A stretch of 64,000 nucleotides of DNA, taken from contig JBLNBS010000070.1 of NCBI GenBank assembly GCA_050260175.1, positions 3,379 through 67,378 of the forward strand. The letters are read 5' to 3'. Position 1 is the stretch's first letter; each line of letters starts with the position of its first letter. The notes below the pieces were generated by a model. That model was not told where the DNA came from and did no database searches. It saw only the letters and a program-made list of their open reading frames with translations. Positions 1 through 64,000 of this stretch are shown here, piece after piece. Both the position numbers and the translations under genes were made by a program. Source of the stretch: Patescibacteria group bacterium. GTDB taxonomy: Bacteria; Bacillota; UBA4882; JAAYXC01.

Positions 1-8
1 CCAGCCTG

Positions 9-1355
9 GTGGGGGTGCTCTATATCCTGGACGAGCCCAGCATCGGCCTGCATCAGCGGGACAACCAGCGCCTCATCAGCACCCTCAAGGGCCTGCGCGA
101 CCTGGGCAACACCCTCATCGTGGTGGAGCACGACGAGGAGATGATGCGCCAGGCCGATTACCTCGTGGACATCGGCCCGGGCGCGGGCGCCCACGGCGGC
201 GAGATCGTGGCCGCGGGCACGCTCGACGAGATCATGGCCTGCCCCGGCTCGATCACAGGCGATTACCTGGCGGGGAGGAAACGGATCCCCGTGCCGGCCG
301 GGCGGCGCAAGGCGGACGGCAGGTTTCTCGAGGTGCTGGGCGCCGCGGAGCACAACCTGAAGCAGATCGACGTCAGGATACCCCTCGGCCTCTTCGTCTG
401 TGTGACGGGTGTCTCCGGCTCGGGCAAGAGCACCCTGGTGAACGAGATCATCTACCCGGCCCTGGCCCGCGCCCTGAACAGGGCCTACACCAGGCCGGGC
501 AAGCACAATGCCATCAGGGGCCTCGAGCATCTGGACAAGGTCATCGACGTGGACCAGTCCCCCATCGGGCGGACGCCGCGCTCCAATCCCGCCACCTACA
601 CGGGGGTCTTTGACTTGATCCGCGACGTCTATGCCCAGACCGTGGAGGCCAAGACCAGGGGGTACGGGCCGGGGCGGTTCAGCTTCAACGTGCGCGGCGG
701 CCGGTGCGAGGCATGCAGCGGCGACGGCATCATCAAGATCGAGATGCACTTTCTCCCCGATGTCTACGTGCCGTGCGAGGTCTGCAAGGGTAAGCGTTAC
801 AACCGGGAGACGCTCGAGGTCCGCTACAAGGGCCAGAACATCGCCGAGGTCCTGGCCATGACGGTCGAGGAGGCGCTGTCCTTCTTCGAGAACGTGCCCC
901 GCATCAAACGCAAGCTCCAGACCCTGCACGACGTGGGCCTGGGCTACATCCAGCTGGGCCAGCCCGCCACGACCCTCTCGGGCGGCGAGGCCCAGCGGGT
1001 CAAGCTGGCCACGGAGCTGTCGCGCCGGAGCTCCGGGCGGACGCTCTACATCCTGGACGAGCCCACGACCGGCCTCCATTTCGCGGACACCCAGAGGCTC
1101 CTGCAGGTCCTGGGCCGCCTGGTGGACAACGGCGACACGGTGCTCGTCATCGAGCACAATCCCGATGTGATCAAGACAGCCGACTACCTGATCGACCTGG
1201 GTCCAGAGGGTGGGGACCGCGGTGGCCGTGTGATCGCCGCCGGCAGCCCCGAGGAGGTCGCGGAGGTTGGCGAATCCTACACAGGCAGGTTCCTCCGGGA
1301 GATACTGGGCGGGCCGGGGCGGGCTCAAAGATCCAGGCGCGCCGCCACGGGATGA
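9..1355 (+). CDS. uvrA: Excinuclease ABC subunit A, C-terminal part (5' end lies outside the window)
   Basis: Walker A GSGKST, ABC signature LSGGEAQR, the zinc-finger CEACSGDG...CEVCKGKRY and C-terminal DLGPEGG are all typical of UvrA. The ORF runs from the window edge. Confidence 0.9.
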
Positions 1356-2212
1356 GCAGGGGGCGGCTCCATGACCGAGACCAGCATTGCCGCCAGGATC
1401 GCCCCGCCGCCCAAAAGCATCCGGGCGGTCACTTTTTCCCCACCCAGCGTGACCGCGACGATCGCCGCAAAGAGGGGCTCGGTCGAGAGGATGATGGCCG
1501 TGTCCACCGGCGGCGTGTGGCGCTGGGCGGCGGTCTGGACGAGGAAGGCGAAGCCCGTCGCGGCCAGACCGAGGTAGGCCAGGGCGGCCAGATCCGACGC
1601 GCGCGGCAGGACGAAACCCCCGCCGGCCAGGGCGTTCAGGATGAGACAACACGCGCCGACCGCCGCGAACTGGATGCCGGCCAGGGGAAATGGATCGCAC
1701 GACGGCGCAAATTTACCGGTCATGACGATATGCAGGGCGAAGAATACGGCGCAGCCCAGGGTGAGTAAGTCCCCCGGACCCAAGCGCCATGCTCCCTCCT
1801 GCCAGGAGAGGGCGGTGAGCCCCAGGGTGGCCAGGAGAACGCCGATGCCCACGCGGATCGTCATGCCGCCGGGCATAAAGAGCGCGGCGATTACGGCGAC
1901 GAAGACGACGTTCAAGCCCGTGATGAAGCCGGAAACGCTGGCCGCGGCATACCTGAGGCCGTATGTCTGCAGGATGAAACCACCCATGAGCAGGCCGCCG
2001 AGTGCCAGCCCGGGCAAAAGGTGCCGGCGCCAGCCAAGGAGGGAGCGGGGGGAAACGAGCAAAAGCGCGATGAGGGCCAAGGCGAAGCGGGCGCCGATCA
2101 GGAGGAGCGGCGGCAGGGATTGCACGGTGTGCCGCACGATGACGAACGTCCCGCCCCAGACGGCGGCCACGGAGATGAGGAGCAGATCGGCGGCCAGGCG
2201 GCTGAGACGCAC
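1325..2212 (-). CDS. EamA/DMT-superfamily transporter
   Basis: About 10 hydrophobic helices with a two-fold repeat architecture typical of EamA. The likely start is GTG at 2212, preceded by AAGGAGG. Its 3' end overlaps the uvrA 3' end convergently. Confidence 0.55.
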
Positions 2213-2464
2213 GCGCGCGAAACCTCCTTGTCGCGATTGGTTCAGGCAGCGGTATTCGCGCTCGCGGCGGAGGTTCCTGCAGTGTCGACGTAATTTAGGA
2301 CCGGACAAAAAGGATCGGAGAGAGATTCTGCGTCACCCGGCCCATTTCGAGACGGGCAGTAGAAGCAAGGCATCTACTGGGAGCCGCAATCGCGGACTCG
2401 TGACGGAACTCTTCCGATCCCGCGGTTATCTTCTCCCCCGGCCGGGGGTATTATGCATCAGGCG

Positions 2465-2500
2465 GAAAAAAGAGCGCGGGGGCCGGAGGCCCCCGCGCTC
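2465..2500 (-). terminator. Rho-independent terminator downstream of the LysR gene
   Basis: GC hairpin GAGCGCGGGGGCC-GGA-GGCCCCCGCGCTC, followed on the minus strand by a U-run (AAAAAA at 2465-2471 on plus). Confidence 0.5.
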
Positions 2501-2605
2501 AACGGATCTATAGAAGAGGCCGGCACGGCCAATCGAGCGTTCACTCACCCCGCGGGGCCGAGCAGCAGCCGCATTCGCGGCTAAGCTGAGAACCGCTGTC
2601 GCGGT

Positions 2606-3604
2606 TCATGATCTCGTCATCTTGGCATCCGCCGGCCTCTCGTCCATAGGTTTCCCCCCGCCCGCCAACCCATGCTCCCCGCGGCAGGCCTGATCCTGGA
2701 TGAATAGAGAATCGCTGGCACCGTACTCCTCGGCCAAGAGAGCGAGGAAGGCCCGGAACGGCTCGGCCGGGTATTGCTCGCGCCTGTAGACCGCCCGCGT
2801 GGTGCGGCGCGTGGGGGCCAGGCCGACGACGGAGGCCGTGCAGAGGAGGCCCGAGGCCAGTTCCTCCTCGACCGCGATGCGGGGCAAAAATGAGATGCCC
2901 AGCCCGATCTGGACAAGGCGCTTGATCCCCTCGATGCTGTCCAGTTCCATGACGACCTCGGGCTGGTACCCGGCCAGGGCGAACCGCTCGTCCAGGAAGC
3001 GGCGGAAACCGGATCCCCGGGCGAAGAGGATCGACGGCGTGCCCACCAGGGCCGCCGGGGACAAGGCGCCGCCCCGCCCCAACCGGTGGCCGCCCTGCAG
3101 GATGAGAATGATTTCGTCGTCAAAGAGAGGGACGGCTTGCAGCCCGCTTCCCTCGACGGGGGAGGTGACGAGCGCCAGGTCGATTTGGCCCTGGGCGAGC
3201 AGGGCCAGGAGTTGATCGGAGTTGCCGGAGCGGACGATGATCTCGATCGCGCCATGCCGCCGGCGATACTCCCGCAAGAGGCGCGGCAGGCGGAAAGTGA
3301 TGGTGGTATTGCCCGCGCCCAGCACCAGCCTGCCGCGGCGCCCCGTGCGGAACTCGTCCATGGCTGCCCGGCCGCGATCCGCCGCGGCGACCAGGGCTTG
3401 GGCGTGCTCCAGCAGGATCTCGCCGGCCCGCGTCGGGCTGACCGATTTGCCCTTGCGGTACAGGAGAGTGAGCCCCAGCTCGCGCTCGAGCCCCCGCACC
3501 TGCTGGCTGACGGCCGGCTGGGTGAGATGCAGGGCCTGGGCGGCCCGGCTGAAGCTCCCCTCCGCCGCCACGCGGACGAAGGTTCTGAGCTGGCTGAGTT
3601 CCAT
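2606..3604 (-). CDS. LysR-family transcriptional regulator
   Basis: N-terminal HTH MELSQLRTFVRVAAEGSFSRAAQALHLTQPAVSQQVRGLERELG followed by a LysR substrate-binding domain. The ATG at 3604 is preceded by GGAGAGGAGG. Confidence 0.8.
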   Translation of the reverse strand: MELSQLRTFVRVAAEGSFSRAAQALHLTQPAVSQQVRGLERELGLTLLYRKGKSVSPTRAGEILLEHAQALVAAADRGRAAMDEFRTGRRGRLVLGAGNTTITFRLPRLLREYRRRHGAIEIIVRSGNSDQLLALLAQGQIDLALVTSPVEGSGLQAVPLFDDEIILILQGGHRLGRGGALSPAALVGTPSILFARGSGFRRFLDERFALAGYQPEVVMELDSIEGIKRLVQIGLGISFLPRIAVEEELASGLLCTASVVGLAPTRRTTRAVYRREQYPAEPFRAFLALLAEEYGASDSLFIQDQACRGEHGLAGGGKPMDERPADAKMTRS

Positions 3605-3863
3605 CCTCTCCTCCAGTCCCGCGGAGTCCGTCCGGGTCATGGCGCCCGCGCCCAAGTACGCGCCATGCGGCACATGGTACAGGTTTGTGCTCCGGCGGCC
3701 AAAAGCGGGTTGGCCTCACAAGTTCCAGGGGAATCATCGCATATCATGGCCGGGGAGGCAAACCGCGGCGCCCCCTTTTTTCCGCCGTACCGGGCAGAAT
3801 AGGGGCCTGGGATTGAGCGGTTCGCTATAAACAATTCTTATCTCAGTCATAAAAGATATTCAT

Positions 3864-3892
3864 TTGCTTTATAGTATGCCGGATGGTATGAT
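3864..3892 (+). promoter_or_regulatory. Candidate sigma-A promoter of purA
   Basis: TTGCTT -35 box, 17-nt spacer, TATGAT -10 box, about 35 nt upstream of the purA RBS. Confidence 0.4.
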
Positions 3893-3925
3893 GAACCGGG
3901 ATCAGCGCTTTTGGAGGTGTGATGC

Positions 3926-5260
3926 ATGCCGTCCATGGTCGTGGCGGGGATGCAATGGGGCGACGAGGGCAAGGGCAAGATCATCGATTACCTGGCCGCG
4001 CAGGCGCAGGTCGTGGTCCGTTTCCAGGGGGGGAACAACGCCGGCCATTCCGTGGTGGTGGGCGAGGAGGAATTCAAGTTCCACCTCCTTCCCTCGGGCG
4101 TGCTCTATCCGGATGTCGTCTGCGTGATCGGCAACGGCGTCGTGATCGATCCCGCGGTCCTGCTCGGGGAGATCGAGGCCCTGCGGCAGAAGGGATTTGC
4201 CGTGTCACGGCTATGGATCAGCGACAGGGCGCATCTCATCCTGCCCTATCATCCCCTCATCGACCGGCTGGAGGAGGCGGGCCGGACCGCGGATCGCATC
4301 GGCACCACCGGCCGGGGCATCGGCCCGGCCTACGTGGACAAATACGCCCGTTACGACGCGATCCGTCTCTGCGACCTCCTGGACGCCGGGTTCTTTCGCG
4401 AAAAGCTCGTGCGGGTGCTGGCGGTCAAGAACCGGCTGCTTACCGGGTACTATGGCGCCGCCCCCCTCGATCCGGCGGAGATCCTCAGCCGGTACGAAGC
4501 GTACGCCGCGGCCCTGGCACCCATGGTTGCCGACACCTCGGTGCTCGTCAACGAGGCGCTCGACGCGGGACAAAGGGTGCTCTTTGAGGGCGCGCAGGGG
4601 TCGCTCCTGGATATCGATCACGGCACCTATCCCTACGTGAGCTCCTCGTCGCCCGGCGCGGGCGGCGTCACCTCCGGGGCGGGGGTCGGCCCGACGAGGA
4701 TCGACGGCGTGCTGGGCGTCGTCAAGGCCTACACGACCAGGGTGGGAGAGGGCCCCTTCCCGACCGAGCTGCCGCCCGACCAGGTGAGCCAACTCCGGGA
4801 CGGCCGGGATGGCCGGGGCAGGGAATACGGCACGACGACGGGGCGGCCGCGGCGCTGCGGCTGGTTTGACGCGGTCATCGCCCGTCATGCCGCCCGCATC
4901 AACGGCGTCACCGCGCTGGCCGTGACCAAGCTGGACGTCCTCGATCCCTTTCCCGTCATCAGGGCCTGCACGGGCTACCGCCTGCGGGGGAAGACGATCG
5001 GCGAATTCCCGGCCTCGTTGCGCGTCCTGGCCGAGTGCGAGCCGATCTACCGCGAGTTTCCGGGCTGGCAGTGCGAGACCTCGGGGGCAAAATCGCTCGC
5101 CGATCTCCCCTCCCAGGCCCGCGCCTACCTGGATTGGATCGCCGAAACCGTCGGGGCGCCGCTCAGCATGGTCTCGGTGGGCTGGCGGCGGGGAGAGACG
5201 CTCATGGCGGAGGATCCGTGGCAAGCAACAAGTCTGAAAGCCATAAGGTCAAAAGCCTAA
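3926..5260 (+). CDS. purA: Adenylosuccinate synthetase
   Basis: N-terminal QWGDEGKGK P-loop, GNNAGH and TTGRGIGP motifs. RBS GGAGGTG lies 6 nt before the ATG. Confidence 0.9.
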   Translation: MPSMVVAGMQWGDEGKGKIIDYLAAQAQVVVRFQGGNNAGHSVVVGEEEFKFHLLPSGVLYPDVVCVIGNGVVIDPAVLLGEIEALRQKGFAVSRLWISDRAHLILPYHPLIDRLEEAGRTADRIGTTGRGIGPAYVDKYARYDAIRLCDLLDAGFFREKLVRVLAVKNRLLTGYYGAAPLDPAEILSRYEAYAAALAPMVADTSVLVNEALDAGQRVLFEGAQGSLLDIDHGTYPYVSSSSPGAGGVTSGAGVGPTRIDGVLGVVKAYTTRVGEGPFPTELPPDQVSQLRDGRDGRGREYGTTTGRPRRCGWFDAVIARHAARINGVTALAVTKLDVLDPFPVIRACTGYRLRGKTIGEFPASLRVLAECEPIYREFPGWQCETSGAKSLADLPSQARAYLDWIAETVGAPLSMVSVGWRRGETLMAEDPWQATSLKAIRSKA

Positions 5261-5390
5261 AAGTCGAAACCCGAATCACGTGAAGGCACACGATCCGTGA
5301 CACGCGACTCGTTACGAACTTCGCCCCGACCATTTGACGCGGCGCGTGCCGTGGTGTATAATGAATTGGCCGGGGTCTCCCGGCTTTTTC

Positions 5391-5466
5391 GGGCCATTAG
5401 CTCAGTTGGCAGAGCACCTGACTTTTAATCAGGGAGTCTGGCGTTCGAGTCGCCAATGGCCCACCA
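5391..5466 (+). tRNA. tRNA-Lys (anticodon TTT), including CCA
   Basis: Cloverleaf: acceptor GGGCCAT/ATGGCCC, D arm GCTC..GAGC, anticodon loop CTTTTAA, T arm TGGCG-TTCGAGT-CGCCA, 3' CCA. Confidence 0.85.
5417..5466. repeat. attL core: 50-bp tRNA-Lys 3' segment duplicated at 19425-19474
   Basis: The 50-bp sequence CCTGACTTTTAATCAGGGAGTCTGGCGTTCGAGTCGCCAATGGCCCACCA occurs here and again 14 kb downstream. Confidence 0.7.
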
Positions 5467-5479
5467 GGATAAATGCCCG

Positions 5480-6742
5480 TCAGGACTGAATTCCTGCCGG
5501 GCTTTCTTTTTGTCCATCGGCGCCTACTGTATCCTTTGTGTATCCATTCCAAAGGGTATCCATAAAGGCGCCCATCCCCGCCGCCGCAGCCTCGTCCCGG
5601 CCCGGGAACAGGTGCCCATAAACCCCTAACGTCACGTGGATCGATGCGTGGCCCATGCGGTATTGCAAGGTCTTGGGGTCCACGCCTTGGGCGATCAGGA
5701 TCGCCGCGTGCGTGTGCCGCAAGGTATGCAAGCTTACCCCTTCGAGTCCGGCGGCCGAGGTTACTGCGGCCAGGTCCCGCCGCAGAACGTTCCTCTTCCT
5801 GAGCGGCCCGCCGTCCTCATCGGTGAAGACCAGATCCCATTCATTCCTCCACGGCGGCCAGTCCGGCACGTGCCGGCGCATGGCCGTTCTTCGTTCCCTG
5901 CGTTCGATGGCGGCCTGCTTCTCCGCGTCTTGGCGTTCCTTCTGCCGCGCCAAGGCGGCCATGCCCATGGGAGACAAGGTGATCGTCCGGCGGCCGGCGC
6001 CGGTCTTCACCGGGCTGATCGATATTTGACCCGTCGCCGAATCCTCGATGATGGCCTGCCGGACGGTGGCTTTCGACCCTTCCCAATCGATGGCGGACCA
6101 AGCTAAACCGCGCAGTTCCCCGGAACGCATCCCGCTGTCCAGGCCGAGCAGGAACAGATCCTCGAGCCTGGCCCCCCGGGCGGCGTCGAGGAACCGGCGC
6201 AGCTCGTCCGGTACGAGAAAGCGCGCTTCCTTGTGGGAGTAAGTCCGCTTTGCCGCCAAGCGGGCTGGGTTCCGCGCGATCAGCCCCTTGGCCAGGGCAT
6301 CGTCGAAGGCGGCCCGCAGGACAAGGGCGGCAAGGGCGACAGTCCGCGGGGAGAGCCCGGCCTCGTCCAGTTCGGCAAAGAGGGCGTTGATCCGTCGATA
6401 GTCCACCGCCGCCAGCTGAAGCCCGCCGAAGTAAGGCCGGATATATCGTTCATAGGTTTCCGTGTAGCTTGACAGGGTGGAAGGCCTGACTTCGGCTTTC
6501 TTCGCGCGCAGCCAGTCCCGGAAATGATGCTCGACCGTGATCCGCCCGACCTGGACCGGGGCGCCCTTCAACGCGTCGCCCTGCACGGTGCGCAGTTTCT
6601 CCAAGGCTTCGGTCTTGGTCCGGCCGTAGACTCGCCGGCGGATCCGCTTCCCGTTGGCGTCAAAGCCAAACGAGGCCTGAGCGTACCAAAGGCCGGACTT
6701 CAACCGGCCCACAGAACCTTCACCGCGGCCACGCCTTGGCAT
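5480..6742 (-). CDS. int: Tyrosine-type site-specific integrase
   Basis: N-terminal MPRRGRGEGS...GKRIRRRVYGRTKTEALEKL is typical of phage integrases. C-terminal catalytic region HTLRHTHAAIL...HASIHVTLGVYGHL carries the R..H..R..Y residues. RBS AAGGGAGG precedes the ATG at 6742. Confidence 0.85.
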   Translation of the reverse strand: MPRRGRGEGSVGRLKSGLWYAQASFGFDANGKRIRRRVYGRTKTEALEKLRTVQGDALKGAPVQVGRITVEHHFRDWLRAKKAEVRPSTLSSYTETYERYIRPYFGGLQLAAVDYRRINALFAELDEAGLSPRTVALAALVLRAAFDDALAKGLIARNPARLAAKRTYSHKEARFLVPDELRRFLDAARGARLEDLFLLGLDSGMRSGELRGLAWSAIDWEGSKATVRQAIIEDSATGQISISPVKTGAGRRTITLSPMGMAALARQKERQDAEKQAAIERRERRTAMRRHVPDWPPWRNEWDLVFTDEDGGPLRKRNVLRRDLAAVTSAAGLEGVSLHTLRHTHAAILIAQGVDPKTLQYRMGHASIHVTLGVYGHLFPGRDEAAAAGMGAFMDTLWNGYTKDTVGADGQKESPAGIQS

Positions 6743-6918
6743 TATGTCGCCTCCCTTGAATGGCCTCAAGATCGCTACGATCATATCAGGACGGGCTGGC
6801 ACAAACAAGGGCGAAGAACGAAAAGCGCGCCATCACAGCATTTGAAGGCGCCGACGACCGGATCATTGACCCGTGGTCGGGGCTAGATTTACGATAGGAC
6901 GCGAAAGGGGGCGCAGGA

Positions 6919-7140
6919 ATGAAAAGACAGAACGTTACTGAAGCGGCGTTTTTCGAGGATGGCTTGGTTCCGATCCCAGATGCGGCGCGATTCCTTGGGC
7001 TCGGGATCACAAAGGTCTACGAGTTAATGGGCAAGGGCCAGCTACCGTTCGTCTTGATCGACCGTTCCCGGCGGATCCGGCGAAGCGACCTTCGGCGGTT
7101 CGTAGAGGAACGGCGCCGCGGCGGGCAGGCGGCGAGCTGA
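6919..7140 (+). CDS. AlpA/excisionase-family HTH DNA-binding protein
   Basis: Short protein; AARFLGLGITKVYELMGKGQLPFVLIDRSRRIRRSDLRRF resembles the excisionase/MerR-type winged helix. It sits next to and divergent from the integrase gene. Confidence 0.55.
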   Translation: MKRQNVTEAAFFEDGLVPIPDAARFLGLGITKVYELMGKGQLPFVLIDRSRRIRRSDLRRFVEERRRGGQAAS

Positions 7141-7152
7141 GGAGGGATCGAG

Positions 7153-7419
7153 TTGGCGTGTGATGCCGGCGCTCATCATGATCCCGAAGGCTACCTGCTT
7201 CTTCCGCGGCAAATTCGGCGGACGCTCAAGACGGCCGGATTGGTCCTCGAGTGCTACCACGAAGAAAGCCTGGGGAAGATCATTGAGCTGTCTTGCCGGC
7301 GATGCGGGCGCGAGTGGGCGGTTTTCCGCATGTCAGACGGCCGCTATGTCCGTTCCTGGTGGCGCTGTCGGAACGGGTGCAACCTGCCAGGCCGACGGGC
7401 CAGCACGAAAGGGGGATGA
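7153..7419 (+). CDS. Small Cys-rich (zinc-ribbon-like) protein; TTG start after GAGGAGGG
   Basis: CRRCG...CRNGC motif pairs with a strong RBS upstream. No family assignment is possible. Confidence 0.35.
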   Translation: MACDAGAHHDPEGYLLLPRQIRRTLKTAGLVLECYHEESLGKIIELSCRRCGREWAVFRMSDGRYVRSWWRCRNGCNLPGRRASTKGG

Positions 7420-7426
7420 GCTGACG

Positions 7427-7603
7427 ATGGGCGATGTCATCCTTTTGCCTGCCCTACGTAACGGCCAGCTATGCCCAATGTGCTTCCAACACCCGGTCTT
7501 ACCGGGCCGGCTGTGCTGGACGTGTGAGCACTTGATGGATTCCGTGGAGGGATGCCTTCGCCGCGAGGAGGAACGGGAGAGGGCGATACCCCATGCAAAA
7601 TAA
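7427..7603 (+). CDS. Small zinc-ribbon protein
   Basis: CPMC...CWTC motifs. The ATG at 7427 is preceded by AAAGGGGGA. Confidence 0.3.
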   Translation: MGDVILLPALRNGQLCPMCFQHPVLPGRLCWTCEHLMDSVEGCLRREEERERAIPHAK

Positions 7604-7655
7604 AGAAAACGCGCCCGGCGGAAACGGGCGCGGCGACGAAGGGTTGGTGACAAGG

Positions 7656-8717
7656 ATGTCTCATAATCAGGATACCACATCCATCCCGCAGAGACAAGAT
7701 CTCGCGGGCTTTTTTGGAGGTCAATGGGTGGCGGTTCCGCGCATCCTGTGGAGGGTGATTTGGCAAAAAGGGCTTACCATGTTGGAACTTAGGATTCTTG
7801 CGGTTTTGATAGACCAATCCTGGCATGCCGGCTACCGGGTGGATACCATGTCGCAAATAACGCCCGGGGATCTCGAGACGCTGATCGGTGGTCCCCGTTC
7901 TCGGATAAGGGCGGCCCTGCGTGCAATGGAATCCTGCAATGTGATCCAAAGGGCTGATGGCGGCCGCTACAGCGTTAATAAAGATCCTTGGGCCTGGACC
8001 GGTGATTATGCACTTGATAGAGCGGCCTTCGATACCGCCATGAACCACCTGAAGAGGATGAAGGAACGGAAATACCAAGCCGATGCTTTAGCGCATGTGT
8101 GCGCATCACGTGCGCAGCACGTTATGCAAACGACCCAAACGACAAGCCCTAAAGGACCAGTAGCAGGCAATATAGGGAGCATGCCCGAAGCATGCCCGGA
8201 GCATGCCCAGTTAGCGAATCACGAAGTGGGGACAGATCGTCCCCAGGAAGAATTGAAAGTGGGGACAGATTGTCCCCAGCAAATGGGGACAGATCGTCCC
8301 CACCTCGACGCCGCAAACCCCTGCGGCGACGGCGACGGCGGCGCCCCTTTAGAAGGTTCTTTAGATCCTAAAAGAAAGAAAAAAAGCAACTTAGATCCCC
8401 CGGCTGCCGCCGCTCATTCTTTGTCCGCGCCTTCGGCGACGGACGACGCGCACCGAACCTATACGCCCGGGGTGATCGTCGAGAGAATCAATACTGCCCG
8501 GAGCTTCAAGGGCATGCCACCATTGACCGATGAAGAGACGCAGGCCGAATTGCCTGGGATCAAGAGGTTCTGCGAACGGTTTACCGACGACGAGATCCGC
8601 CGCGGACTGGGTGAATGGATGGCAGGTGACCAACCCGCGACCGTGCCCGCGTTGATAGCGTTTCTCGTGGCTCGGCAACATCCGAAGGTGAGCCGTGCAG
8701 AGCGGCTTGTGAGTTGA
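7656..8717 (+). CDS. Replication-initiator-like protein with an N-terminal winged-helix (HTH_36-like) domain
   Basis: LTMLELRILAVLIDQSWHAGYRVDTMSQITPGDLETLIGG...RAALRAMESCNVIQR resembles phage/plasmid replication-initiator DNA-binding domains. The gene contains iteron-like repeats. Confidence 0.45.
   Translation: MSHNQDTTSIPQRQDLAGFFGGQWVAVPRILWRVIWQKGLTMLELRILAVLIDQSWHAGYRVDTMSQITPGDLETLIGGPRSRIRAALRAMESCNVIQRADGGRYSVNKDPWAWTGDYALDRAAFDTAMNHLKRMKERKYQADALAHVCASRAQHVMQTTQTTSPKGPVAGNIGSMPEACPEHAQLANHEVGTDRPQEELKVGTDCPQQMGTDRPHLDAANPCGDGDGGAPLEGSLDPKRKKKSNLDPPAAAAHSLSAPSATDDAHRTYTPGVIVERINTARSFKGMPPLTDEETQAELPGIKRFCERFTDDEIRRGLGEWMAGDQPATVPALIAFLVARQHPKVSRAERLVS
8227..8302. repeat. Three iteron-like palindromic repeats TGGGGACAGAT(C/T)GTCCCCA inside the rep-like gene
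   Basis: Near-identical 19-bp units at 8227-8245, 8260-8278 and 8284-8302. Each is a 7-bp inverted repeat (TGGGGAC/GTCCCCA) around a 5-bp spacer. Confidence 0.6.
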
Positions 8718-8749
8718 CGGTCATTCCTGGAATAGGGAGGAGGAGCGCA

Positions 8750-8950
8750 ATGCGGCGCGAGATACCGGGATTCGTGCCATTCCGCTGTCTGAAGTGCGCA
8801 AGTCATCTCGTGTGGCTGATCGGGCGGTCCTCGATTTGGTGCTCAGGGTGCCAAAGGCACATCGGCTGGGAGGAGTTCGAGCGAAGCCCGAGTGGCATGG
8901 AGACACTGCGGCCGGCCAGGGATGCATCACACACAATCATCTCTCGCTGA
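8750..8950 (+). CDS. Small zinc-ribbon protein
   Basis: CLKC...CSGC motif pairs. The ATG at 8750 is preceded by GGGAGGAGG. Confidence 0.35.
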   Translation: MRREIPGFVPFRCLKCASHLVWLIGRSSIWCSGCQRHIGWEEFERSPSGMETLRPARDASHTIISR

Positions 8951-9281
8951 ATCTTAATCGCAGGTAGAAGGCACGTCACGAGGAGTTTTCGGAAACCAAC
9001 TTAAAAACAAAGCCACGATAGATCTATTGCCCAGCTAGACTGCGGGGCGTGGGATGCATCACAAGGCGTGAAAATCGAAAACAGGTCAGCGAGGGATGTT
9101 TACCAGATTTTTCCTCCCCCCCTCGGGTTCGGGTAGGGCGGCCAGGCGATGACCGGAAGGGGGAGGCTTCCGACTCGTACAGGCCGAAATTTCAAATTTT
9201 TCCCATGGATTCGAGGCCGCACGAGCCTGGTCCAGGAATTTCCTGGAAGAATGGACATTTTGCCGATTTCGGGAATCAAGC

Positions 9282-9310
9282 TTGACGGCTCATCGGGGAC
9301 ATGCTATAGT
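9282..9310 (+). promoter_or_regulatory. Strong candidate sigma-A promoter driving the RHH to tape-measure to capsid block
   Basis: TTGACG -35 box, 17-nt spacer, TATAGT -10 box, located after a ~400-bp non-coding gap. Confidence 0.5.
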
Positions 9311-9331
9311 ATTACCGATAGCATTACCGAT
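9311..9331. promoter_or_regulatory. Two direct repeats ATTACCGAT just downstream of the -10 box (candidate operator)
   Basis: ATTACCGAT at 9311-9319 and 9323-9331, between the promoter and the RHH gene. Confidence 0.4.
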
Positions 9332-9364
9332 GATATTCGCTTATAGACTATGAGGAGGATTCCG

Positions 9365-9841
9365 ATGGGCGATACTTTCAGTGTCAAGCTCCCGGCCGGT
9401 CTTCCCCTGGCCGACATCGACGCGGCAGCCGCGGCGCGGGGATTGAACCGCAACCAATTCGTAATCGATGCGATCGGGCTTCTGGCGGTCCTCACTCCCG
9501 AGTTCATCCAGGCAGTGGATCACTTCGCCGCCGGCCTTCGGGTACCGCGCGCGACGGTGATTGAGGCGTTCACGATCCGCCGCCTAGCGGAACTGAAGGC
9601 AAAGGCGACGGTTCACCCGCGCTATAGCGAAGCTCTGGATGAGATCATGCTCTCTTCGCGGGGCGCCATTCTTGGGCAAGAACTGCTTGCTACACTTACA
9701 AACCAATTCGCCCAGCGGGAGCGGGACCGCCTGACCCGGGCCGAACGGGCGAAGAACCCCAAGCAAACGGCGACCGGCGCCGGCATCCCGCCCGAGGCCG
9801 ACGAAGACGAGATAGTCACGCAGGGTGAGTTGGATGAGTAA
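9365..9841 (+). CDS. Ribbon-helix-helix (CopG/Arc-like) domain protein
   Basis: The N-terminus FSVKLPAGLPLADIDAAAAARGLNRNQFVIDAI fits the RHH beta-strand plus two helices. RBS GAGGAGG precedes the ATG at 9365. Confidence 0.4.
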   Translation: MGDTFSVKLPAGLPLADIDAAAAARGLNRNQFVIDAIGLLAVLTPEFIQAVDHFAAGLRVPRATVIEAFTIRRLAELKAKATVHPRYSEALDEIMLSSRGAILGQELLATLTNQFAQRERDRLTRAERAKNPKQTATGAGIPPEADEDEIVTQGELDE

Positions 9842-9996
9842 AAAAATCGCGCTGGTTCTGCTCATCCTGCTGATTGTGTGGCTTTTCAGGTCCCCCCGTG
9901 GGCGCCTGGTCACAGGAAGGCTAATCTACTGGGTGGCTTGGAACATCGGTTGGGCGGTTGAGCTTGTAAAATTGATTATTTTTGGGGGCGCTAAGG

Positions 9997-12552
9997 ATGG
10001 CGCTGCTGGGCAAACTCGCCGTCGCCGTAGTCGGTGACATCAACCAGCTCAAAACCTCTTTCCGCGAGGTCAAGAGAGAGTCCCAGTCTTTGGGGAGAGA
10101 GGTTCAGAAGTCCGGTCTGGGCCTTCAGCAGATCGCCAAGTATGGCACGATGGCCGGCGCGGCGATCGTATCGGCCATGGGCGCCATGACCATCGCCACT
10201 ACCAAGAGCGCGGAGGAGATCGATCTCCTCAGCAAAAGGACGGGCGTATCCCGCGAGGAACTGCAGGGCCTTGCCTACGCAGCCCAGCAAGAGGGCACGG
10301 ACATACAGAGCCTCGGAACGGCCCTGGCCCGGCTTTCGCAAAACATGTACGACGCGAGCCAGGGGACCGGCGAGGCGCGTAAGGCTTTCAAAGACTTCGG
10401 CATCGTTGTCACGGATGGACAGGGGCGCCTCCGGTCTTCTGCAGACGTGCTCATGGACCTGGCCGATCGCATGAGGGGTATGACCAACGAGACCGAGATG
10501 TCTGCCCTGGCCATGAAAGTACTTGGCCGTGGCGCGCAGGATTTGGTACCGTTCCTCCGTATGGGCCGGGCGGAGATCGAACGGCTCATCGAGGAGGCGC
10601 GACGGCTCGGATACGTCATCGGTGAAGAGGCAACAAAACAGCTCGAGGCCCTGGGGGACGAGCTTGACGCCATTAAAATAGGTTTTGCCGGGTTCGGTAG
10701 GCAAATCTCGGCGGACCTTGTGCCAGTTAATCTTGCCTTCGCCCGCGGCCTCAAGGAGATTTTGATGTGGATTCATGCGATCCCTGCGCCGATTCGCAAG
10801 CTGGTGACGGTCGGCTCCCTATTGGCAGGGACAATCGCCCTGATTGGGGGCGCCCTGTCGTTACTGGTTGTCAAAGCCGCAGCGGCCCGCGCGGCCTTGC
10901 TGGCTTTGGGCACATCGTTTGGGCCATTCCTTATTGGCGGAGCCGTCGTTGTCGGTATCGGAGCAGCCGTCAGTTTGATCGGTGAAATCGCCCAGCGTGT
11001 CAAAGTGATAAAAGGCGATCTCGACGATATGTCACGCAATACACTAGAAGCCGAACTCATCAAATGGGAAGCCAGGCTGAAAAAGGCGCGAGAAGAATTA
11101 CGAAAAACAGAAAAGATGGTCGGGCAAAAATATGATCCCAAGAAAAATACTGACATGTTGGGGCCGTTATATATCGGTGGTATTCTTGATGAAATTGAAG
11201 TCGCCAATAAAGCAGTCGCTAATCTCAAAAAGAGATTGAAAGAACTTGGCGAGGAAGAGCCTGCGGCTGGCACAGAGAAATGGTCCCTGACCGAAACCCT
11301 CGCCAAAGCCAAGAAAGAGCTTGCCGACATCGACAAGATAGCTGATGCCTTCGGCGACAAGAGCCAGGTAGCCGCCGACAAGATAGCCGTGCTCAAGCGC
11401 GTCATCGTTGACCTGATCGAGCATGGATATGACCCGACAAAGACCAGCCTGGGGAATCTCATCGCCATGTACCAGGCATATGCCGAGGCCTCCCAGGCCG
11501 CCACCGACGCCAAGGAGCGGGAAAAGAAGGCGACCGATCTCCTCACGCAAGCCCAGCAGGCACTCAACGGGGAGACCTACCAAGATATCTCCGCACTGGA
11601 GACCCTGCGCGCACAGCTTGAGGCGCAGGCAGCCGTGGATACGGAACGCGCCGATTCTCTCAGGGCGGCGGCCGCAGCCCTGAACGTCCTGATCCTATCT
11701 CTGCGCCAAGCGACCCAGGACGAGCAGAACGCCGCGGAAGCGACGGAACTCCTTGCCCAGGGGCAAGCCAAGCTGGCGGAGATGACCGGCCAAGCGATCC
11801 CGGAGTGGGAGACGTTCGCCCAGAAGCTCGAGGAGGCCGCCGCGGAGTCCGGCGTCCTGCCGGAGACGGCCGAGGCCCTGCGCGACCTGGCCGCGGCGAT
11901 CCGCGAGGCGGGCCTGGCCACCGTGGAGATCGAACCCTATGATTTCGAAACCGCCTTCATCGCCGGCCTGCGGGACACGGCCAAGGAGTGGAAGGACTTC
12001 CTGGACCACGTGCGCGGGGGCGCGGCGGACTTGGCACAGACCATGAACCAGACCCTCAACGACTTCTTCTTTGACGGTGTGACCGCTCAGCTCAAGAACC
12101 TGGGCGACTATGCCCAGCAGGTATTCAACTCCATCGCCCGCAGTTTCGCCAATATGCTCTCGGACATGTTAATGAACTGGCTGATGAGCGGCTTCACCAA
12201 CATATTTGGCGGCGGGTTCTTTGGTGGCGGGCCGGTTGGTATGCCCTGGCCGTCTTATATCGGTACCATGGCCGAGGGTGGGACCGTGGCGGCGCGGGCG
12301 GCCTACCTCGTGGGCGAACGCGGGCCTGAGTTATTCGTCCCGCAGCAGTCCGGGACCATCATCCCCAATGACGAGATCGGCAGTCTCTCCCCTAAAGTTA
12401 CAGTCAACCTGATTAATCAGTCCGGCACTCCCCTGCAGGTAACGGACCGCAGAACCGAGGTTGACGGCGAGCAGGTAGTCGCCACACTCTGGCTTGGCGC
12501 CTACTCGAAGAACAAGGGCGGCCTGCAGGACGTTCTTGGCGGGGGGCGATAA
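9997..12552 (+). CDS. Phage tail tape-measure protein (TP901-family-like)
   Basis: 852 aa, highly helical. The N-terminal core TGVSREELQGLAYAAQQEGTDIQSLGTALARL...FKDFGIVVTDGQGRLRS resembles tape-measure cores. Central hydrophobic segments and a long coiled coil follow. The C-terminus carries the conserved GERGPELFVP motif. Confidence 0.65.
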   Translation: MALLGKLAVAVVGDINQLKTSFREVKRESQSLGREVQKSGLGLQQIAKYGTMAGAAIVSAMGAMTIATTKSAEEIDLLSKRTGVSREELQGLAYAAQQEGTDIQSLGTALARLSQNMYDASQGTGEARKAFKDFGIVVTDGQGRLRSSADVLMDLADRMRGMTNETEMSALAMKVLGRGAQDLVPFLRMGRAEIERLIEEARRLGYVIGEEATKQLEALGDELDAIKIGFAGFGRQISADLVPVNLAFARGLKEILMWIHAIPAPIRKLVTVGSLLAGTIALIGGALSLLVVKAAAARAALLALGTSFGPFLIGGAVVVGIGAAVSLIGEIAQRVKVIKGDLDDMSRNTLEAELIKWEARLKKAREELRKTEKMVGQKYDPKKNTDMLGPLYIGGILDEIEVANKAVANLKKRLKELGEEEPAAGTEKWSLTETLAKAKKELADIDKIADAFGDKSQVAADKIAVLKRVIVDLIEHGYDPTKTSLGNLIAMYQAYAEASQAATDAKEREKKATDLLTQAQQALNGETYQDISALETLRAQLEAQAAVDTERADSLRAAAAALNVLILSLRQATQDEQNAAEATELLAQGQAKLAEMTGQAIPEWETFAQKLEEAAAESGVLPETAEALRDLAAAIREAGLATVEIEPYDFETAFIAGLRDTAKEWKDFLDHVRGGAADLAQTMNQTLNDFFFDGVTAQLKNLGDYAQQVFNSIARSFANMLSDMLMNWLMSGFTNIFGGGFFGGGPVGMPWPSYIGTMAEGGTVAARAAYLVGERGPELFVPQQSGTIIPNDEIGSLSPKVTVNLINQSGTPLQVTDRRTEVDGEQVVATLWLGAYSKNKGGLQDVLGGGR

Positions 12553-12554
12553 CG

Positions 12555-13325
12555 ATGCCGGCTTTTATTGAACCGCTGCCGCGCGGTACGGGGAACGCTG
12601 TGGTGGTTTGCCACAAAGCGCGATGGGCTCTCGTCCAGGATGACGAATTAAGGCGAAACATTCTCCTCCTCGCGCGGGAGTTTTTCCCGCTGGAGCATTG
12701 GCTTGCCCTGCGAGAAGGCGACCGCCTGGTTTATTGGCGCGTTGATGATCGATACCATCCCGGTAAAAACTTGGCCCTGGACGCGACTTGGTCGGCCACC
12801 GCGCCAACGCTACCAACGAACCCCGAAGACAGGCACGCGGTACGGCTGGGGCGAATTGTTGGCGTCCTCCCGGATCGGAGGCTTTGCTTCATCAGGGACT
12901 TGGCAACAGGCAGGGAGATCCTTTGCCACGCGCGGGCCGTTATACCCGCCAGTGATTGGTCTATGCTGACGGTAGGGACTCTGGTGTCTTTTTGCGCCGA
13001 TTACGATCGGCTCCATCCAGGTCTTTTCCGCGCCGTTGTTGTTCAGCGTGGCAATGCAGAGGAAATTCACGCCGGCCTCCCCGGGGTTCTCGTGGCCGCC
13101 GCCGATCCCCCGGTCGAGGACGGCCAGAAGGCCACAAAAAGCGAAGAGACCACCAGTGCCGCCGGTGTTGGCGGCGGCTGTGGCATAGAACCCGGGTTCC
13201 GCTGGAGAGCGGACCTGCCGCGGCCTGTTGGAGAGCAGGGAAACGGCCTTGCCGAACTACCACGAGGCCACCGCGCAAGAGTTGGAGAACCCTTGCCGCG
13301 GGCGTTGGAGAACGCGGCCGGATGA
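12555..13325 (+). CDS. Hypothetical protein; the 3' extent is uncertain
   Basis: Start codon overlaps the tape-measure stop (ATAACGATG). No recognisable domain. The C-terminal half is compositionally odd. Confidence 0.3.
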   Translation: MPAFIEPLPRGTGNAVVVCHKARWALVQDDELRRNILLLAREFFPLEHWLALREGDRLVYWRVDDRYHPGKNLALDATWSATAPTLPTNPEDRHAVRLGRIVGVLPDRRLCFIRDLATGREILCHARAVIPASDWSMLTVGTLVSFCADYDRLHPGLFRAVVVQRGNAEEIHAGLPGVLVAAADPPVEDGQKATKSEETTSAAGVGGGCGIEPGFRWRADLPRPVGEQGNGLAELPRGHRARVGEPLPRALENAAG

Positions 13326-13379
13326 ACGGACGGCAGGAGGGTGAATGGAACCCCAAAAACAGGAAAGGGAGTGTCACGG

Positions 13380-14642
13380 ATGACACCTGATGAGATTCGG
13401 GCTGCGATCGCGGAAAAGGGCGAGCAGAAACGCGCGTTACTCAGGCGGATTGACAAAGCCCCCGTGGAGGAACTTAGAGCGATCAATATCGGCCTGGAAA
13501 ACCTGAACGCGGAAATCGCCGATTTGCAGCAGCAATTGGCCGAAAGCGAAGCCCAGCGGACGCCTGGCGGCCCTGTGGGTCGGATGCAGATCTTGGGTAC
13601 CTATGGAATCCACCCCGCCGCCGGCAACGTCGCGGGCACGGGCGCCATGCGGGAAGAGTTCCGCGCGGCCCTCGAGGAAAAAGGCAAGGCGCTTCTCGAG
13701 CGGCGCGCGGTGATCTTTACACCCGAGGAGATCGCGGAAGCACGGTCCATCACAATCGCTACTACCGGGATCGTAACAGGCAAGGCCGTCGATCCGACGA
13801 TCGCCCCCGCGCCCCAGCAGGTGAGCGCGCTGATCGACATGGTAGACGCGCCGACGATGATTGGTGCCGAATCGTTTGCCAAGCCGTTCCTGGTCAGCGT
13901 AGGGGAGGGCGATTACACCGGCGAAGGTTTAGACGCCGCGGAAGCGGAACCGACCTTTGGATCGGTTACGATTCAAAAGGCGAAAGTGACCGCGTATGCC
14001 GAATTTTCCGAGGAAATGCGCAAACTGTCGCCGATTGACTACGCCGTGGCCATCATCGGCGGGGTTCGGGAAGCCGTGCGAAAAAAACTCGGCCGGCAGA
14101 TCGTTGTCGGCTCCGGTGGTGTCAATGCCCTCGTTGGCATCTATAACGCCCCGGAGGCCGTCATCCCGGCCGCGTCGGACCTGGAGATTGGGACCGTCGA
14201 TTCGGAGACACTCAACAAGTTAATTTTCGGCTTCGGCGGAGATGAGGCCGTGGAAGGCGAAGAGGCCGTCCTGATCCTGAACAAGCTGGACCTCAAAGCC
14301 CTCGCGGATCTTTATGGAAACGATGGTCGAAACCTTTACGACATCCAATATGCCGGCGCTACTGGGTTTATCACTAACCGCGGGGGCGGCGGGATGAAGA
14401 TTCGGTACGTCATCAACGGCGCATGCGGCGTTCTGAGCGACCCGGCTACAGTCGCAGGTGCCAAAACCATGTTGTTCGGCTATGCCAAGGCCTATACCCT
14501 GTGTCAGTTCAGCGGCCTCGAGGTCCAAGAGTCATCCGAGTACCTCTTCAAGAAGGGCATGATTGCAGTGCGGGCCGTTGCGATGGTTGGCGGTAACACG
14601 GCGCGGTACAAGGGTTTCGTCCGTGTCAAGAAAGCGGCCTAG
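13380..14642 (+). CDS. HK97-fold major capsid protein-like protein with an N-terminal coiled-coil delta domain
   Basis: About 420 aa. The first ~100 aa are coiled coil (scaffold-like delta domain). The C-terminal part has the glycine-rich, beta-rich pattern of HK97-family capsid proteins (GFGGDEAVEGEEAVLILNK...ITNRGGGGMKIRYV...). AAGGGAG RBS precedes the start. Confidence 0.5.
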   Translation: MTPDEIRAAIAEKGEQKRALLRRIDKAPVEELRAINIGLENLNAEIADLQQQLAESEAQRTPGGPVGRMQILGTYGIHPAAGNVAGTGAMREEFRAALEEKGKALLERRAVIFTPEEIAEARSITIATTGIVTGKAVDPTIAPAPQQVSALIDMVDAPTMIGAESFAKPFLVSVGEGDYTGEGLDAAEAEPTFGSVTIQKAKVTAYAEFSEEMRKLSPIDYAVAIIGGVREAVRKKLGRQIVVGSGGVNALVGIYNAPEAVIPAASDLEIGTVDSETLNKLIFGFGGDEAVEGEEAVLILNKLDLKALADLYGNDGRNLYDIQYAGATGFITNRGGGGMKIRYVINGACGVLSDPATVAGAKTMLFGYAKAYTLCQFSGLEVQESSEYLFKKGMIAVRAVAMVGGNTARYKGFVRVKKAA

Positions 14643-14795
14643 CGGCGCCCTGAGAACCTCGTGGAGTTACAGCGCGCCCGGTTCACGCCGGGCGCGCCTA
14701 CGGTTCCCGCGTGATCCCGGCCTTTTCGTTCGTCCTTGGCAGGGCGGCAGCCGGGGGCGATGAACCCCCGGCCGCCGGCAAGAGGAGATGATTCC

Positions 14796-15407
14796 ATGGA
14801 CCGCTACTTCGTTGACAAGGATGGCTATGTGTACAGATACGATGGGGAATTAGAGCGGCCAGATCCCGAGATCACGGAGGCACTTGCCGAGATCACCCTG
14901 GCCCGCCATCAACGGTTCCCTTTCCCCCTGCCCGCCGACTGGCCGCGGTTTAGAGCCTTCATTACCTCTAGCGGTGAGGTGTACGTTGCCGAAGCGCCAC
15001 GCAACGAAGCAGATAAGGACATCTCCTGCCGGCTGCCAAAGTACCACGTATCACCGACGTACATCACTCCGTCTGGCGATTGCTATAACGGCGACAGGCA
15101 GAGCGAAGAGGACATCGAAGTTCCTCCCAAGCCTCCTTTCCATAGGTGGGATGGCCAGAAATGGGCCTTCGACATTGAGGTGTACCGTCAGGAGTATCTG
15201 CGGCCCCGGCGTAATGCCCTGTTGGCCGCGACCGATTGGACGGACCTACCTTCCGCTCCGCTTACGGCGGAACAGAAGGCGGCCTGGCAAACTTACCGGC
15301 AGGCTCTACGGGATCTCCCCGAAAAGACCACAAGTGCCGAAGTGGCCTGGCCGGAGATGCCGATGAAAATCCAAACCCTACCTGATTTAGGAGGTCTGAT
15401 AGCATGA
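14796..15407 (+). CDS. Phage tail fibre assembly (Tfa)-like protein
   Basis: The C-terminal motif NALLAATDWTDLPSAPLTAEQKAAWQTYRQALRDLP...WPEMP matches the conserved Tfa/gpG C-terminus (W..YR..L......WP..P). RBS AGAGGAG precedes the start. Confidence 0.45.
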   Translation: MDRYFVDKDGYVYRYDGELERPDPEITEALAEITLARHQRFPFPLPADWPRFRAFITSSGEVYVAEAPRNEADKDISCRLPKYHVSPTYITPSGDCYNGDRQSEEDIEVPPKPPFHRWDGQKWAFDIEVYRQEYLRPRRNALLAATDWTDLPSAPLTAEQKAAWQTYRQALRDLPEKTTSAEVAWPEMPMKIQTLPDLGGLIA

Positions 15408-16213
15408 GCGGCGCCATCAAAGTTTCCGGCGCGACGTTTCTCCATTTATGTTATCATCCCACTATCCACGAGTCTCAGCCCGTCGAACACCTGGGCGTGA
15501 AGCCGTGGGCCATAGGACGGTCATACGAGTTCGGAAAGACCGCCAATCCGCACAAAAAATTCATTGATTCGCGGCTCTTTGGTATTAAGAATCCCCACAC
15601 AGGGAACATTCATTTTTTGAATCACTTAATACAAGAGATATATTCATTTGGGAAAACAGGTCAAAAAGACTCCGTGATATCCACTTTTTACCACTATGAC
15701 CCGCTTATCGCATTCCATGAGGCTAATGTTTTAATTTATGAACTGCTCTATATCATCCGCGAACAAATCTTTGAGGAGGTCAGGCGGGAGCGGTTCCCTT
15801 CGCTTCCTTCCAGGGAAACATGCCTCTTCGCCTTGAATGACAGCGAGAAAGATCTTGATTATTGGATAAACAATCTGCTTGGCGGCCGGGCAGCGGCCGA
15901 AGGTAAAGAATCCTTCCCGGTTACCCTGGTTAAAATCAGGTTCACCGGGAAGGTGTTCAAAACAAACCGCTTGACCGGTGTGTTTCTGCCGCTGGTTTCT
16001 GCGGGTCCGGATTATTGGCGCGAACAAGCGGGCAAGTACTGGTCGGGATCCGTCCCAGACTCACCAGACGCGGAAGAGGTTCTTCTTGGGGAAGGCGTAG
16101 GCGTGGTCGAATCTATTTCTCCGATCGAGTGGCGCGTGGATCCTGTGCAGTTCAGTACGGCGCGAAAGGCCGAACTGGTCCAGACTACCTTGGTCCCGGC
16201 GGCAGGAGGTTGA
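15404..16213 (+). CDS. Hypothetical protein in a low-GC island (cargo/moron candidate)
   Basis: The 5' two-thirds is markedly AT-richer than its surroundings. The start overlaps the upstream stop (ATGA). No family recognised. Confidence 0.45.
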   Translation: MSGAIKVSGATFLHLCYHPTIHESQPVEHLGVKPWAIGRSYEFGKTANPHKKFIDSRLFGIKNPHTGNIHFLNHLIQEIYSFGKTGQKDSVISTFYHYDPLIAFHEANVLIYELLYIIREQIFEEVRRERFPSLPSRETCLFALNDSEKDLDYWINNLLGGRAAAEGKESFPVTLVKIRFTGKVFKTNRLTGVFLPLVSAGPDYWREQAGKYWSGSVPDSPDAEEVLLGEGVGVVESISPIEWRVDPVQFSTARKAELVQTTLVPAAGG

Positions 16214-16291
16214 TTCCAGATTAACTACATACGCTGCGCCAATCCGAACTGCTCCACCCTGTTTGACTCCCGGTGCGGCTCTGTTTGTTCA

Positions 16292-17209
16292 GTGTGCCGT
16301 GCGGCCCAGGCGGCGGGGAAGCTGCCCTTAGAATTTCCCAAGATTGAGCCAGCCGCTACAGTCACTCCCGCAGGATCGGGAAGTCTCGTCACATATTTCC
16401 CGGTGCACCATGGTTCCCTGGGCGTCCAGATACGAGGCGCGGAATATTCATGGGTTCGCTATACTTCGGGGTTCTCCGCGCCGCCCGACGTGGTGGACCT
16501 TTGCACGGTCTACCATACGTGGTCCCTTGTCGGGATGAGTTATCATCAATGGGGCAGGATTATTGTTCGACCCAAGTCCTATGTTGGGCTTTATTCGACC
16601 CCCCGATGTCACAACGATCTATTTGATGATTTTCACGCCATAACAAGAGTGGATCTCGAAATGATGGAGAAATGGGGCCGAGAAAACAATTCGTTATTTG
16701 ATTGGCGGTTGTCTTCTTCGAATCCACCAAATGGACGCGGACCTAAACAATTTGGCGAAAACGCGATTATTCCGATTTGTATTGCCCAAATACCCGAAGG
16801 TTTCCTCAAGGTTTTTTATGGCGGTGTTCATTCGTTTGGGTTGAACTGGGAATTCTCACCCGATGGTAGATTCAGCAGCAATACGGAACCTCCAACTGCG
16901 GAAGACAGCAAAATGCTGTATGAACGCGCGTTCCGGATCAAGGCCGCGAAAATGCTCTGGTTGACTGATTGGACTACCCGGGCTGATGCACCGCTGACGG
17001 AAGAGAAACGCGCAGCCTGGGACGCATACCGCGCGGCTCTTTACTGCCCAGACGAGATCCTTTCGGGTGCCCGGGAGATGCCGCGGATGCCGGCAGGCCG
17101 GGTCCTTAATCCGAGGTGGGACTCAGCACCGATGGAAATCTGTTGGGACACCTGGTGGAAGTTCAGGGAGCCGGCTGGCAACGCAGGTGATTTTCCCTTG
17201 GCTGAGTGA
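16292..17209 (+). CDS. Hypothetical protein with a Tfa-like C-terminal motif; possible Cys-rich N-terminal extension from 16214
   Basis: C-terminus AAKMLWLTDWTTRADAPLTEEKRAAWDAYRAAL repeats the motif of the 14796 gene. The in-frame upstream stretch encodes RCANPNCSTLFDSRCGSVCSVC. Confidence 0.4.
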   Translation: MCRAAQAAGKLPLEFPKIEPAATVTPAGSGSLVTYFPVHHGSLGVQIRGAEYSWVRYTSGFSAPPDVVDLCTVYHTWSLVGMSYHQWGRIIVRPKSYVGLYSTPRCHNDLFDDFHAITRVDLEMMEKWGRENNSLFDWRLSSSNPPNGRGPKQFGENAIIPICIAQIPEGFLKVFYGGVHSFGLNWEFSPDGRFSSNTEPPTAEDSKMLYERAFRIKAAKMLWLTDWTTRADAPLTEEKRAAWDAYRAALYCPDEILSGAREMPRMPAGRVLNPRWDSAPMEICWDTWWKFREPAGNAGDFPLAE

Positions 17210-17247
17210 CGGTCCGTTTCGATCGGCAGCACCATGGAGGGTGAGAG

Positions 17248-17703
17248 ATGGCCGCGAGAACGCCGGGTGATCTCCTGCTGAGTTACGATGAGATCCGGCT
17301 GGTCTATAACACCCTGGCCGGCGTCCCGAACAAGTCTTTGCCCGCGGCTGAACTCCTGGGCAAGCTCTATCGGGCCATCGTGGTCCGGGCATCCCAGGAA
17401 GAGCGGGCGGAATTGGCCGCGCGGATCCGTGCCGGCGTGAACTATGCCGGCCGGCTGTGCCCGGAGTGCGGCCGGGGCCTCGAGAAGATCGCCGGCCAAG
17501 ATGCCTATGGCTGTCCCAAATGCGGCGGCGAGTGGTGGCCGGCGGACTCGAACGAGGCGCCGATGTCGGCGGCGGCCTTGTGGCAGGACGAGCAGCGGGT
17601 GAAGCGAGCCCTGATCGACCCGAACTCCCACGGCGGCGGCAAAAAGGGAGGTCGGCGTCAAAAGCAAAAGAAGCCGCCGCCAGTGCCCTGGTACCAAAGA
17701 TGA
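17248..17703 (+). CDS. Zinc-ribbon protein (CPECG...CPKCG) with a basic C-terminal tail
   Basis: Cys pairs spaced for a zinc ribbon, with a Lys/Arg-rich C-terminus. Confidence 0.4.
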   Translation: MAARTPGDLLLSYDEIRLVYNTLAGVPNKSLPAAELLGKLYRAIVVRASQEERAELAARIRAGVNYAGRLCPECGRGLEKIAGQDAYGCPKCGGEWWPADSNEAPMSAAALWQDEQRVKRALIDPNSHGGGKKGGRRQKQKKPPPVPWYQR

Positions 17704-17715
17704 TCCCCGCCCGGT

Positions 17716-17744
17716 CTATATAGACCTATATAGACTCTATATAG
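17716..17744. repeat. Three phased copies of the palindrome-like CTATATAG(A) at ~10.5-bp spacing
   Basis: CTATATAGA at 17716-17724 and 17726-17734, CTATATAG at 17737-17744. They lie between the ends of two convergent genes and overlap the stop of the minus-strand HTH gene. Confidence 0.6.
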
Positions 17745-17961
17745 GTTTTGTATCGTACGAAACAATTGTCTGGTTCAACCGTTCCCGGATCGCCTCTTTC
17801 GAGATCCTGAACCTGCGCCCGATCCTCATGGCCGGGATCTGGCCGGCATGGATGGCGTCGTAGATCGAGTCGTGCGTGACGTGTAGAAGCTCCGCCGCCT
17901 GATCGACGGTTAGCACGTCGTCATAATCATCGAACCGCTTGGGTTTGCGAGATCTGGGCAT
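17737..17961 (-). CDS. Excisionase-family HTH DNA-binding protein
   Basis: LTVDQAAELLHVTHDSIYDAIHAGQIPAMRIGRRFRISKEAIRERL matches the excisionase-type HTH fold. Confidence 0.6.
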   Translation of the reverse strand: MPRSRKPKRFDDYDDVLTVDQAAELLHVTHDSIYDAIHAGQIPAMRIGRRFRISKEAIRERLNQTIVSYDTKPI

Positions 17962-18340
17962 GCGGAATAATTCGCCCTACTGACTGCTTCTCCTCCATCC
18001 CCGAAAGTGGGGTGGACGCCGAACAGGTCAGGGCGGGCGGCGGGGACCAGGACGAGGGGAGGGTACTTTTACGTCCAGCCCTCAATATCCCGTCCTGGGG
18101 CATCCTGAGGCCTCGTTTTTGGGCCGATGCCCGCCCGGCGTAGGTTTGGAGACTGTAGCGCCTCTCTTGCGGAATACCCCGAACTGTTATAAGCTTGATC
18201 AGAGGCCGTGGATCGGTAGTTTGCGGCTCCCCATCCGCGCCTCCGGCCCGGGGCTTAACCGCCCCGGGCTTTTGCGGGTTACGGGTATAAAAAACCCCCA
18301 CGGGGAGATCCCGAAGGGGTTTATAGCCAATGAGGACAAC

Positions 18341-18538
18341 TTACGCGGGGCGGATTTGTGCATTGCACTGATCACAGAAGAACCGCTCTCCGTCGTCTAT
18401 GGCCTTCTGTATGTCCACAAAGGTGATTAGATCGTCCTGCCTTACTTTGTCAACTTCTTCTTCTGTGGCACAATCTTTACAAACTATTTCTTTATTGATG
18501 TAATACCCAGCGATTTCCTCATCTTTATAGGTGGCCAT
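18341..18538 (-). CDS. Small acidic zinc-ribbon protein
   Basis: CKDC...CDQC motif pairs in an AT-rich segment. Confidence 0.35.
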   Translation of the reverse strand: MATYKDEEIAGYYINKEIVCKDCATEEEVDKVRQDDLITFVDIQKAIDDGERFFCDQCNAQIRPA

Positions 18539-18671
18539 GGGTTACACCTCCTTTCGTCTGCCTTCATGATACCAGATCCTCTGGGCAAGCCCCAATAGGT
18601 GCGAAAATTCTTTTATTGACCGCTTGCCGTTACCTGCCACAGGCGGCCGCCATCCCGGACGGCACAATCCC

Positions 18672-18935
18672 CTAAGACTGGCGCCCCATAGAGACAAGGA
18701 TGGACTTCATTGCTTCGGCGAGAGGCACTTTCTTATGGCTTGGCGGCCGTTTCATACCAAGATCCGCCCAAGTGATAATCGCAATATCTGCCGCTTTCAG
18801 TTTCTCATTGGCCAAGCGCCAGATCGTGTGGTTCATGGCTTCGGGCAGATTGGCGAACGGGATGACAACCGGACCCGTCGAGAAATTCGCGGCAGCGGCG
18901 GCGATTTCCGGCCGGACGTGCAGACCGTCTTCCAT
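18672..18935 (-). CDS. Hypothetical protein
   Basis: ORF with coding-like composition; no family recognised. Confidence 0.25.
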   Translation of the reverse strand: MEDGLHVRPEIAAAAANFSTGPVVIPFANLPEAMNHTIWRLANEKLKAADIAIITWADLGMKRPPSHKKVPLAEAMKSILVSMGRQS

Positions 18936-19039
18936 CACTACACCCCTTCTCGCTTGTAAGTACATGCCTTCATATATAATACCATGCGTTCATATGGATG
19001 TCAAGCTTCGCATATGACCGAATTGTCTTCTAGTGTAGT

Positions 19040-19249
19040 TTGTGGTATCCTGTTACCGGGGAGGTGATCCGCTTGGAGTTCTTGACACCCGAGGAGGCCG
19101 CGGCCAAGCTCAAAGTGACCCGGCGAACGGTCTACAAATGGCTGACATCGGGGCGCATCAAGGGCGTAAAGCTTGGCGATAGTTCGTTATGGCGCATCCC
19201 GGAATCAGAGATGCTCCGCCTTCTCGGAGAGAGCCAAGGCCAAAAGTAA
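19040..19249 (+). CDS. Excisionase-family HTH DNA-binding protein (start uncertain)
   Basis: LTPEEAAAKLKVTRRTVYKWLTSGRIKGVKLGDSSLWRIPESEM matches the excisionase-family HTH fold. It lies next to attR. Confidence 0.5.
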   Translation: MWYPVTGEVIRLEFLTPEEAAAKLKVTRRTVYKWLTSGRIKGVKLGDSSLWRIPESEMLRLLGESQGQK

Positions 19250-19424
19250 AGGCCGGGGATCATCTCCCCGGCCGGTGATGGGCAATTCTCATGTATCCAT
19301 TTTGTATCCATATGGGCGAAAAAACGCCCTAAAAAACGGATGACGACGAAACCCATGATGGGCTAAAACCCCAGTATTATGAAGGACTTCGGGCACTGAT
19401 GAAAATACATGAAAAAGGCCTGAT

Positions 19425-19474
19425 CCTGACTTTTAATCAGGGAGTCTGGCGTTCGAGTCGCCAATGGCCCACCA
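19425..19474. repeat. attR: 50-bp copy of the tRNA-Lys 3' end
   Basis: Identical to 5417-5466. It lacks the 5' 26 nt of the tRNA. Confidence 0.7.
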
Positions 19475-19482
19475 GCTTTAAG

Positions 19483-19517
19483 AAGGGCTTGCGATTATTT
19501 CGTAAGCCCTTTTTTTG
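19483..19517 (+). terminator. Rho-independent terminator (probably the original tRNA-Lys terminator)
   Basis: Hairpin AAGGGCTTGCG-ATTATTT-CGTAAGCCCTT followed by TTTTTTT. Confidence 0.5.
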
Positions 19518-19739
19518 TACAACTCGCCATTATTAATACATGACCGCGGCCCGATACCTGCAGCCCCGCATGCTTTTTGGCGGTTAGCCGGATGGATCCG
19601 GCAACATATCATAGAACAGATCACGGAGTGCTCTGCATGGGCGAGAGCGGTTATTCCGCAATGATTCAAGCCTGATGCCAAGGTAAGCACCTCTGATCAA
19701 ATACCGGAATCGCTTGACGCAAAGAAGGGAGAGAACTAA

Positions 19740-19847
19740 ATGGGCGGCAGCACCGGCGGTCTCGGCATTTTCGGTGGCAATTTCGCCTTCATCGTCTTCT
19801 TGGTCTTCATCCTGTTGCTCTTTGGCGACAGTTTTCCCCGTAACTAA
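19740..19847 (+). CDS. YjcZ-like tiny glycine-rich transmembrane peptide (35 aa)
   Basis: MGGSTGGLGIFGGNFAFIVFLVFILLLFGDSFPRN. RBS AAGGGAGAG. Not in the ORF track because it is under 60 aa. Confidence 0.5.
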   Translation: MGGSTGGLGIFGGNFAFIVFLVFILLLFGDSFPRN

Positions 19848-19920
19848 GCACGCCTGAACAAAAGCCCGTCCTGGGAATCTGGTACGGTTGACTATTCTGT
19901 CGCAAAAGGTGGGTATCAGA

Positions 19921-19995
19921 ATGGGCGGTACCCATGGAGGATTAGGCGGCATCAACATTATCTGGCTCCTCCTCCTTTTGTTGCTCTTCCTCTAG
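19921..19995 (+). CDS. Second YjcZ-like tiny transmembrane peptide (24 aa)
   Basis: MGGTHGGLGGINIIWLLLLLLLFL; tandem paralogue of the preceding peptide. Confidence 0.4.
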   Translation: MGGTHGGLGGINIIWLLLLLLLFL

Positions 19996-20222
19996 ACCAA
20001 GACAGCCGCTTAAACCAGGCTATAGCCAAGACCAAAGCCCGCTCAGGCGGGCTTTTTTCCACTTGCGACAGCATGTCGGGGAGGGGCGGCGCGGCCTACG
20101 GGGCCGGTGTACAGTGCTGTATTGCCGCGGCGGGATCGGGGCCGGTTGACCCGCGCGCCGGTCTGTGGTATCATAATTGATGCCCCCGGGCGAGGAGAGT
20201 TCGCGGGGCGGCAGTATGACAA

Positions 20223-20298
20223 GCGCCCGTAGCTCAGCGGATAGAGTGCCGGACTACGAATCCGTAGGCCGCTGGTTCAAATCCAGCCGGGCGCGCCA
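20223..20298 (+). tRNA. tRNA-Arg (anticodon ACG), including CCA
   Basis: Acceptor GCGCCCG/CGGGCGC, anticodon loop CTACGAA, T loop TTCAAAT. Confidence 0.8.
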
Positions 20299-20308
20299 AG
20301 AATGACGA

Positions 20309-20340
20309 GGGTTTCCGGGATCGCCGGAAACCCTTTTTTG
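20309..20340 (+). terminator. Rho-independent terminator after tRNA-Arg
   Basis: Hairpin GGTTTCCGG-GATC-GCCGGAAACC followed by CTTTTTTG. Confidence 0.55.
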
Positions 20341-20896
20341 CTGCCGGGGGACCTAGTGTTCAGTATATCTCCGGGCTTGGCTTCGAGCATGGCTTTGGGT
20401 ATAAGATCGAGCGGAGATGTCAAGATTGGCCATGGATGTTTGATCGAAAAAGAAAGAAGGTTGCGTGATGGACCAAGCTGATAAAATTCGAGAAAACCGG
20501 TTGCGGAGGATGCTGAAGAGGCAAGGATTTTGCCTGGTCAAATCCAGGCGGCGCGACCCAAGGGCCATCGATTACGGCGGGTACATGATCGTGAACGAAT
20601 CCAACGTGGTTGTGGCCGGCGAACTCAACACGGGCTGGGTGTTGTCGCTCGACAGTGTCGAGCGCTTCGCGCTCGGAAAAGGCCTGGCGAGGCAAGGGCC
20701 GCTTCCGACTGAAGGGTGCGGGCAGGGAGCGGGCGGGTTCCGCGGGCGGTGACCGCGGGCAGGTGCGGCCGGGAGGCGATGTCGAAGAGAGGGGAAAACG
20801 CGCCCCTGGGATACTGGCGATGTGGCGCGGGGGAGCCCGTCTCCATCCCGCCGGTTGGTTGCCAGTCCCAGAGGGCGAAGGGAGGACGGGGCCGCA

Positions 20897-21868
20897 ATGC
20901 AGATCCCAACTGAGTTGCGCATCGCCATCGCGGACGAAGTCGGATCGCGGCCCATCAAGGCCATCGGCGCGGCCGCCTCCAGGCTTTCCAGGAGCTATCG
21001 CGGCGGCATGCCTCCCGGCGAAGGCAAACACCTCCATTCATACGAGGATGTGCTTGCCTATGCCGCGTTCCGCATGCCGGCCACGTTTGCCGCCATATAT
21101 GCCGCCCTTCACCAAATCACGGACCGTTCCCCAAACCTGAAGCCAAGATCATTACTGGACGCGGGCGCCGGCCCGGGCACGGGGATGTGGGCGGCGTCGA
21201 TTCTCTGGCCGGATTTGGAGCATATCACTCTGCTCGAGCGGGATGAGGATGCGATCGATCTCGGCAGAAGAATTGCCTCCCGTTCCCTCTCGATAGCCGT
21301 GCAGAAGGCGGACTGGGTCAAGACCGATCTCGAGAAAACATGGCCCGTCCCGCCGCATGATTTGGTCATTGCCTCGTACGCGCTGAACGAACTGCCGCAG
21401 AACACGAGAACGGCAATTATCCAACAGCTCTGGCAAAGCACGGGGAGTGTCCTGGTGATCGTGGAACCCGGCACACCCCAAGGATTCCTGCTGATCAAGC
21501 AGGCACGGGAATTGCTGCTTCAAGCGGGCGCCAGGACCATGGCTCCCTGTCCCCACGACAAGACGTGCCCCATGGAGGAGAGAGACTGGTGCCATTTTTC
21601 GCGGAGAGTGGCGAGAACACAACTGCATCGCCAGGCAAAGGCGGGAGAGTTGTCTTACGAGGATGAGAAATTTTCCTTCCTGGCCATGTCCCGGACGAGC
21701 GGTGAAGCGATTAAAGGCCTGGTCATAAGGCATCCCCAGATCAGGAAAGGCCATATTCATCTCAAGCTTTGTACGCCGGATGGTTTGACGGATGCCATAA
21801 TAACTCATAAAGACAAGGGGTTATTTCGAAAGGCGCGTGATTTGCGCTGGGGTTCGATTTATGATTGA
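20897..21868 (+). CDS. Rsm22-like SAM-dependent methyltransferase
   Basis: SAM-binding motif LLDAGAGPGTG and a Cys cluster CPHDKTCP...WCHF, as in bacterial Rsm22 homologues. Confidence 0.45.
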   Translation: MQIPTELRIAIADEVGSRPIKAIGAAASRLSRSYRGGMPPGEGKHLHSYEDVLAYAAFRMPATFAAIYAALHQITDRSPNLKPRSLLDAGAGPGTGMWAASILWPDLEHITLLERDEDAIDLGRRIASRSLSIAVQKADWVKTDLEKTWPVPPHDLVIASYALNELPQNTRTAIIQQLWQSTGSVLVIVEPGTPQGFLLIKQARELLLQAGARTMAPCPHDKTCPMEERDWCHFSRRVARTQLHRQAKAGELSYEDEKFSFLAMSRTSGEAIKGLVIRHPQIRKGHIHLKLCTPDGLTDAIITHKDKGLFRKARDLRWGSIYD

Positions 21869-22022
21869 TTCAATACCAGAATGCAAAACCGCGGGGCCCA
21901 ATCACCGGGCGCCCGCGGTTTTGCGCTCTCCCCCGGCGCCTCTCCGCCGCCGGCATCCGTACGTGCCGCAAGCGGTTCCCCGCCGGGCTCCTGGGGAAGC
22001 GGGAAGCAAGGCGCGGGCCGGG

Positions 22023-22388
22023 TCAGGTCTTTTCGCCCGGCTGCTCCTTGGTCACGAACCAGCGGTGCAGGAAGTACTCGGCCACGGCAAGCACGATGCC
22101 GATGGCCGCCAGGCCGCCGAGGGTGATGTCGAACCGGGTCATGAGGCGGCTCATGATCCAGAGGATCACCCCGGCCGTGACCCCGTCCGCGATGGCGGTC
22201 GCCAGGGTGCCGATGGCCGGCAGGAGGAAGAGGTCCCAGAGAAAATAGAGGATCACGGTCACGACCGCGCCCGACAGCACGGCGTTGCCGAAGGTCATGC
22301 GGCCCGCCGACGCCCCCACGAGCCAGATGACGGCCGTGGTGACCAGGAATTTGACGAGCAGGTTCACCCAATGCCGCACGGATGCCAA
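22023..22388 (-). CDS. Small integral membrane protein (four predicted helices)
   Basis: Hydrophobic helices; composition typical of Firmicute membrane proteins. Confidence 0.4.
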   Translation of the reverse strand: MASVRHWVNLLVKFLVTTAVIWLVGASAGRMTFGNAVLSGAVVTVILYFLWDLFLLPAIGTLATAIADGVTAGVILWIMSRLMTRFDITLGGLAAIGIVLAVAEYFLHRWFVTKEQPGEKT

Positions 22389-22537
22389 CTCCTTTTCGGG
22401 GATCTTGCGCTAGTCTCCCACAGGAAAGAGGGGTGTTATGCTGGTAAAGCGGTCCCGAGCGCGGGGAGGCACGGGAAGGGCATCGATTGCCAGATTTTTC
22501 TTCTTGGCCGCGCGCCGGAGGCGTGATAGAATTGAAT

Positions 22538-22551
22538 CGAACAAATGTTCG
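22538..22551. promoter_or_regulatory. LexA box (Gram-positive Cheo box) CGAACAAATGTTCG upstream of dinB
   Basis: Perfect match to CGAAC-N4-GTTCG, 15 bp upstream of the GTG start of the polymerase IV gene. Confidence 0.55.
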
Positions 22552-22565
22552 TGGGAGGGGAAAAC

Positions 22566-23774
22566 GTGCCCAAGCTGCTCGTCGACTGCGACGCCTTCTT
22601 TGCCAGCTGCGAGCAGGCCCGCAACCCCGGTCTCAGGGGCAAAAAGGTCCTGGTGGCGGGGGACACGGAGCGGCGCAGCGTGGTCGTGGCCGCCTCCTAC
22701 GAGGCGCGGCAGGCGGGCGCCAAGGCGGGCATGCCCATCCAGGCGGCCCGCAGGCTCGTGCCGGACGGGATCTTCATCATGGGCGATCACGGCTTCTACA
22801 TCGACTGCAACCTCAAGCTCTTCCGCAAGCTCCGCTCCTACCGGCATCCCGTGGAGATCTATTCCGTGGACGAGTTCTTCGTGGACTTCCCGGGCTCCTA
22901 CGAGGGGGCCGAGGCCATGGCGGGCGACTTCCGCGCCTGGGTCCGGTCGGACCTGGGCATCACCGTTTCCATCGGCATCGCGCCGACCAAGGTCTACGCC
23001 AAGCTGGCGGCGGAGATGCAAAAACCCGACGGGATGACGGTGCTCCGCCCCGGGGACATCCCCGCGGCCGTGCAGGACCTGCCCGTGGGCAGGCTGTTCG
23101 GCGTGGGGCCGCGGACGGAGGAATTCCTCGCGGGCCGCGGGGTGAGGACCATCGGGGACCTGCGGCAATACCCGCCCGAGCTCCTCGAGGCGGAGCTCGG
23201 CGCCAGGGGCCGCTGGCTCCACGCGGCGGTGATGGGGACAGACGATGATCTCGTCAAGGTGGTCCCCGATCCATACAAATCCATGGGCAACGAGATGACC
23301 CTGCCCGCGGATACGGACGACCCCCGGACCATCCGCGCCTTTCTCTATTACCTCGCGGACATGGTGGCCAGGCGCCTGCGGGCCGACGGCTCCGCGGCGC
23401 GCACCGCGCACCTGTACGTGAGGTACGGGGACTTTACGGGCTTTGCCAGATCCAGGACCATGCCCAGGCCGGGCTTTTTGGCCGAGGACCTCCTGGCGGC
23501 CGCCGAGGCCCTGCTCGCCAAGCATCACCGCGATCCCGCGCGCAAGATCCGGCTGCTCGGCCTCGGCGCCTCCAACCTGGTGCGGGCCAACGGCTTCCAG
23601 CTCCCCCTCTTTGCCGGGGAGCAAAAGGCGCTGGCCCTGGCCAGGGCCTTGGATCGCATCAGGGATGCCTACGGGCAGGACGCCATCGGCCGCGCCTCGA
23701 GCTTTGCCGTGCAGAACGCGCCGCATCTCGCGACCTTCGCCATCGTGCCCGGCACGGGCCGCAGGCCGCCGTGA
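22566..23774 (+). CDS. dinB: DNA polymerase IV (Y-family)
   Basis: N-terminal LLVDCDAFFASCEQ and SIDE-type catalytic motifs (YSVDEFFVD). RBS GGGAGGGG precedes the GTG at 22566. The ATG at 22545 lies inside the LexA box. Confidence 0.85.
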   Translation: MPKLLVDCDAFFASCEQARNPGLRGKKVLVAGDTERRSVVVAASYEARQAGAKAGMPIQAARRLVPDGIFIMGDHGFYIDCNLKLFRKLRSYRHPVEIYSVDEFFVDFPGSYEGAEAMAGDFRAWVRSDLGITVSIGIAPTKVYAKLAAEMQKPDGMTVLRPGDIPAAVQDLPVGRLFGVGPRTEEFLAGRGVRTIGDLRQYPPELLEAELGARGRWLHAAVMGTDDDLVKVVPDPYKSMGNEMTLPADTDDPRTIRAFLYYLADMVARRLRADGSAARTAHLYVRYGDFTGFARSRTMPRPGFLAEDLLAAAEALLAKHHRDPARKIRLLGLGASNLVRANGFQLPLFAGEQKALALARALDRIRDAYGQDAIGRASSFAVQNAPHLATFAIVPGTGRRPP

Positions 23775-23844
23775 GCGGCTTCCGCGCGGCGCCGGTGAAA
23801 GAAGCATGCACTTCAGCGTGACATAACTAGGCCGGTGCGTTATA

Positions 23845-26238
23845 ATGGAGGTGTCCCACACAAAGCCGGAGCTTGATTGCCGGGTTGCTGCGGATGGCCC
23901 GCGGTTCGTCCCGCCCGCCCTTTGGCGCGCCCCTTGGGCTCCAGTAGAACGGAGTGACTCGATGACAGGGGTTCTCCTGCACCGGGAACCGGAGCTGATT
24001 CGCTATCGCGATTATATCCTCGACGATTTCCAGGTCGAAGCCATCGAGGCGCTGAACCGGGGCAACTCGGTGCTGGTGGCGGCCCCCACCGGGGTGGGCA
24101 AGACCCTCATCGCCGACTACCTGATCGACCTCGCCATGGCCCGCGGCGACCGCATCATCTACACGGCCCCGATCAAGGCCCTCTCCAACCAGAAATTCAA
24201 GGAGTTCAAGGAACTCTACGGGCCGGACCGCGTGGGCATCATCACGGGAGACGTGGTCATCAACCCCGACGCCGAGGTCGCCATCATGACCACGGAGATC
24301 TTCCGCAACATCCTCCACCAGGACCAGGCCAGGCTGGAGGGGATCACGCATCTCGTCTTCGACGAGATCCACTACCTCTCGGACGAGGATCGCGGCACGG
24401 TCTGGGAGGAATCCATCGTTTTCATGCCGGACCGCATGCGGCTCCTTGGCCTTTCCGCCACCATCCCCAACGCGGAGGAACTGGCCGCCTGGATCCAGGA
24501 GATCAAGGGGCACCGGGTCGAGGTGGTGCGCAAGGCCACGAGATCTGTGCCGTTGCAGCACCATTACTTCGAGCGGCACCTCGGCGCCACCACCCTGCCG
24601 GAGATCAAGCGCTACGTCTCCCGCCTGGAGCAGTCCGATCCCACGCTCCTGGGCGGCAGGCAGGCCACCCGCCACCTGGACCTGATCAGGCACGCGGCCA
24701 AGACGGGCGGCCTTCCCCTGCTCTACTTCGTCTTTAGCCGCCGGCTCTGCGAGGAGATGGCCTACGAGGCGGCCGAGCAGCGGAGTTACCTGGGGCCGGC
24801 CGAGACGGCCAGAGTGGAGGCCCTGGTCGAGCGGTTCTATGCCGAGCAGGGCATCGACAAGCTCAAGCATCTCGCCCGGGTAAAGCAGCTCTTGGCCAGG
24901 GGCGTCGCCTTTCACCACGCCGGGGTGCTGCCCTCGCTCAAGGCCGTCGTGGAGCATCTTTTCGGCCTCGGGCTGATCAGGGTGATGTACGCCACGGAGA
25001 CCTTTGCCGTGGGCATCAACTACCCCGTCAAGACGGTCTGTTTCGACTCGCCGACCAAGTTCGACGGTTTCACCTTCAGGCCCATGACCACCCTGGAGTA
25101 TTTCCAGATGGCGGGCAGGGCCGGCCGTCGGGGCATCGACACCAAGGGGACGGTCTATCTCCTGGCGGATCTCTCCCATTTCCGGGCGGCGGACTTTCCG
25201 AGCACCCGCGAGGAGGACATCCTGCCGCTGCAGAGCCGGTTCGAGCTGTCCTTCAACACCGTGCTCAATCTCAAGCGCAACTACACCTCGGAGGAGATCC
25301 AGGTCATCCTGGACCGCAATTTCGCCACCTACCAGGCGAGGAACGAGCGCGCCCGCCTCGAGGCGGAGCTGCGGGCCGCGCGCGCCGCCGCCGCCGAGCT
25401 GCGCCAGGGTCTCTGCCCGGACCGCGAGGCGCGCGACTGCCCCAACAACTACCATCGCGCCAAGACCCGGCTCAAAAGGCGCCAGCACCGGTTGAAACGG
25501 AGCGGCTCCACCGCCGGGCTGCTCGAGGAGATGCAGTCGCTGCGCGGCGAGATCGCCGGCGTGCGCCCGCGTCCATGCCAAAAGGATAAGCAGCGCAGGT
25601 GCAGGAACCAGAACCTCCGCTACGAGCAGGCCACCCAGAACGTGCAGGAGCTGTACAGGCGTATGACCGAGATCAAGGTGGCGGGCAGGTTCGCCGAGTC
25701 CCTGGCGCTCAAGGAGCGCATCCTGAACGACCTCGGTTACCTGCACGGCGGCAAGCTCCTGCCGCGCGGGGAGTTCGCGGCGGAGATCTACGCCCAGGAA
25801 CTGCTCCTGACGGAAATCTACCACGCCGGGCTCCTGCACGACTTGGACGTGGACCAGGTCAACGCCCTGCTCGTCGGAGTGGACTACGAGCCCCGCAAGG
25901 GCGAGATGGGCTGGCCGCGCGACCTGCCGTTCGACCCCAAGCCCGTGCGCAGGATCCTGCGCGACCTGGTCTACCGTTACGGCGTGGACGAAAAAGACGC
26001 CCGTTTCCATCCCTCCTTCGCCCCCCTGGCATACCGCTGGAGCAGGGGATGCACCTTTGCCGAGCTGATCAAGGGCCGGGCGAATATCCAGGAGGGCGAC
26101 GTCGTCATCGCCTTTCGCCGCGAGATCGACATCCTGCGGCAGCTCCGCACGGCCTGCCGGGGGGATGAGTCGCTCTCGGCCAAGCTGCGGGAGTGTATGG
26201 ACCGCATGGACCGGGATCTGATCCAGGTCAAGCTTTAA
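23845..26238 (+). CDS. Ski2/HelY-like DEAD/DEAH-box helicase (start may be the ATG at 23962)
   Basis: Motif I AAPTGVGKT, motif II DEIHYL, SAT and the helicase C motifs. The C-terminal region has Cys pairs (CPDREARDCP...CQKDKQRRC). Confidence 0.75.
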   Translation: MEVSHTKPELDCRVAADGPRFVPPALWRAPWAPVERSDSMTGVLLHREPELIRYRDYILDDFQVEAIEALNRGNSVLVAAPTGVGKTLIADYLIDLAMARGDRIIYTAPIKALSNQKFKEFKELYGPDRVGIITGDVVINPDAEVAIMTTEIFRNILHQDQARLEGITHLVFDEIHYLSDEDRGTVWEESIVFMPDRMRLLGLSATIPNAEELAAWIQEIKGHRVEVVRKATRSVPLQHHYFERHLGATTLPEIKRYVSRLEQSDPTLLGGRQATRHLDLIRHAAKTGGLPLLYFVFSRRLCEEMAYEAAEQRSYLGPAETARVEALVERFYAEQGIDKLKHLARVKQLLARGVAFHHAGVLPSLKAVVEHLFGLGLIRVMYATETFAVGINYPVKTVCFDSPTKFDGFTFRPMTTLEYFQMAGRAGRRGIDTKGTVYLLADLSHFRAADFPSTREEDILPLQSRFELSFNTVLNLKRNYTSEEIQVILDRNFATYQARNERARLEAELRAARAAAAELRQGLCPDREARDCPNNYHRAKTRLKRRQHRLKRSGSTAGLLEEMQSLRGEIAGVRPRPCQKDKQRRCRNQNLRYEQATQNVQELYRRMTEIKVAGRFAESLALKERILNDLGYLHGGKLLPRGEFAAEIYAQELLLTEIYHAGLLHDLDVDQVNALLVGVDYEPRKGEMGWPRDLPFDPKPVRRILRDLVYRYGVDEKDARFHPSFAPLAYRWSRGCTFAELIKGRANIQEGDVVIAFRREIDILRQLRTACRGDESLSAKLRECMDRMDRDLIQVKL

Positions 26239-26386
26239 GAGTCTTCAGGGCTTACGCTCTCTACGATTGAGGCAGCTTTCGTCAAGGATTGCGATCTGAA
26301 CTCGCCCCTGACCGGGGTGAGTTCAAAAACTAAGCGAAACCTCCATCGCCGTTCCGCGTACCAAGAGAACAGAACACGCAGAAGGA

Positions 26387-26980
26387 GTGAACGGTGCAGT
26401 GAAAAAAGGATGCCTCGGACTGGTCGTCGTCTTTGGCGGACTCATTGTTCTGGCTCTCATCCTCGTGCTTTACGGCATCGGCTTCAACAACGCCGTCATC
26501 AGGATGCAGGAAGGCATCGACTCCCAGTGGGCGCAGATCGACAACCAGCTCCTGCGGCGCAGCGACCTCATCCCCAACCTCGTCAACACGGTCAAGGGGT
26601 ACGCCAAGCACGAGCGGGAGGTCTTTACCAACCTGAATAACGCCAGGAACCAGTTGCTCGCGGCCAACACCGTGGCGGCCAAGGCCCAGGCGGCCGGGTC
26701 GTTCGAGGCCGCCCTCAACCGGCTCATGGCGGTGGTGGAGAACTACCCGCAGCTCAAGGCCGACGCGCAGTTCAGCAAGCTCATGGACGAACTGGCCGGG
26801 ACCGAGAACCGCTTGTCCGTGGAGCGCATGCGCTACAACGAGCAGGTCAGGGACTACAATACCAAGATCAAGCAGTTCCCCGGGGCGATCATCGCCGGCA
26901 TCATCGGGGCCCGCGCGCGCGACTACTTTGAGATTCCCAAGGAAGCCGCGGCCAGGCCCGAGGTGGACTTCAACGAATAA
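26387..26980 (+). CDS. LemA-family protein (start probably GTG at 26399)
   Basis: N-terminal transmembrane helix followed by the LemA domain (QIDNQLLRRSDLIPNLVNTVKGYAKHEREVFTNL...RMRYNEQVRDYN). Confidence 0.75.
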   Translation: MNGAVKKGCLGLVVVFGGLIVLALILVLYGIGFNNAVIRMQEGIDSQWAQIDNQLLRRSDLIPNLVNTVKGYAKHEREVFTNLNNARNQLLAANTVAAKAQAAGSFEAALNRLMAVVENYPQLKADAQFSKLMDELAGTENRLSVERMRYNEQVRDYNTKIKQFPGAIIAGIIGARARDYFEIPKEAAARPEVDFNE

Positions 26981-27013
26981 GCCGCGGCCTTTGCCCGGCG
27001 GACGGGAGGATGC

Positions 27014-27811
27014 ATGAACTTGCGACACCGGCTCGGTTTGGCGCTCCTGCTATTGCTGGGGGGCGCGCTCCTTGCCGCTCCGGCAGGCGGCGCGGCGGCG
27101 CGATTCCCCGCCTTGACCGGGCGCGTCGTGGATAACGCCGGCCTGTACGGCCCGGAGGAGGAACAACTGCTCACGCAGGCCCTGGCCGATTTCGAGGCGG
27201 CCACCACGAACCAGTTCGTGGTGGCCACGGTGGACAGCGTGGGTGATGACGATATCGACCTGTATGCCGCGGAGCTTGCCCATTACTGGAAGCTTGGCCG
27301 GGCGGACAAGGATAACGGCGCCCTGCTCCTCGTCGCGCTCTCCGACCGCAAGGTGGCGATCGCCGTCGGCTACGGGTTGGAGGAACGCCTGACCGACGGC
27401 ATCTGCGGCGAGATCATCCGCGGGCGGATCACGCCGTATTTCAAGAGCCAGGAGTATTTCGAGGGGACAAAAGCCGGATTGGCGGCCATGATGGCAAGGG
27501 CTGAACCCGGGTATCAACCCGCCTTTGCCGCCGGTCTCGCCCCGGCGCCCGCGGCAAGGGAGAAACGCAGGGACGGCAGCTTTATCCCGGCCATGGTCGT
27601 GGCCATCATCATCTTCTCCATCCTTGGTTCGATGGGCAGCAAGGGCAGGAGCCGCCGGTACTGGCGCGGGCGGGGCATCTCCACCTTCGGCGGGGGGTTC
27701 TTCGGCGGCGGCTTCGGCGGGGGCGGATTCTCGGGCGGCGGCGGTAGCGGCGGAGGCTTCAGCGGCGGCGGCGGCGGTTTCGGCGGCGGCGGCGCCAGCG
27801 GAGGATGGTGA
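27014..27811 (+). CDS. TPM-domain protein (YgcG-like) with a Gly-rich C-terminus
   Basis: Signal peptide, TPM domain (VVDNAGLY...FVVATVDSV...ALLLVALSDRKVAIAVGYGLE), a transmembrane helix, and a GGGF-repeat tail. Confidence 0.7.
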   Translation: MNLRHRLGLALLLLLGGALLAAPAGGAAARFPALTGRVVDNAGLYGPEEEQLLTQALADFEAATTNQFVVATVDSVGDDDIDLYAAELAHYWKLGRADKDNGALLLVALSDRKVAIAVGYGLEERLTDGICGEIIRGRITPYFKSQEYFEGTKAGLAAMMARAEPGYQPAFAAGLAPAPAAREKRRDGSFIPAMVVAIIIFSILGSMGSKGRSRRYWRGRGISTFGGGFFGGGFGGGGFSGGGGSGGGFSGGGGGFGGGGASGGW

Positions 27812-27819
27812 GCGGAGTG

Positions 27820-28281
27820 ATGAAGATACGCGGCAAAAGAAGGGCGCATCCCCATCATTTCTTTGACCGCGAGGAAAAACGGCGGCTCGTAGCGGCCATC
27901 GCCGCCGCGGAGCGCCTGACCTCGGGCGAGATCCGGCTGCACGTGGAGTCCGACTCCGGGGGCGATCCGGTACGCCGCGCCCAGGCGGCCTTTACCGCCC
28001 TGGGCATGGACCGCACGGCGGCCCGCAACGGCGTGCTCATCTACCTGGCGGTGCGCGAGAGGAAATTCGCCATCATCGGCGACAGCGGCATCGACCAAAA
28101 GGTGCCGCCGGGATTCTGGGAGGAGACCAAGGAGATCATGGCGGATCATTTCCGCGCGGGGCGGTTCGTCGAGGGCGTGATCCACGGCATCGAGTCCGCC
28201 GGCGCGCACCTGGCCGCCTTTTTCCCGCGCGCCGCGGACGACCTGAACGAGCTCACGGACGAGATCTCCGAGAGCGGCTGA
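27820..28281 (+). CDS. Second TPM-domain protein
   Basis: FDREEKRRLVAAIAAAERLTSGEIRLHVE...GVLIYLAVRERKFAIIGDSGI is typical of the TPM domain. Confidence 0.6.
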   Translation: MKIRGKRRAHPHHFFDREEKRRLVAAIAAAERLTSGEIRLHVESDSGGDPVRRAQAAFTALGMDRTAARNGVLIYLAVRERKFAIIGDSGIDQKVPPGFWEETKEIMADHFRAGRFVEGVIHGIESAGAHLAAFFPRAADDLNELTDEISESG

Positions 28282-28499
28282 GGGAAAGCGTGCAGCCCGT
28301 TGCTCGTCGCTCGGGGAACCTTGCGGGGTTCTTCGTCTCTCCGATACAGCAGGATGCGGGAGATCTTTGACTGCCGCGGCCGGATTTCGAAAGTACCTTT
28401 GCGAGCCGCGGGTAAAGCTTTCGCCTTCGAAATTCCGCTTGCAAAGGAAGGGGGGACCGGCGACAGCCGATCCCCCTTCACTTCGGCCTGCGTGCGATC

Positions 28500-29093
28500 C
28501 TAGAACACCCACCCCAGCAGGGCCAGGAGAATGCCCAGGATCCCTAGGCACCTGGCTTTCTTCGCGTCTTTCTGAGCCTGCTCGAGATCGGCCTGCGCCC
28601 GGGCGATGGCCGTATCCTGCTGGGTGTCCTTGGCCTTGAGGCTTTGGACCTCAGCCTCCAGCGTGGTCACCCGGACCCCGAGGGCGTCCAGATCCGCGCG
28701 AAACTCCTTCTCCAGCTTTTGGATGGCCGCGTAGATGCCGTCCACCACGGCCTTGAACTGGCCGCTCGACACGCACTTGACCTCGATGGTCGCGGAGATC
28801 AGCTCCTTGACCTCGTCCTCGGTGAGCGCGCCGCACTTCTCCTCGAAATACTGCAGCAAGCGGGCGATGAACGCCACGACCTCGTAGCGGGTGGCATGGT
28901 GCTCGCCCTTGAACGTCCCGTCGGGGTAACCCTCGATCAGGCCCGCGTCATTGAGCTGCTGGTAATAGTCGTAGACCCAATGGTTCTCGGAGGGCGCATC
29001 GGACAGATCCGCCGCGAGGGCGGCCTGGCCGAAAGCCAGGCAGAGGGCGAGGATCAGGCTCAAGCCCAGGGGAAGCAAAGTGTGACGACGCAA
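28500..29093 (-). CDS. SLH-domain coiled-coil surface protein (TTG start)
   Basis: Signal peptide, SLH motif (WVYDYYQQLNDAGLIEGYPDGTFKGEHHATRYEVVAFIARL), coiled coil and a C-terminal transmembrane helix. AAGGAGGTGA precedes the TTG. Confidence 0.55.
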   Translation of the reverse strand: MRRHTLLPLGLSLILALCLAFGQAALAADLSDAPSENHWVYDYYQQLNDAGLIEGYPDGTFKGEHHATRYEVVAFIARLLQYFEEKCGALTEDEVKELISATIEVKCVSSGQFKAVVDGIYAAIQKLEKEFRADLDALGVRVTTLEAEVQSLKAKDTQQDTAIARAQADLEQAQKDAKKARCLGILGILLALLGWVF

Positions 29094-29375
29094 GATATCA
29101 CCTCCTTTCGCCGTACGATGGAGCCAAACTCGCTCAGCACGGCTCATCCATATTGGCCCGGCGGCGATCCTATGCTCGTCCTGTGCCGTCATGTGGGGGC
29201 ATGTACGCCCGTTACAACCACTTTCCGCGCGCTTTTTGCCGCGGCTCGTCCCCGGACAGCCTCTGGCGCGGTCGAGAGATGACGCGCCAAGGCCGCGAGA
29301 CCGTCCGCGGCGTTGGGAGGTGTCCCGCCGGGCGGGGGAGAATGATGAGGCAGGCAACCTTTTGGGGGTAGTCTG

Positions 29376-30206
29376 ATGGCCGCGGATCTCAGCCGCGCCG
29401 CGCTCGCCCGGGCGCGCGCCGCGCGGCGCCGACTGAAAGACGGCTCGCGGATCGCCGATGACGCCGGCGCGGCGCGCTTTATCGACGAGCGGGGATTCGC
29501 CCTGCTCATGCCCTTGGCCGGTGTGCCGTTGCCCAGCGTCTCCGAGGCGGACGGCGCGGCCCCCTGGTCCGAGGAGTTCAGGTGCACGGACCGGGCCTGG
29601 GCGTGGAAGGAGACCCTGCCCGGTCGCAAGCTGTGCGCGTATGGCAAGCTCATCCGGCACCGCGGCACTTTTATCAGCTGGCGGCTTTTCCCGGCATTTG
29701 CAGCTGTCTACGGGCCCGCGGGGGACTTGGCCGAGGAGTACGAGGCGGGAAGGCTGGGCCGCGCCGAGCGGGATTTGGCGGAGATGGTGGCGGAATACGG
29801 CCCCGTCAGCTCCCACGACCTCTGGCGCCGGGCGAGGGGCCTCTTCGGCGGCAGGCGCCACCAATTCCTCGCCGCGCTCGACCGCCTGCAGGCCGGATTC
29901 ATCCTGACCGTGGCCGGCGGCACACTGGACGGCTGGTCCCAGCATACCTGGGACCTCGTCGAGCGGCAGGCGCCCCCGGGTGTCCTGGCGCGTGTGCCCC
30001 CGACCTCCGCGGCCCGCGAGGCGATCCTGGAACAGACCTTGGAAAACTGCGTGGCCCTGCCCGAGGCCGCGTTGCGCTCGATCCTGCGCTGGTCGCCGCA
30101 GGAATTGACCGCAGCCGTCACGGCCCTGTCCGCGCGGGGCCTCTTACGGAAAATCCCGGTCGAGGACGAACGGGCGCCATGGCTGGCGTTGAACTCACCG
30201 CTTTAG
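29376..30206 (+). CDS. Hypothetical protein (winged-helix-like; possibly YcaQ/AlkZ-related)
   Basis: Coding-like ORF flanked by two downstream hairpins. The family assignment is weak. Confidence 0.3.
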   Translation: MAADLSRAALARARAARRRLKDGSRIADDAGAARFIDERGFALLMPLAGVPLPSVSEADGAAPWSEEFRCTDRAWAWKETLPGRKLCAYGKLIRHRGTFISWRLFPAFAAVYGPAGDLAEEYEAGRLGRAERDLAEMVAEYGPVSSHDLWRRARGLFGGRRHQFLAALDRLQAGFILTVAGGTLDGWSQHTWDLVERQAPPGVLARVPPTSAAREAILEQTLENCVALPEAALRSILRWSPQELTAAVTALSARGLLRKIPVEDERAPWLALNSPL

Positions 30207-30356
30207 TTCCTCTCTCCGGAAAAGAGAGGGGAAAAGGCTCTGAGGCCGTTTCACCAAAGGCCCCTCTCTTCGCAAGAGAGAGGGCATCAACCCTGACCGG
30301 GTGGGTTCAAACGGGTCTTGTCGGTTTGAGGAGAAGATTCAGTAGGAGGTTAGGCC

Positions 30357-30998
30357 ATGAAAAAAAGGCTGATTTGCGCCTTGTCTCTCCTGCTTCTCCC
30401 CTGCCTGGCGGGCTGCGGCAGGCCGGTGGAACTGTACGGCATCCGGCGCGTCGCCATCCTGGCGCTCGACAACTACACGGCCCGAAGGCAACTGGGCGCC
30501 GAGATCGGGCGTGAGCTCATGGCCCAGATCCCGGTGAGGTTGGCCGTGGAGGTCATCGACGGCGCGGCCGTCGAGGCCGGACTGCCCACAGGCGGCGCCG
30601 GGTCCTTGCTGGGCGATCCCGGCCTCGCGGCCGGGCTTGGACAGCGGTTCGGGGTCGATGCCTTTCTCTGCGTCACGGCCGTCTCCTACCGTGAATTCCG
30701 CGACCGCACCCTGGACCTCTCCCTGGCATCCGGCGAGGGCCTCGGCGCGGCCTTCGTGGTCAAGGTCGGCGTGGAGGTGGTTTTCGACCTGAGGCTCGTC
30801 CTGGCCGCGGACGGCTCCGCGCCGCTCTACCGCCAGTCCGCAGCCGTGCGAGAGGAGAGGCTGGTCTTTGACCTCACCCGGCCTTACCGTTCTTTTGCCC
30901 TCTCCATCGAACCCTGTTACCGGCGCCTGAGGGAGGAGGCCGTCCACGAGGCGGTGGCCAAACTGATCGCCATGCTCCGAAGGGAGTATGGTGTATAG
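30357..30998 (+). CDS. Lipoprotein (lipobox LAGC)
   Basis: Signal peptide MKKRLICALSLLLLPCLAGC. RBS AGGAGG. Confidence 0.45.
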   Translation: MKKRLICALSLLLLPCLAGCGRPVELYGIRRVAILALDNYTARRQLGAEIGRELMAQIPVRLAVEVIDGAAVEAGLPTGGAGSLLGDPGLAAGLGQRFGVDAFLCVTAVSYREFRDRTLDLSLASGEGLGAAFVVKVGVEVVFDLRLVLAADGSAPLYRQSAAVREERLVFDLTRPYRSFALSIEPCYRRLREEAVHEAVAKLIAMLRREYGV

Positions 30999-32490
30999 CC
31001 ATGCCATCTTTCCAACAGACTCCCGGGGGGGATCAAAAGTGGGCCTGCACCGCGTCGATCCTTACCGCCTCCTCCTCGATGAGCGCATCACGATCTACCT
31101 CAGCAAGAAACTCGAACGGACGCTGGAGGACGGCGCCCTGGCGCAGCTCAGGAACGCCCTGACCGTGCCGGGCGTGGTCGGGATCTGCGCCATGCCTGAT
31201 ATCCACACGGGTTTCGGCCTGCCGATCGGGGGCGTGATGGCCGTGGCATGCGAGGGCGGGGCGGTCTCCCCGGCCGCGGTCGGGGTCGACATCAACTGCG
31301 GTGTGCAGTTGCTCGCCACCGACATCGAGCTGGAGCGGGTGGCGCGCGAGCCGGACCGCCGCCGGCTCTTCAGCCGCTGCGTGTTCGAGGCCGTGCCGGC
31401 CGGGGAGGGCAAGCGCGGCTTCCTCCATTTCGAGGCGGAACGCGAGGGGCGCCGGCGCTACGACCGAGTCCTGGATGGGGGTGTAAAGGCCCTGGTGGAG
31501 CAGGATCTCCTCCCAAGAGTCGACCTCGAGCGCATCGAGGAGGGCGGCGCCATGACGGGCGCCGAACCGGGCGCCCTGCCGCCCGGGGCGTACGAGATCG
31601 GCCGCGTGCAACTGGGCTCGCTGGGCTCGGGCAACCACTTTATCGAGCTGCAGGCCCTGGACGAGGTCTATGACCCGGCGTTGGCCGCGGCCTGGGGGCT
31701 CGCGCCCGGCCGCCTGCACGTCATGATCCACAGCGGCAGCCGGCGCCTGGGCAATATCACCGGCATGCACTACGCCAGCCGCGTGGCGCCGGCGGTCATG
31801 GGCCGCCTTGGCCTCGCCTCGCCCCTGGGCTGCCTGCCCCTGGACACGCCGGAGGCCAGGAGCTACCTCGGTGCGATGACCGCGGCAGCCAACTGGGCCT
31901 TTGCCAACCGCGCGCTCATGGCGGACCGCCTGCGGCGGGCTTTCTCGGACGAATTGGGGAGGCCGGTGGAGTTCACGCTGATCTACGATGTGGCCCACAA
32001 TATCGCCAAGTTCGAGCGCCACGCCGCCGCCGGGCGGGAGCGGGACGTACTGGTGCACCGCAAGGGGGCTACCCGCGCCTTCCCGCCGGGTTTCCCCGGC
32101 TTGTCCGGCCTCCTCGCCGGGACCGGCCAGCCCGCGATCATCCCGGGGAGCATGGGCACGCGTTCCTGGGTGGCGAGGTCGGTGCCCGGGGCGATCGCGG
32201 AGACATTCGCCTCGGTCAACCATGGCTCGGGCCGCGTCATGAGCCGGACGGCCGCGGCGGGTGGGCGCGGGCGCAAGGGTGGTAAGGGCGGCGGCGCCGT
32301 CAGCCGGGAGGAGTTCGAGCGGGCCACGGCGGGCCTCGGCATCCTGGTCATGAGCGGCAGCCACGCGGACCTGCGCGACGAGGCCCCGCAGGTCTACAAG
32401 GACAGCGAGGAGGTGCTGCGCGTGCTCACCGGCGCGGGCCTGGCCGAGGCCGTGGCCGCGCTACGGCCGCTGGCGGTCTTGAAGGGATGA
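30988..32490 (+). CDS. rtcB: RtcB-family RNA 3'-phosphate ligase
   Basis: Motifs MPDIHTGFGLPIGGV, DINCGV and GSGNHFIE; C-terminal SGSHADLRDEAPQVYKD. Confidence 0.85.
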   Translation: MVYSHAIFPTDSRGGSKVGLHRVDPYRLLLDERITIYLSKKLERTLEDGALAQLRNALTVPGVVGICAMPDIHTGFGLPIGGVMAVACEGGAVSPAAVGVDINCGVQLLATDIELERVAREPDRRRLFSRCVFEAVPAGEGKRGFLHFEAEREGRRRYDRVLDGGVKALVEQDLLPRVDLERIEEGGAMTGAEPGALPPGAYEIGRVQLGSLGSGNHFIELQALDEVYDPALAAAWGLAPGRLHVMIHSGSRRLGNITGMHYASRVAPAVMGRLGLASPLGCLPLDTPEARSYLGAMTAAANWAFANRALMADRLRRAFSDELGRPVEFTLIYDVAHNIAKFERHAAAGRERDVLVHRKGATRAFPPGFPGLSGLLAGTGQPAIIPGSMGTRSWVARSVPGAIAETFASVNHGSGRVMSRTAAAGGRGRKGGKGGGAVSREEFERATAGLGILVMSGSHADLRDEAPQVYKDSEEVLRVLTGAGLAEAVAALRPLAVLKG

Positions 32491-32608
32491 ACGAAAAGGC
32501 GGCAGGGTGAACTACCGCCACAGAAAACCAGCAGGCCATTCCTGGCCGGTATACGGTCCAATCCAAGGGCCTTCAGGCCCTTGACGGGTTTTGTGTGGCG
32601 GCAGGCTA

Positions 32609-33097
32609 TTAGCCTGCCGGCGGCTTGATCGCGGCCACGCGCCCGCCGGCGATCCGGACGAGGTCGGCGGGGGGCAGTTTGAAGACGGCGCGGGGGGTGC
32701 CCGCGGCTGACCAGACCTCGGGGTGGGCCAGGAGATCGCAATCGACGAGCACGTCCATGGGCCCGGCGAGCCCGACGGGAGGGACGCCGCCGATGGCAAA
32801 GCCGGTCCTCTCCCGCACGAACTCCGCGTCGGCCTTGGAGACCGGCTCGGCGACGAGATCCGCCAGCCTCTTTTCATCCACCCTGTTCGTGCCGCTCACC
32901 AGGACGAGGATGGGGCGCCCGCTCCGCTCGCCCCTAAAGACGATCGACTTGACGATCTGTCCAAGTTCGCAGTCCACCGCCTGCGCGGCCTCGAGCGCCG
33001 TGCGCGTGCTCACCGGCAGCTCGACGACGCGGCAGGAAAGCCCTTGTGCAGCCAGCGCGTCCTGGACCCTTTGCGCGGCGGGGCTCAAAGGCGCCAT
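32609..33097 (-). CDS. YbaK/ProX-type aminoacyl-tRNA deacylase domain protein
   Basis: IVKSIVFRGERSGRPILVLVSGTNRVDEKRL...GFAIGGVPPVG is typical of YbaK. Confidence 0.7.
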   Translation of the reverse strand: MAPLSPAAQRVQDALAAQGLSCRVVELPVSTRTALEAAQAVDCELGQIVKSIVFRGERSGRPILVLVSGTNRVDEKRLADLVAEPVSKADAEFVRERTGFAIGGVPPVGLAGPMDVLVDCDLLAHPEVWSAAGTPRAVFKLPPADLVRIAGGRVAAIKPPAG

Positions 33098-33152
33098 GCA
33101 TCTTCGACCTCCGTTATGCTATAAATCACAGTCTGGAAATGACGCTGTAGTG

Positions 33153-34712
33153 CTAGATATTCACATACAGCTCGTACGTGTAGGTCAGCGTCTTCTTGCC
33201 CTTGGCGGGCAGGTCCACCTGCCAGTCGATGCGCGAACGGGGGTTGACGTTCCAGAGGTACTCCGTGGTCTTGGTCACCGCGCCGCCGCCGCCGTCCCTG
33301 ACCGCGCCCCAGAGGTTCTTCCTGATCTCCACGCGGGCCGGTTCCTTCTTGAAGTTCTCCAGGGTGAGCGTGCCGCGCACCGTGATCTGGAGGTAATCGT
33401 CGTTCTTGAAGAGCCGCACCGTCTTGCGCTCGATCTCCTCCTCCGCGGCCCTGCCCCGGAGATCGGTCGCCACGGTCACGCGCAGGTCGTGGCTGCCGCC
33501 AACCGAGACGTATTTCATGAGGTCCTGGGCCACGGGCTGCCAAGCCGAGACGATCATGGCCGGCGCGGTGGTCCAGGGGACGTTCGTCCTGTTCGTCAGG
33601 CGGAAGTAATGCCAGACCTCGCCCGCCTGCTCCCCCCGGAGGGCCCCCTGGTTCTGGAACTGGCTCTGGTTGTAACGGCCCGTATCGGGCAGGGGGACGT
33701 CCCACTTGTAGAGCGACTCGCAGGGAATGAGGCTGCGGAAGAGCTCGAGCTGCATCCTCTGGCCCTTGCCCAGGGTGAAGGCCTTCTTTTCGTAGACGAA
33801 AAGGTCCTCCACATCCCCCACGGGCACGGCGCCGCCCGCGGCATCGCCGTCGTAAGCCGCCTCCGCCGCCGCATAGCCCTTGGCCATGACCTGCGAACGC
33901 AGGGCATTGTCCAGCCTGGGCGCGGCCGCCAGGACGCCGGTCTCGACATCGAGCGCCATGGGGCTCAGGGTGCCTCGCATCATAAAGTTCGGCACGCCCA
34001 CGATGAGGTGGAGCGTCGCGCCCTGCACGTCCTCGGCGTTGTTGACCACGGTGGCCGCCAGCACCAGTTCCGCCTGGCCGCCCGGGCGCAGATTCAGCCG
34101 GTAGGTGGGGAACCAGGCCCAGGACTCCTCGAGGTACGAGAGGCCCAACCTGGCGCGGCGGGCGTTGCCCAAAAGCTTGATCCTGAAACGTGCCTGGCGT
34201 CCCTGCTCCGTGCCGGCCAGGGCGGGCGCGCCGACAAAGGTCAGCCGCGTGACGGCGGCGATGGGGATGAGGACGGTGTCGGCGCCCGTCTCCACGAGCA
34301 GGTGGCCCGGGGAGAGCACAGCGCGCAGCACGCCCTCGACGGCGCCCTTGTCGTACTCCAGCTCGACCCGGCGGCCGATCTGCCGCCGGTAAAAGGCATC
34401 GAGGTCCGTGATGGGCGCCTCACGCTCAAACTCGTCGTAAAAGGCCACGACCTCGCCGACCTTGACCCCCTCGGTCAGGGAATAGACATCGAGGGTGCCC
34501 AGGACGGGGCGCGGCACCCGCTCGGTGAGGATGCCGCCGGGAGCGATGCTGGTCTCGCCCTCGCGGATGATGTAGGCGCAACCGGCCTTGAAGATGGCCA
34601 CGTCGGTGGCGGGGGGCCAGAAATAGGCGGGGGGCGGGGAATCAGCGGCCGCCGCGGCCGCGGCGCCGATGAGCAGGAGAATGACGGCAAGACGGGTGAT
34701 GAGGCGGAGCAT
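33153..34712 (-). CDS. Secreted DUF4139/DUF4140-like protein
   Basis: Signal peptide and a ~500-aa two-domain beta-rich protein. The family assignment is tentative. Confidence 0.4.
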   Translation of the reverse strand: MLRLITRLAVILLLIGAAAAAAADSPPPAYFWPPATDVAIFKAGCAYIIREGETSIAPGGILTERVPRPVLGTLDVYSLTEGVKVGEVVAFYDEFEREAPITDLDAFYRRQIGRRVELEYDKGAVEGVLRAVLSPGHLLVETGADTVLIPIAAVTRLTFVGAPALAGTEQGRQARFRIKLLGNARRARLGLSYLEESWAWFPTYRLNLRPGGQAELVLAATVVNNAEDVQGATLHLIVGVPNFMMRGTLSPMALDVETGVLAAAPRLDNALRSQVMAKGYAAAEAAYDGDAAGGAVPVGDVEDLFVYEKKAFTLGKGQRMQLELFRSLIPCESLYKWDVPLPDTGRYNQSQFQNQGALRGEQAGEVWHYFRLTNRTNVPWTTAPAMIVSAWQPVAQDLMKYVSVGGSHDLRVTVATDLRGRAAEEEIERKTVRLFKNDDYLQITVRGTLTLENFKKEPARVEIRKNLWGAVRDGGGGAVTKTTEYLWNVNPRSRIDWQVDLPAKGKKTLTYTYELYVNI

Positions 34713-35019
34713 GTCGCTTCCTCTCCTTTCATGATTGCCTACCGCATCACTTAGACGCTCGTCCCTGGAGTTGGTTCCCTTGGGAATACCAGTTTTATGA
34801 AAAGCGCATCACGATCCGGCGGGACGGCGCGCGATCTCGAGCCTCCATCCCGCCTCCTCGGCCCGGTCTTGCCAGATCGCATCAAAGATTACCTCGTAAT
34901 CCGCCAATCCAATCTGTTCCTTGAGATGAGTGGCGCGTTGATAGAGGCGCCAGTGCAGCGGATCCGTCAACTCGAGGCGCGTTTACCAAGCCCTCGCCGC
35001 CAAGGGTTTCCCTCAGCCT

Positions 35020-36594
35020 TTACAGCAGCTTCTTTAACGTATCCACGGGCGCGTAATCGTCCGTGAGGAGCAGGGCGCTCCGCAGGGCCTCCTCGCCCGC
35101 GGCCGCCCGGTCTTCCACCAGCATCTCGGCGAATGCCGGCACGGCCTCGGTGATCTCACCCGTGTTATGGAGCCTCTTGGCCTCGGCGATCCAGTCCATG
35201 GCGCTCCAGCGCCTTACCTGCTGCGTGCCCACGAGGATGATGTTCTGCACGGCCCGCCAGTCGGCCATGCCGGAATAGCCGATGGGAAAGAGGTAGATCT
35301 GGGGGAAGGCCGTGCCGTAGGTCCGCGCCATGGCGCGCACGAGCAGGCTGTCCGGCCCGATCACCGAACCGATCAGGTTGGCCGCCACCACCCCGTCCGG
35401 CGCGAGGATCGCCCGAAGCGAGCGGCAGAATTCCAGGGTGGTGAGGTGGTAGGGCACGGTGTCCGCGTTGTAGGCGTCCACCAGGACCAGATCGTAGGGT
35501 TCCGCGCGGCCGGCCGCGATCTCGCGGGCCAGACGATCCACGTAAAGACGGCCGTCCTGCACGTTGATACGCAGGCGGGAATCGTCCACGGGCAGCCGGA
35601 AATAACGCCTGGCGACGGAGACGACTGCCGGATCGATCTCCACCACGTCCACGCGCGCCAGGGAGGGGTAGTCATGCAGAAAGCGCGTGACGGCCGAGCC
35701 GCCCCCCAGGCCGATGAGGAGCATGCGGCGGGGCCGGGGCCGGGCCACGACCCCGAGGTGGAGGTAGGATGTGTACTCGAAGTTCGCGCGCAGGGGATCA
35801 TCCAGGTACATGCCGCTCTGCCAGGAATTGTCGAAGTGGAGGTGGCGCTCGTTGCCCACTTCATCCACGACGATGTGATGGTAGAGCGAGTCGGCGGTGT
35901 AAAGGGTCCTGGCTCCCCAGGTCCCGTGTGGGCCGTACGCGGGAGGCGCGAACCGCCAACCCAGGGCCAGCAGGATGATGGCCCCGAGCGTGGCGCCTGC
36001 CAGCGGCAGCCGGCCGCGGCCGCGTTCCCTGCCGAGCGCGATGAAGGCCAACAGGGCCAGGATCAAGAGAACCAGGCCCAGGGCATGCACGATATTGCGC
36101 ACGCCCATCACGGGGATGAGAAAGAAGGACGTCACCAGGGTGCCGAGGATGCTCCCGCCGCTGGAGATGGCCGCCATGCGGCCCGCCGTGTTGCCGATCG
36201 TGGCCATGCTGCGGCCGGCCAGCTTGATGCCGAAAGGCGAGATCGTGGCCATGAACAGGCTGGGCAGAAAGAAGAATGCCGTCGCGGCCAAAAGCGTCCC
36301 GAGGCGCGGCTCCAGCCCGTCCAGGAGACGATTGGCGGGAGCGGTCCACAGGGGCAGGATCCCCGTGAGCAGACCGGCGGCGGCCAGGATGGCCGCCATG
36401 GCTCCGGGCCTTGGGAAACGGTCGGCGATCTTGCCGCCGAGGTAGTACCCCAGGGTAAGAGCGGCCATGACCACCGTGATGAGCGAACCCCAGACGTAGA
36501 TCGAGGTGCCGAAGGTCGGCGCCAGGAGCCTGCTGCCGATCATCTCCAACGACATCAGGACCGCGCCGCTCATGAAGACCAGGATATAAAGCAT
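35020..36594 (-). CDS. Fused membrane-domain/spermidine-synthase-like polyamine aminopropyltransferase
   Basis: Seven or eight N-terminal transmembrane helices followed by a SpeE-like domain (LLIGLGGGS...VDVVEIDPAVV...VDAYN). Confidence 0.7.
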   Translation of the reverse strand: MLYILVFMSGAVLMSLEMIGSRLLAPTFGTSIYVWGSLITVVMAALTLGYYLGGKIADRFPRPGAMAAILAAAGLLTGILPLWTAPANRLLDGLEPRLGTLLAATAFFFLPSLFMATISPFGIKLAGRSMATIGNTAGRMAAISSGGSILGTLVTSFFLIPVMGVRNIVHALGLVLLILALLAFIALGRERGRGRLPLAGATLGAIILLALGWRFAPPAYGPHGTWGARTLYTADSLYHHIVVDEVGNERHLHFDNSWQSGMYLDDPLRANFEYTSYLHLGVVARPRPRRMLLIGLGGGSAVTRFLHDYPSLARVDVVEIDPAVVSVARRYFRLPVDDSRLRINVQDGRLYVDRLAREIAAGRAEPYDLVLVDAYNADTVPYHLTTLEFCRSLRAILAPDGVVAANLIGSVIGPDSLLVRAMARTYGTAFPQIYLFPIGYSGMADWRAVQNIILVGTQQVRRWSAMDWIAEAKRLHNTGEITEAVPAFAEMLVEDRAAAGEEALRSALLLTDDYAPVDTLKKLL

Positions 36595-36815
36595 GTCATC
36601 ACTCCATTCATGCTGTTGCACATGGCATGATTACGAAAGATCGGCTCTTTCTCCGCCGGCGCCGGATCAGGCTATTCCACGAACAGAAACGGTTTGGGCT
36701 GGTCCGGCTCAACCGGCAACCGCTTCAGACGCAGACTGCCGGTGATCTCCTGCAATGAACGAACGATCTCTTCCGCCGCCTTCATGCCGCGCCACATCGC
36801 CACGAGCAGAAGGAT

Positions 36816-37122
36816 GTCATATTCGAAATCGGACCCCTTCCGATTTCGAATTACCTTACTGCGCCTTTGCTCGCCATGAATCACGGCGGCAAAGGCGTAA
36901 CAGGCCCGATATGCGACTTTCATATTCGAAATCGGACCCCTTCCGATTTCGAATTACCTTACTGCGCCTTTGCTCGCCATGAATTACGGCGGCAAAGGCG
37001 TAACAAACCCGATATGCGACTTTCATATTCGAAATCGGACCCCTTCCGATTTCGAATTACCTTACTGCGCCTTTGCTCGCCATGAATCACGGCGGCAAAG
37101 GCGTAACAGGCCCGATATGCGG
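36816..37122. repeat. Tandem repeat: three copies of a ~104-bp unit with two strong internal stem-loops
   Basis: Unit starts at 36816, 36920 and 37023. Copies differ at three positions only. Each unit holds a 12-bp perfect palindrome TTCGAAATCGGA-CCCCT-TCCGATTTCGAA and a second long hairpin CGCCTTTGC...GCAAAGGCG. Confidence 0.85.
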
Positions 37123-37131
37123 CCCCGGGTT

Positions 37132-37965
37132 CTACGCAAAGGCAAGGCCCAGTTCCCCCGCGACCTGCCGGAGATGGGCAGCGGCGGCCGCGTAGTCCCC
37201 GGCCGTGCCGAGGTGCTCGATGATCAAGGGCATATCGGGTTCGAGCGACGCCAGACAGGTGAGATAGGCGCGGTAGTCCAGGCCCCCCAGGCCGGGACGG
37301 ACCTCGTCGAGATGGACCGTGAGCCTGCCGGAAAGGCTGATGTCCTTGGCGTGGCAGCTCTTGATCCATGGTCCCAGCTTGGCGAAGCATTCCCTGATCA
37401 CGGCGGCGTTGTCGAAATACCGCGCCGGGCTGTTGATGATGTTCACGGGGTCCAGGTGCACGGCGAATCGCGGACGCCCGACGGCCTCGATCAGTTCCAG
37501 GTACGAATCGGCCGAGTCCGGAAAGATCCACGGCATGGGCTCCAGGGTGTAAAAGGTGCGGCTGGGCTTGACCGCGTCGATGATCGACCGCACGGTCTCG
37601 ACGATGAGATCGAACGTGTCGCGGGCCAGGTTCGCGGGATGCGGCCCGTCCCACTGGCTGCCGCGCGAGCCGGCGATATTGACGCAGCAGCGCGCGCCGA
37701 TCCGGTCGGCCAGGGCAAGCCGCTCCCGGCAGAGCTCAAGGGCCTCGCGGCGCGTCTTCTCCTCCGGGCTCAGGGGATTGCTCCAGGCCCCCACCTCGGC
37801 GATGACGATGCCGGCCTTCGCGGCTGCCCTGGCGAACGCCGCCGCGAGATCGTCACCCTCACCGCCCGCCAGGGGGCAGATGCCGGCGGTGTATCCCAGG
37901 GCGCGCAGGGAGGCGATCCAAGCCTCCGGGTCCCTGGTCTCCGCGACTGGCCCGCCCAAGCGCAT
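37132..37965 (-). CDS. Sugar phosphate isomerase/epimerase (xylose-isomerase-like TIM barrel)
   Basis: Family-typical pattern with conserved acidic and histidine residues (EHLG, HLDP). Confidence 0.7.
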   Translation of the reverse strand: MRLGGPVAETRDPEAWIASLRALGYTAGICPLAGGEGDDLAAAFARAAAKAGIVIAEVGAWSNPLSPEEKTRREALELCRERLALADRIGARCCVNIAGSRGSQWDGPHPANLARDTFDLIVETVRSIIDAVKPSRTFYTLEPMPWIFPDSADSYLELIEAVGRPRFAVHLDPVNIINSPARYFDNAAVIRECFAKLGPWIKSCHAKDISLSGRLTVHLDEVRPGLGGLDYRAYLTCLASLEPDMPLIIEHLGTAGDYAAAAAHLRQVAGELGLAFA

Positions 37966-38225
37966 CGCACGGACCTCCTTTTACTGGTCCAATCGACTGG
38001 CATGTATCGTGCTCGTAGCTATAATCGTCCAGACACCCGATGACGAACACCGCTCTGGTGGCACATGACTTTTCTCATCCGTTCGTGGAAGGATGGGCTG
38101 ACTCCTGCCGGGCGGCGCGTCCCTGAGGGGTTAAACGAACTGCTGATGCGCAGAGGTCGGGCGCAGTATATCGCGCCCTAACACAGGTCCGACGGATACG
38201 CAATACGATCTTACGCATCCGCCTC

Positions 38226-39626
38226 TCACCATCTCTCGGCCGTTTTGAGCCTCTCCCTCAGGCTCAGCATGGCCGTGTAGGTGGCCAGGACGTAGAGGGG
38301 CCCGGTGCCGGTGGCGGCCAGGCGCAGGCCGCGGCGGATGCGGGGCAGGATGGCGATCCGCTCGGGGGGCAGGCCGGAGTAACGCAGGCGGACGGCCAGG
38401 TCCAGGGCGCGGCGGCCGGAGACGAGCACCCGCCCGGGCGGGCCGTTCCTCTGCCAAAAGCCCTCGAAATCCACGTCCCAGAGCCAGGAGACGTCGCGGC
38501 CGTCCGCCGTGAGGTCGTTGATGGCAAACCACAGATCGGCGGCCCGCCGGGGCGAGATGGTCTCCAGGATCGCGTTGGCCCCGGCCGGGTTCTTGATCAG
38601 GAAGAGCCTGAGCTCGCGGCCGCCCAGCCGCTGCCTTTCGCCCCGGCCGTAACAGGGCGCGGCCGAGGAGAGGCCGGCGGCGGCCTCCTCCGGCCGCACC
38701 CCGTGGCTGACCGCGGCCGCGGCGGCCGCCAGGGCGTTGTAGACGTTGTGGAGCCCGGGCAGGGGCAGGCGCGCGGCGATCTCCTCCCCTCCCAGGTCCA
38801 GGCGGAGCGCGAACCCCTCGCCCCCGGGATCCGGGGCCAGGCCCGCCAGCCCGGCCTGGCGCGCGGGACGCGCGAGGCCGCAGGACGGGCAGTGCCAGTC
38901 CCCGCAATGGCCTAGAAAGATGCGGTTGTAAGCCAGCTCGGCGCCGCAGGACTCGCAGGCAAAGTGCTCCAGGGGCGGAGACCATGCGCCGGCAAGCTCC
39001 GCGTCCAGACCGTAGTACGAGACCCCGGCCCGGCCGGAACCCAGGCGGGCCACGCCGGGATCGTCGGCATTGAGGATCAGGGCCGGCGGGGGCTCAAGCC
39101 CGGCCAGGGCGCGCCCCAGCCGGGCGGCCATCGCGTCCAGCTCCCCGTATCGATCCAGTTGATCCCGGCAGAAATTCGTCAGGATCACGGTCTCGGGCCG
39201 CAGGCGGTCGGCCAGCCGCGCCAGGGCCGCCTCGTCGACCTCGAGAATGAAGGTGGCCGAAGCCCCGCTGGGCGGGCGCAGCGGAAGCCGCGTCAGGATG
39301 GCGGTCAAAAGGCCGCTTTCAAGGTTTGCGCCGCTGTCGTTGAGCAGCGCCCGCCGGCCGGAGCGCGCGAGCAGATGGTGCAGGAGATGGGCCGTGGTGG
39401 TCTTGCCGTTGGTCCCGCTGACGAGGATGAAGCGAAGCCAGGGCAGTTCGGCCACGGCCCGCCAGAGGCCCGGCAGGAGCCTCGCCGCGATCCTCCCCGG
39501 CAGGGTGCTGCCGTGCCCCAGGCGCAGGGCGCGCAGGCAAGAGGCGAGCGTCCGGGCCAGAATCGCCGCCGCAAGCAGGGCTGGAGCCAGGCCCCCTCTC
39601 CGATTGGCGGCGGGACGGAGGTATAG
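38226..39626 (-). CDS. murT: Lipid II isoglutaminyl synthase subunit MurT (Mur-ligase family); the 5' end is uncertain
   Basis: VSGTNGKTTT P-loop, Mur-ligase central domain, and a C-terminal Cys4 ribbon (CESCG...CPSCG, the DUF1727 signature). The conserved N-terminal GSTLPGRIAARL is encoded upstream of the first in-frame GTG. Confidence 0.65.
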   Translation of the reverse strand, partial: LYLRPAANRRGGLAPALLAAAILARTLASCLRALRLGHGSTLPGRIAARLLPGLWRAVAELPWLRFILVSGTNGKTTTAHLLHHLLARSGRRALLNDSGANLESGLLTAILTRLPLRPPSGASATFILEVDEAALARLADRLRPETVILTNFCRDQLDRYGELDAMAARLGRALAGLEPPPALILNADDPGVARLGSGRAGVSYYGLDAELAGAWSPPLEHFACESCGAELAYNRIFLGHCGDWHCPSCGLARPARQAGLAGLAPDPGGEGFALRLDLGGEEIAARLPLPGLHNVYNALAAAAAAVSHGVRPEEAAAGLSSAAPCYGRGERQRLGGRELRLFLIKNPAGANAILETISPRRAADLWFAINDLTADGRDVSWLWDVDFEGFWQRNGPPGRVLVSGRRALDLAVRLRYSGLPPERIAILPRIRRGLRLAATGTGPLYVLATYTAMLSLRERLKTAERW

Positions 39627-39630
39627 ATCT

Positions 39631-40356
39631 TTAAAAACGCGCCAGGGCGGCCAGATGCGCCTCGACCTCCAGATCGCCCTCCTCCGGCGGGGGGAGGGGA
39701 CAAGTGCCGTACCGCCGGGCCAGAGCCAGGTCGAGGAGGTAATCGGCGAGATGGGGATTGAGGGCCAGGACCGGCCCGTGCAAATAGGTGCCGAGGCAGT
39801 TTAGGTGAACCGCGCCCTCGCCGCCGTCCAGGCCATTATTGCCGTGCCCGTGCAGGACCGTGCCGAGCGGGGCGGTCTCGCCCAGGTAGGTCCGGCCGGC
39901 ATGGTTCTCGAAACCCGCTAGAGTGGGCCGGGCGAGACCCGGGAGAGACGCGCGCAAGGCGATGTTGCCCACCAGGCGGCCCGGCTCGGCCACGGTCACG
40001 AGATCGAAAAGGCCCAAGCCGGCCAGGCGCTCGCCGCCAGCGGTCTGGTAGTAATGCCCTAATAACTGGTAGGTGCCGCAAACGGCCAGTAACGGGAGCC
40101 CGTCGTGGACCGCCGCGATCAACTCGCGCCCGTGCCTCAGGAGATCGGGCTGGATCAGCCTCTGCTCGCGATCCTGGCCGCCGCCGCCCACGGTGAGGTC
40201 CAAGAGGCCGTAACGTGGGCGGCTGCCGGGTTCGATGGACGAGAGGGTGACGGCGATACCCCGCCTCTCCGCCCGCCGGGCGAGGATCATGGCGTTGCCC
40301 CGGTCGCCGTACAGGCTCATGAGTGAGGGATAGAGCAAGCCCAGTCGCAGTTCCAC
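39631..40356 (-). CDS. gatD: Glutamine amidotransferase GatD (CobB/CobQ-like type 1 GATase), partner of MurT
   Basis: GATase-1 motifs LAVCGTYQLLG and HG..NG; 241 aa. The GTG start is preceded by GAGGAGG. Confidence 0.7.
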   Translation of the reverse strand: MELRLGLLYPSLMSLYGDRGNAMILARRAERRGIAVTLSSIEPGSRPRYGLLDLTVGGGGQDREQRLIQPDLLRHGRELIAAVHDGLPLLAVCGTYQLLGHYYQTAGGERLAGLGLFDLVTVAEPGRLVGNIALRASLPGLARPTLAGFENHAGRTYLGETAPLGTVLHGHGNNGLDGGEGAVHLNCLGTYLHGPVLALNPHLADYLLDLALARRYGTCPLPPPEEGDLEVEAHLAALARF

Positions 40357-40515
40357 TCCGGCCCTCCTCGTGGAGATAATTGAGAGCCCGTTGCCGCTGA
40401 TGCCATGAGATCCCGATCTATTATGCCCCGCCGGGCCGCGCAGGAGATGGCGCCGCCGCGGCGAAATAAGAATCTTGCGGGCACGGGCGCAGACGCGCGC
40501 GAGGAGTGAGAGGCC

Positions 40516-41322
40516 GTGCATCCACTGGCATTCTTTTACAGCCTGGCGGGCTTGCGGTATTATCCTCTCCTGGTCCGGGGGGGAGTGAGGCGGGCCCTCC
40601 GCTACCTGCTCCTGCTCGTCCTTTTCGTGGTGATCGTCTTTGGCGCCAGGAACTACGTGCGGGTGGGGAGGGTGCTGGCCGCGGTCGCGGAGGACATGGC
40701 CGGCTGGCCCGATTTCAGCCTGCGGGACGGGCGCCTTTCCTTCAAGGGCCGCATGCCATACTACGCATACAGCGGGAACACGGTCTATCTCATCGACACC
40801 ACCGGCGCGACGGGGCCGGAGGCGTTGAATCGCTATACCAACGGTTTCCTGCTCACCGCCACCCATGTCTACCTCAAGGATCCGCTCTTCCCCTCGACGC
40901 CGATCGCCTGGCGCGACCTGCCTTTCGAAACGACCCGCGACCGGCTGGCCGGCAGCCTGGGCCGTTTGTTCTGGCCTATTTTCGCCTTGGTCGTTCTCTA
41001 TCTGCTGCTCGGCAACCTGGCGGGCAAGGCCTTGGCCGCGTGCGTGCTGGGCCTGGCGGGCTGGCTGGCCACGGGCTGCCGCGGACTCACCTACGGCCAG
41101 TCGCTGGCCGCGGCGGCTTACGCCCTGACCGGGCCCACACTCCTGGCGATCGCCAAGAACCTGTTCTTTCCCCATGCGCCGGCGGCGCGGTATTTCGGCT
41201 GGTTGTACTGGGGCCTGGCCGCGGCCTGGACCATCCTGGCGGTCCTGCGCGTCAAGCGGAGCATGGCGCCTGCGGCAGGGGCCGGGCAGGCAGGGGATGA
41301 TCGGGATTTGGACTTGATCTAG
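40516..41322 (+). CDS. Integral membrane protein (DUF1189-like?)
   Basis: Multiple transmembrane helices; coding-like composition. Confidence 0.4.
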   Translation: MHPLAFFYSLAGLRYYPLLVRGGVRRALRYLLLLVLFVVIVFGARNYVRVGRVLAAVAEDMAGWPDFSLRDGRLSFKGRMPYYAYSGNTVYLIDTTGATGPEALNRYTNGFLLTATHVYLKDPLFPSTPIAWRDLPFETTRDRLAGSLGRLFWPIFALVVLYLLLGNLAGKALAACVLGLAGWLATGCRGLTYGQSLAAAAYALTGPTLLAIAKNLFFPHAPAARYFGWLYWGLAAAWTILAVLRVKRSMAPAAGAGQAGDDRDLDLI

Positions 41323-41559
41323 AGGCGTCGTGAACAACCCATTTTCGACCGGTAAACAAGTAAAACATGGAACGTTATCACATGATTTACATGATTAACA
41401 GGATTAACGAGATTCGGGATCTACGGTCATTGACAAAGACGATTAATAGACAAAGAATTCGTGTAAATCCTGCAAATCATGTTAATCCTGTCAAATATTG
41501 TTCTAATTCGATCTGGTTGTGACGTTACTGTAGAAAGCAAAGTACGGGGAGATGGGCGG

Positions 41560-42540
41560 ATGCCGGCCAACCTCACCCCGCAGTACATGGCGGCCGAGGC
41601 GGCTTTTAAGGAAGCCAGGACCACGGAGGAGAAGATTCACGCCCTCGAAGAGATGCTGGCCGTCATCCCCAAGCACAAGGGCACCGAGAAACTGCAGGCC
41701 GAGATCAAGAGCCGCCTGGCCAAGCTCAGGCAGGGCAAGGAGCAGGCCTCCGCGGCCAAGGGTCCGGATCCGTTTCACGTGCCGCGCGAGGGCGCCGGGC
41801 AGGTGGCGCTCGCGGGGTACCCCAACACGGGCAAGTCCTCGCTTCTTGCCGCCTTGAGCAGGGCCAAGGTCGCCGTGGGGGATTACCCCTTTACCACCGC
41901 CCTGCCCCAGGCTGGGATGGTGCCTTTCGAGGATGTCCAGATCCAGCTCGTGGACACGCCTCCGGTCCTGGCCCAGGAAATGCCGAGCGGCCTGGCGGGC
42001 ACCCTGCGTATGGCCGACGCGCTGCTCATCGTCGTCGACCTGGCCACGGACGAGTGCCTGGAGCAGCTCGAGGGCACCCTGGCCATCCTGCGGCAGCGCC
42101 ACATCCTGCGCAGCGAGGACGAGTACGAGGCGCCGCACACCAAGGCCATGGCGGACTGCCTGATCGCGGGCAACAAGAGCGACGCGGAGGGCAGCGGGGA
42201 GCGCCTGGGCATCCTCGGGGATCTGCTCCCGCCCGGCACGGAGATCCGCCCCGTTTCGACCAGGACCGGCGCGGGGCTGGCGGAGTTGCCGCACCGCCTC
42301 TTTGACCTCCTGGGCGCGATCAGGGTCTACAGCAAGCTGCCGGGCCGGGAACCGGATCTCCGGGCGCCCTTCACCCTGCCGCGGGGGAGCACGGTGCTGG
42401 ACATGGCCGCGGCCGTGCACCGCGACTTTCCGTCCCGCCTCAAGAACGCGCGCCTGTGGGGCTCGGCGCGCTTTCCCGGCCAGTCCGTGCCCAGGGACTA
42501 CGTCCTGGCTGATCGGGATATCGTGGAGTTGCACGTCTAG
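41560..42540 (+). CDS. Obg/DRG-family GTPase with a C-terminal TGS domain
   Basis: G1 [10 protein letters not shown]2 FTT, G3 DTPP, G4 NKSD, then a TGS-like C-terminus (IRVYSK...[15 protein letters not shown]). Confidence 0.65.
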
Positions 42541-42567
42541 AATCACATCATTCCAGAGGTGGCACTC

Positions 42568-42822
42568 ATGCGTGAACTCCCCATCATCGCCGTCTTGCTC
42601 GGCGCCGGGGCGATGGGTTGTCTTGCCTGGCCAAGGCTGGCCGGGCTGATGTCAAAGAGGACGGCGACGGCCGTCCGGCTGGCCCTCGCCGTGGCGGCGG
42701 TCCTGGCTGCCCTGGATTTTGCCAGGCCCTGGGTCTTCCCATTGGCGTTGGGATTGTTCGTGGGGAGCTATCTCGCGCACGAGGCCGCCAGGCCTGGTTC
42801 AGGTCCGGCGCCGGGAACCTGA
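42568..42822 (+). CDS. Small membrane protein (hypothetical)
   Basis: Two hydrophobic helices. Weak call. Confidence 0.2.
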   Translation: MRELPIIAVLLGAGAMGCLAWPRLAGLMSKRTATAVRLALAVAAVLAALDFARPWVFPLALGLFVGSYLAHEAARPGSGPAPGT

Positions 42823-42862
42823 GACGAACTCCGGCTATCTTCCTCACGGGTGGGATGACCGC

Positions 42863-44683
42863 TCAGCCCGCGCCGGCGTAGCCGAAAGCTCCCTCCTCGT
42901 CCGGGAACTGGCTGCGGTAGAGCCGCGCGTAGAGCCCGTCCGCGGCCAGGAGAGACTCGTGGTCCCCTTCCTCCGAGACACCGCCGCCGTCGATGACCAG
43001 GATCCGATCGGCCCGCCTGATGGTGGAGAGGCGATGGGCGACGATAAAGGCCGTCCTGCCCGTCAGGAGCAGGTCCAACGCCTCCTGGAGCCGCCTCTCG
43101 GTCTGCGAGTCAACGTTGGCCGTGGCCTCGTCGAGGACGAGCAGGCGCGGATCCGCCACCAGGGCGCGGGCAAAGGCGATCAGCTGGCGCTGGCCCACGG
43201 AAAGGCGCGAACCGCGCTCGTTGACAAAGGTGTCGTAGCCTTTGGGCAGGCCGGCGATGAAATCGTGGATCCCCACCGCCCGGGCGGCGGCCTCGATCTC
43301 CGCGCGCGACGCGTCGGGCCGCCCGTAGCGGATATTCTCGTGAATGGTGGCGGAAAAGATGAAGGTTTCCTGGAGGACCACGGCCAGGTTGCGCCGGAGG
43401 TCGGCGAAGGAGATCCGCCGCAGGTCGATGCCGTCGAGCAGGATCCGGCCGGCGGTCGGGTCGTAGAACCGGCAGAGCAGGTTGATGATGGTCGTCTTGC
43501 CGGCGCCGGTGGGTCCGACCAGGGCGATGATCTCGCCGGGGGCCGCCTCGAGGTCAAAGTCACGCAGCACGGGCCGGTCCGGCTCGTAGCCAAAGCTGAC
43601 CCGCTCGAAGCGCACCGCGCCAGCGGCCCTGCGCAGGCGTACGGGTTCGGCTGCCTCGGCCACCTCCGGCCGTTCGTCCAGAAAGTCGAAGATGCGCTCG
43701 CAGGAGGCCATGGCGGCGTTGATGAGGTTGTAGAGATTCCCCAGGTTCTGTATGGGCTGGAAGAAGCGGTTGATGTAGCTGGTATAGGCCACCAGGACCC
43801 CGATGGTCAGCGAGCCTGAAAGGACGAGCCAGCCGCCGAGGCCGAGGACGAGCACGTTGCCCAGGACGGCCAGCATGCCGATGGCCGGCCAAAAGAACGC
43901 CACCACGGGCACCACGGACTGCAGGGCCTCGGCGAGCGAGCCGTTCGTGCGGCGGAAGAGCGCCGCGTTTTCAGTCTCGCGGCCAAAGGCCTGGGTGACG
44001 CGGATCCCGCTGATTGTCTCGTTGAGATTGGCGTTGACGTTCGAGATCCGCCTGCGGATCTCGCGGTAGCCCCGGATCATCTTTTGCCGGACAAAAACCG
44101 CCAGCCAGGCCGTGAGCGGCAGGGTCAGAAAGAGGATCAATGTCAGCCGCCGGTCGAGGTAGATCATGACGGCAAGGATGCCGATGAGGGTAAAGATGTC
44201 GGCCACGACGGTGACCAGGCCGGAGCCGAGCAACTCCTGCAGGGAGTTGACGTCGTTGGTCACCCTCGTCAGGATGCGGCCGACCTTGCGCCGGTCGTAG
44301 AAACGCAGGGAGAGCCTCTGGAGGTGGTCGAACAGCTCCTGCCTGAGGTCGAAGACCGCGTCCTGGCCCGTCCGGATCATGAGGTACGACTGCGCGTACC
44401 CCGCGAGCCACTGCACGGTGATGGCGATGAGGTACAGGAGAGCCACGGGCACGAGGCCTCCGGCATTCCCCCGGCCGATGCAGCCGTCGATCCCCACCTT
44501 GAGCAGGTACGGGCCCACGAGCGCGCTGCCGAGCACCACGAAGGAGAGTGCGATGGTCAGGAGCACGCGGCGGCGGTAAGGGCGCAGGTAGCCGAGGAGG
44601 CGCAAGAAGAGGCTCCGGCTGAAGGAGCGCGTTTCCTGCTCGTCGTCCTCGTAGGCCACGAGCCCGCGCGGCGGGGCGGTCAT
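42863..44683 (-). CDS. ABC transporter permease/ATP-binding protein (type I exporter half-transporter)
   Basis: Six-helix transmembrane domain followed by NBD motifs GPTGAGKTT, LSVGQRQ and LVLDEATA. Confidence 0.85.
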   Translation of the reverse strand: MTAPPRGLVAYEDDEQETRSFSRSLFLRLLGYLRPYRRRVLLTIALSFVVLGSALVGPYLLKVGIDGCIGRGNAGGLVPVALLYLIAITVQWLAGYAQSYLMIRTGQDAVFDLRQELFDHLQRLSLRFYDRRKVGRILTRVTNDVNSLQELLGSGLVTVVADIFTLIGILAVMIYLDRRLTLILFLTLPLTAWLAVFVRQKMIRGYREIRRRISNVNANLNETISGIRVTQAFGRETENAALFRRTNGSLAEALQSVVPVVAFFWPAIGMLAVLGNVLVLGLGGWLVLSGSLTIGVLVAYTSYINRFFQPIQNLGNLYNLINAAMASCERIFDFLDERPEVAEAAEPVRLRRAAGAVRFERVSFGYEPDRPVLRDFDLEAAPGEIIALVGPTGAGKTTIINLLCRFYDPTAGRILLDGIDLRRISFADLRRNLAVVLQETFIFSATIHENIRYGRPDASRAEIEAAARAVGIHDFIAGLPKGYDTFVNERGSRLSVGQRQLIAFARALVADPRLLVLDEATANVDSQTERRLQEALDLLLTGRTAFIVAHRLSTIRRADRILVIDGGGVSEEGDHESLLAADGLYARLYRSQFPDEEGAFGYAGAG

Positions 44684-45387
44684 CGGCTTGTCCTCCTGCT
44701 TCTGAAGGATTTGGACGGCGGATTTATGTTTTTTATATCGTATAAACGGCCTTAGGTCAACAGTTAGGGTCTCCGGGAGGCGCTACCCGCCCTCCCGGAC
44801 CCTCCCGGGCCAAGGGGTTGTGCCGGCAACCCCTTGGAACCCCCCGGCCGGAACCAAGGTTCCTGGACCTCCTTATCCTTGGGATGGTGGGACGTCACCA
44901 TCCTTGGCTCCTCGACGTTAATAAGGTTCCGCGCCCTCCGGGCGCTCCAGACCTATGATGGTCCACGCTGCCGACGGCGGGACCGCATCCAGCGGTCTAC
45001 GCCGCGTGGCTCGGCATCCTGCCTGCGCCGGGAGCACCCCAGGATGGGGTGCCGTTTACAGTAGCAGGAGGCTGGCAACTGCGCCGGGTGCGCCGGACTC
45101 AGCTTCTTCGACACTGCTTGCGGCCTCAGAGACGAGCAGATCAAGGAGCAAGGAAGTCTGGTCGCTAATTGTACATCCCTGTACTTAGCGACTTTAACCC
45201 ATCCTGGGTCTGAGAGCGCAAGCGTACTCAATGTACGCTGAGCACCGGAACGACGCAGCGACGAAGAGATGCGAAGTCTATCAGGCCGCACCGGCGCACC
45301 CGGCGCCGTTCTAAAGTTTACCAAAGCCTAAACACAAGGCCGTTTATACGACACCTTCTTCCAAGGCCGTTGCACGGTTTCAAAGCT

Positions 45388-47118
45388 CTAAGCCCGCTTT
45401 AACTGCAGATCGTACAGCTCCCGGTAGAAACGGTTCCGCTCGTACAGGCAGGCGTGGTTACCGCTGTCCAGCAACCGTCCGCCCTGCAGGACGAGGATCT
45501 GGTCCGCCAGCCTGATGGTGGAGAGGCGCTGGGCGATGATAAAGGTCGTGCGCCCTCTGACCGCGGCTTGCAAGGCCCGCTGGATGGCCTGTTCCGTCTC
45601 GGTGTCCACGCTGGCCGTGGCGTCGTCCAGGATGAGGACGCGGGGATCGCAGATCAGCGCCCGGGCCAGCGCCACCCGCTGTTTTTGCCCGCCCGAAAGC
45701 CCCAGGCCGCGTTCGCCCACGAGCGTCTCGTAGCCCTTGGGCAGGCCGGCGATGAAGTCGTGTATCTGGGCCGCCCTGGCCGCGCGCTCGATCTCGTCCT
45801 GGGTCGCGTCGGGCTTGCCAAAGGCGATGTTCGCGGCAATGGTGGTGGAAAAGAGGAACGTCTCCTGCAGCACGGTGCCGATCGACTTGCGCCAGGCGTG
45901 CAGGTCGAGGCGGCTAAGATCCGCGCCGTCCACCAGGATGCGGCCGCCGGTGGGGGCGTAAAAACGGGGGATGAGGTTGACCAGGGTCGTCTTGCCCGAG
46001 CCGGTCAGGCCGAGGAGGGCGATCTTTTCCCCGGCGCGCGCGGTGAAACTGACGTCGCTCAGGATGGGTTCCTCGCCGTAGGAAAAGGAGACGCGCTCGA
46101 ACCTGATCTCGCACGCGGCGGCCGGAGGGGTTAACGGGGAGGGGGCCAGGGCGATCTCCGGCGCGGCGTGCAGGATCTCGGCCAGGCGGAGCGCGGCCCC
46201 TTCCGCCTGTTTCCAGGTGTTGATGGTGGGGCCCAGGGCCCAGATCGGCCAGGCCAAGAGCCCGAGATAGAAATGGAAGGAGACGAAGATCCCCAGCGTG
46301 ACCTCGCGTGCGATCACCTGGCGCCCGCCGAAATAGAGCACGCACAGGGTGCCCAGGCCGTTGAAGAAGCCGAACAGAGGGCCGTAGAAGGCATGCAGGC
46401 GGGAGACCTCCATGTTGCGGAGGCGCATCCGGTCGTTCTCCCGGCGGAACTTGGCCATCTCCGTGCCTTCCGCGCCGAAGGCCCTGACGACCCGTACGCC
46501 CGCGATATTCTCCTGGGCGGCCACGTTGAGCCTGGCCGCCTGCTCCTGGCGGGACACGACGCCGCGCCGCACGGCGCGCCCGAACCGCCCGACGCAGAGG
46601 GCCACCGGGGGCAGGATGACGGAGTAGACGAGGGCCAGCTGCCAGTCGAGGCTATAGAGGACGGCGGTGGCGGCAAGGAGCACCACGAGGATGTTCACGC
46701 CGTGGCTGACGCCAAAGGCGAAGAAATTGCGGACGAACTCGATGTCCTGGGTGAGGCGGGACATCAGATCACCCGTGGGCGTGCGGTCAAAGTAGGAGAA
46801 GGAGAGTTCCTGCAGATGCTCGTAGAGCGCTTGTCTGAGGTCGGTGACGATGCGGTTGGCGGAACTCTCGTAGAGCGTGATCTGGACAAAGCCCAAGACG
46901 AGCCTAGCCGCGCCGAGTGCCAGGATCAGAGCGAGGCGGAAGAGGAGGAGCGGCAGCCTGACGCCGGCCGCCAGGCCGTCGACGGCGCGGCCGATCAGGA
47001 GGGGGATACCGAAGCTCGCGGACTGGTTGCAGAGGAGGAGCAGGGTTGCCAGGAAAAAACGGCCCCGATACGGCCGAAAAAAGTCGCGCAACATCCGAAA
47101 GACCGGCACGCACCGCAC
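45388..47118 (-). CDS. ABC transporter permease/ATP-binding protein (probable heterodimer partner)
   Basis: Transmembrane domain followed by NBD motifs GLTGSGKTT, LSGGQKQR and LILDDATS. Confidence 0.85.
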   Translation of the reverse strand: MRCVPVFRMLRDFFRPYRGRFFLATLLLLCNQSASFGIPLLIGRAVDGLAAGVRLPLLLFRLALILALGAARLVLGFVQITLYESSANRIVTDLRQALYEHLQELSFSYFDRTPTGDLMSRLTQDIEFVRNFFAFGVSHGVNILVVLLAATAVLYSLDWQLALVYSVILPPVALCVGRFGRAVRRGVVSRQEQAARLNVAAQENIAGVRVVRAFGAEGTEMAKFRRENDRMRLRNMEVSRLHAFYGPLFGFFNGLGTLCVLYFGGRQVIAREVTLGIFVSFHFYLGLLAWPIWALGPTINTWKQAEGAALRLAEILHAAPEIALAPSPLTPPAAACEIRFERVSFSYGEEPILSDVSFTARAGEKIALLGLTGSGKTTLVNLIPRFYAPTGGRILVDGADLSRLDLHAWRKSIGTVLQETFLFSTTIAANIAFGKPDATQDEIERAARAAQIHDFIAGLPKGYETLVGERGLGLSGGQKQRVALARALICDPRVLILDDATASVDTETEQAIQRALQAAVRGRTTFIIAQRLSTIRLADQILVLQGGRLLDSGNHACLYERNRFYRELYDLQLKRA

Positions 47119-47305
47119 CTCCGCCTGGATTCAAGGGGTATCGTAGCACGGGTGGTAAAGCTTGTCAATCGACCGGGATGATTGTTTTACGGACAACCGG
47201 GCCGAATTGCGCGGATCTGTCCCATGGCGTACGGCGGGCGCGCTATGGCGCACAAAGAAGCCGGGCAGGAACTCCGCTCCGCAGGGGCGAATTCGGTGAA
47301 GCGGG

Positions 47306-49117
47306 GTGAGGATCATGCGATGGCTCATGGCGGTGCGTGAAAAAAAAGGCGACTGGGGCACGGGATTCAGGGCCGCATCATGCACGATCAAGGCCCCCGC
47401 CTGCTGGCAGGAGAGGATCGCGGCGCTCGTGGCCGCGGCGGGACACCGCCCGGCTTCCGACGGACGTTACGCGCTGGTGGCGGCGGAGGCGCCGGAGCTG
47501 CCGCCGGAGTCATACCGCATCAGGTTCGTGCCCGCGGAGGGGCGCGGCACGCTCGCCATCGCGGCATCCGACGCGCGCGGCGCGGCCTATGCCGCCCGGA
47601 CGGCCGCGGAGCTCATGGGGGCCGAACCGGGCGGAGAGGTGACTATCGAGGACGGGCCGGCCTTTGCCGTGCGCGGCGTGGTGGAGGGTTTCTACGGCCG
47701 GCCCTGGAGCCACGCCGAGCGCCTGGATGCCCTGGCATTCATGGGCGGGCACCGGCTGAACACTTACATGTACGCGCCAAAGGACGACGCCTACCATCGC
47801 AGGCTGTGGCGGATCCCTTACGGGCGCGCGGCGATGGGCCGGTTCCGCGCCTTGGCCGGGGCCGCCGCCCGCCACGGCGTTGATTTCGGCGTGGCGATCA
47901 GCCCCGGGCTGTCCCTGCGTTACAGCGACGAGGGCGATTACCGCCTCCTCCTCGCCAAGTACAGGCAGTTCACGGCCCTCGGCCTCCGCGTCCTCGGCCT
48001 CTATCTCGACGACATACCCGGCCGGCTGGTCCACGAGGCCGATCGGGACCGGTTCGGCACCCTGGCGCGCGCCCAGGCGGCGCTGGCCAACCGGCTCCGC
48101 AGCGATCTGGCCCGCGAGATCCCCCGGCTCTGCCTCGTTTTTTGCCCCACGGAGTATTGCGGGCAGGGCGGCTCCGCCTACCTGCGCGAGCTGGGGGAGC
48201 TCTTGGACCCGTCAATCGAGGTGCACTGGACGGGAAACCGCGTCTGCGCGCGCAGGATCACCCGGGCCGAGGCGCAAAGGGTAGGGGAGGTCCTGCGGCG
48301 GCCCCCGCTCTATTGGGATAACTATCCCGTGAACGATTATTTCATGGTCACCGAGCTGCACCTGGGCCCCTACCGCGGCCGCGCGGCCGACCTGGCCGGC
48401 GCCGCCCGGGGCGTCCTGGCCAATCCCATGAACCAGGCCCTGGCGAGCCGGCCCGCGCTGGCCAGCATGGCCAGGTATCTCTGGCGGCCCGAATGCTACG
48501 ACCCGCGGGAAGCCGCCCTCGAGGCCTACGCGGATCTCGTTCCCGAGCCGGCGCGGGCGGCATTCGCGCATTTTGCGGCGGCCAACGCGCCGGGGCCGTT
48601 TCGCGCGCCGGCGGTGCCGCGGCAGAGCCTTGCATTGGCCCGGCGGCAGGAGGCCCGCGAAGATCGGGACGGGGCGCGCCGCACCTGGGCGGCGGAGGCG
48701 CACCGGCTGGCAAGCTCGGCCGCGGCCCTGCGCGCCCATCTGCCCGCGCCGCTCAAGCGGGAGATAGGCCCCTGGCTCGACGAATACAGGGGTTGGGCCG
48801 TGCTCGCCGCCGTGGGCCTCTTCGCGGAGGCCGGGTTTCACAAGGTGCAGGGGGCGAAGGGGAAAGGGGAAAAGCTCGCGGCCTATCTCAGGCTCGAGCG
48901 GGATTTGGCGCGGCTGCGCCGGGGGCTGTCGGCAAGCGCGCGCTGGCGGACCGGCGTTTGCGGCCGCGAGATCCACGCCCATCTCGTCGATCAGGCCCAA
49001 AGGCTGGAAGGGGTCCTCCGGGTGATGTCGCCGTTCCCCGCTGTTCTCCGGCCGCTTCTGCGGTTTTGCGGCCGGTTCGTCACAGGGCGGCGTGCTTTTC
49101 CCCCACCCGGGCCTTGA
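47306..49117 (+). CDS. GH84-family beta-N-acetylglucosaminidase (O-GlcNAcase-like)
   Basis: GVVEGFYGRPWS, LNTYMYAPKDD, YLDDIP and YWDNYPVND match GH84 signatures. Confidence 0.7.
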   Translation: MRIMRWLMAVREKKGDWGTGFRAASCTIKAPACWQERIAALVAAAGHRPASDGRYALVAAEAPELPPESYRIRFVPAEGRGTLAIAASDARGAAYAARTAAELMGAEPGGEVTIEDGPAFAVRGVVEGFYGRPWSHAERLDALAFMGGHRLNTYMYAPKDDAYHRRLWRIPYGRAAMGRFRALAGAAARHGVDFGVAISPGLSLRYSDEGDYRLLLAKYRQFTALGLRVLGLYLDDIPGRLVHEADRDRFGTLARAQAALANRLRSDLAREIPRLCLVFCPTEYCGQGGSAYLRELGELLDPSIEVHWTGNRVCARRITRAEAQRVGEVLRRPPLYWDNYPVNDYFMVTELHLGPYRGRAADLAGAARGVLANPMNQALASRPALASMARYLWRPECYDPREAALEAYADLVPEPARAAFAHFAAANAPGPFRAPAVPRQSLALARRQEAREDRDGARRTWAAEAHRLASSAAALRAHLPAPLKREIGPWLDEYRGWAVLAAVGLFAEAGFHKVQGAKGKGEKLAAYLRLERDLARLRRGLSASARWRTGVCGREIHAHLVDQAQRLEGVLRVMSPFPAVLRPLLRFCGRFVTGRRAFPPPGP

Positions 49118-50399
49118 TCTCCTCGAGCCTGCGGCCGTGCAGGGGATACCAGATCATCCCCAGGACGGTGAGAACGAGCGCGGCAAGGGGGATTGCGCTC
49201 ATGAGAAACCGGATGCCGAAGAGCGCCGTGGCCGTCTGTGCCGCGGCGTTTTCGTCGTACCGGAAAACCGTGAGGACGGAGGCGATGATCACGCCCTGCA
49301 GGGCGCCGGCCAGGCGGATGGCGAGGCCGTTGATGCCAAAGAACATGCCCTCGCGCCGCTCGCCCGTACGCAGCTCGTCCTCGTCGATCACATCGGAGAT
49401 CAGGAGGTCGGGGATGAGCATCAGGCCGGCCAGCCCCACGCCGAGGAGGCCGCAGAGGACGAAGGCCGCGGGCACGCTGCCCACGAAGATGAAGCCGAGG
49501 CAGGCCAGGCCGAAGGCGGCGGCCGTGCAGATCTGCGCCGCGCGGGGGCCGCGCTTGACCGTGACGGCCCGCCAGAAAAGGAGCAGGGGCAGGGTCACGA
49601 GGAAGGCCGTGCCCAGGAGGAGGGTCTGGATCATGCCCTCCGCGTGCAGGATGTACTTGGCAAAAAAGGCGAAGGTGGCCTGGACCGTGCCCATGGCCAG
49701 GGTGATGCCGAAATTGGCCAGGGCGAAAAGAAGGAAAGCCTTGCTCGTGAAGGTGAACTTGAGCGCGCGGATGAGGCCGACCTCGGCGCCCTGCCGGTAC
49801 TCGGGCCGCTCCCTGCTGCCGAGGAGCGAGAGGAACATGGTGGCCAGGGTGACCAGGGCCAAGGCCCCGCCCATCCAGGCCCAGCCCAGACCCTTGTAGA
49901 GTATGGGCGGAATGGCCATGCCGAGCACGAGGCCCACGATGGCCAAGATCTGCCGCCACGCCGAGACCTCCGCCCGTTCCTCGAGGCTGGGGAACATCTC
50001 CGGGAACAGGGCGGTCCAGTTGAGCACGACCAGGGTAAAGAAGGAGTCGAACAGGAACATGGAGCCGAGCAGGTACCAAAAGAGCCAGCCCTGCTGGGCC
50101 GCGGTAGAGGGGGGCACCCAGAGCAGGAAGAAGAAGAGGGCGAAGGGCACGGTGCCGAGGGCGATGAAGGGTATGCGCCGGCCCCAGCGGGTGCGCGTCC
50201 GGTCGGACCACTGGCCGAAGAGCGGATCGTTGATCGCGTTCCAGAGGCCGAAAAAGAACCAGGCCAAGCCGAAGAGGGTCTTGGGGAATTTCATGACATC
50301 GATGTAAAAGAAGGTGATGTAGGTGAGGAAAGCCTGGTTGGAGACGGCCGCCGCGAGGGAGCCGCAACTGTAGAGGATCTTGCGCCCGCGCATGCCCAT
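49080..50399 (-). CDS. GPH-family (MelB-like) glycoside/cation symporter
   Basis: Twelve transmembrane helices and the GPH motif GQWSDRTRTRWGRRIPF. Confidence 0.7.
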   Translation of the reverse strand: MGMRGRKILYSCGSLAAAVSNQAFLTYITFFYIDVMKFPKTLFGLAWFFFGLWNAINDPLFGQWSDRTRTRWGRRIPFIALGTVPFALFFFLLWVPPSTAAQQGWLFWYLLGSMFLFDSFFTLVVLNWTALFPEMFPSLEERAEVSAWRQILAIVGLVLGMAIPPILYKGLGWAWMGGALALVTLATMFLSLLGSRERPEYRQGAEVGLIRALKFTFTSKAFLLFALANFGITLAMGTVQATFAFFAKYILHAEGMIQTLLLGTAFLVTLPLLLFWRAVTVKRGPRAAQICTAAAFGLACLGFIFVGSVPAAFVLCGLLGVGLAGLMLIPDLLISDVIDEDELRTGERREGMFFGINGLAIRLAGALQGVIIASVLTVFRYDENAAAQTATALFGIRFLMSAIPLAALVLTVLGMIWYPLHGRRLEEIKARVGEKHAAL

Positions 50400-50510
50400 G
50401 CCCCCCGGTTCAGAGGATGAGCGGGTATTCAACGCCGTATATGGGAAGTCCTGCCGGTTATAATCCGCCCCCGATCCTTGGATGCTATCGCTTTGACGGG
50501 GGTGTTTTTG

Positions 50511-51476
50511 ATGTCCGGGAAAAATCCATCCGCGCCTGGTTTGGCAATCCTTCTTTGCTTTGCCGCTATCCTTGCCCTTGGCTGCCCGAGGGGGCTCTCG
50601 CCCCTGCGGGGCGCGCCGACCCGCCGGCGGAGCGAGCCCGTCATCAGCGTGTTTTTTCACGAGAACGGCACGACGCGCAAGATGCCCCTCGAGCAGTACC
50701 TGGTGGGCGTCGTGGCGGGCGAGATGAAGCCGGACTGGCCGCGCAAAGCCTATGCCGCGCAGGCCATCGTGGCCCGGACCTTCACCATGGAATTCATCGG
50801 GCGGGGCGGCACGCGCCGGCTGCACGGCACGGACATCTGCACCGACGAAGAGCACGCCCAGGCCTATACCACGAGCAGCATCACGCCTCTGATCCGCCAA
50901 GCCGTGGCCGACACCAGGGGGGTCGTCATGCTCCATGGCGGCCGCTACGTCCACGGCTGGTTCTCCGCGAGCTGCGGCGGGCGGACCGCCTATGCCAGGC
51001 AGGGGCTGGCCTATAAGGGCGCGGAGCCGCCGTACATCAGCTCGGTCTCCTGCCCCGAGGGGCGGGTCATCCCAAAATCCGAGCAGCTCTGGCAGGCCCG
51101 GTTCAGCGGCGCGGAGATGGCTGCGGCGGTAAAGAAAGCCACCGGCAGGGATCTCGGCCAGGTCACCGGGGCCGAGCGCTTGGGCGTGGATCGGACGACG
51201 CACCGCACCACCAGGCTCCGCCTGACGGGCGCGAACGGCTCGGCCGAGTTGGCGGCGGCGGATTTCCGCGTGGCCATAGGGCCGGAAAAGATGCGCTCGA
51301 TCTGGCTTTTGGAGCTCAAAAGCGAGGGCGGCGCCACGGCCATGTCCGGGCGCGGTTTCGGCCACGGCGTGGGCCTCTGCCAGTGGGGGGCGCATGCCCT
51401 GGCCAAGGAGGGCAAGACGCCCAACGAGATCGTGCAGCATTTTTACCCCAGGGTGAAGATCACGAAGATGTGGTGA
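50511..51476 (+). CDS. SpoIID/LytB-domain protein
   Basis: AQAIVARTF, CTDEEHAQAY and SASCGGRT match SpoIID/LytB-domain signatures. Confidence 0.7.
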   Translation: MSGKNPSAPGLAILLCFAAILALGCPRGLSPLRGAPTRRRSEPVISVFFHENGTTRKMPLEQYLVGVVAGEMKPDWPRKAYAAQAIVARTFTMEFIGRGGTRRLHGTDICTDEEHAQAYTTSSITPLIRQAVADTRGVVMLHGGRYVHGWFSASCGGRTAYARQGLAYKGAEPPYISSVSCPEGRVIPKSEQLWQARFSGAEMAAAVKKATGRDLGQVTGAERLGVDRTTHRTTRLRLTGANGSAELAAADFRVAIGPEKMRSIWLLELKSEGGATAMSGRGFGHGVGLCQWGAHALAKEGKTPNEIVQHFYPRVKITKMW

Positions 51477-51580
51477 CCTGACCCGCTATTGGGTGAGGCT
51501 GCGGCCGTCCCCGGGCGCAGCTTCCAGCTTTTACAGTCGCGGCCGCCACGGCGGAGCAGGTCAACGGTGCCCAGACCCTG

Positions 51581-53725
51581 GTGACGACGTACGAATACGA
51601 CGCCCTTGGGCGGCAGACGGGACTGAAAGATGCCAAATACAATGCCGGTCAAACCACGGCCCAGACCGTCATGGCCTATGACTCCCTGGGCAGGCTGCTC
51701 GACAAGACCGACCCCTACGCCGGTCACACGACCTATCAATACGATCTCGTCGGCAACGTGATCGCCAAGACCGACGCCAAGGGGAGCAAGCTGATCTACG
51801 CCTACGACGCCTTGAACCGCCTGGTCAGCAAATCCGTTTTGCGCCCGGGTGAATCGGTGCCGGTCGTTCTTTCCACGCTGGTTTACGACGAGACGACGCG
51901 TACTTTTGGCATCGGCCGGTTGACCAGCACCTATCTGGGCTCGTCCACCCAGGACGGTGAGTACGATTATGACGCCGAGGGCAACCCAACCTACACCACG
52001 AAGTATATCGACGGTACGGCCTATATCACCCGGGTGGAGACCGATCCCCTGGGCAGGATGACCCGCCTGACCTATCCGGATGGCTCCATCGTCGACTACA
52101 CATACGAGGCCGGGGCATTGAAAACCGTGGGTTCTTACGCCACTTACAGCAACTGGAACGCCGCCGGCCTGCCGCGGGATGTGGACTACGGCAACGACAC
52201 AGAAACGACCTATACTTATGATCCTCAAACACTGCGACTGGCCAACCTCGAAACCCGCGCCCCGGGAGGCACGGTGATCCAGTCCTACGCCTACAGCTTC
52301 GACCCCGTGGGCAACATCACAGCCATCACCGACAACGCGCCCATCACCTCGCTTCATACAATCAGTGTCAGCCAGAGCTTTACCTACGACGCCCTGAACC
52401 GCCTGACCGGCTCCAGCGTCTGGGGTTCCTATGCCTATGACGAGGTCGGCAACATCACCGCCAAGGAAGGCATAACATTCACCTACACCGACCCCGCGCA
52501 TCCCTACTGCCCGACCGGGGGCAGCAGCGGCTACCAGGCGAGCTACGATCCAAACGGCAACCTGGCGGAGAAGACGGACAAGAATGGCGTCCACTGGCGG
52601 TACGTATACGACGATGAAAACATGCTGATCCAGGTCTATAAGACACCGGCGGGAGGGTCCGAGGGTCTGGTCGAGGAATATACCTATGGAACGGATGGAC
52701 TAAGAAGCCGGAAGGTCAATCATGAGGGTGGCCAAGCGGTAAGCACATCCTACGTTTATCTCGGTTATAACGTCCTTTACGAAAAGACCGGGGAAACGGC
52801 CGCGCGGTACATCCTGGCCAATGACCGGGAGATCGCCAAAGTAGCCGGCAGTGAGACATACTACACGCACCGGGACCATCTGGGGTCGTCGTCTGTGGTA
52901 ACCAATGGGTCAGGTAGCGTTGTGGCCTGGAATGCCAATCACCCGTATGGCGATGAGTGGATCGTCGGACCGGGGGCGGATGTGGACCGGCATAGGTTCA
53001 CGGGTAAGGAGACAGATGCAGGAACTGGGTTGGTATATTTCGGGGCGAGGTATTATGATACGGAGATCGGGAGGTTTACGACAGTTGATCCAATACAAGA
53101 TGGATGGAATTGGTATGAGTATTGTCGATCAAATCCATTGACATATATAGATCAAAACGGCTTTTATCCCGCCATAGGTTCCAGCGCTCAAGAAGAACAA
53201 AAACTAAGAGGTAATGGATATACAGAAACTAAAACAAATCCGGATGGATCGATCACAACGACAACAACAATTTATCGTGGTTATTATGGTACAGATGTGA
53301 CCATTATCCAAGATAAAAGATCAAAATATTTTCCATTTGGCACAAGAATAGTTACTGAAGTTCATGCAACATTTAATATTATTGATACCAATCAAGAAGC
53401 ATATAATCTTAATCGATTAGATAATATATGCAATTGGTTTAAAGACGGATTGATGATCGTTGGCGGTTATGTTATAGCTGAACCGTTTGCGTTATTAGGG
53501 ATATTGAATTTCGCTGCCGATGCTTTTACTTCATTCGGTAGCGGCCAGCCTACTTATGAAAAAGGGGATGTTGTTTACGAGGTCAATGCTACAAGAGATT
53601 CTTATACCTTTCCATTCCTTCATACCTCACAGACTATGCAGTATATCATCATCGTGAAAAGCGATAAGGTATTGATTATAGAAATTACTAATAGCTTGAA
53701 TTATGGAGGCGGGTTTTATCAATGA
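51581..53725 (+). CDS. RHS/YD-repeat protein fragment (5'-truncated) with the RHS core and a low-GC C-terminal toxin domain
   Basis: YD repeats (YEYDALGRQ, YQYDLVGNV, YAYDALNRL and others) and the RHS core (YYTHRDHLGSS...RFTGKETD...ARYYDTEIGRFTTVDPIQ...NPLTYIDQNGF). The last ~190 aa drop sharply in GC. An in-frame stop at 51494 and the end of the upstream SpoIID gene at 51476 leave no room for an N-terminal domain. Confidence 0.75.
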   Translation: MTTYEYDALGRQTGLKDAKYNAGQTTAQTVMAYDSLGRLLDKTDPYAGHTTYQYDLVGNVIAKTDAKGSKLIYAYDALNRLVSKSVLRPGESVPVVLSTLVYDETTRTFGIGRLTSTYLGSSTQDGEYDYDAEGNPTYTTKYIDGTAYITRVETDPLGRMTRLTYPDGSIVDYTYEAGALKTVGSYATYSNWNAAGLPRDVDYGNDTETTYTYDPQTLRLANLETRAPGGTVIQSYAYSFDPVGNITAITDNAPITSLHTISVSQSFTYDALNRLTGSSVWGSYAYDEVGNITAKEGITFTYTDPAHPYCPTGGSSGYQASYDPNGNLAEKTDKNGVHWRYVYDDENMLIQVYKTPAGGSEGLVEEYTYGTDGLRSRKVNHEGGQAVSTSYVYLGYNVLYEKTGETAARYILANDREIAKVAGSETYYTHRDHLGSSSVVTNGSGSVVAWNANHPYGDEWIVGPGADVDRHRFTGKETDAGTGLVYFGARYYDTEIGRFTTVDPIQDGWNWYEYCRSNPLTYIDQNGFYPAIGSSAQEEQKLRGNGYTETKTNPDGSITTTTTIYRGYYGTDVTIIQDKRSKYFPFGTRIVTEVHATFNIIDTNQEAYNLNRLDNICNWFKDGLMIVGGYVIAEPFALLGILNFAADAFTSFGSGQPTYEKGDVVYEVNATRDSYTFPFLHTSQTMQYIIIVKSDKVLIIEITNSLNYGGGFYQ

Positions 53726-54015
53726 AAGTTGGTTTCGCGGCTTTTTTATGGTTATTATTTACATTTTTTGGATATTTTCTAAATACTAAGTTTATACTTC
53801 ATTATGAATCAAATTTATTACATATGATTTTTAAGATCAATAATAGATATTTATATAGATTTATTCAATCATTATGGCGCATGACGGTTGCAACAGGATT
53901 TTATTTGTTATTAATTTATAGTACTAAGTTATTTTATCGATATATTTACTTTGCTTTATTAAGTTTCACGCTTGGTTTATTATTAAGTAAAAAAACATTT
54001 ATGAAATGTCGGTGA
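53722..54015 (+). CDS. Putative RHS-toxin immunity protein (low-GC, membrane)
   Basis: Start overlaps the toxin stop (ATGA). Very AT-rich; three or four transmembrane helices. Confidence 0.4.
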   Translation: MKVGFAAFLWLLFTFFGYFLNTKFILHYESNLLHMIFKINNRYLYRFIQSLWRMTVATGFYLLLIYSTKLFYRYIYFALLSFTLGLLLSKKTFMKCR

Positions 54016-54431
54016 TTACTATATCCTGAAGTCGGAGGACAAGCAAAGCCCCAAAGGACCGCAAAGGAAAACCGTCTCCTGCTGTAGCCGGGGAGGCGGT
54101 TTGTTATCAGGAATCTATCTCCACTCAGGATGGGCTTATAGGCGGCGATGTACATGGAGGTACCCAAGCCGCCACCGAATCCCCGCAGGGATTTGAGAAC
54201 GCTTTTGAGGCGGTGTGAAAAACCCGTCTCTCTACCCGGGGGGCTGCTTTGGACCATCCTTGGTCGTCGCTGCCTTTTACCCATCGTGGGTATGAGGTGA
54301 ATCCCCAGGCTACAACTGAACGATTTTCCAAAGCCCTGTCCGGCCCGCTTTGAGACATCCGTGTCCGTCGCGGGCTTCAATCCCTTCTGGGCTGACCTGA
54401 CAGGGCTCGGATAGTCTTCGAAGTTACACCG

Positions 54432-54470
54432 AACCCGTACAGGACGTACGGGTTTTAGAAGTGTTTTTTT
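54432..54470 (+). terminator. Rho-independent terminator-like hairpin
   Basis: AACCCGTAC-AGGAC-GTACGGGTT followed by TTAGAAGTGTTTTTTT. Confidence 0.4.
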
Positions 54471-54559
54471 GAATAGCCCAGGGTTTCAACCCTGGGTTGA
54501 CGGTGATCGGTCTTTTCACACCGCTTTTAGCGTAGCCCAGGAATTCATTCCTGGGCACC

Positions 54560-56716
54560 TCAATTCCTGTTCTCCACCGTCCTCGTCAAGATCGGAAACC
54601 CCGTCGGCCGCAGGATCTCCACCACCAGGCTGTGCCCGGACGGCGCCTCATAGTCCCAGGCGTAGCGCCAGACCGCGCCCGGGGCCAAGGTGGGCAGGAC
54701 CCGCGTGCCCGAGCAGAATTCCCCGCCATTGGCGTCCAGAACCGTCCAGCGCAGCCGGTAGCCGCGGAGCGTGTACGCGGGCATCTCCCGCTCGACCGGC
54801 CCGCGGGCGTGCAGGACCAGCTCGGCGCCGTAAAAGTTGCCGGTCCGCGTGGCCATGGTGACCAGGCTGTCGAGGACGGCCGGCGCGTATTCCGCCGCGA
54901 GGAGATCCCTTGAGGGCAGGGGCCTGCGCTCGGCATCCACGAGGCCCATGCGAAAGTTGGCGGGCGTGCGGTAGTCGGCGTAGCACCAAAAGACGGCGGC
55001 CGCGATGTAGTCGCGCCGGCGAAAGGCCGCCATCTGCTCGCGGATGACCGCCTGCCGCTGCCTGTCGTGCTGGAGGGGCGGGGCCGTGCCGGGCGCCACG
55101 TAAAAAGAGGTTGTGTCCTCGGGGCGGGGGCCGAAGGGCCAGTTGGGCTCGTAGCCGAACTCGGAGATGACGATCATCCGGTCCGGCCAAATCCTGTGGA
55201 GGTTGTCCAGGGCGGGTTCCAGGTCCTGCTTGCGGCCGGCCCAGGTGCCAAAGTACTGGTTCATCATGATGAAATCCACGAGATCGCTGGCCTCGTCCCC
55301 GGCCCGCGCCAACCAGCCCAGGCGGTTGCTGGCAAAGGAGACGGGGCGTGTCGGGTCGAGCGACTTGACGTAGCCGTACAGGGTCTTGACGAATTCCTTG
55401 CCCGCCGCCGAAGTGGAGTCGATCTCGTTGCAGAGGCTCCAGGCCCAGATGCAGGGGTGGTTGTAGTCGGTCTCGATCATCTCGCGGAGCTGCTGCTTGA
55501 CGAGGTCCACGACCTTGGCGTCGCTCATCTGGCTGGCGCTGAGCTGCCAGGCCGGCACCTCAGGGATGAGCAGGATGCCGTTGCGGTCGCAATAATCCAG
55601 GATGAAGCGGTGCTGCGGGTAATGGACGGGCCTGGTCAGGGTCGTGTTCAAGAGCTTGAGCTGGTCAAAATCCCAGCGCATCATGGCCACCGGCTCGGCC
55701 GAGCCGTACCAGGCGCTGTCCGCGTGCCTGGTCACGCCGGAGAGCCGCACCCGTTCGCCGTTGAGGTAAAGCCCGGTGCCCCTGATCTCCACCCGCCGCA
55801 CGCCAAAGGTGGTCCGGTAAGTGCCGGGGGAAAACCCCTTGGCTCGCAAGCCGAGTTCCAGGCGGTAGAGGACCGGCCGGTCGAAATGCCAGGGCTCGAG
55901 ATTCGGCACCACGGCCTTGAAGCGGACCTCTCCCCGGCCCGCGGGCGCGGCGGCGGCCACCGCGTCGCCCGTCCAGAGGGGCGCCCCGCCGCCGTCCGGG
56001 TAGACCGCGGGGAGGAGTTCCACGGGCACCTCCCTGCCCGTGGCGTTCTCGAGGAATGCCCTGATCTCGAGCTCGCCCCGGCCGGACTCCGCCGGCACGG
56101 CGGAGACCAGGGCGTGATGGACGTAGACCGGGCCCGTCGAGACGAGGCTGACGTCCCGCACCAGCCCGCCGTAGCCCCACCAGTCGTAGGACCAGGAGGG
56201 GCCGAGCTTTGCCGGCACCCGGTCGTAGTCGCGGCGGTTGTCGAGCCGGACGGCGATGAGGTTGAGCTCGCCCGGCCTCAACAGCTTCGTCACGTCGAAC
56301 TCGAATCTGGTGTAGCCGCCCTCGTGGGCGCCCAGGAAGACGCCGTTGAACCAGACCCGGGCCAGGTAAAAGGCGGCGTCGAAGACGAGACGCGTCTGCC
56401 TGCCCGCGGCGGCGCGCGGCCCGGCGAACGATTTGCGGTACCAAGCCACGCCCTCGTAGTCGCGCCAGGCCCTCATGGTGTTCCAGGTATGGGGGACGCT
56501 GACCGTCTCGGCTCCGGGCGGCTCAAAGCCAGGACGGTACCACTTGTTCTCTTCCCCCCTGCCGGCCGGATCGGCGGCAAAGGACCATTCGCCGCCGAGA
56601 TCGTAGACCTCGCACCCCGCAGGCTGGCCCGGGACGGGTGGCGGAGAAGCGGCCCGCACCGGCAGGGCCAGCACGGCGACTGAGAGCAGGAGCAGCAGCT
56701 TGATCGGCTTGCCCAA
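54560..56716 (-). CDS. GH2-family secreted glycoside hydrolase (beta-galactosidase/mannosidase/glucuronidase-like)
   Basis: Signal peptide and GH2 sugar-binding/TIM-barrel signatures (NGVFLGAHEGGYT, WSLCNEI). Confidence 0.8.
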   Translation of the reverse strand: MGKPIKLLLLLSVAVLALPVRAASPPPVPGQPAGCEVYDLGGEWSFAADPAGRGEENKWYRPGFEPPGAETVSVPHTWNTMRAWRDYEGVAWYRKSFAGPRAAAGRQTRLVFDAAFYLARVWFNGVFLGAHEGGYTRFEFDVTKLLRPGELNLIAVRLDNRRDYDRVPAKLGPSWSYDWWGYGGLVRDVSLVSTGPVYVHHALVSAVPAESGRGELEIRAFLENATGREVPVELLPAVYPDGGGAPLWTGDAVAAAAPAGRGEVRFKAVVPNLEPWHFDRPVLYRLELGLRAKGFSPGTYRTTFGVRRVEIRGTGLYLNGERVRLSGVTRHADSAWYGSAEPVAMMRWDFDQLKLLNTTLTRPVHYPQHRFILDYCDRNGILLIPEVPAWQLSASQMSDAKVVDLVKQQLREMIETDYNHPCIWAWSLCNEIDSTSAAGKEFVKTLYGYVKSLDPTRPVSFASNRLGWLARAGDEASDLVDFIMMNQYFGTWAGRKQDLEPALDNLHRIWPDRMIVISEFGYEPNWPFGPRPEDTTSFYVAPGTAPPLQHDRQRQAVIREQMAAFRRRDYIAAAVFWCYADYRTPANFRMGLVDAERRPLPSRDLLAAEYAPAVLDSLVTMATRTGNFYGAELVLHARGPVEREMPAYTLRGYRLRWTVLDANGGEFCSGTRVLPTLAPGAVWRYAWDYEAPSGHSLVVEILRPTGFPILTRTVENRN

Positions 56717-56722
56717 CGCGGA

Positions 56723-57466
56723 TCAGCACCTTTCGCAAGGGCCAGTCTCCCCGGATTTGGCACAGGTCTGATCCTCCGGAGGGGGGAGTACCTCCCAGCC
56801 CAGCTCCTGGGCCTTGCGCAGGAGCCCCCGGTCCGGGTTGACCGCCACCGCATGTCCGGCCAGGGAGAGGATGGGCAGGTCGTGAAGGGAATCCGCATAG
56901 GCATACGCCCGGTCCAGGTCGTATGTCTCGCCGGCCCGCCCGAGCCCGGCCAGGTATGCCCTGAGGGCCGCGGCCTTGGCCGGCCCAATGCAGTGGGCGC
57001 CGATGCGGCCCGTGCATCGCCCGTCCCGCATCACGAGCGGGGTGCCGAGCCAGGCCCCGGCGCCGATCTCACGCGCGACCAAGCCGAGGAAAACCTCGAA
57101 AGCCCCTGAGAGCAGCACGATCCGGTCGCCGGCGGCGGCGTGGGCCCGGAGCCGCGCCAGGACGGCCGGGTTGAAACGGCTCACGGCCTCGGCCAGGCAG
57201 CGGCCGAAATATGCCTGGAGCTCGTCCTCGTCCATGCCGCGCAGGATCCGGGCCAAGCCCCGCGTGGCGTAGGTCATGAGCCGCAAGCGGCAGAAACCCA
57301 GCTTGTACAGGGCGTAACCGGCCGCGTGCGTGAGGTAGTACCATCTTATCCTGCCGCGCCTGGCCGGGTCCCGGCTGAGCACGCGCAGGAAGAGGCGGAA
57401 CGTTTCCCCGCCGTAAATGGTGCCGTCGAAATCGAAGATGGCCAGCCCCAACGATTTTTTTTGCAT
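56723..57466 (-). CDS. HAD-IB family hydrolase (SerB-like)
   Basis: DFDGT motif in LGLAIFDFDGTIYGG. Confidence 0.6.
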   Translation of the reverse strand: MQKKSLGLAIFDFDGTIYGGETFRLFLRVLSRDPARRGRIRWYYLTHAAGYALYKLGFCRLRLMTYATRGLARILRGMDEDELQAYFGRCLAEAVSRFNPAVLARLRAHAAAGDRIVLLSGAFEVFLGLVAREIGAGAWLGTPLVMRDGRCTGRIGAHCIGPAKAAALRAYLAGLGRAGETYDLDRAYAYADSLHDLPILSLAGHAVAVNPDRGLLRKAQELGWEVLPPPEDQTCAKSGETGPCERC

Positions 57467-57547
57467 CATCTTAACACTATTAATGGTTTTATCCGCATAA
57501 TCTGTGAAATCGGTGGTTCAATCGGTCTGGGTTTTCGAGATTCGGGT

Positions 57548-58720
57548 TTACGGAAACACGATCTTTAGATATTCCCGCTGCAGCTCGATCTCTTCCCCAA
57601 AAGTTGCGCCGGGTTTAGTGCGCACGAAGACGAGGTGGAGCTGCCGCCCCTTGAGCGACGCGATGCCCCCGGTGGCGCCGCCGGCTCCCGCGATTACGTA
57701 ATTGGCCACGGTGCGGCGGCAGACGATCGCTTCGCCCTTGCGCACGGCGGTGTCGAAACGATGGTCGGCCTCGCTTGCGTAGTACCAGTATTGCGTGATG
57801 TTACCGCCCAGGTAGAGGAGTTTGTCCGGATTGAAGGCGCTCTCGGCAGCGACGTTGCCGGGGTTCGTCACCTCGGCCAGGGACTTGCGCGCGCGGGCGT
57901 TCATAAAGCAACCCGGGTCAAGGGAGGCATGCACATAAACCCCGCCGGGCTCCGGCAGGTTGATGACGAGGACGAAGGGTTTCTTCCTCAGCTTGACCTG
58001 ATGGTCCCGGATGCGCGCCGCCTTGCCGTCCTGCTCCACGCCGACGGTGAAACCCGCGGTTACAGCACCGGCGGGCGGCGGGGCCGCGGTCCGGGCGGCC
58101 GGGATTTGGGAGGCGGCCGGCGGCTGAGTCTCGGTGGTGCCGGACTGGGGCGCCCGTGCCGGCTTGTCCCCGGCGCCGGCCGGTTTCCCCGCGCTCAGCT
58201 TAAAACTGCGGCAGATCTGGTCGAAGGCCTTGCGGAACCGGCCGAAGCTCTCGGGCGTGGCCGAGCAGGTGATGGTGTAACAGGTCTTGCCCGCGAGGAT
58301 GGCGTAGGCCAGGTTCTTGAGCTTGACCTGGCCCATGCGGTGGCTGTAGACGAGCCAACCGGCGGGGAGGTCCGAGAGATCGATCCGCCCCTCCTCATGG
58401 CCCTGGAAATCCGTGAGATATTTCTTCATCTCAGCGACGGAGGCCGCCATGTACGCGTCGATGCTGACAGCCTCCGGCAGCTCGTCGAGGATGACGTTCA
58501 CGTTCTCGCGAAAGGTGTCGTTCCCGCTCTCCGCGGGGCTGATGGCGACGAGCGGCACGCCGAGGGGCCCCTTGGAAGCCTCCCAATCGGCCGGCAGCTC
58601 GAGGGAGAAGCCCAGCTCATCATCGTGATATACGCGCGTCCCGGCGGCCAGCGGCATGGCCGCGGCCAGGCAAACCAGGCATGCCGCCGCGATGAGCGGC
58701 CGGATCCACCTGCGGCGCAT
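57548..58720 (-). CDS. Secreted two-domain protein with an N-terminal DcrB/PsbP-like domain
   Basis: Signal peptide MRRRWIRPLIAAACLVCLAAAMPLAAG. RBS GGGGGAGGA. The domain assignment is tentative. Confidence 0.4.
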   Translation of the reverse strand: MRRRWIRPLIAAACLVCLAAAMPLAAGTRVYHDDELGFSLELPADWEASKGPLGVPLVAISPAESGNDTFRENVNVILDELPEAVSIDAYMAASVAEMKKYLTDFQGHEEGRIDLSDLPAGWLVYSHRMGQVKLKNLAYAILAGKTCYTITCSATPESFGRFRKAFDQICRSFKLSAGKPAGAGDKPARAPQSGTTETQPPAASQIPAARTAAPPPAGAVTAGFTVGVEQDGKAARIRDHQVKLRKKPFVLVINLPEPGGVYVHASLDPGCFMNARARKSLAEVTNPGNVAAESAFNPDKLLYLGGNITQYWYYASEADHRFDTAVRKGEAIVCRRTVANYVIAGAGGATGGIASLKGRQLHLVFVRTKPGATFGEEIELQREYLKIVFP

Positions 58721-58962
58721 TCCTCCCCCACCCCTTCCAGCCACGCGGCATTCGATGCCAGTATTCACCACGCCCGGGCCGACTCCTGCTTTTGGGGCGG
58801 GGGGTCTGGGCGCCCGCATGCATATCAGAGATGCGAAAACGAGTTCCATCTTTCACGCGAAGGCGCGATGCGCGAAAAAGAAGCATAGCCCATCGTGATC
58901 GGAGCCTGGCAGAATCAAGCCCCCACAACCTGGGGCATCAGGGGCGCGTGCGCGAGGCAAGG

Positions 58963-59370
58963 TTACAGGCCGGAGGTGAGATTGACCTGGCGGAGGACCT
59001 GGCCGGTGCCGGTCATCTTGCCGCCGTCCCTGGCTAGGTAAGGGTTGCCGTCGAAGAAAAAGAGCAAGATCGCGTACTCGTCCCGCAGCTTGACGGTGAG
59101 GCGCCGCATGCGGTCGATGAAAGGCTCGATGAGGCGCCTGTCCCCGGGTTGGCCCGAGGTGTAGCAGTTGATGGTGATGGTGTTGCCCGTGACCGTGTAC
59201 CCCGTGAGGGAAAAGCCCCCCCGCGGCACGCCGCGCATGGCGAAGTCACCGTAATTCGCGTAAGGCTCCTCGATGCCGATGAGCAGGGCGAGATCGACGG
59301 GGTGCACGAACTGGTTGTAGGCCAAAAAGGCCAGGACGGCGAGGATCAGGGTGATGACCACGGCTTTCAT
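58963..59370 (-). CDS. Small secreted/membrane-anchored hypothetical protein
   Basis: N-terminal signal/anchor helix. Weak call. Confidence 0.3.
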   Translation of the reverse strand: MKAVVITLILAVLAFLAYNQFVHPVDLALLIGIEEPYANYGDFAMRGVPRGGFSLTGYTVTGNTITINCYTSGQPGDRRLIEPFIDRMRRLTVKLRDEYAILLFFFDGNPYLARDGGKMTGTGQVLRQVNLTSGL

Positions 59371-59539
59371 GGCTATCCTTCCCGTGGAGCCGGATGGGGC
59401 CGCGCCAGGGGTGGTGGATGGTCCTATTAGAGTGTTCGAAGGGGGTGGGGAGTTTGAGGACGGGAGTACTCCCGGCAGGAACCCGTACCCTTCATCTGGA
59501 ATGCCTCCATCAGGGTTCTACGATCGGGAGGCGTGCAAC

Positions 59540-60679
59540 ATGATCCCCGGCATCCTCTTTTTCCTCCTCTTCCCCGCGGTCGCGCTCTGGCTCTGCCACC
59601 GTTTCCCGGTGCTGAACAAGGCCGGCGCCATCGTCATCTGCTACGCGGCGGGGCTGCTCGTCGGCAACCTCGGCCTCCTGCCCGCCGGCTTCCGCGGGGC
59701 GCAGGAGGCCATGCTCAACTACGCGGTCCCCATCGCGCTGCCGCTCCTCTTTTTCTCCCTCGACATCAGGCGCTGGTCCAGGCTGGCGGGGATCTCGCTC
59801 CTCTCGTTCCTTTTCATGTCCGTCGCGGTGCTGGTCGCAGCCACCGTTTCCTTCTTCATCTTCCGTGGCGTCATCGGGCCGGAGAGCTGGAAGGCACTGG
59901 GGATGCTCATCGGCTGCTACACCGGGGGCACCATCAACCTGGCGGCCATCGGCACGGCGCTGCGGACGGAGTCGAACCTCTTCGTCTCCGTCAACGTGGC
60001 GGATATGCTCGTCACACCGCTCTATCTCCTTTTGGCCATCACCGTGCTCCAGCGGCTGCTCCTCCTCGTCCTGCCGCCCTTCGCGCGGGGTGCCGCCGAG
60101 GCGGCGGCGGGCGAGGACGCCGATTTTACGAATTACGCTGGGATCCTCTCGGGCCGGAGGATCGTGGGGCTGGCCAAGGCCCTGGCGCTCGCCCTGGCGA
60201 TCTTCGCCATAGGCGGCGGCGCTTCGCTGCTCGTGCCGGCGTTCTCGCCGGTGGTGGCGATCCTCGTCATCTCCACGCTGGGGATCGCCTGTTCGTTCAT
60301 TCCCGCCGTGCGCAAGATCGAAAAGAGCTTCCAGTTGGGCCAATACTTCATCCTCGTCTTTTCCCTGGCTCTGAGCACCATGGCCGACGTGAGGCAGCTC
60401 CTGACCACGGCGCCCGCGGCCATGGCCATGGTGGGGACCATGGTCGCCATCGCCGCCGTTATCCACGTTTTCCTGGCCGCGGTCGCGAAGATCGACGCGG
60501 ACACGACGATCACGACCTCCATCGCGGGCATCTTCTCCCCGCCCTTCGTGCCCATGGTGGCGGCGGCGCTAAAAAACCGCGAGATGGTCGTGACCGGGGT
60601 CGTGACGGGGATCATCGGCTGGGTGATCGGGACCTATCTGGGGATCGGCTACGCCTACGTTTTGCGGCTCTTTGGTTAG
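59540..60679 (+). CDS. DUF819-family integral membrane protein
   Basis: Ten to twelve transmembrane helices. GGGAGG precedes the ATG at 59540. Confidence 0.5.
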   Translation: MIPGILFFLLFPAVALWLCHRFPVLNKAGAIVICYAAGLLVGNLGLLPAGFRGAQEAMLNYAVPIALPLLFFSLDIRRWSRLAGISLLSFLFMSVAVLVAATVSFFIFRGVIGPESWKALGMLIGCYTGGTINLAAIGTALRTESNLFVSVNVADMLVTPLYLLLAITVLQRLLLLVLPPFARGAAEAAAGEDADFTNYAGILSGRRIVGLAKALALALAIFAIGGGASLLVPAFSPVVAILVISTLGIACSFIPAVRKIEKSFQLGQYFILVFSLALSTMADVRQLLTTAPAAMAMVGTMVAIAAVIHVFLAAVAKIDADTTITTSIAGIFSPPFVPMVAAALKNREMVVTGVVTGIIGWVIGTYLGIGYAYVLRLFG

Positions 60680-60693
60680 CCGCGGTCACTCAA

Positions 60694-61803
60694 TTACAGC
60701 GCGCATGCAAAGATCCTGTAGACCTTGTACAGCTCCCCGCCGGCCCGTTCCGCGTCGCGCCGCATGGGCAGGTTCTCCTCCCTGATGGTGGAGCCCTCCA
60801 GCCATTTGTAGCCCTTGGCGGAACCCACTTCAAAAGTGCGCACGAAGATCGCGGCGGTCACGCCTTTGCCTCGCCACTCCGGCACGACAAAGAGGGCGAA
60901 GAAACGGAGGGCGTCGATCCGCCGCCGCCAGAGGAGGAACCTGATCCACCCCGTGGGAAAGAGCCTGCCGTGCAGGTGGATGAGGGCCTGGTTGAGGTCG
61001 GGCATGACCACGCTGAAGCCGATGGGTTCCCCATCCGCGCGGGCGATGTAGATCAGGTCCGGATCGGCGTAGGACTTTAGATCGCGCGCCATGTTCCGCA
61101 CCTCCTCGAGGGTGGGCGGCACGGCGTCGGGCCACTCGGGCATGGAGCGGTCGATGATCTGCTTGATGTCGCCGATCTCCCGCTCGAGCCGGGAGAGGTC
61201 CAGGCGGTCGAGGCGGAAACCATAACGAGACTGGGCGTATTGCACGGCGCGCGGGTTCTTGGGCATCCTGGGGAAATAGCGGTAGGCCAGCCAGTCGTAG
61301 TCCTTGGCCAGGCCGCAGCCCTCGAGGAGGCCGGCGTAGTAGGGCGGGTTGTACGAGTCCATGAGGACGGGCGGGGAGCCGTGGCCCTGGACCAGGAGGC
61401 CCCGGAAATCCTCGCTCCCGGTGGGCGAGACGGGCCCACGCATGCGGTCGCAGCCTTCCGCGGCGAGGAAGTCACGTGCCGCATCTATGAGGCCGCGCGC
61501 GATTCCCGGGTCGTCCTCGGCCTCAAAGAGGGCGAACCACCCGTCCCGGCGTCCCTTGCGCAGGTTCATGACCCCGTCGATCCCCGCCATGATCCTGCCC
61601 GCCGGCCGGCCGTCCCGGTAGGCGACGAAGAGCCGGTGCGGGCCTTTCTTGAGGTATCCGTTTCTTGACGGGTCTATCATCCGCTTCATCACCGCGGCGA
61701 GCGGCTGGACCCAGGCCGGATCGTTCGCGTAGACAGATTGGGGCAGGTGGAGAAAGTCGCGCCGCGTGCGGGCGTTCGAGACGGGAATGATGGTGATGCT
61801 CAT
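60694..61803 (-). CDS. GNAT-family N-acetyltransferase-like protein
   Basis: Acetyl-CoA binding motif VVPEWRGKGV in the C-terminal domain. Confidence 0.45.
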   Translation of the reverse strand: MSITIIPVSNARTRRDFLHLPQSVYANDPAWVQPLAAVMKRMIDPSRNGYLKKGPHRLFVAYRDGRPAGRIMAGIDGVMNLRKGRRDGWFALFEAEDDPGIARGLIDAARDFLAAEGCDRMRGPVSPTGSEDFRGLLVQGHGSPPVLMDSYNPPYYAGLLEGCGLAKDYDWLAYRYFPRMPKNPRAVQYAQSRYGFRLDRLDLSRLEREIGDIKQIIDRSMPEWPDAVPPTLEEVRNMARDLKSYADPDLIYIARADGEPIGFSVVMPDLNQALIHLHGRLFPTGWIRFLLWRRRIDALRFFALFVVPEWRGKGVTAAIFVRTFEVGSAKGYKWLEGSTIREENLPMRRDAERAGGELYKVYRIFACAL

Positions 61804-62268
61804 GAGGTACCTCCTGGCATAGGTGATCCCGTTCGCGGCCGAGAGCCGGGACGAGTCCGTCATGCTGAATGGCGTGCGATGTTGTCTTTATTGTAGCACT
61901 ACGGAAGGGCTTTGTCACAAGAACCGCCGTATGCACCTTGATACAGCGAACTCACCCTCTTCCCCCGCTCTTTCGCGGAGGCTTAATCCGCTCGATTCGC
62001 TTGATGGAGGATACAGGAACGCATATCCTCGAATATGTCGCCAAACATGCATCCGGGTCGGGCGCAATTTATTGCGCCCCAATACAAGACCGACGAATCA
62101 CGCAACGGCATCCCGTTCCTGTGTGGGGGTGCGGCATGCTGCACCCTTGGCCCAAATGCACGCCCGAAAAAGATCGACCACCACCCCGAATTGCGCCTCC
62201 GCGGAGGAGAAGGATCCGCCGCCCCCATTACGAATATCGCCGCTATGACGAAAAAGGAGGTCTCTCCT

Positions 62269-62538
62269 ATGTCCAGGATCACCGTCTCCCGCCCGACTCC
62301 CTCCGAGCTGGTCGCCCTCGGTACAGACGCCTGGGATTCCTGGTCCTGCGGCGTCTCGACTTTTCCCTGGCATTATGACAGCCAGGAGACCTGCTACGTC
62401 CTGGCCGGACGGGTCACGGTCGAGGCTGAGGGGGAAAAGGTGGAGATCGGCCCCGGGAACCTCGCGACCTTTCCCGCGGGGCTCGACTGCATCTGGCACG
62501 TGCACGAGCCGATCAGGAAGGTGTACAGGTTTGAGTGA
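62269..62538 (+). CDS. Small cupin-domain protein (DUF861-like)
   Basis: AAGGAGG RBS. Beta-barrel signature GRVTVEAEGEKVEIGPGNLATFPAG. Confidence 0.5.
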   Translation: MSRITVSRPTPSELVALGTDAWDSWSCGVSTFPWHYDSQETCYVLAGRVTVEAEGEKVEIGPGNLATFPAGLDCIWHVHEPIRKVYRFE

Positions 62539-63097
62539 CGGCAGGGGCCGCTACGTCTACGACTACCCCAGGCCCATGGCCACGGTGGACGTGGTGGTGC
62601 TGGCGGGGGATTTACCGGGACGCGATTCCGATAGGGGCGTACAGGTCTGCCCTCAGGCCCTCCTGGCCGGGCAGACTTTAGACCATCCTGGTCCTGAGCT
62701 GTGCGCCCCTGCGAAGAACGGCCGGGATAAAGGCCTGCGCGTCCTCCTGATCAAACGCCGCCGCGACCCTTTCACCGGCGCGTGGGCCCTGCCCGGGGGG
62801 TATCTCGACGAAAACGAGGATCCGGCGGCGGGCGCCGGGCGGGAGCTTTGGGAGGAAACGGGCCTCGAGGGACTGGCCCTGCGCGAGCTGGGTTTCTTCG
62901 GCAGGCCCGGGCGGGACCCGCGGGGCTGGACGATCACCCTGGCCTTTTGGGCCCTGGCGGGGGAGGGGGAGGTCCGCGCCGGGGACGACGCGGCCGAGGC
63001 GGCCTGGTTTCCCGCGGGCGCCTTGCCGCCGCTGGCCTTTGACCACGGGGAGATCATCGCCAGGGCAGTGGCGGCGATGTCCGCCGGTCCCGTGTAG
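62531..63097 (+). CDS. NUDIX hydrolase (start uncertain: TTG at 62531 or ATG at 62576)
   Basis: Nudix box GGYLDENEDPAAGAGRELWEETG. The start overlaps the cupin gene stop. Confidence 0.7.
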   Translation: MSDGRGRYVYDYPRPMATVDVVVLAGDLPGRDSDRGVQVCPQALLAGQTLDHPGPELCAPAKNGRDKGLRVLLIKRRRDPFTGAWALPGGYLDENEDPAAGAGRELWEETGLEGLALRELGFFGRPGRDPRGWTITLAFWALAGEGEVRAGDDAAEAAWFPAGALPPLAFDHGEIIARAVAAMSAGPV

Positions 63098-64000
63098 GGG
63101 CGCGATATATGCGCCCCATCCGTGGCGGCCTGGGGGGACCGGTGCGGCAAATGGAGCGGGGCGGGGGCTGAGCGGCCGGTCTTGGTATAAACAGGACCTA
63201 CAGCCGCGGCTGCGTAGGCCGGATGCTGATTTCGCCTATCTATACCGCCGGTTGCATCGTTGTCCGATCCACTTAACCGGCTTTTCATCGACGGCAGGCT
63301 GAAGCCCACCGCTATTATGTGCAAGCCCTTCGGGCTGGGTTGGAGGAGCATCCTTTGGCCCTCCACGGGCAGCATCTCACGCAATTGCTCTTTATGTAAG
63401 AGAGCGGTGGTATCTCAACGCCGTGTGAGCGGCTGACTCGCGCCCCGCGACTCGTGACTATCTTTTTTCGGGGCCGTCATTCTTTGACGGTCTCGTTTGT
63501 TATTGTTGACATGTCGCGGAAGATTGGCAGGAATCGGGAGCGGGTGGGCGAATTTTCCGATATTGGGGCTGGATGTTATGGGCCGACGCCGGCCTAAAGA
63601 CCGGCGCTAATCTCACGAAGGGCCGTGAACGGCCCTGGGAACGGATGGACCGGATCACCCATGGAGGGGTTCGTGCGATTAGCCCCGAGCCCCGAGCCCC
63701 GAGTTTTAACCCGGGGCGGCGAAATCGCAAGAGCACGGCAACGATCTGGATGCGCTGGCGGCCCATTTGCGCAATGAAAATACTCGAGAAAGGCGCGACG
63801 CGGTCGATCTTCGCTCGATGCGGCGGGGATTCTCGGTGGGCGAGGAACCGGGAATGCCTTATGATCCACGGGGTAGCGGGAACCTGGTGATGGACACGAC
63901 CGGGACCGGGGACTGACCCGCGATCTGTGACTCTCTCCGCCAGGCGATAAATGGCCTGGCTGGGTTAAATGCGGCTGAAGGCCCCGCGTCCGTGCGGGGG

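Follow-up and report, generated by a model that had tools for sequence, protein, structure and literature searches.

Tail-fibre-assembly (Tfa) proteins have so far been assumed to serve tail fibres only, and some of them, such as the Tfa of phage Mu and T4 gp38, stay on the fibre tip. Phage satellites, among them P4 and the PICIs, have accessory hot spots that carry defence genes, and CmdTAC is a defence system whose toxin is a chaperone-dependent ADP-ribosyltransferase (ART), triggered by a phage capsid protein. The structure of a DUF2441 protein has been solved, and a toxin-like active site has been predicted for the family; to our knowledge no member has a known enzymatic activity. The family is filed in the Pfam ART clan and under SCOP d.166.1.6 (PMC7955679, PMC3000352), and in a ProFunc analysis the structure 2aua was matched with the diphtheria toxin catalytic site (PMC3024214). 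Tfa proteins are modular, with an N-terminal domain that binds the client and a conserved C-terminal domain that oligomerises (PMC9608196). Both families are catalogued; the arrangement described here is a conserved Tfa-DUF2441 cassette without a fibre gene.

The island and its accessory end

The window, the whole stretch of 64,000 nucleotides that was analysed, contains an island of ∼14 kb at a tRNA-Lys gene. Its landmarks outside the block of genes A, B and C are as follows.

5391-5466: tRNA-Lys, whose 3' part supplies the attL repeat
5417..5467, no strand: attL, left member of a pair of exact 51-bp direct repeats (repeat search), equal to the 3' part of tRNA-Lys
5480..6808, minus strand: island tyrosine integrase (PF00589, E 5e-21; phrog_1, E 3e-72)
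13341..14642, plus strand: HK97-type major capsid protein (PF05065, E 7e-27; phrog_10, E 9e-34), directly upstream of the A-B-C block
17248..17703, plus strand: zinc-ribbon protein of 151 aa whose tail is basic, encoded by the first gene 3' of C; its zinc-ribbon matches are weak only
19425..19475, no strand: attR, right copy of the 51-bp repeat, bounding the ∼14-kb island

The integrase is intact, the 51-bp att repeats at the tRNA gene are perfect, and the island carries capsid and tape-measure-like genes, the features by which phage satellites and small capsid-encoding islands are recognised. We therefore regard the island as phage-satellite-like by its gene content, with putative mobilisation by a helper. 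Gene order is unorthodox in that the tape-measure-like gene precedes the capsid gene, and among the island ORFs scanned against Pfam and PHROG none matched a portal, terminase or tail-tube protein. The same scans gave no tail-fibre family match for any of the 10 larger island ORFs, in agreement with the original prediction that the element lacks a tail fibre gene. The A-B-C block occupies the interval that separates the last structural gene from the att end, and its description as an uncharacterised block at the accessory end of a satellite-like island also holds.

Genes A and B

14796-15407, plus strand: gene A, 203-aa Tfa-family protein (Phage_tail_APC and PHROG tail-fibre-assembly matches)
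15195..15362, plus strand: conserved helical C-terminal Tfa module of A, aa 134-189 (PF16778, 2kz6, AF2)
15404-16213, plus strand: gene B, 269-aa DUF2441/BC2332-like protein with a predicted ADP-ribosyltransferase-superfamily fold (PF10386; 2aua by sequence, profile and fold)

Gene A is preceded by a strong Shine-Dalgarno sequence (AAGAGGAG). It begins 153 nt after the capsid gene, from which it is separated by a gap whose hairpins are not significant (z -1.2), and does not follow a fibre gene; the same is true at a related metagenomic locus, L001. Ordinary homologues of its module lie directly 3' of fibre genes (as at locus L039). The A module matched Pfam PF16778 (Phage_tail_APC) with 65.7 bits (E 3e-18; cut-off 26.6) and PHROG tail-fibre-assembly families also matched A. 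The module keeps all of the family-invariant residues, and its helices were modelled by AF2 with a pLDDT of 89-97 over aa 131-190. PDB 2kz6, a structural-genomics protein, matched the module at E 8e-13 and was the sole fold match in Foldseek (probability 1.00), no solved, characterised Tfa protein being matched by fold. The N-terminal domain (aa 1-∼130) was found, among the fetched loci, only at the three loci that have both A and B; its AF2 model is of low confidence (pLDDT 38-68), contains some predicted strands and gave no match by fold. The chaperone of Phage C48C1 could be aligned with A over aa 55-189. Pfam and NCBIfam scans of the 203 residues of A matched neither an HTH nor an RHH domain. 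We had considered the Tfa module as a fibre-binding part, or fibre-tip sensor, and dropped this as the lead mechanism because the literature assigns client binding to the N-terminal domain and an oligomerisation role to the module (PMC9608196). A helper phage fibre supplied in trans is a possible alternative client for A.

Gene B has an AGGAGG Shine-Dalgarno sequence, and its start overlaps the stop of A (ATGA). The protein scored 44 bits against PF10386 (cut-off 25), a family matched by 42 of 42 aligned relatives. PDB 2aua matched at E 9e-8 by sequence and 1e-21 by profile, at an identity of only 22%, and the AF2 model of B (pLDDT 82.7) matched 2aua in Foldseek with E 7e-10, probability 1.00 and TM 0.52/0.68. 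The residues invariant in DUF2441 (E120, E124, R127, R137, G182, A209 and W213) are all kept, as are the nearly invariant H14, S136 and E225, and R119 is likewise among the conserved residues present. On profile and model, B is a DUF2441/BC2332-type protein with a predicted diphtheria-toxin-like ADP-ribosyltransferase fold. The runner-up Foldseek matches were weak, comprising the RES toxin 6gw6_A (E 0.32, probability 0.16, non-significant) and Tne2, and across the 42 relatives Pfam gave no RES domain match even at E 10. The B clade has features of its own that are absent from short viral forms: an N-terminal and insert region (aa ∼50-110) and a TNR-L/I-TGVF..PLV insert.

With B as the query, an exhaustive HMMER search returned 203 relatives, only 2 of them close. 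HD phosphohydrolase domains are fused to three representative DUF2441 proteins, which suggests an enzyme. Most DUF2441 genes are solitary, at prophage ends or in other operons, without an obvious partner, and so the family does not seem to be generally a toxin needing an antidote; lone DUF2441 genes elsewhere often adjoin integrases at prophage ends.

The A-B pair is known from three loci, the window and two metagenomic loci (L001 and L002), two of the three being on short contigs. The ATGA overlap of A stop and B start, with a Shine-Dalgarno sequence, is present at all three. A and its orthologues share 48% and 42% identity over the full length, B and its orthologues 53% and 41-43%, and at L001 the capsid gene upstream of the pair has no BLASTP similarity to that of the window. 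No Tfa-type neighbour was seen at the other DUF2441 loci fetched (>25 loci), and searches of IMG/VR, GTDB genomes, JGI metagenomes and 50,697 phage genomes gave no further A-B loci, only distant DUF2441 genes; an IMG/VR scan with A, C and the capsid protein gave no match. As to a putative defence or exclusion role, A, B and C all lacked a defence match in PADLOC-DB 2.0 at E 0.1 and any match in NCBIfam, and promoter or terminator signals did not rise above chance. By gene order and conservation, A and B are a conserved, apparently mobile and translationally coupled two-gene cassette, both genes having diverged to a similar degree. The idea that B had been inserted alone between two paralogues is at odds with the recurrence of the overlapping pair at two other metagenomic loci.

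ORF C

16214..16291, plus strand: spacer of 26 codons without a stop, in frame with B and C
16292-17209, plus strand: ORF C, an orphan of at most 305 aa with an uncertain start (gene callers give 305, 182 or 98 aa, or no gene)
16904..17095, plus strand: degenerate Tfa-type module of C, aa ∼205-268 (PF16778, own Tfa HMM, hhalign)

There is no Shine-Dalgarno sequence before the first possible start of C. Its likeness to A is limited to ∼60 residues (BLASTP 38% identity, E 4e-9), over which profile comparison supports homology as well (E 6e-10 with a probability of 96.6% in hhalign; E 1.5e-9 with our own Tfa HMM), and against PF16778 it scored 23.3 bits at aa 221-250 (E 6e-5), below the cut-off of 26.6. 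Two related Tfa-type modules are therefore present as had been proposed, a strong one in A and a weaker copy in C. That both proteins end with the signature is correct only in part: the string DW...W..YR.AL...P occurs in both, but the C module is degenerate, about half of the family-invariant residues being gone (QALRDLP is replaced by AALYCPD and WP..P by MPRMP), and it is not terminal, as 38 more residues lie 3' of it. At the nucleotide level, no repeats shared by the modules of A and C exceeded chance. A search of 5.8 billion proteins for relatives of C found only C itself, and C is absent from L002. Comparison with related elements, which had been suggested as a check on the three-gene block, gave a divided result, A and B being conserved as a pair at three loci and C not. 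Thus the unit is an A-B cassette plus a lineage-specific orphan, not three genes, and the most likely view of C is a second gene of Tfa architecture that is either in decay or newly arisen.

Two other ideas about C were rejected. Its N-terminal part was compared with DUF2441, as a possible decayed copy, and with the A N-terminal domain, as a possible relative, and neither likeness was found. Read-through from B into C was suggested by the shared frame with one TGA between them; the chance that such an arrangement comes about by coincidence is ∼0.1, the position of the B stop is kept in P0003, and no supporting signal was found.

Readings of the cassette and comparison with known systems

The composition of B bears on when it was acquired, and the stretch concerned is the following.

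15524..15763, plus strand: AT-rich stretch of B, codons ∼41-120 (GC 0.33-0.44, GC3 0.37-0.57), its position kept in the orthologues

In the original prediction the 5' two-thirds of B were far more AT-rich than the rest of the element, and B was suggested to be a recently acquired moron, which would have come in alone between the two Tfa paralogues, into a cargo slot of variable content. A sliding-window GC plot (300-nt windows) did place the island's minimum in B, at 0.42 (island mean 0.588, sd 0.056), but the dip covers only codons ∼41-120 and the margin is slight, with near-equal lows in the tape-measure-like gene (0.44, 10918-11068), in C (0.44, 16518-16668) and at 18268-18318 (0.45). The frequent occurrence of lone DUF2441 genes by integrases at prophage ends also fits a moron. 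Against it, the dip in GC and GC3 falls on the same codons in each of the three orthologues, whose proteins are only 41-53% identical, and is therefore an ancestral property of the gene and no sign of recent acquisition; A and B are coupled and co-occur, and the low-GC3 stretch of C is a separate, unrelated one. Recent gain of B alone is largely refuted and we consider it very improbable. A common heuristic needs correcting here, a local low-GC stretch being an old gene feature and not evidence of recent gain, and the A-B cassette, rather than a freshly gained cargo gene, makes a tentative lead.

The reading that we favour, tentatively, is that A may be a dedicated partner of B, an ART-fold effector, in conflict between phage, satellite and host. 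The client of A would then be B itself and not a tail fibre. The N-terminal domain, the client-binding part in studied Tfa proteins, would bind B and the C-terminal module would drive oligomerisation, such that A would hold, fold or restrain B as an NAD-using effector. The pair could serve as an accessory conflict module of the island, either of the toxin-partner or abortive-infection type or for manipulation of the helper phage. This pairing is favoured because of the ATGA overlap at all three loci, the similar divergence of the two genes, the retention of the pair beside differing capsid genes and the lack of a fibre nearby. A further elaboration, which is speculative and unlikely to hold in full, is that the Tfa scaffold has been re-used, with a private N-terminal domain that binds a diphtheria-toxin-fold enzyme, in a new two-component conflict module of capsid-encoding satellites; the chaperone would keep the ART-fold effector in store until a phage structural protein competed for that chaperone, whereupon the effector would be released or aimed. 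If the pairing is true, it could give the first function for DUF2441 and show a phage chaperone fold recruited to handle an enzyme. Counting against a partner model are the partnerless state of most DUF2441 genes, the lack of a DNA-binding domain in A, the lack of PADLOC and NCBIfam matches, the small number of loci (three) and the low confidence of the A N-terminal model.

Several other readings were weighed. A, and perhaps C, could be working chaperones or tip adhesins on the fibres of a helper phage, acting in trans to alter or secure host recognition, with B being an unrelated enzyme gene, linked to A only by co-transcription. This fits the preservation of every invariant residue of the Tfa module in A, the alignment with the Phage C48C1 chaperone, the known persistence of Mu Tfa and T4 gp38 on the tip, and an island with capsid and tape-measure-like genes and no fibre, which must borrow a tail. 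It leaves unexplained the overlap at all three loci, the similar divergence and the joint occurrence beside a differing capsid gene, and the client-binding N-terminal domain of A was found only alongside B among the fetched loci; we judge it rather unlikely. The degeneracy of C, with its lost motif residues, missing Shine-Dalgarno sequence, orphan status and inconsistent calls, would be expected if the block were the relic of the tail-fibre region of a degraded prophage, the fibre having been lost and the Tfa genes and a moron lingering without a present joint function, and so would the unorthodox gene order and the lack of portal and terminase matches. Such a history is improbable given that A and B are intact, have strong ribosome-binding sites and are kept as a pair at 41-53% identity in three loci, and that the integrase of the island is intact and its 51-bp att repeats are perfect. 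It is also quite doubtful that A and B are a plain addiction module, like a type II toxin-antitoxin pair, in which A neutralises B to stabilise the island and phages play no role. An upstream partner overlaps an ART-fold gene, as in Xre-RES and ParST, and the second-best Foldseek matches of B were a RES toxin and Tne2, but the RES similarity is non-significant, many DUF2441 genes occur without a partner, and A, a 203-aa member of a phage chaperone family, lacks HTH and RHH domains.

Among known systems, the Tfa chaperones (phage Mu Tfa and cyanophage Pam3 gp25; PF16778, PF02413) share with A the build of a variable N-terminal domain and a conserved helical C-terminal module, and with C the module only. 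They differ in being encoded after a fibre gene, of which A has none upstream or among the scanned island ORFs, and the overlapping gene downstream of A encodes a protein of predicted enzyme fold, B. The N-terminal domain of Mu Tfa and Pam3 gp25 is a beta-sandwich. For the A domain the model gives some strands at low confidence and no fold match. B resembles BC2332 of Bacillus cereus (PDB 2AUA) in sequence, profile, fold and conserved residues, and differs from it in its low identity and in the extra N-terminal and insert regions of its clade.

In the Xre-RES and ParS-ParT pairs an upstream partner is likewise coupled to an ART-superfamily protein, but A is not a DNA-binding antitoxin and B is not a RES-domain protein by sequence; the small upstream antitoxin with a DNA-binding fold that is the hallmark of type II toxin-antitoxin systems is not what A, without an HTH or RHH match, resembles. 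CmdTAC offers another likeness, in concept: an ART-type effector is held in check via a chaperone-type protein, and the trigger may be a phage structural protein. A-B differs from it in lacking a SecB-like chaperone, a third gene and a PADLOC match, and the chaperone family here is phage-derived. Finally, the A-B-C block recalls the hot spots of P4 and the PICIs by its position, after the last structural gene and before the att end, in a small island that has an integrase and is inserted in a tRNA gene. Relatives are few, and the one comparable locus, L001, keeps A-B beside a different capsid gene.

The integrative island and its genes

Genes A and B and ORF C sit within an integrative island of ∼14 kb, whose left bounding repeat is the 3′ part of a tRNA-Lys gene. 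The island features are as follows.

5417-5467 and 19425-19475: att direct repeat, 51 bp, exact, bounding the island
5480-6808, minus strand: tyrosine integrase
within the island: HTH_17 protein
within the island: RepO-like protein (weak match)
9982-12552: tape-measure-like protein (PhageMin_Tail and many PHROG tape-measure matches)
between the tape-measure-like and capsid genes (region 9982-13325): 256-aa protein with no assigned family
13341-14642: HK97-type capsid protein
14796-15407, 15404-16213 and 16292-17209: gene A, gene B and ORF C, downstream of the capsid gene
17248-17703: zinc-ribbon protein, 151 aa
thereafter: further small HTH genes

The original prediction that the element has no tail fibre gene held: portal, terminase, tail-tube and tail-fibre families gave no matches among the larger island ORFs scanned, and for this reason the island resembles, by its gene set, a phage satellite or a prophage that has been strongly reduced. 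A tape-measure-like gene and the 256-aa gene ahead of the capsid gene, with no portal, terminase or tail-tube, make an odd set for a satellite. In PADLOC, the zinc-ribbon protein weakly matched the Cas12f/Cas12u zinc-finger region (E = 1e-4 to 1.5e-3), probably reflecting the CxxC...CxxC ribbon only.

Three runs of a single project yielded contigs with the identical sequence (100%), which is also present in an NCBI MAG. Two contigs matching the window (L003 and L004, from two samples) both end at 18247, and L003 begins at 5439, inside the att repeat; these break points suggest that either the right arm of the island varies within the population or an excised form was assembled. The NCBI label of the source MAG, 'Patescibacteria group bacterium', looks doubtful; the window has a GC content of 62-72% and carries large multi-domain genes, and the closest A-B relative comes from a Bacillota MAG.

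Elsewhere in the window, a 714-aa RHS/YD-repeat protein is encoded at 51581-54015. The GC content of its last ∼200 codons is 0.27-0.38, versus ∼0.6 upstream, and the gene is followed by an overlapping hydrophobic ORF (97 aa) whose GC is similarly low; the two look like an exchanged Rhs toxin tip and its immunity gene.

The A-B pair

Gene A encodes a 203-aa protein with a strong match at aa 134-189 to PF16778 (Phage_tail_APC), the conserved C-terminal module of tail-fibre-assembly (Tfa) proteins, and with further matches to PHROG tail-fibre-assembly families. B scores above the Pfam cut-off for DUF2441 (PF10386) and keeps every invariant and near-invariant residue of that family. Its sole solved relative, BC2332 of Bacillus cereus (PDB 2AUA), was found both by sequence and by profile, and structure prediction for 15404-16213 gave a confident AlphaFold model (from 42 relatives; pLDDT 82.7) that matched 2AUA in Foldseek with E = 7e-10. 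The next matches, a RES toxin and the Tne2 NADase effector, were non-significant. To our knowledge, no activity has been reported for any DUF2441 protein. The family has been placed in the ADP-ribosyltransferase (ART) clan and in SCOP d.166.1.6 (PMC7955679, PMC3000352), and the active site of 2AUA matches diphtheria toxin, exotoxin A and cholix toxin locally (PMC3024214).

When 1.84 billion representative proteins were searched exhaustively, only two close relatives of B came up, from metagenomic loci L001 and L002. In both contigs a Tfa-type gene lies directly upstream and overlaps the start of B at ATGA, as in the window. One of these had been truncated by the gene caller; its full ORF of 203 aa is 48% identical to A over the whole length, and the second is 42% identical. 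Since the B orthologues are 41-53% identical, A and B have diverged to a similar degree. A and B are thus a pair, and are translationally coupled. The pair stands beside unrelated capsids, the L001 capsid upstream of it having no BLASTP similarity to that of the window, so either the cassette moved between different elements or the adjoining capsid gene was replaced. In the window as in L001, no fibre gene precedes A.

B does contain the lowest 300-nt GC window of the island (0.42; mean 0.588), although GC of 0.44-0.45 is also reached in the tape-measure-like gene, in C and near 18300. The dip covers codons ∼41-120 (15524-15763), not the 5′ two-thirds of the gene as had been proposed. The same codons form a GC/GC3 trough in all three B orthologues (0.33-0.44, 0.39-0.43 and 0.31-0.40). 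Between proteins 41-53% identical, synonymous sites have reached saturation, and so the trough is maintained or ancestral, not the scar of recent transfer that the original prediction had read into it. Persistent low GC3 hints at nucleotide-level selection, e.g. to pace translation or to keep an internal signal; the sole sigma-70-like match of the block (15617-15644) falls inside this stretch.

ORF C

The prediction of two related Tfa modules stands. The modules of A and C are homologous as judged by BLASTP (38% over 64 aa, E = 4e-9), profile comparison (probability 96.6%) and a purpose-built Tfa HMM, the remainder of the two proteins not; but C matches PF16778 only below the curated cut-off, and about half of the residues invariant in 59 family members are gone from its module. 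A homologue search across 5.8 billion proteins recovered C alone, and IMG/VR yielded none. L002 also lacks C; there, B is followed by a gene on the reverse strand. No Shine-Dalgarno sequence precedes any of the 17 in-frame starts of C, unlike the starts of A, B and the zinc-ribbon gene, which have strong ones, and depending on the pipeline C is called as 305, 182 or 98 aa, or not called. Nevertheless, C is a real gene, or was until recently, because its frame is far too long for chance (probability around 1e-6 for this composition, by our own estimate) and its GC3 is coding-like over the first 110 codons. We read it as a lineage-specific second gene of Tfa architecture, of doubtful expression. 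B and C share one frame and are set apart only by TGA and 26 sense codons (16211-16291), the TGA being the single interruption of an otherwise open frame of 601 codons; this is probably a coincidence.

A possible role for the pair

The gene pair is thus real and slightly unusual, if misread in details by the original prediction. With three loci the pair is rare; it is uncharacterised, and testing it would be cheap. The domain families of A and B are both already catalogued. The simplest reading is that the client of A would be B, and not a fibre, because the N-terminal specificity domain of A occurs, among the loci fetched, only where B is present, and the genes are translationally coupled. 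A may then fold, store or restrain B as an ART-fold effector, presumably catalytic, for the island, possibly with a role in conflict with the host or with phages.

In the main rival reading, A would serve a helper-phage fibre in trans, with B merely riding along. Against B as the client, many DUF2441 genes are without a partner. PADLOC gave no match to known defence families for A, B or C, which also counts against the mechanism, and the low confidence of the A N-domain model is a further weakness.

DUF2441 genes outside the A-B loci have other surroundings, and among those examined none has a Tfa-type neighbour. Some stand alone near the ends of prophages, adjoining integrases, and some lie within C39-peptidase ABC-exporter operons; in three representative proteins DUF2441 is joined to an HD domain (fusion and exporter examples: proteins P0012, P0029, P0040 and P0014; loci L023 and L027-L030). 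The HD phosphohydrolase fusions occur in either domain order, with one weak instance involving HhH-GPD, and in marine Bacteroidota-type contigs DUF2441 has the C39-peptidase ABC exporter on one side and an outer-membrane efflux protein on the other.

In Mu Tfa and Pam3 gp25, the variable N-domain binds the client and the conserved helical C-domain serves oligomerisation (PMC9608196). By this comparison, the part common to A and C would be an oligomerisation handle rather than the specificity element.

Follow-up and report, generated by a model that had tools for sequence, protein, structure and literature searches.

What is an array of three almost identical, hairpin-rich units doing between two genes of a bacterial chromosome, and how did it come to be there? 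The question is raised by a short intergenic region within a 64-kb stretch of bacterial DNA, the whole of which was analyzed here and is hereafter called the window. A sequence-only reading of the window had pointed out the array and had offered, as possible identities, a tandemly amplified small RNA or riboregulator, a REP/MITE-like element caught expanding, and a set of protein-binding repeats. Here we describe the anatomy, folding and genomic setting of the array, and weigh these and further explanations against each other.

Architecture of the array

TRF analysis of the window detected a single tandem array at 36817-37121 with a period of 103, 3.0 copies, 97% matches, 0% indels and a score of 589, which is by far the strongest tandem repeat of the window, the runner-up scoring 75. 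Three head-to-tail copies had been described before and three were found, but the period is 103 rather than ~104 bp, and the bounds given earlier, 36816-37122, are one base too wide at either end. A base-by-base comparison resolved the array into three 99-nt modules and two ACTT linkers, 305 nt in all or 3 × 103 − 4, because the final unit lacks the ACTT that links the other units. The units are as follows.

36817-36919, no strand assigned: unit 1 (type A), a 99-nt module plus the ACTT linker at 36916-36919; equal to unit 3 over 99 nt
36920-37022, no strand assigned: unit 2 (type B), a 99-nt module plus the ACTT linker at 37019-37022; the sole carrier of variant positions
37023-37121, no strand assigned: unit 3 (type A), a 99-nt module alone, directly abutted by the right flank GCCCC with no ACTT

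Direct comparison showed that copies 1 and 3 are identical across the 99 nt and that all three variant positions, the only ones that had been claimed, lie in copy 2 (36985, C>T; 37006-37007, GG>AA). The first of them is located in the loop of the second hairpin described below and the other two in a weak outer helix of 3-4 bp. The identity of copies 1 and 3, together with the 97% matches over the array, agrees with the earlier conclusion that the units were amplified or homogenized recently. Alignments of the unit with each flank, made on both strands, all fell within the shuffle null and showed no significant similarity. The repeat unit is thus unlike both of its flanks and was not copied from neighboring sequence.

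Two stable hairpins in each unit

Each unit contains two hairpins, which recur at the same place in the three copies.

36821-36851, again at 36924-36954 and 37027-37057, no strand assigned: hairpin 1, a perfect 13-bp stem with a 5-nt loop
36860-36899, again at 36963-37002 and 37066-37105, no strand assigned: hairpin 2, a GC-rich stem of ~15 bp with a 9-nt loop region

Hairpin 1 had been described as a 12-bp perfect palindrome with a 5-nt loop; it is indeed perfect and its loop is of 5 nt, while the stem is of 13 bp. Its sequence is ATTCGAAATCGGA-CCCCT-TCCGATTTCGAAT, so that the loop reads CCCCT on the plus strand and AGGGG on the minus strand. With DNA parameters it folds at −13 kcal/mol (z about −6 to −6.7), and the 31-nt sequence occurred three times in the window against 0.00 expected in shuffles. 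The second, extended stem-loop was likewise recovered by folding, its stem carrying one bulged T and one G.T pair (z of −4.2 on the plus and −5.6 on the minus strand with DNA parameters). The two hairpins have no sequence in common, as nhmmer recovered only the self-complement of each palindrome.

The folding of one entire unit was also highly non-random. The energies were −45.7 kcal/mol for the plus strand and −50.1 kcal/mol for the minus strand, whereas the means of the shuffled sequences were −23 and −29, giving z scores of −7.15 and −6.60, respectively, and none of 200 dinucleotide shuffles folded as well. The variant sites of copy 2 give conflicting hints as to the strand: the minus-strand CC>UU change (37006-37007) keeps G.U pairing on the minus strand only, in the weak outer helix, while the loop-edge C>U change (36985) keeps G.U pairing on the plus strand only. 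They are therefore uninformative as to whether the stems carry an RNA or a DNA signal.

Genes around the array and coding capacity

The array sits in a co-directional string of minus-strand genes in the order gatD, murT, isomerase, array, speE-like gene, DUF4139 gene and ybaK-like gene. The domain matches bear out the placing of the array between a spermidine-synthase-like gene and a sugar phosphate isomerase gene. The genes and open reading frames at the locus are listed below.

37132-37965, minus strand: xylose-isomerase-like TIM-barrel sugar phosphate isomerase/epimerase (Pfam PF01261, E = 1.2e-18, in line with its NCBI name)
35020-36594 (or 36621), minus strand: the downstream gene, encoding a fused membrane/spermidine-synthase-like (speE-like) protein (Pfam PF01564, Spermine_synth)
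36672-36797, minus strand: orphan 41-codon ORF in the unique spacer, with a coding-like GC1/2/3 of 0.62/0.38/0.76
36672-36923, minus strand: 83-aa "hypothetical protein" MGE5528786.1 of the NCBI annotation, a chimera whose N-terminal 42 codons come from units 2 and 1

As read on the minus strand, the isomerase gene lies upstream of the array, and its stop codon is 10 nt away from it. On the other side, 195 nt of unique sequence lie between the array and the speE-like gene, or 222 nt when the gene is taken to start at the ATG at 36594, which is preceded by GGAG; the exact 524-aa product from this start is also encoded on the Logan contig L018.

The array itself has no coding capacity. Its period of 103 is not a multiple of 3 and stops occur in every frame; when all frames of the unit were joined into one query, which should also pick up false ORFs predicted on copies in other genomes, no match at E<=10 was obtained in 5.8 billion predicted proteins. 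The repeat-derived half of the 83-aa ORF has a GC3 of 0.60 versus 0.85 ± 0.06 for genes, and a coding-like profile appears only in its last 41 codons (36672-36797). The overlapping ORFs of the array are thus artefacts, as had been suspected, and MGE5528786.1 calls for caution in annotation because much of this protein is read out of the repeat. The 41-codon ORF in the unique spacer found no homologue but itself among 1.84 billion representative proteins; on this weak evidence it may be a small gene or a relic of one.

We also noted a series of short overlaps beside the array. The last unit, when read on the minus strand, finishes with ATGA, the ATG of which opens a 12-codon ORF that closes with a TGA at 36784-36782. 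This TGA overlaps, again as ATGA, the ATG (36785-36783) of a 37-codon ORF beginning MKAAEE, which lies upstream of the spermidine-synthase-like gene. The overlaps at 36782-36820 could be due to chance or could form a chain of translational coupling.

Possible origin and effect of the array

The explanation that we favor, though tentatively and a little short of an even balance, is that the array is a young, lineage-private and non-coding intergenic minisatellite, in which a 99-nt module with two palindromes was amplified in place and whose stem-loops would act, in a manner like REP/BIME, in read-through transcripts. It appears to be an ordinary minisatellite of a kind frequent in bacteria, and nothing points to a gene, a known RNA or a widespread mobile element.

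The arithmetic of the array constrains the way in which it may have grown. Because three modules and two linkers make 3 × 99 + 2 × 4 = 305 nt and not 3 × 103 = 309 nt, a simple duplication of one 103-nt segment does not fit. Instead, two copies of the module would first have become linked in an illegitimate event, with the 4-nt ACTT as a filler. Once the period of 103 nt was established, a third copy would have been gained by replication slippage or by unequal homologous exchange, and two mutational events in the middle copy would have come last. The palindromes, acting at the DNA level, would be the probable cause of the amplifying slippage.

As to expression, no sigma-70-type promoter was found on either strand between 36300 and 37500, and the same interval contained no hairpin-plus-T-run terminator-like site on either strand. 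Since the array has no promoter of its own and begins 10 nt past a stop codon in a co-directional string, its expression, if any, would be by read-through; and since the hairpins lack U-tracts, a role as terminators is unsupported. The read-through RNA would carry two very stable stem-loops per unit (about −50 kcal/mol), six in all. Their most likely effect would be to block 3'-to-5' exonucleases and so to stabilize the upstream message, and to damp transcriptional or translational read-through into the downstream gene. Such an effect on the mRNA is proposed by analogy with REP/BIME clusters and other 3' stem-loops. REP clusters, most of which follow coding regions and many of which are repeated in tandem together with DNA that flanks them, have been reported to hinder 3' exonucleases and to damp read-through, plausibly as RNA hairpins (PMC3733652).

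Comparison with known classes of repeats

In form, the array is closest by analogy to a REP cluster or BIME. In the passages of PMC2817692 and PMC3733652 that describe these elements of Proteobacteria, they are intergenic, usually located just downstream of a coding region, built of palindromes with 5-13-bp stems, and arranged as tandem two-hairpin units of roughly 100 bp, to which a function as RNA hairpins or as binding sites for proteins is ascribed; all of this resembles the present array. Judged by the usual stem of 5-13 bp and loop of 2-20 nt (PMC3733652, Table 1), hairpin 1 with 13 bp and 5 nt is a palindrome of the REP type, and hairpin 2 has about 15 bp and a bulge. However, a BIME contains one REP in alternating orientation, whereas the two hairpins of the array are mutually unrelated. 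In addition, the unit and the junction between units are free of the REP tags GTAG, CTAC, CGTC and GACG, a second locus was found neither in the window nor in the searched collections, and no RAYT was found among the window ORFs scanned. The host is also probably a Firmicute, and Firmicutes are not among the phyla for which PMC3733652 lists GTAG or CGTC repeats.

The MIRU-type VNTRs of mycobacteria offer another likeness, being near-identical tandem repeats of tens to about 100 bp between co-directional genes, which, like the array presumably, vary in number. MIRUs contain an internal ORF that is linked to the gene downstream of it through a −4 overlap, ATGA (PMC12548453). Read on the minus strand, the unit of the array likewise closes with ATGA. 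However, the frame that runs into the terminal TGA is interrupted by a TAA, past which it holds no start codon, and the ATG begins nothing longer than the 12-codon ORF described above; MIRU-style coupling was thus rejected. Moreover, MIRUs occur at many loci and the unit of the array was seen at one.

BOX elements of Streptococcus pneumoniae are also modular and intergenic, with a boxB of about 45 bp that is tandemly reiterated and with stable stem-loops that affect the expression of neighboring genes; their architecture is always A-Bn-C, and they are dispersed in more than 100 copies. The array resembles them as an intergenic, tandem stem-loop module of a Firmicute, but differs in having neither sequence similarity to BOX nor dispersal.

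Several other classes were set aside. A CRISPR array is ruled out, in agreement with the earlier reading, as the head-to-tail units follow directly on one another, with 0% indels and without unique spacers. The array is not an integron cassette array either, another point on which that reading was correct: hairpin 2 has the form 5'-GTTAC...GTAAC-3', the reverse of the attC arrangement R''(RYYYAAC)...R'(GTTRRRY), and no IntI integrase was found, the sole integrase of the window being of the phage type, 30 kb away and beside a tRNA gene. A template or variable repeat of a DGR, and an iteron or centromere, were rejected on anatomy.

Search for further copies and the mobile-element explanation

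Neither BLAST-short nor nhmmer --max detected another full, partial or diverged copy of the unit in the window, in which about 35 further intergenic regions measure 60 nt or more. Outside the window, the hairpin-1 stem pattern was searched for in 185,579 GTDB representative genomes, giving two matches, both by chance and inside coding sequence, and in JGI metagenomes, giving 10 loci with unrelated hairpins that have the 11-mer stem alone in common. IMG/VR gave no match for hairpin 1 and none for hairpin 2. The scans of GTDB, JGI and IMG/VR required an exact match to the 22 stem bases of hairpin 1, so that diverged relatives would escape them, and the window's own locus was absent from the scanned collections, indicating that the lineage is unsampled there and that the absence of copies says little about the rest of the genome. 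The blastn search of the repeat against plasmids (PLSDB) and phages (INPHARED) returned nothing, and the junction between the isomerase and speE-like genes was kept in none of the six contigs of relatives that we inspected, so that no ancestral state, whether an empty site or a single copy, was visible. With no second locus in the 64 kb or in the searched collections, the presence in hundreds of copies that would have marked the array as a generic REP was not observed.

The metagenome loci are worth describing in their own right. Loci L005 to L013 share the same 11-mer stem (TTCGAAATCGG...CCGATTTCGAA) and differ in loops and flanks, and hairpins of this type were more numerous than 22 fixed bases would yield at random. 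The hairpins of L006 and L011 form part of larger, nested palindromes of REP-like appearance.

The search bears most directly on the strongest rival of the minisatellite, which we nevertheless consider unlikely: that the module is a non-autonomous mobile element (a MITE, a REPIN or a derivative of IS200/IS605) which was mobilized in trans by a transposase from elsewhere in the genome and landed repeatedly next to itself, so that the array would mark an insertion hotspot and not slippage. MITEs and the palindromic elements derived from IS200/IS605 (REPINs, PATEs) are, like the unit, of ~100 nt, non-coding and rich in hairpins, and the module is sharply delimited at 99 nt, with a linker that is always of 4 nt and with flanks unrelated to it. 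Its hairpins are subterminal and one of them has a bulged base; bulged subterminal hairpins occur in elements cut by HUH/Y1 transposases. The GC content of the module, 51% versus 64% for the window, also speaks for this rival, but 51% is inside the range of the window's ordinary intergenic regions. Tandem REP clusters and families of under 20-100 units have also been documented (PMC3733652).

On the other hand, the marks of transposition were not found. The ends of the unit match at only 6 of 8 bases, and a putative third hairpin spanning the unit junction, the candidate for terminal inverted repeats, was not significant (z = −1.3). Target-site duplication is absent, the flanks being GATG and GCCC and the linker ACTT, and no transposase or RAYT domain was present among the window ORFs scanned. 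Together with the absence of a REP tag and of dispersed copies in the window and collections, this weakens the proposal that a REP/MITE-like element was caught expanding: REP remains the closest analogy in form, but membership in such a family is poorly supported.

The array in sequencing reads

Because the array is contained in full in a single assembly, the NCBI MAG contig of 67,901 nt, we consider whether its three copies are a mis-assembly of two copies, of a longer (A-B)n-A array or of two merged alleles. We used Logan unitigs (k = 31) of the runs SRR24035586 and SRR24035584, both of which carry the identical isomerase gene. The unitigs of both runs begin at window position 37092. This is where the last 31-mer with a single occurrence in the window starts, those from 37091 downwards occurring twice. 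A break at this position is what is expected if the reads hold both the flank-to-unit and the linker-to-unit contexts, and because two independent read sets break at the predicted 31-mer, at least the duplication is real. An outright assembly artefact, which would have undone the earlier description, is unlikely for the same reason.

The number of copies stands on different ground. It rests on one MAG contig, the short-read unitigs breaking at the array, and an array of the form (A-B)n-A would give the same shortest graph path, A-B-A. The Logan contig L018 (SRR24035586) stops at 36802, which is 15 nt outside the array and not 30 nt inside it, and the 31-mers at its end are unique in the window; this end is possibly a coverage gap at the hairpins or the point, 36802/36803, at which a second allele diverges, the latter of which would suit the merging of alleles. 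Against these points, the variants of copy 2 should make A-B-A resolvable with k or reads of more than about 115 nt. Given this and the agreement of the two runs at the predicted 31-mer, we regard a wrong copy number as quite unlikely, if somewhat less so than the explanations that follow.

Regulatory RNA, protein-binding sites and other explanations

Could the units instead be genes, or parts, of a regulatory RNA? In this alternative, the array would be a set of small regulatory RNA genes or a multi-unit structured RNA processed into units, for example with the plus-strand CCCCU loops pairing with Shine-Dalgarno sequences or with the minus-strand AGGGG loops mimicking them. C-rich-loop sRNAs and tandem sRNA paralogues do exist in Firmicutes, such as RsaE/RoxS and LhrC, and the very stable, highly non-random folding and the 5-nt CCCCU or AGGGG loop of hairpin 1 would fit. 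However, there is no promoter-like or terminator-like site on either strand, and a period of 103 bp is tight for a promoter, an RNA and a terminator. No Rfam family reached its gathering score with the 2-kb region or with the array alone, and at E<=10 only spurious eukaryotic or Xanthomonas matches of 14-17 bits appeared, with no family of the RsaE type. With no homologues elsewhere there is no covariation to consult, and both strands fold equally well, as DNA palindromes should. The tandem small RNA or riboregulator proposed earlier has thus lost ground, and we hold it to be improbable.

A protein-binding array seems to us slightly less probable still. The 13-5-13 palindrome would then be an operator or a centromere-like site, and the array would support a nucleoprotein structure that regulates the downstream gene or organizes the DNA. 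The genome is GC-rich, yet the arms of hairpin 1, a perfect dyad, are rich in AT; the regular spacing of 103 bp corresponds to 9.8 helical turns and is near integral, and tandem units each with an inverted repeat are known from plasmid centromeres such as sopC. But no regulator or partition gene adjoins the array, it lies in a chromosomal setting among metabolic genes, the window has no other such site, and hairpin 2, which makes up most of the unit, would be left unexplained.

Just as doubtful, in our estimation, is a bolder idea, namely that the 99-nt two-hairpin module founds an undescribed class of structured elements in Limnochordia-like Firmicutes, either as a new type of non-autonomous mobile element inserting head-to-tail with a 4-nt linker or as a multi-unit regulatory RNA with a Shine-Dalgarno-like AGGGG or an anti-Shine-Dalgarno-like CCCCU loop in every unit.

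Finally, a type III toxin-antitoxin-like system, in which the repeat RNA would be processed by and would neutralize a toxin encoded just downstream, is called to mind by direct repeats that immediately precede, in the same orientation, a small orphan ORF and then a larger gene, but is scarcely credible here and was rejected, since the downstream proteins are that orphan 41-aa product and a spermidine-synthase-like membrane protein and not an endoribonuclease of the ToxN/AbiQ type, no terminator separates the repeats from the gene, and the units are of 103 nt while known type III antitoxin repeats are of about 34-45 nt.

If the array is, as we prefer to think, a minisatellite amplified in place, its import beyond the locus is small: it would be one more palindromic minisatellite of bacteria, usable as a strain-typing (VNTR) marker. 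It would be more significant only if the module turned out to be a dispersed family, in a phylum with few described REP-like elements, or the source of a discrete RNA.

Host lineage and other features of the window

The best homologues of the spermidine-synthase-like protein belong to MAGs of Limnochordales and other Bacillota, at about 60% identity; the best non-self identity was 61% (Limnochordales) for this protein and 73% for the isomerase. This points to a high-GC, Limnochordia-like Firmicute as the probable host, and the label "Patescibacteria group bacterium" of the MAG looks wrong in view of the 64% GC, the encoded MurT/GatD and the Limnochordales-like gene.

The Logan contigs L002 and L001 match the window exactly up to positions 38004 and 41316, respectively, and are out of register from there onward. 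This suggests that the sampled populations differ by indels or in structure, both in the spacer between the isomerase gene and murT and in the spacer of 38% GC at 41323-41478.

A prophage remnant or integrated element occupies 5391-17703, adjoining a tRNA gene (5391-5463). Its genes have a GC3 of 0.57-0.73, lower than the rest of the window, and include those listed here.

5480-6808, minus strand: phage-type integrase
7593-8717: Rep_O-like protein
9982-12552: minor-tail/tape-measure protein
13341-14642: major capsid protein
within the same region: tail-chaperone-like protein

A second tRNA gene lies at 20223-20295. Further along, a protein with RHS repeats is encoded at 51581-53725 (Pfam RHS_repeat, E = 5.5e-33) and is followed by an intergenic region of 22% GC (53726-53945) and a small ORF of low GC3, so that 51581-54380 looks like the tip of a polymorphic toxin with its immunity module.

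Another repeat-bearing region is the AT-rich (38% GC) intergenic sequence at 41323-41502, just upstream of an ORF at 41479-42540 that looks, by eye, like an Obg/DRG-type GTPase. It contains a 9-bp repeat, ACATGATTA, in 3.9 copies (41380-41414) and an 18-bp repeat in 2.2 copies (41462-41502), the repeats reaching the first bases of the ORF, and it may be an operator or promoter region.

Follow-up and report, generated by a model that had tools for sequence, protein, structure and literature searches.

A 5′-truncated rhs fragment with a low-GC tip and a small membrane-protein gene: a probable stranded toxin/immunity module

Between a SpoIID/LytB-domain gene and a GH2 glycosidase gene, the 64,000-nt stretch of DNA analysed here (the window) carries an RHS/YD-repeat frame that is cut off at its 5′ end, closes in a tip of much lower GC content and runs directly into a small gene for a putative membrane protein. 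We read this arrangement as a 5′-truncated, stranded (orphan) rhs-CT/immunity module that was horizontally acquired and could not be delivered alone, and we place the probability of this reading at roughly 0.6. The observed anatomy itself, comprising the frames, the core, the tip and the small ORF (Table 1), is far beyond chance. Leftover orphan modules are of an already well-known kind, and they are raw material for warhead swaps and immunity repertoires in polymorphic toxin systems. The present example comes from a Bacillota-like lineage of high GC content about which little is known and which has Hydrogenispora and Capillibacterium among its relatives, and its parent appears to have been of a TcB/TcC-fusion-like type rather than a T6SS Rhs.

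The RHS frame is open from 51497 to 53725 on the forward strand (743 codons including the stop) and opens 18 nt past the end of the neighbouring SpoIID/LytB gene. The initial annotation had placed the end of the upstream gene at 51476 and an in-frame stop at 51494, and both boundaries hold: the SpoIID/LytB gene terminates with TGA at 51474-51476, and a second TGA lies in the RHS frame at 51494-51496. Pfam RHS_repeat (PF05593) matches the ORF in five stretches (E = 3.7e-34), followed by a Rhs-associated core that is complete, as had been claimed, since the TIGR03696 Rhs_assc_core model is covered nearly from end to end (positions 3-75 of 76 at aa 483-555, E = 6e-20). The RHS/YD repeats account for about 535 aa of cocoon. 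The DQNGF motif in which the core ends starts at aa 552 (nt 53150), and the tip comprises the 187 residues that follow. The earliest in-frame start, GTG at 51581, would give a product of 714 aa; it sits within a YD repeat and no Shine-Dalgarno motif precedes it.

Table 1. Coordinates of the truncated rhs frame, the tip, the small ORF and their flanks in the window.
Feature	Position	Strand	Remarks
SpoIID/LytB-domain gene, left flank, intact	50511..51476	+	TIGR02669 positions 5-270 of 270, 185.5 bits
Left junction/truncation breakpoint, 74 nt	51477..51550	+	RHS homology absent; in-frame stop 51494-51496
5′-truncated RHS/YD-repeat shell fragment	51551..53161	+	Pfam RHS_repeat E 3.7e-34; ends in Rhs-associated core
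Rhs-associated core, aa 483-555	52943..53161	+	TIGR03696 E 6e-20; D531, D552; motif DQNG/F
Composition break inside core	53000..53161	+	GC3 0.75 to 0.39
C-terminal tip, 187 aa + stop, unclassified	53162..53725	+	GC 36%, GC3 0.27
GGAGG Shine-Dalgarno motif	53706..53710	+	11 nt before ATG of small ORF
Putative immunity gene, 97 aa	53722..54015	+	Hydrophobic segments, strongly basic, GC 23%, ATGA overlap
Right spacer, 54% GC, no recognisable gene	54016..54559	.	Two 22-nt hairpins
GH2 glycosidase, right flank	54560..56716	-	Host-like composition, GC3 0.91
HAD hydrolase	56723-57469		Beyond GH2

That the frame has lost its 5′ part, as the initial annotation had suggested, follows from the extent of its relatives together with its predicted fold. 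The closest relatives (P0002-P0005) are 54-61% identical to 51551-53161 and are single fused genes that read through the point where RHS homology stops here; ORFs upstream in them encode SpvB, FG-GAP and TcdB_toxin_midN. In 59 more distant relatives the ORF reaches beyond this point on the 5′ side by a median of 1,125 codons, and by fewer than 100 codons in only one. When the four close relatives and their upstream SpvB, FG-GAP and TcdB_midN ORFs were compared with the 64-kb window by tblastn, collinear homology to the four was confined to the stretch from 51551-51554 to 53161. In the open frame the homology begins at residue 19; followed towards the 5′ side, it passes the only start by about 10 codons before it breaks off abruptly. 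No N-terminal region, frameshifted or otherwise, lies upstream in the window according to tblastn, and no SpvB, TcdB or second RHS sequence was found in the 64 kb. The SpoIID/LytB gene is intact to the last model position, and read-through from it into the RHS part was rejected on account of the different frame and the intervening stops. Of a complete Rhs effector, therefore, the N-terminal trafficking/plug region and the closed shell are missing. The parent would have been a TcB/TcC-fusion-like protein of ~1,600 aa or more, built in the order SpvB, FG-GAP propeller, TcdB_midN, RHS cocoon, Rhs core and toxin tip, of which the last ~535 aa of the cocoon (a TcC-like half), the core autoprotease motif, the 187-aa low-GC tip and the coupled 97-aa gene would have survived. 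Exact-protein look-ups of the 714-aa ORF and of PurA and a single-protein scan of genome contigs gave no match; alignment-based scans of metagenome and genome contigs recovered distant RHS relatives only, with identities of up to 41%, and the core itself was not among the hits.

The predicted structure points in the same direction. Residues 21-560 were modelled by AF2 with means of at least 82 for every 10-residue block, mostly above 90, and Pfam, AF2 and Foldseek agree on a β-cocoon of multiple RHS/YD repeats, with Foldseek E values down to 6e-32 against Rhs, TcC and teneurin shells. The best matches of the model are TcC subunits, namely YenC2 (4igl_B, TMt 0.66), RHS2 (5kis_B, 0.65) and TccC2 (6l7i_G, 0.62), whereas TMt is only 0.21-0.23 to BC fusions and 0.31-0.41 to complete Rhs shells. 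The predicted fold is thus a TcC-like half-cocoon with the RHS core, and only that half of the RHS cocoon. At the sequence level, the RHS part corresponds to residues 214-359 of TccC2 and to residues 590-689 of YenC2. The core also carries the predicted aspartyl autoprotease residues and the DPxGL-type motif of an Rhs toxin: D531 and D552 align with D651 and D674 of TccC3, and F556|Y557 stands opposite L678|M679. The catalytic residues are conserved in the corresponding columns among the relatives, and the DQNGF motif departs from the DPxGL type in having Q where 55 of 70 relatives have P and F where 39 of 70 have L. By its sequence, the core autoprotease motif is intact.

These similarities raise the question of whether the 714-aa product from GTG 51581 could be a stand-alone TcC-like subunit, a half cocoon that pairs in trans with a TcB-like protein from another locus, in the manner of the orphan tccC genes of Photorhabdus. 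The locus shares with TcC subunits and TcB-TcC fusions (including TcdB2-TccC3, 4o9x) not only the best structural matches but also the two core-protease aspartates and the cleavage position, and SpvB, FG-GAP and TcdB_midN lie upstream in its closest relatives; moreover, the frame is intact. An adjacent immunity-like gene, however, is typical of antibacterial Rhs proteins and not of Tc toxins, and the small ORF here would fit an antibacterial rather than an insecticidal role. The closest relatives are fused genes, neither TcA nor TcB is encoded in the 64-kb window, and the only start lies inside the RHS homology and lacks a Shine-Dalgarno motif. Although orphan TcC genes away from tcA and tcB have been documented (PMC7861908), for 97% of TcC proteins the total length is 851-1,050 aa and the hypervariable region 201-400 aa long (Song et al. 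2021, PMC7861908), and the present frame, at 714-742 aa with a 187-aa tip, falls outside both ranges and is missing ~50-70 N-terminal residues as judged by sequence mapping. We therefore consider a functional TcC-like subunit very unlikely.

A horizontal origin of the module, which had also been proposed, is supported by the stepwise fall in GC3 and by the empty site in a related genome. GC3 is 0.82-0.91 in host genes and 0.75 in the RHS repeats, then drops to 0.27 in the tip and to 0.19 in the small ORF. The contrast in composition had been noticed before, but the break had been placed at the motif, whereas it lies near nt 53000, still inside the core and ~50 codons short of its end. This break is likely to be the recombination joint of the low-GC module; the tip and the immunity gene would have joined the RHS body by recombination in conserved core-coding DNA. 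In the related genome (L090), SpoIID and the orthologous HAD gene lie 166 nt apart, whereas the same slot spans 5.25 kb here, and the fragment would occupy a variable slot between SpoIID/LytB and HAD. No direct or inverted repeat, tRNA, integrase or transposase was found at the borders of the island. The annotation had described the module as butted against spoIID; the adjacency stands, but the left-flank gene is a SpoIID/LytB-domain paralogue rather than a canonical spoIID, as its score lies below the equivalog cut-off (166.8 versus 234.75 bits). This gene is 100% identical to a 321-aa NCBI MAG protein (P0124), and its L090 orthologue aligns to the stop codon. On the right, no protein family matches the spacer at 54016-54559, no RNA family exceeds the threshold there, and the flanks of the relatives contain nothing similar; the two 22-nt hairpins of the spacer (54475-54496 and 54534-54555) lie just 3′ of the GH2 gene. 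That GH2 arrived together with the module was rejected in view of its host-like GC3, and the gene is treated as separate.

The left junction (51477-51550) is supported by one assembly only, which counts against the orphan reading. We also considered whether the SpoIID-RHS join was made by the metagenome assembler, the RHS part belonging to a complete gene elsewhere. The sequence comes from a contig of a MAG whose taxonomic label is doubtful, and the Logan contigs retrieved cover 52665-54202 and the region from 54487 onward but do not span the junction. In two runs these contigs end at the same positions, a pattern suggestive of graph branching. However, the 67.9-kb contig shows synteny with L090 to the left and right of the island, the GC content of the RHS repeat part (59%) is far nearer to that of the host than the tip is, and no repeat is shared at the junction. 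An assembly chimera is the least probable of the readings that we weighed.

The tip was described at first as a C-terminal domain of ~190 aa, of AT-rich composition and not recognisable as a toxin, and each part of this description is upheld. Its 187 residues are encoded at 35.7% GC (53162-53722) against 63.7% for the window, in a frame without a single stop in 187 codons, whereas the other five frames contain 7-19. Homology to the relatives ends at 53161, so that the tip is unrelated to theirs. Comparison with Pfam, NCBIfam, PADLOC, PHROGs and PDB sequences revealed no family or fold match, toxic or non-toxic, and in protein libraries of 5.8 billion and 1.8 billion entries the only matches were identical copies from the same organism. 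Plasmids, phages and ~170 RHS loci contained nothing similar, and no relative of the tip fused to a full-length Rhs was found. Exhaustive HMMER searches with the tip did return two proteins (P0122 and P0123) with SdrD_B/CarboxypepD_reg and cadherin-like surface repeats, but these were rejected as relatives because the match covers only 37-45 residues (…PDGS.TTTT..GYY) and is inflated by seven repeats; we judged it a short β-hairpin or compositional resemblance. A Pfam CFSR match (E = 0.04) is of the same kind and was likewise dismissed. AF2 scored almost the whole tip below 50, with a pLDDT of 32 in single-sequence mode.

The small gene had been reported as an AT-rich, membrane-type gene whose start overlaps the toxin stop, and the ATGA overlap, the 23% GC content and the hydropathy profile agree with this. 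Its frame has no stop in 97 codons, compared with 8-9 in the other two frames of the same strand, and its product is strongly basic (12 K+R versus 1 D+E). Hydrophobic segments span aa 1-26 and 70-88, and a further stretch of lower hydrophobicity was discerned by eye at about aa 54-68. No family match was found in Pfam, NCBIfam or further libraries; hits to DesK_N and DUF1494 (E = 0.07-0.19) were set aside as hydrophobic noise. The exact protein occurs in three Logan assemblies (SRR24035586-88). This small gene for a putative membrane protein probably protects against the tip. As to the target of the tip, it is possible, as a tentative guess from analogy and hydropathy, that it acts on the cytoplasmic membrane, because the putative immunity protein would be an integral membrane protein and the tip contains a hydrophobic stretch and no catalytic motif, as in Tse5-CT/Tsi5 of Pseudomonas aeruginosa (PMC9637101, PMC10684867). 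In that pair, Tse5-CT, an Rhs tip with hydrophobic segments and no enzymatic motif, is pore-forming, whereas its cognate immunity protein Tsi5 is small and integral to the membrane (PMC9637101). The likeness is one of analogy only: there is no sequence similarity to Tse5-CT (in a comparison with PDB sequences including 8cp6, the best E value, 0.015, belonged to an unrelated aldolase fusion), and the present tip has one hydrophobic stretch (27 aa, tip aa 96-122; Kyte-Doolittle 19-residue maximum 1.99) and looks mostly β.

Whether anything is made from the locus bears on two further explanations. By the precedent of a Salmonella orphan Rhs (PMC7043789), the tip might be produced intracellularly, with translation beginning within the frame, and be checked by the small protein, as in a toxin-antitoxin-like addiction module. 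The pair is tightly coupled translationally, and the AT-rich part contains more sigma-70-like hexamers than expected (11 versus 3.5). Nevertheless, all of these sites are at the minimum score, and AT-rich DNA such as that around them readily gives rise to them. No in-frame start near the core/tip boundary has a convincing Shine-Dalgarno motif, the only candidate being a TTG codon (residue 512) that has a weak AGGA. An addiction module is thus hardly credible here. Alternatively, the locus may be an inert relic, in which the full-length gene was lost by deletion or rearrangement and the tip and the small ORF are unexpressed, their frames being intact because the event was recent. The absence of a start signal for the RHS frame, the 11 hexamers that do not stand out beyond the AT-rich expectation as a promoter, and the rearrangement of the region relative to L090 fit this possibility, as does the fact that the tip and the small ORF have no relatives and hence there is no known threat that would select for immunity. 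In contrast, both AT-rich frames are fully open even though their composition would give a stop every ~11-15 codons by chance, the small ORF keeps its GGAGG and its ATGA overlap, and the sequence is identical in three sequencing runs (in one of them with an insertion of 1 nt, perhaps an error). We regard an inert relic as unlikely, although less so than the explanations above.

We therefore favour the stranded rhs-CT/immunity module. Its toxin would be neither buildable nor deliverable from this locus, because the RHS frame has no trafficking region, no second cage half and no translation start signal. The small gene, with its own GGAGG, could still be made and would shield the cell from neighbours that deploy the same tip, and it is the part of the module most likely to be used; the fragment could moreover donate its tip by homologous recombination to a full-length rhs, if one exists. 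A C-terminal displacement model for rhs has reportedly been put forward by Jackson in 2009. Orphan rhs-CT/rhsI modules and the idea of an immunity repertoire were set out by Poole et al. (2011, PMC3150448). As in the orphan modules of Enterobacteria, an rhs fragment here retains the core through the DPxGL-type motif without an N-terminus or start signals, its tip is unlike those of relatives, and a small intact ORF follows directly downstream. Several observations count against this assignment. In classical cases the orphan directly follows a main rhs gene on its downstream side, whereas the present one stands alone beside housekeeping genes with no full-length rhs in the 64-kb window; its tip and small ORF have no relative in any library searched, so that there is no known attacker to counter; and the 2.2-kb frame is fully intact, which would be unexpected in an old unexpressed relic. 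It also differs from the enterobacterial modules in its unusually long repeat stretch (~535 aa), in a parent of the SpvB/TcdB-N-RHS type in a Bacillota-like organism rather than a PAAR/VgrG-linked T6SS Rhs, and in a tip without a relative fused to a full-length Rhs.

The tip/immunity pair has no relative in more than 5 billion proteins. A bolder proposal is that the 187-aa tip and its 97-aa partner are the first representatives of a toxin/immunity family, new and directed at membranes, whose low-GC donor is unsampled, and that the half-cocoon could be a working cargo module picked up in trans by a TcB-like protein that this Bacillota lineage encodes separately. We consider this combined proposal decidedly unlikely; if true, it would extend split Tc-type loading to interbacterial toxins. 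Should the tip prove toxic, the locus would supply a new toxin family together with its antidote; if not, it mainly confirms a well-described pattern.

A comparable arrangement is found in a Lachnospiraceae MAG (L156, CANQPM010000004.1), in which truncated RHS ORFs of 715-864 aa cover an equal span (residues ~32-556 of the present frame), each with a differing tip and a small downstream ORF. In contrast to the single isolated copy described here, those modules are arranged in tandem with a near-identical RHS part and are interspersed with transposase; their identity to the present RHS part is 28-29%.

The RHS locus beside the SpoIID/LytB gene is unable to encode a complete, deliverable RHS effector, and we regard it, with a probability of roughly 0.6, as an orphan rhs-CT/immunity module, an established category. 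The initial annotation had read it as a truncated orphan RHS module with a foreign tip and an immunity gene, and this reading holds, as RHS homology begins only at 51551 and GC3 falls stepwise. The anatomy behind that reading, namely a YD-repeat open reading frame (ORF) without room for an N-terminal domain, a core, an AT-rich tip and an overlapping small ORF, is present as described (see the table). RHS_repeat (Pfam, E 3.7e-34) matches in five stretches, and the Rhs-associated core TIGR03696 (NCBIfam, model positions 3-75/76, E 6e-20) matches residues 483-555 of the 742-residue frame. The first in-frame start codon lies within a YD repeat (…LV-TTYEYDALGR…) with no Shine-Dalgarno motif upstream; a GGAGG stands 11 nt upstream of the small-ORF ATG. 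Lacking a start signal, the RHS fragment would not be translated efficiently, and the small ORF may be translated from its own GGAGG. The small protein could then confer immunity against the same tip deployed by other cells, in line with the idea that orphan modules protect against tips used by other cells (PMC3150448), and the fragment could swap its own tip into a homologous full-length gene via recombination. Toxin-antitoxin-like internal expression, for which there is a precedent in Salmonella (PMC7043789), has a very small probability, as no convincing internal start is present.

Features of the RHS locus (window positions)
Feature	Position	Strand	Remark
Stop codon (TGA) of the SpoIID/LytB-domain gene	51474-51476	+	
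In-frame TGA before the RHS frame	51494-51496	+	
Open RHS frame	51497-53725	+	
First in-frame start codon (GTG)	51581	+	product 714 aa
Core-end motif DQNG-F	53150-53164	+	residues 552-556
187-aa tip		+	directly after the core motif
97-codon small ORF	53722-54015	+	ATG overlaps toxin TGA (ATGA)

The four closest relatives in a search of 5.8 billion proteins (P0002-P0005) are 54-61% identical to the RHS part. In tblastn, each gave a single collinear match to the window that always began at 51551-51554 (the relatives' residues 113-293) and ran precisely as far as the final core residue at 53161; no RHS homology was found in the 54 nt from the in-frame stop to 51551. The relatives' RHS parts (loci L002 and L089) are preceded by abutting or overlapping same-strand ORFs that carry SpvB, FG-GAP and TcdB_toxin_midN; the parent type was therefore TcB/TcC-fusion-like, with about 1,600 aa or more, and its gene is split by frameshifts in both contigs. 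The 64-kb window contains no counterpart of these upstream parts and no second RHS. The upstream extent of the ORF could be measured on the contigs of 59 more distant relatives (25-41% identity): beyond the position aligned to the frame's first codon it continues for a median of 1,125 further codons, with fewer than 300 in five and fewer than 100 in only one, a Lachnospiraceae MAG locus (L156) in which truncated RHS modules themselves form an array. A contiguous but frameshifted N-terminal coding region, which by the terms of the initial annotation would have refuted its reading, was sought upstream and not found, and the SpoIID/LytB neighbour is complete to the last model position and to its orthologue's stop. 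The closest long-contig relative (P0003, L002:10001-12157) ends four codons past its DPSGR motif, without a toxin tip, and the SpvB, FG-GAP and TcdB_midN parts of L002 are separate overlapping ORFs; this split gene could be a pseudogene or the product of long-read-assembly indel errors.

Structure prediction of the 742-residue frame (71-sequence alignment, mean pLDDT 78.6) gave 10-residue block means of at least 82, mostly above 90, for RHS residues 21-560, and nearly the whole tip was below 50. In Foldseek searches of the PDB, the RHS part is best matched by TcC subunits (target-normalized TM-scores: YenC2 4igl_B, 0.66; RHS2 5kis_B, 0.65; TccC2 6l7i_G, 0.62); its coverage of TcdB2-TccC3 fusions is only 0.21-0.23, and that of complete T6SS Rhs shells (RhsA 7q97, 8qja, Tse15 8uxt) only 0.31-0.41. 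Sequence mapping (residues 165-306 to TccC2 214-359, 461-555 to YenC2 590-689 and 61-556 to RhsP 697-1152) is consistent with this placement, and the fragment thus corresponds to about one TcC-like half of the cocoon, of which about 50-70 residues are probably missing. That it is a working stand-alone TcC-like subunit is highly improbable, because it misses the published TcC size criteria, a protein of 851-1,050 aa whose hypervariable region spans 201-400 aa (PMC7861908), and because RHS homology continues upstream of the sole start. In an alignment to TccC3, D531 and D552 correspond to D651 and D674, and the cleavage point between L678 and M679 falls between F556 and Y557; in a cleavage-deficient TccC3 deposit, D651 is replaced by alanine. 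Aspartates occupy the D531 and D552 columns in 69/70 and 66/70 relatives, the DPxG proline (Q in this locus) is found in 55/70 and the leucine before the cut (F in this locus) in 39/70. As the aspartates are aligned and conserved, the predicted core autoprotease looks intact at the sequence level.

GC content is 63.7% in the window, 58% in the RHS part, 35.7% in the tip and 23% in the small ORF. GC3 is 0.82-0.91 in sixteen other window genes, and at this locus it is 0.75 in the RHS repeats, 0.39 in the last 54 core codons (53000-53161), 0.27 in the tip and 0.19 in the small ORF. Because the fall is already present in 53000-53161, the composition breaks inside conserved core-coding sequence, the position of the recombination joint in the C-terminal displacement model. 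Stop codons are absent from all 187 codons of the tip frame, compared with 7-19 stops in each of the five alternative frames, and from all 97 codons of the small ORF, compared with 8-9 in the two remaining frames of its strand; as these frames are open in AT-rich DNA, both are real or very recently real coding sequences. That the locus is an inert relic is unlikely. The two GC3 exceptions among the window genes are an ORF that is probably over-extended and a prophage capsid gene (0.71, lower than host genes); the prophage-like genes (9982-14642) comprise this HK97-type major capsid gene (TIGR01554, E 2.6e-26) and one for a tail-like protein.

The tip had been called unrecognizable, and it indeed had no match in Pfam, NCBIfam, PADLOC or PHROGs, PDB sequences, plasmids and phages, 17,620 ORF pieces of about 170 RHS loci or 5.8 billion proteins (word-indexed search), and no relative among 1.84 billion cluster representatives (exhaustive HMMER pass). 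Its only true match is the identical sequence in Logan assemblies of SRR24035586-88; two weak matches, of only 37-45 residues in repeated surface-protein beta-sandwich motifs, were rejected as relatives. No catalytic motif was seen in the tip, whose sequence includes just two histidines, a single cysteine and one 27-residue hydrophobic stretch. The small protein is strongly basic, with hydrophobic segments at aa 1-26 and 70-88 and a less hydrophobic one, read by eye, at about aa 54-68. Because it is a putative membrane-embedded immunity protein, of the kind that is paired with the membrane-acting pore-forming colicins, the tip is predicted, with low confidence, to act at the membrane. The same prediction draws on an analogy with Tse5-CT/Tsi5, a membrane toxin with a membrane immunity protein (PMC9637101).

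The SpoIID/LytB protein is 100% identical to P0124 (NCBI MAG, 67.9-kb contig), and its relatives are from Bacillota MAGs, Capillibacterium (56%) and Hydrogenispora (54%). In the related genome GCA_050260415.1 (L090), whose SpoIID is 71% identical, 166 nt separate the SpoIID and HAD orthologues; the corresponding interval of the window measures 5.25 kb and comprises the RHS fragment with its tip and small ORF, a 545-nt spacer and a GH2 gene whose composition is host-like. The island borders carry no integrase, transposase or tRNA and no flanking repeat. No independent contig bridges the left junction; an assembly chimera there is the least probable explanation. Logan contigs from two separate runs (L001, L005) start and stop at identical positions, 52792 and 54169-54170, and these shared ends suggest assembly-graph branch points, reflecting paralogous RHS sequence or the presence of variant tips or strains in the sample. 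The 166-nt spacer (L090:10955-11120) is made up of short tandem repeats with the pattern GCCTC(A/T)TGCCT(T/C). Within window 41479-58849, the SpoIID-HAD-PsbP/DcrB-like block has the opposite orientation to that in L090, and an insertion of two ABC transporter genes (42863-47118) separates the GTPase and NAGidase genes, which marks this neighbourhood as prone to rearrangement. The GH2 gene (- strand) is immediately followed on its 3' side by two copies of the 22-nt hairpin AGCCCAGGnnTTCAnnCCTGGG (54475-54496 and 54534-54555, 59 nt apart; chance expectation none), which match Rfam Acido-Lenti-1 below threshold (26.5 and 24.6 bits, gathering score 37); an independent Logan contig (L006) ends within the first copy, so this genome may contain further copies of the element.

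Compared with orphan rhs-CT modules, this locus is unusual in its isolation beside housekeeping genes, its descent from a parent of the SpvB/TcdB-N-RHS type within a Bacillota-like lineage, its extreme compositional contrast and its tip/immunity pair without any known relative; its importance is modest, unless the tip turns out to be a new toxin class. Whereas this locus stands alone, at least three truncated RHS modules (ORFs of 715-864 aa) follow one another in tandem in the Lachnospiraceae MAG locus (L156:1-12400, CANQPM010000004.1). Their repeat parts are nearly identical, their tips all differ, each is followed by a small ORF, and a transposase separates two of them; the array clearly exemplifies C-terminal displacement in Firmicutes. 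The source MAG is labelled 'Patescibacteria group bacterium' at NCBI, a label contradicted by the 64% GC, SpoIID/LytB, MurT/GatD and nearest relatives in Bacillota (Hydrogenispora, Capillibacterium); the Bacteroidota label of two near relatives also looks wrong.
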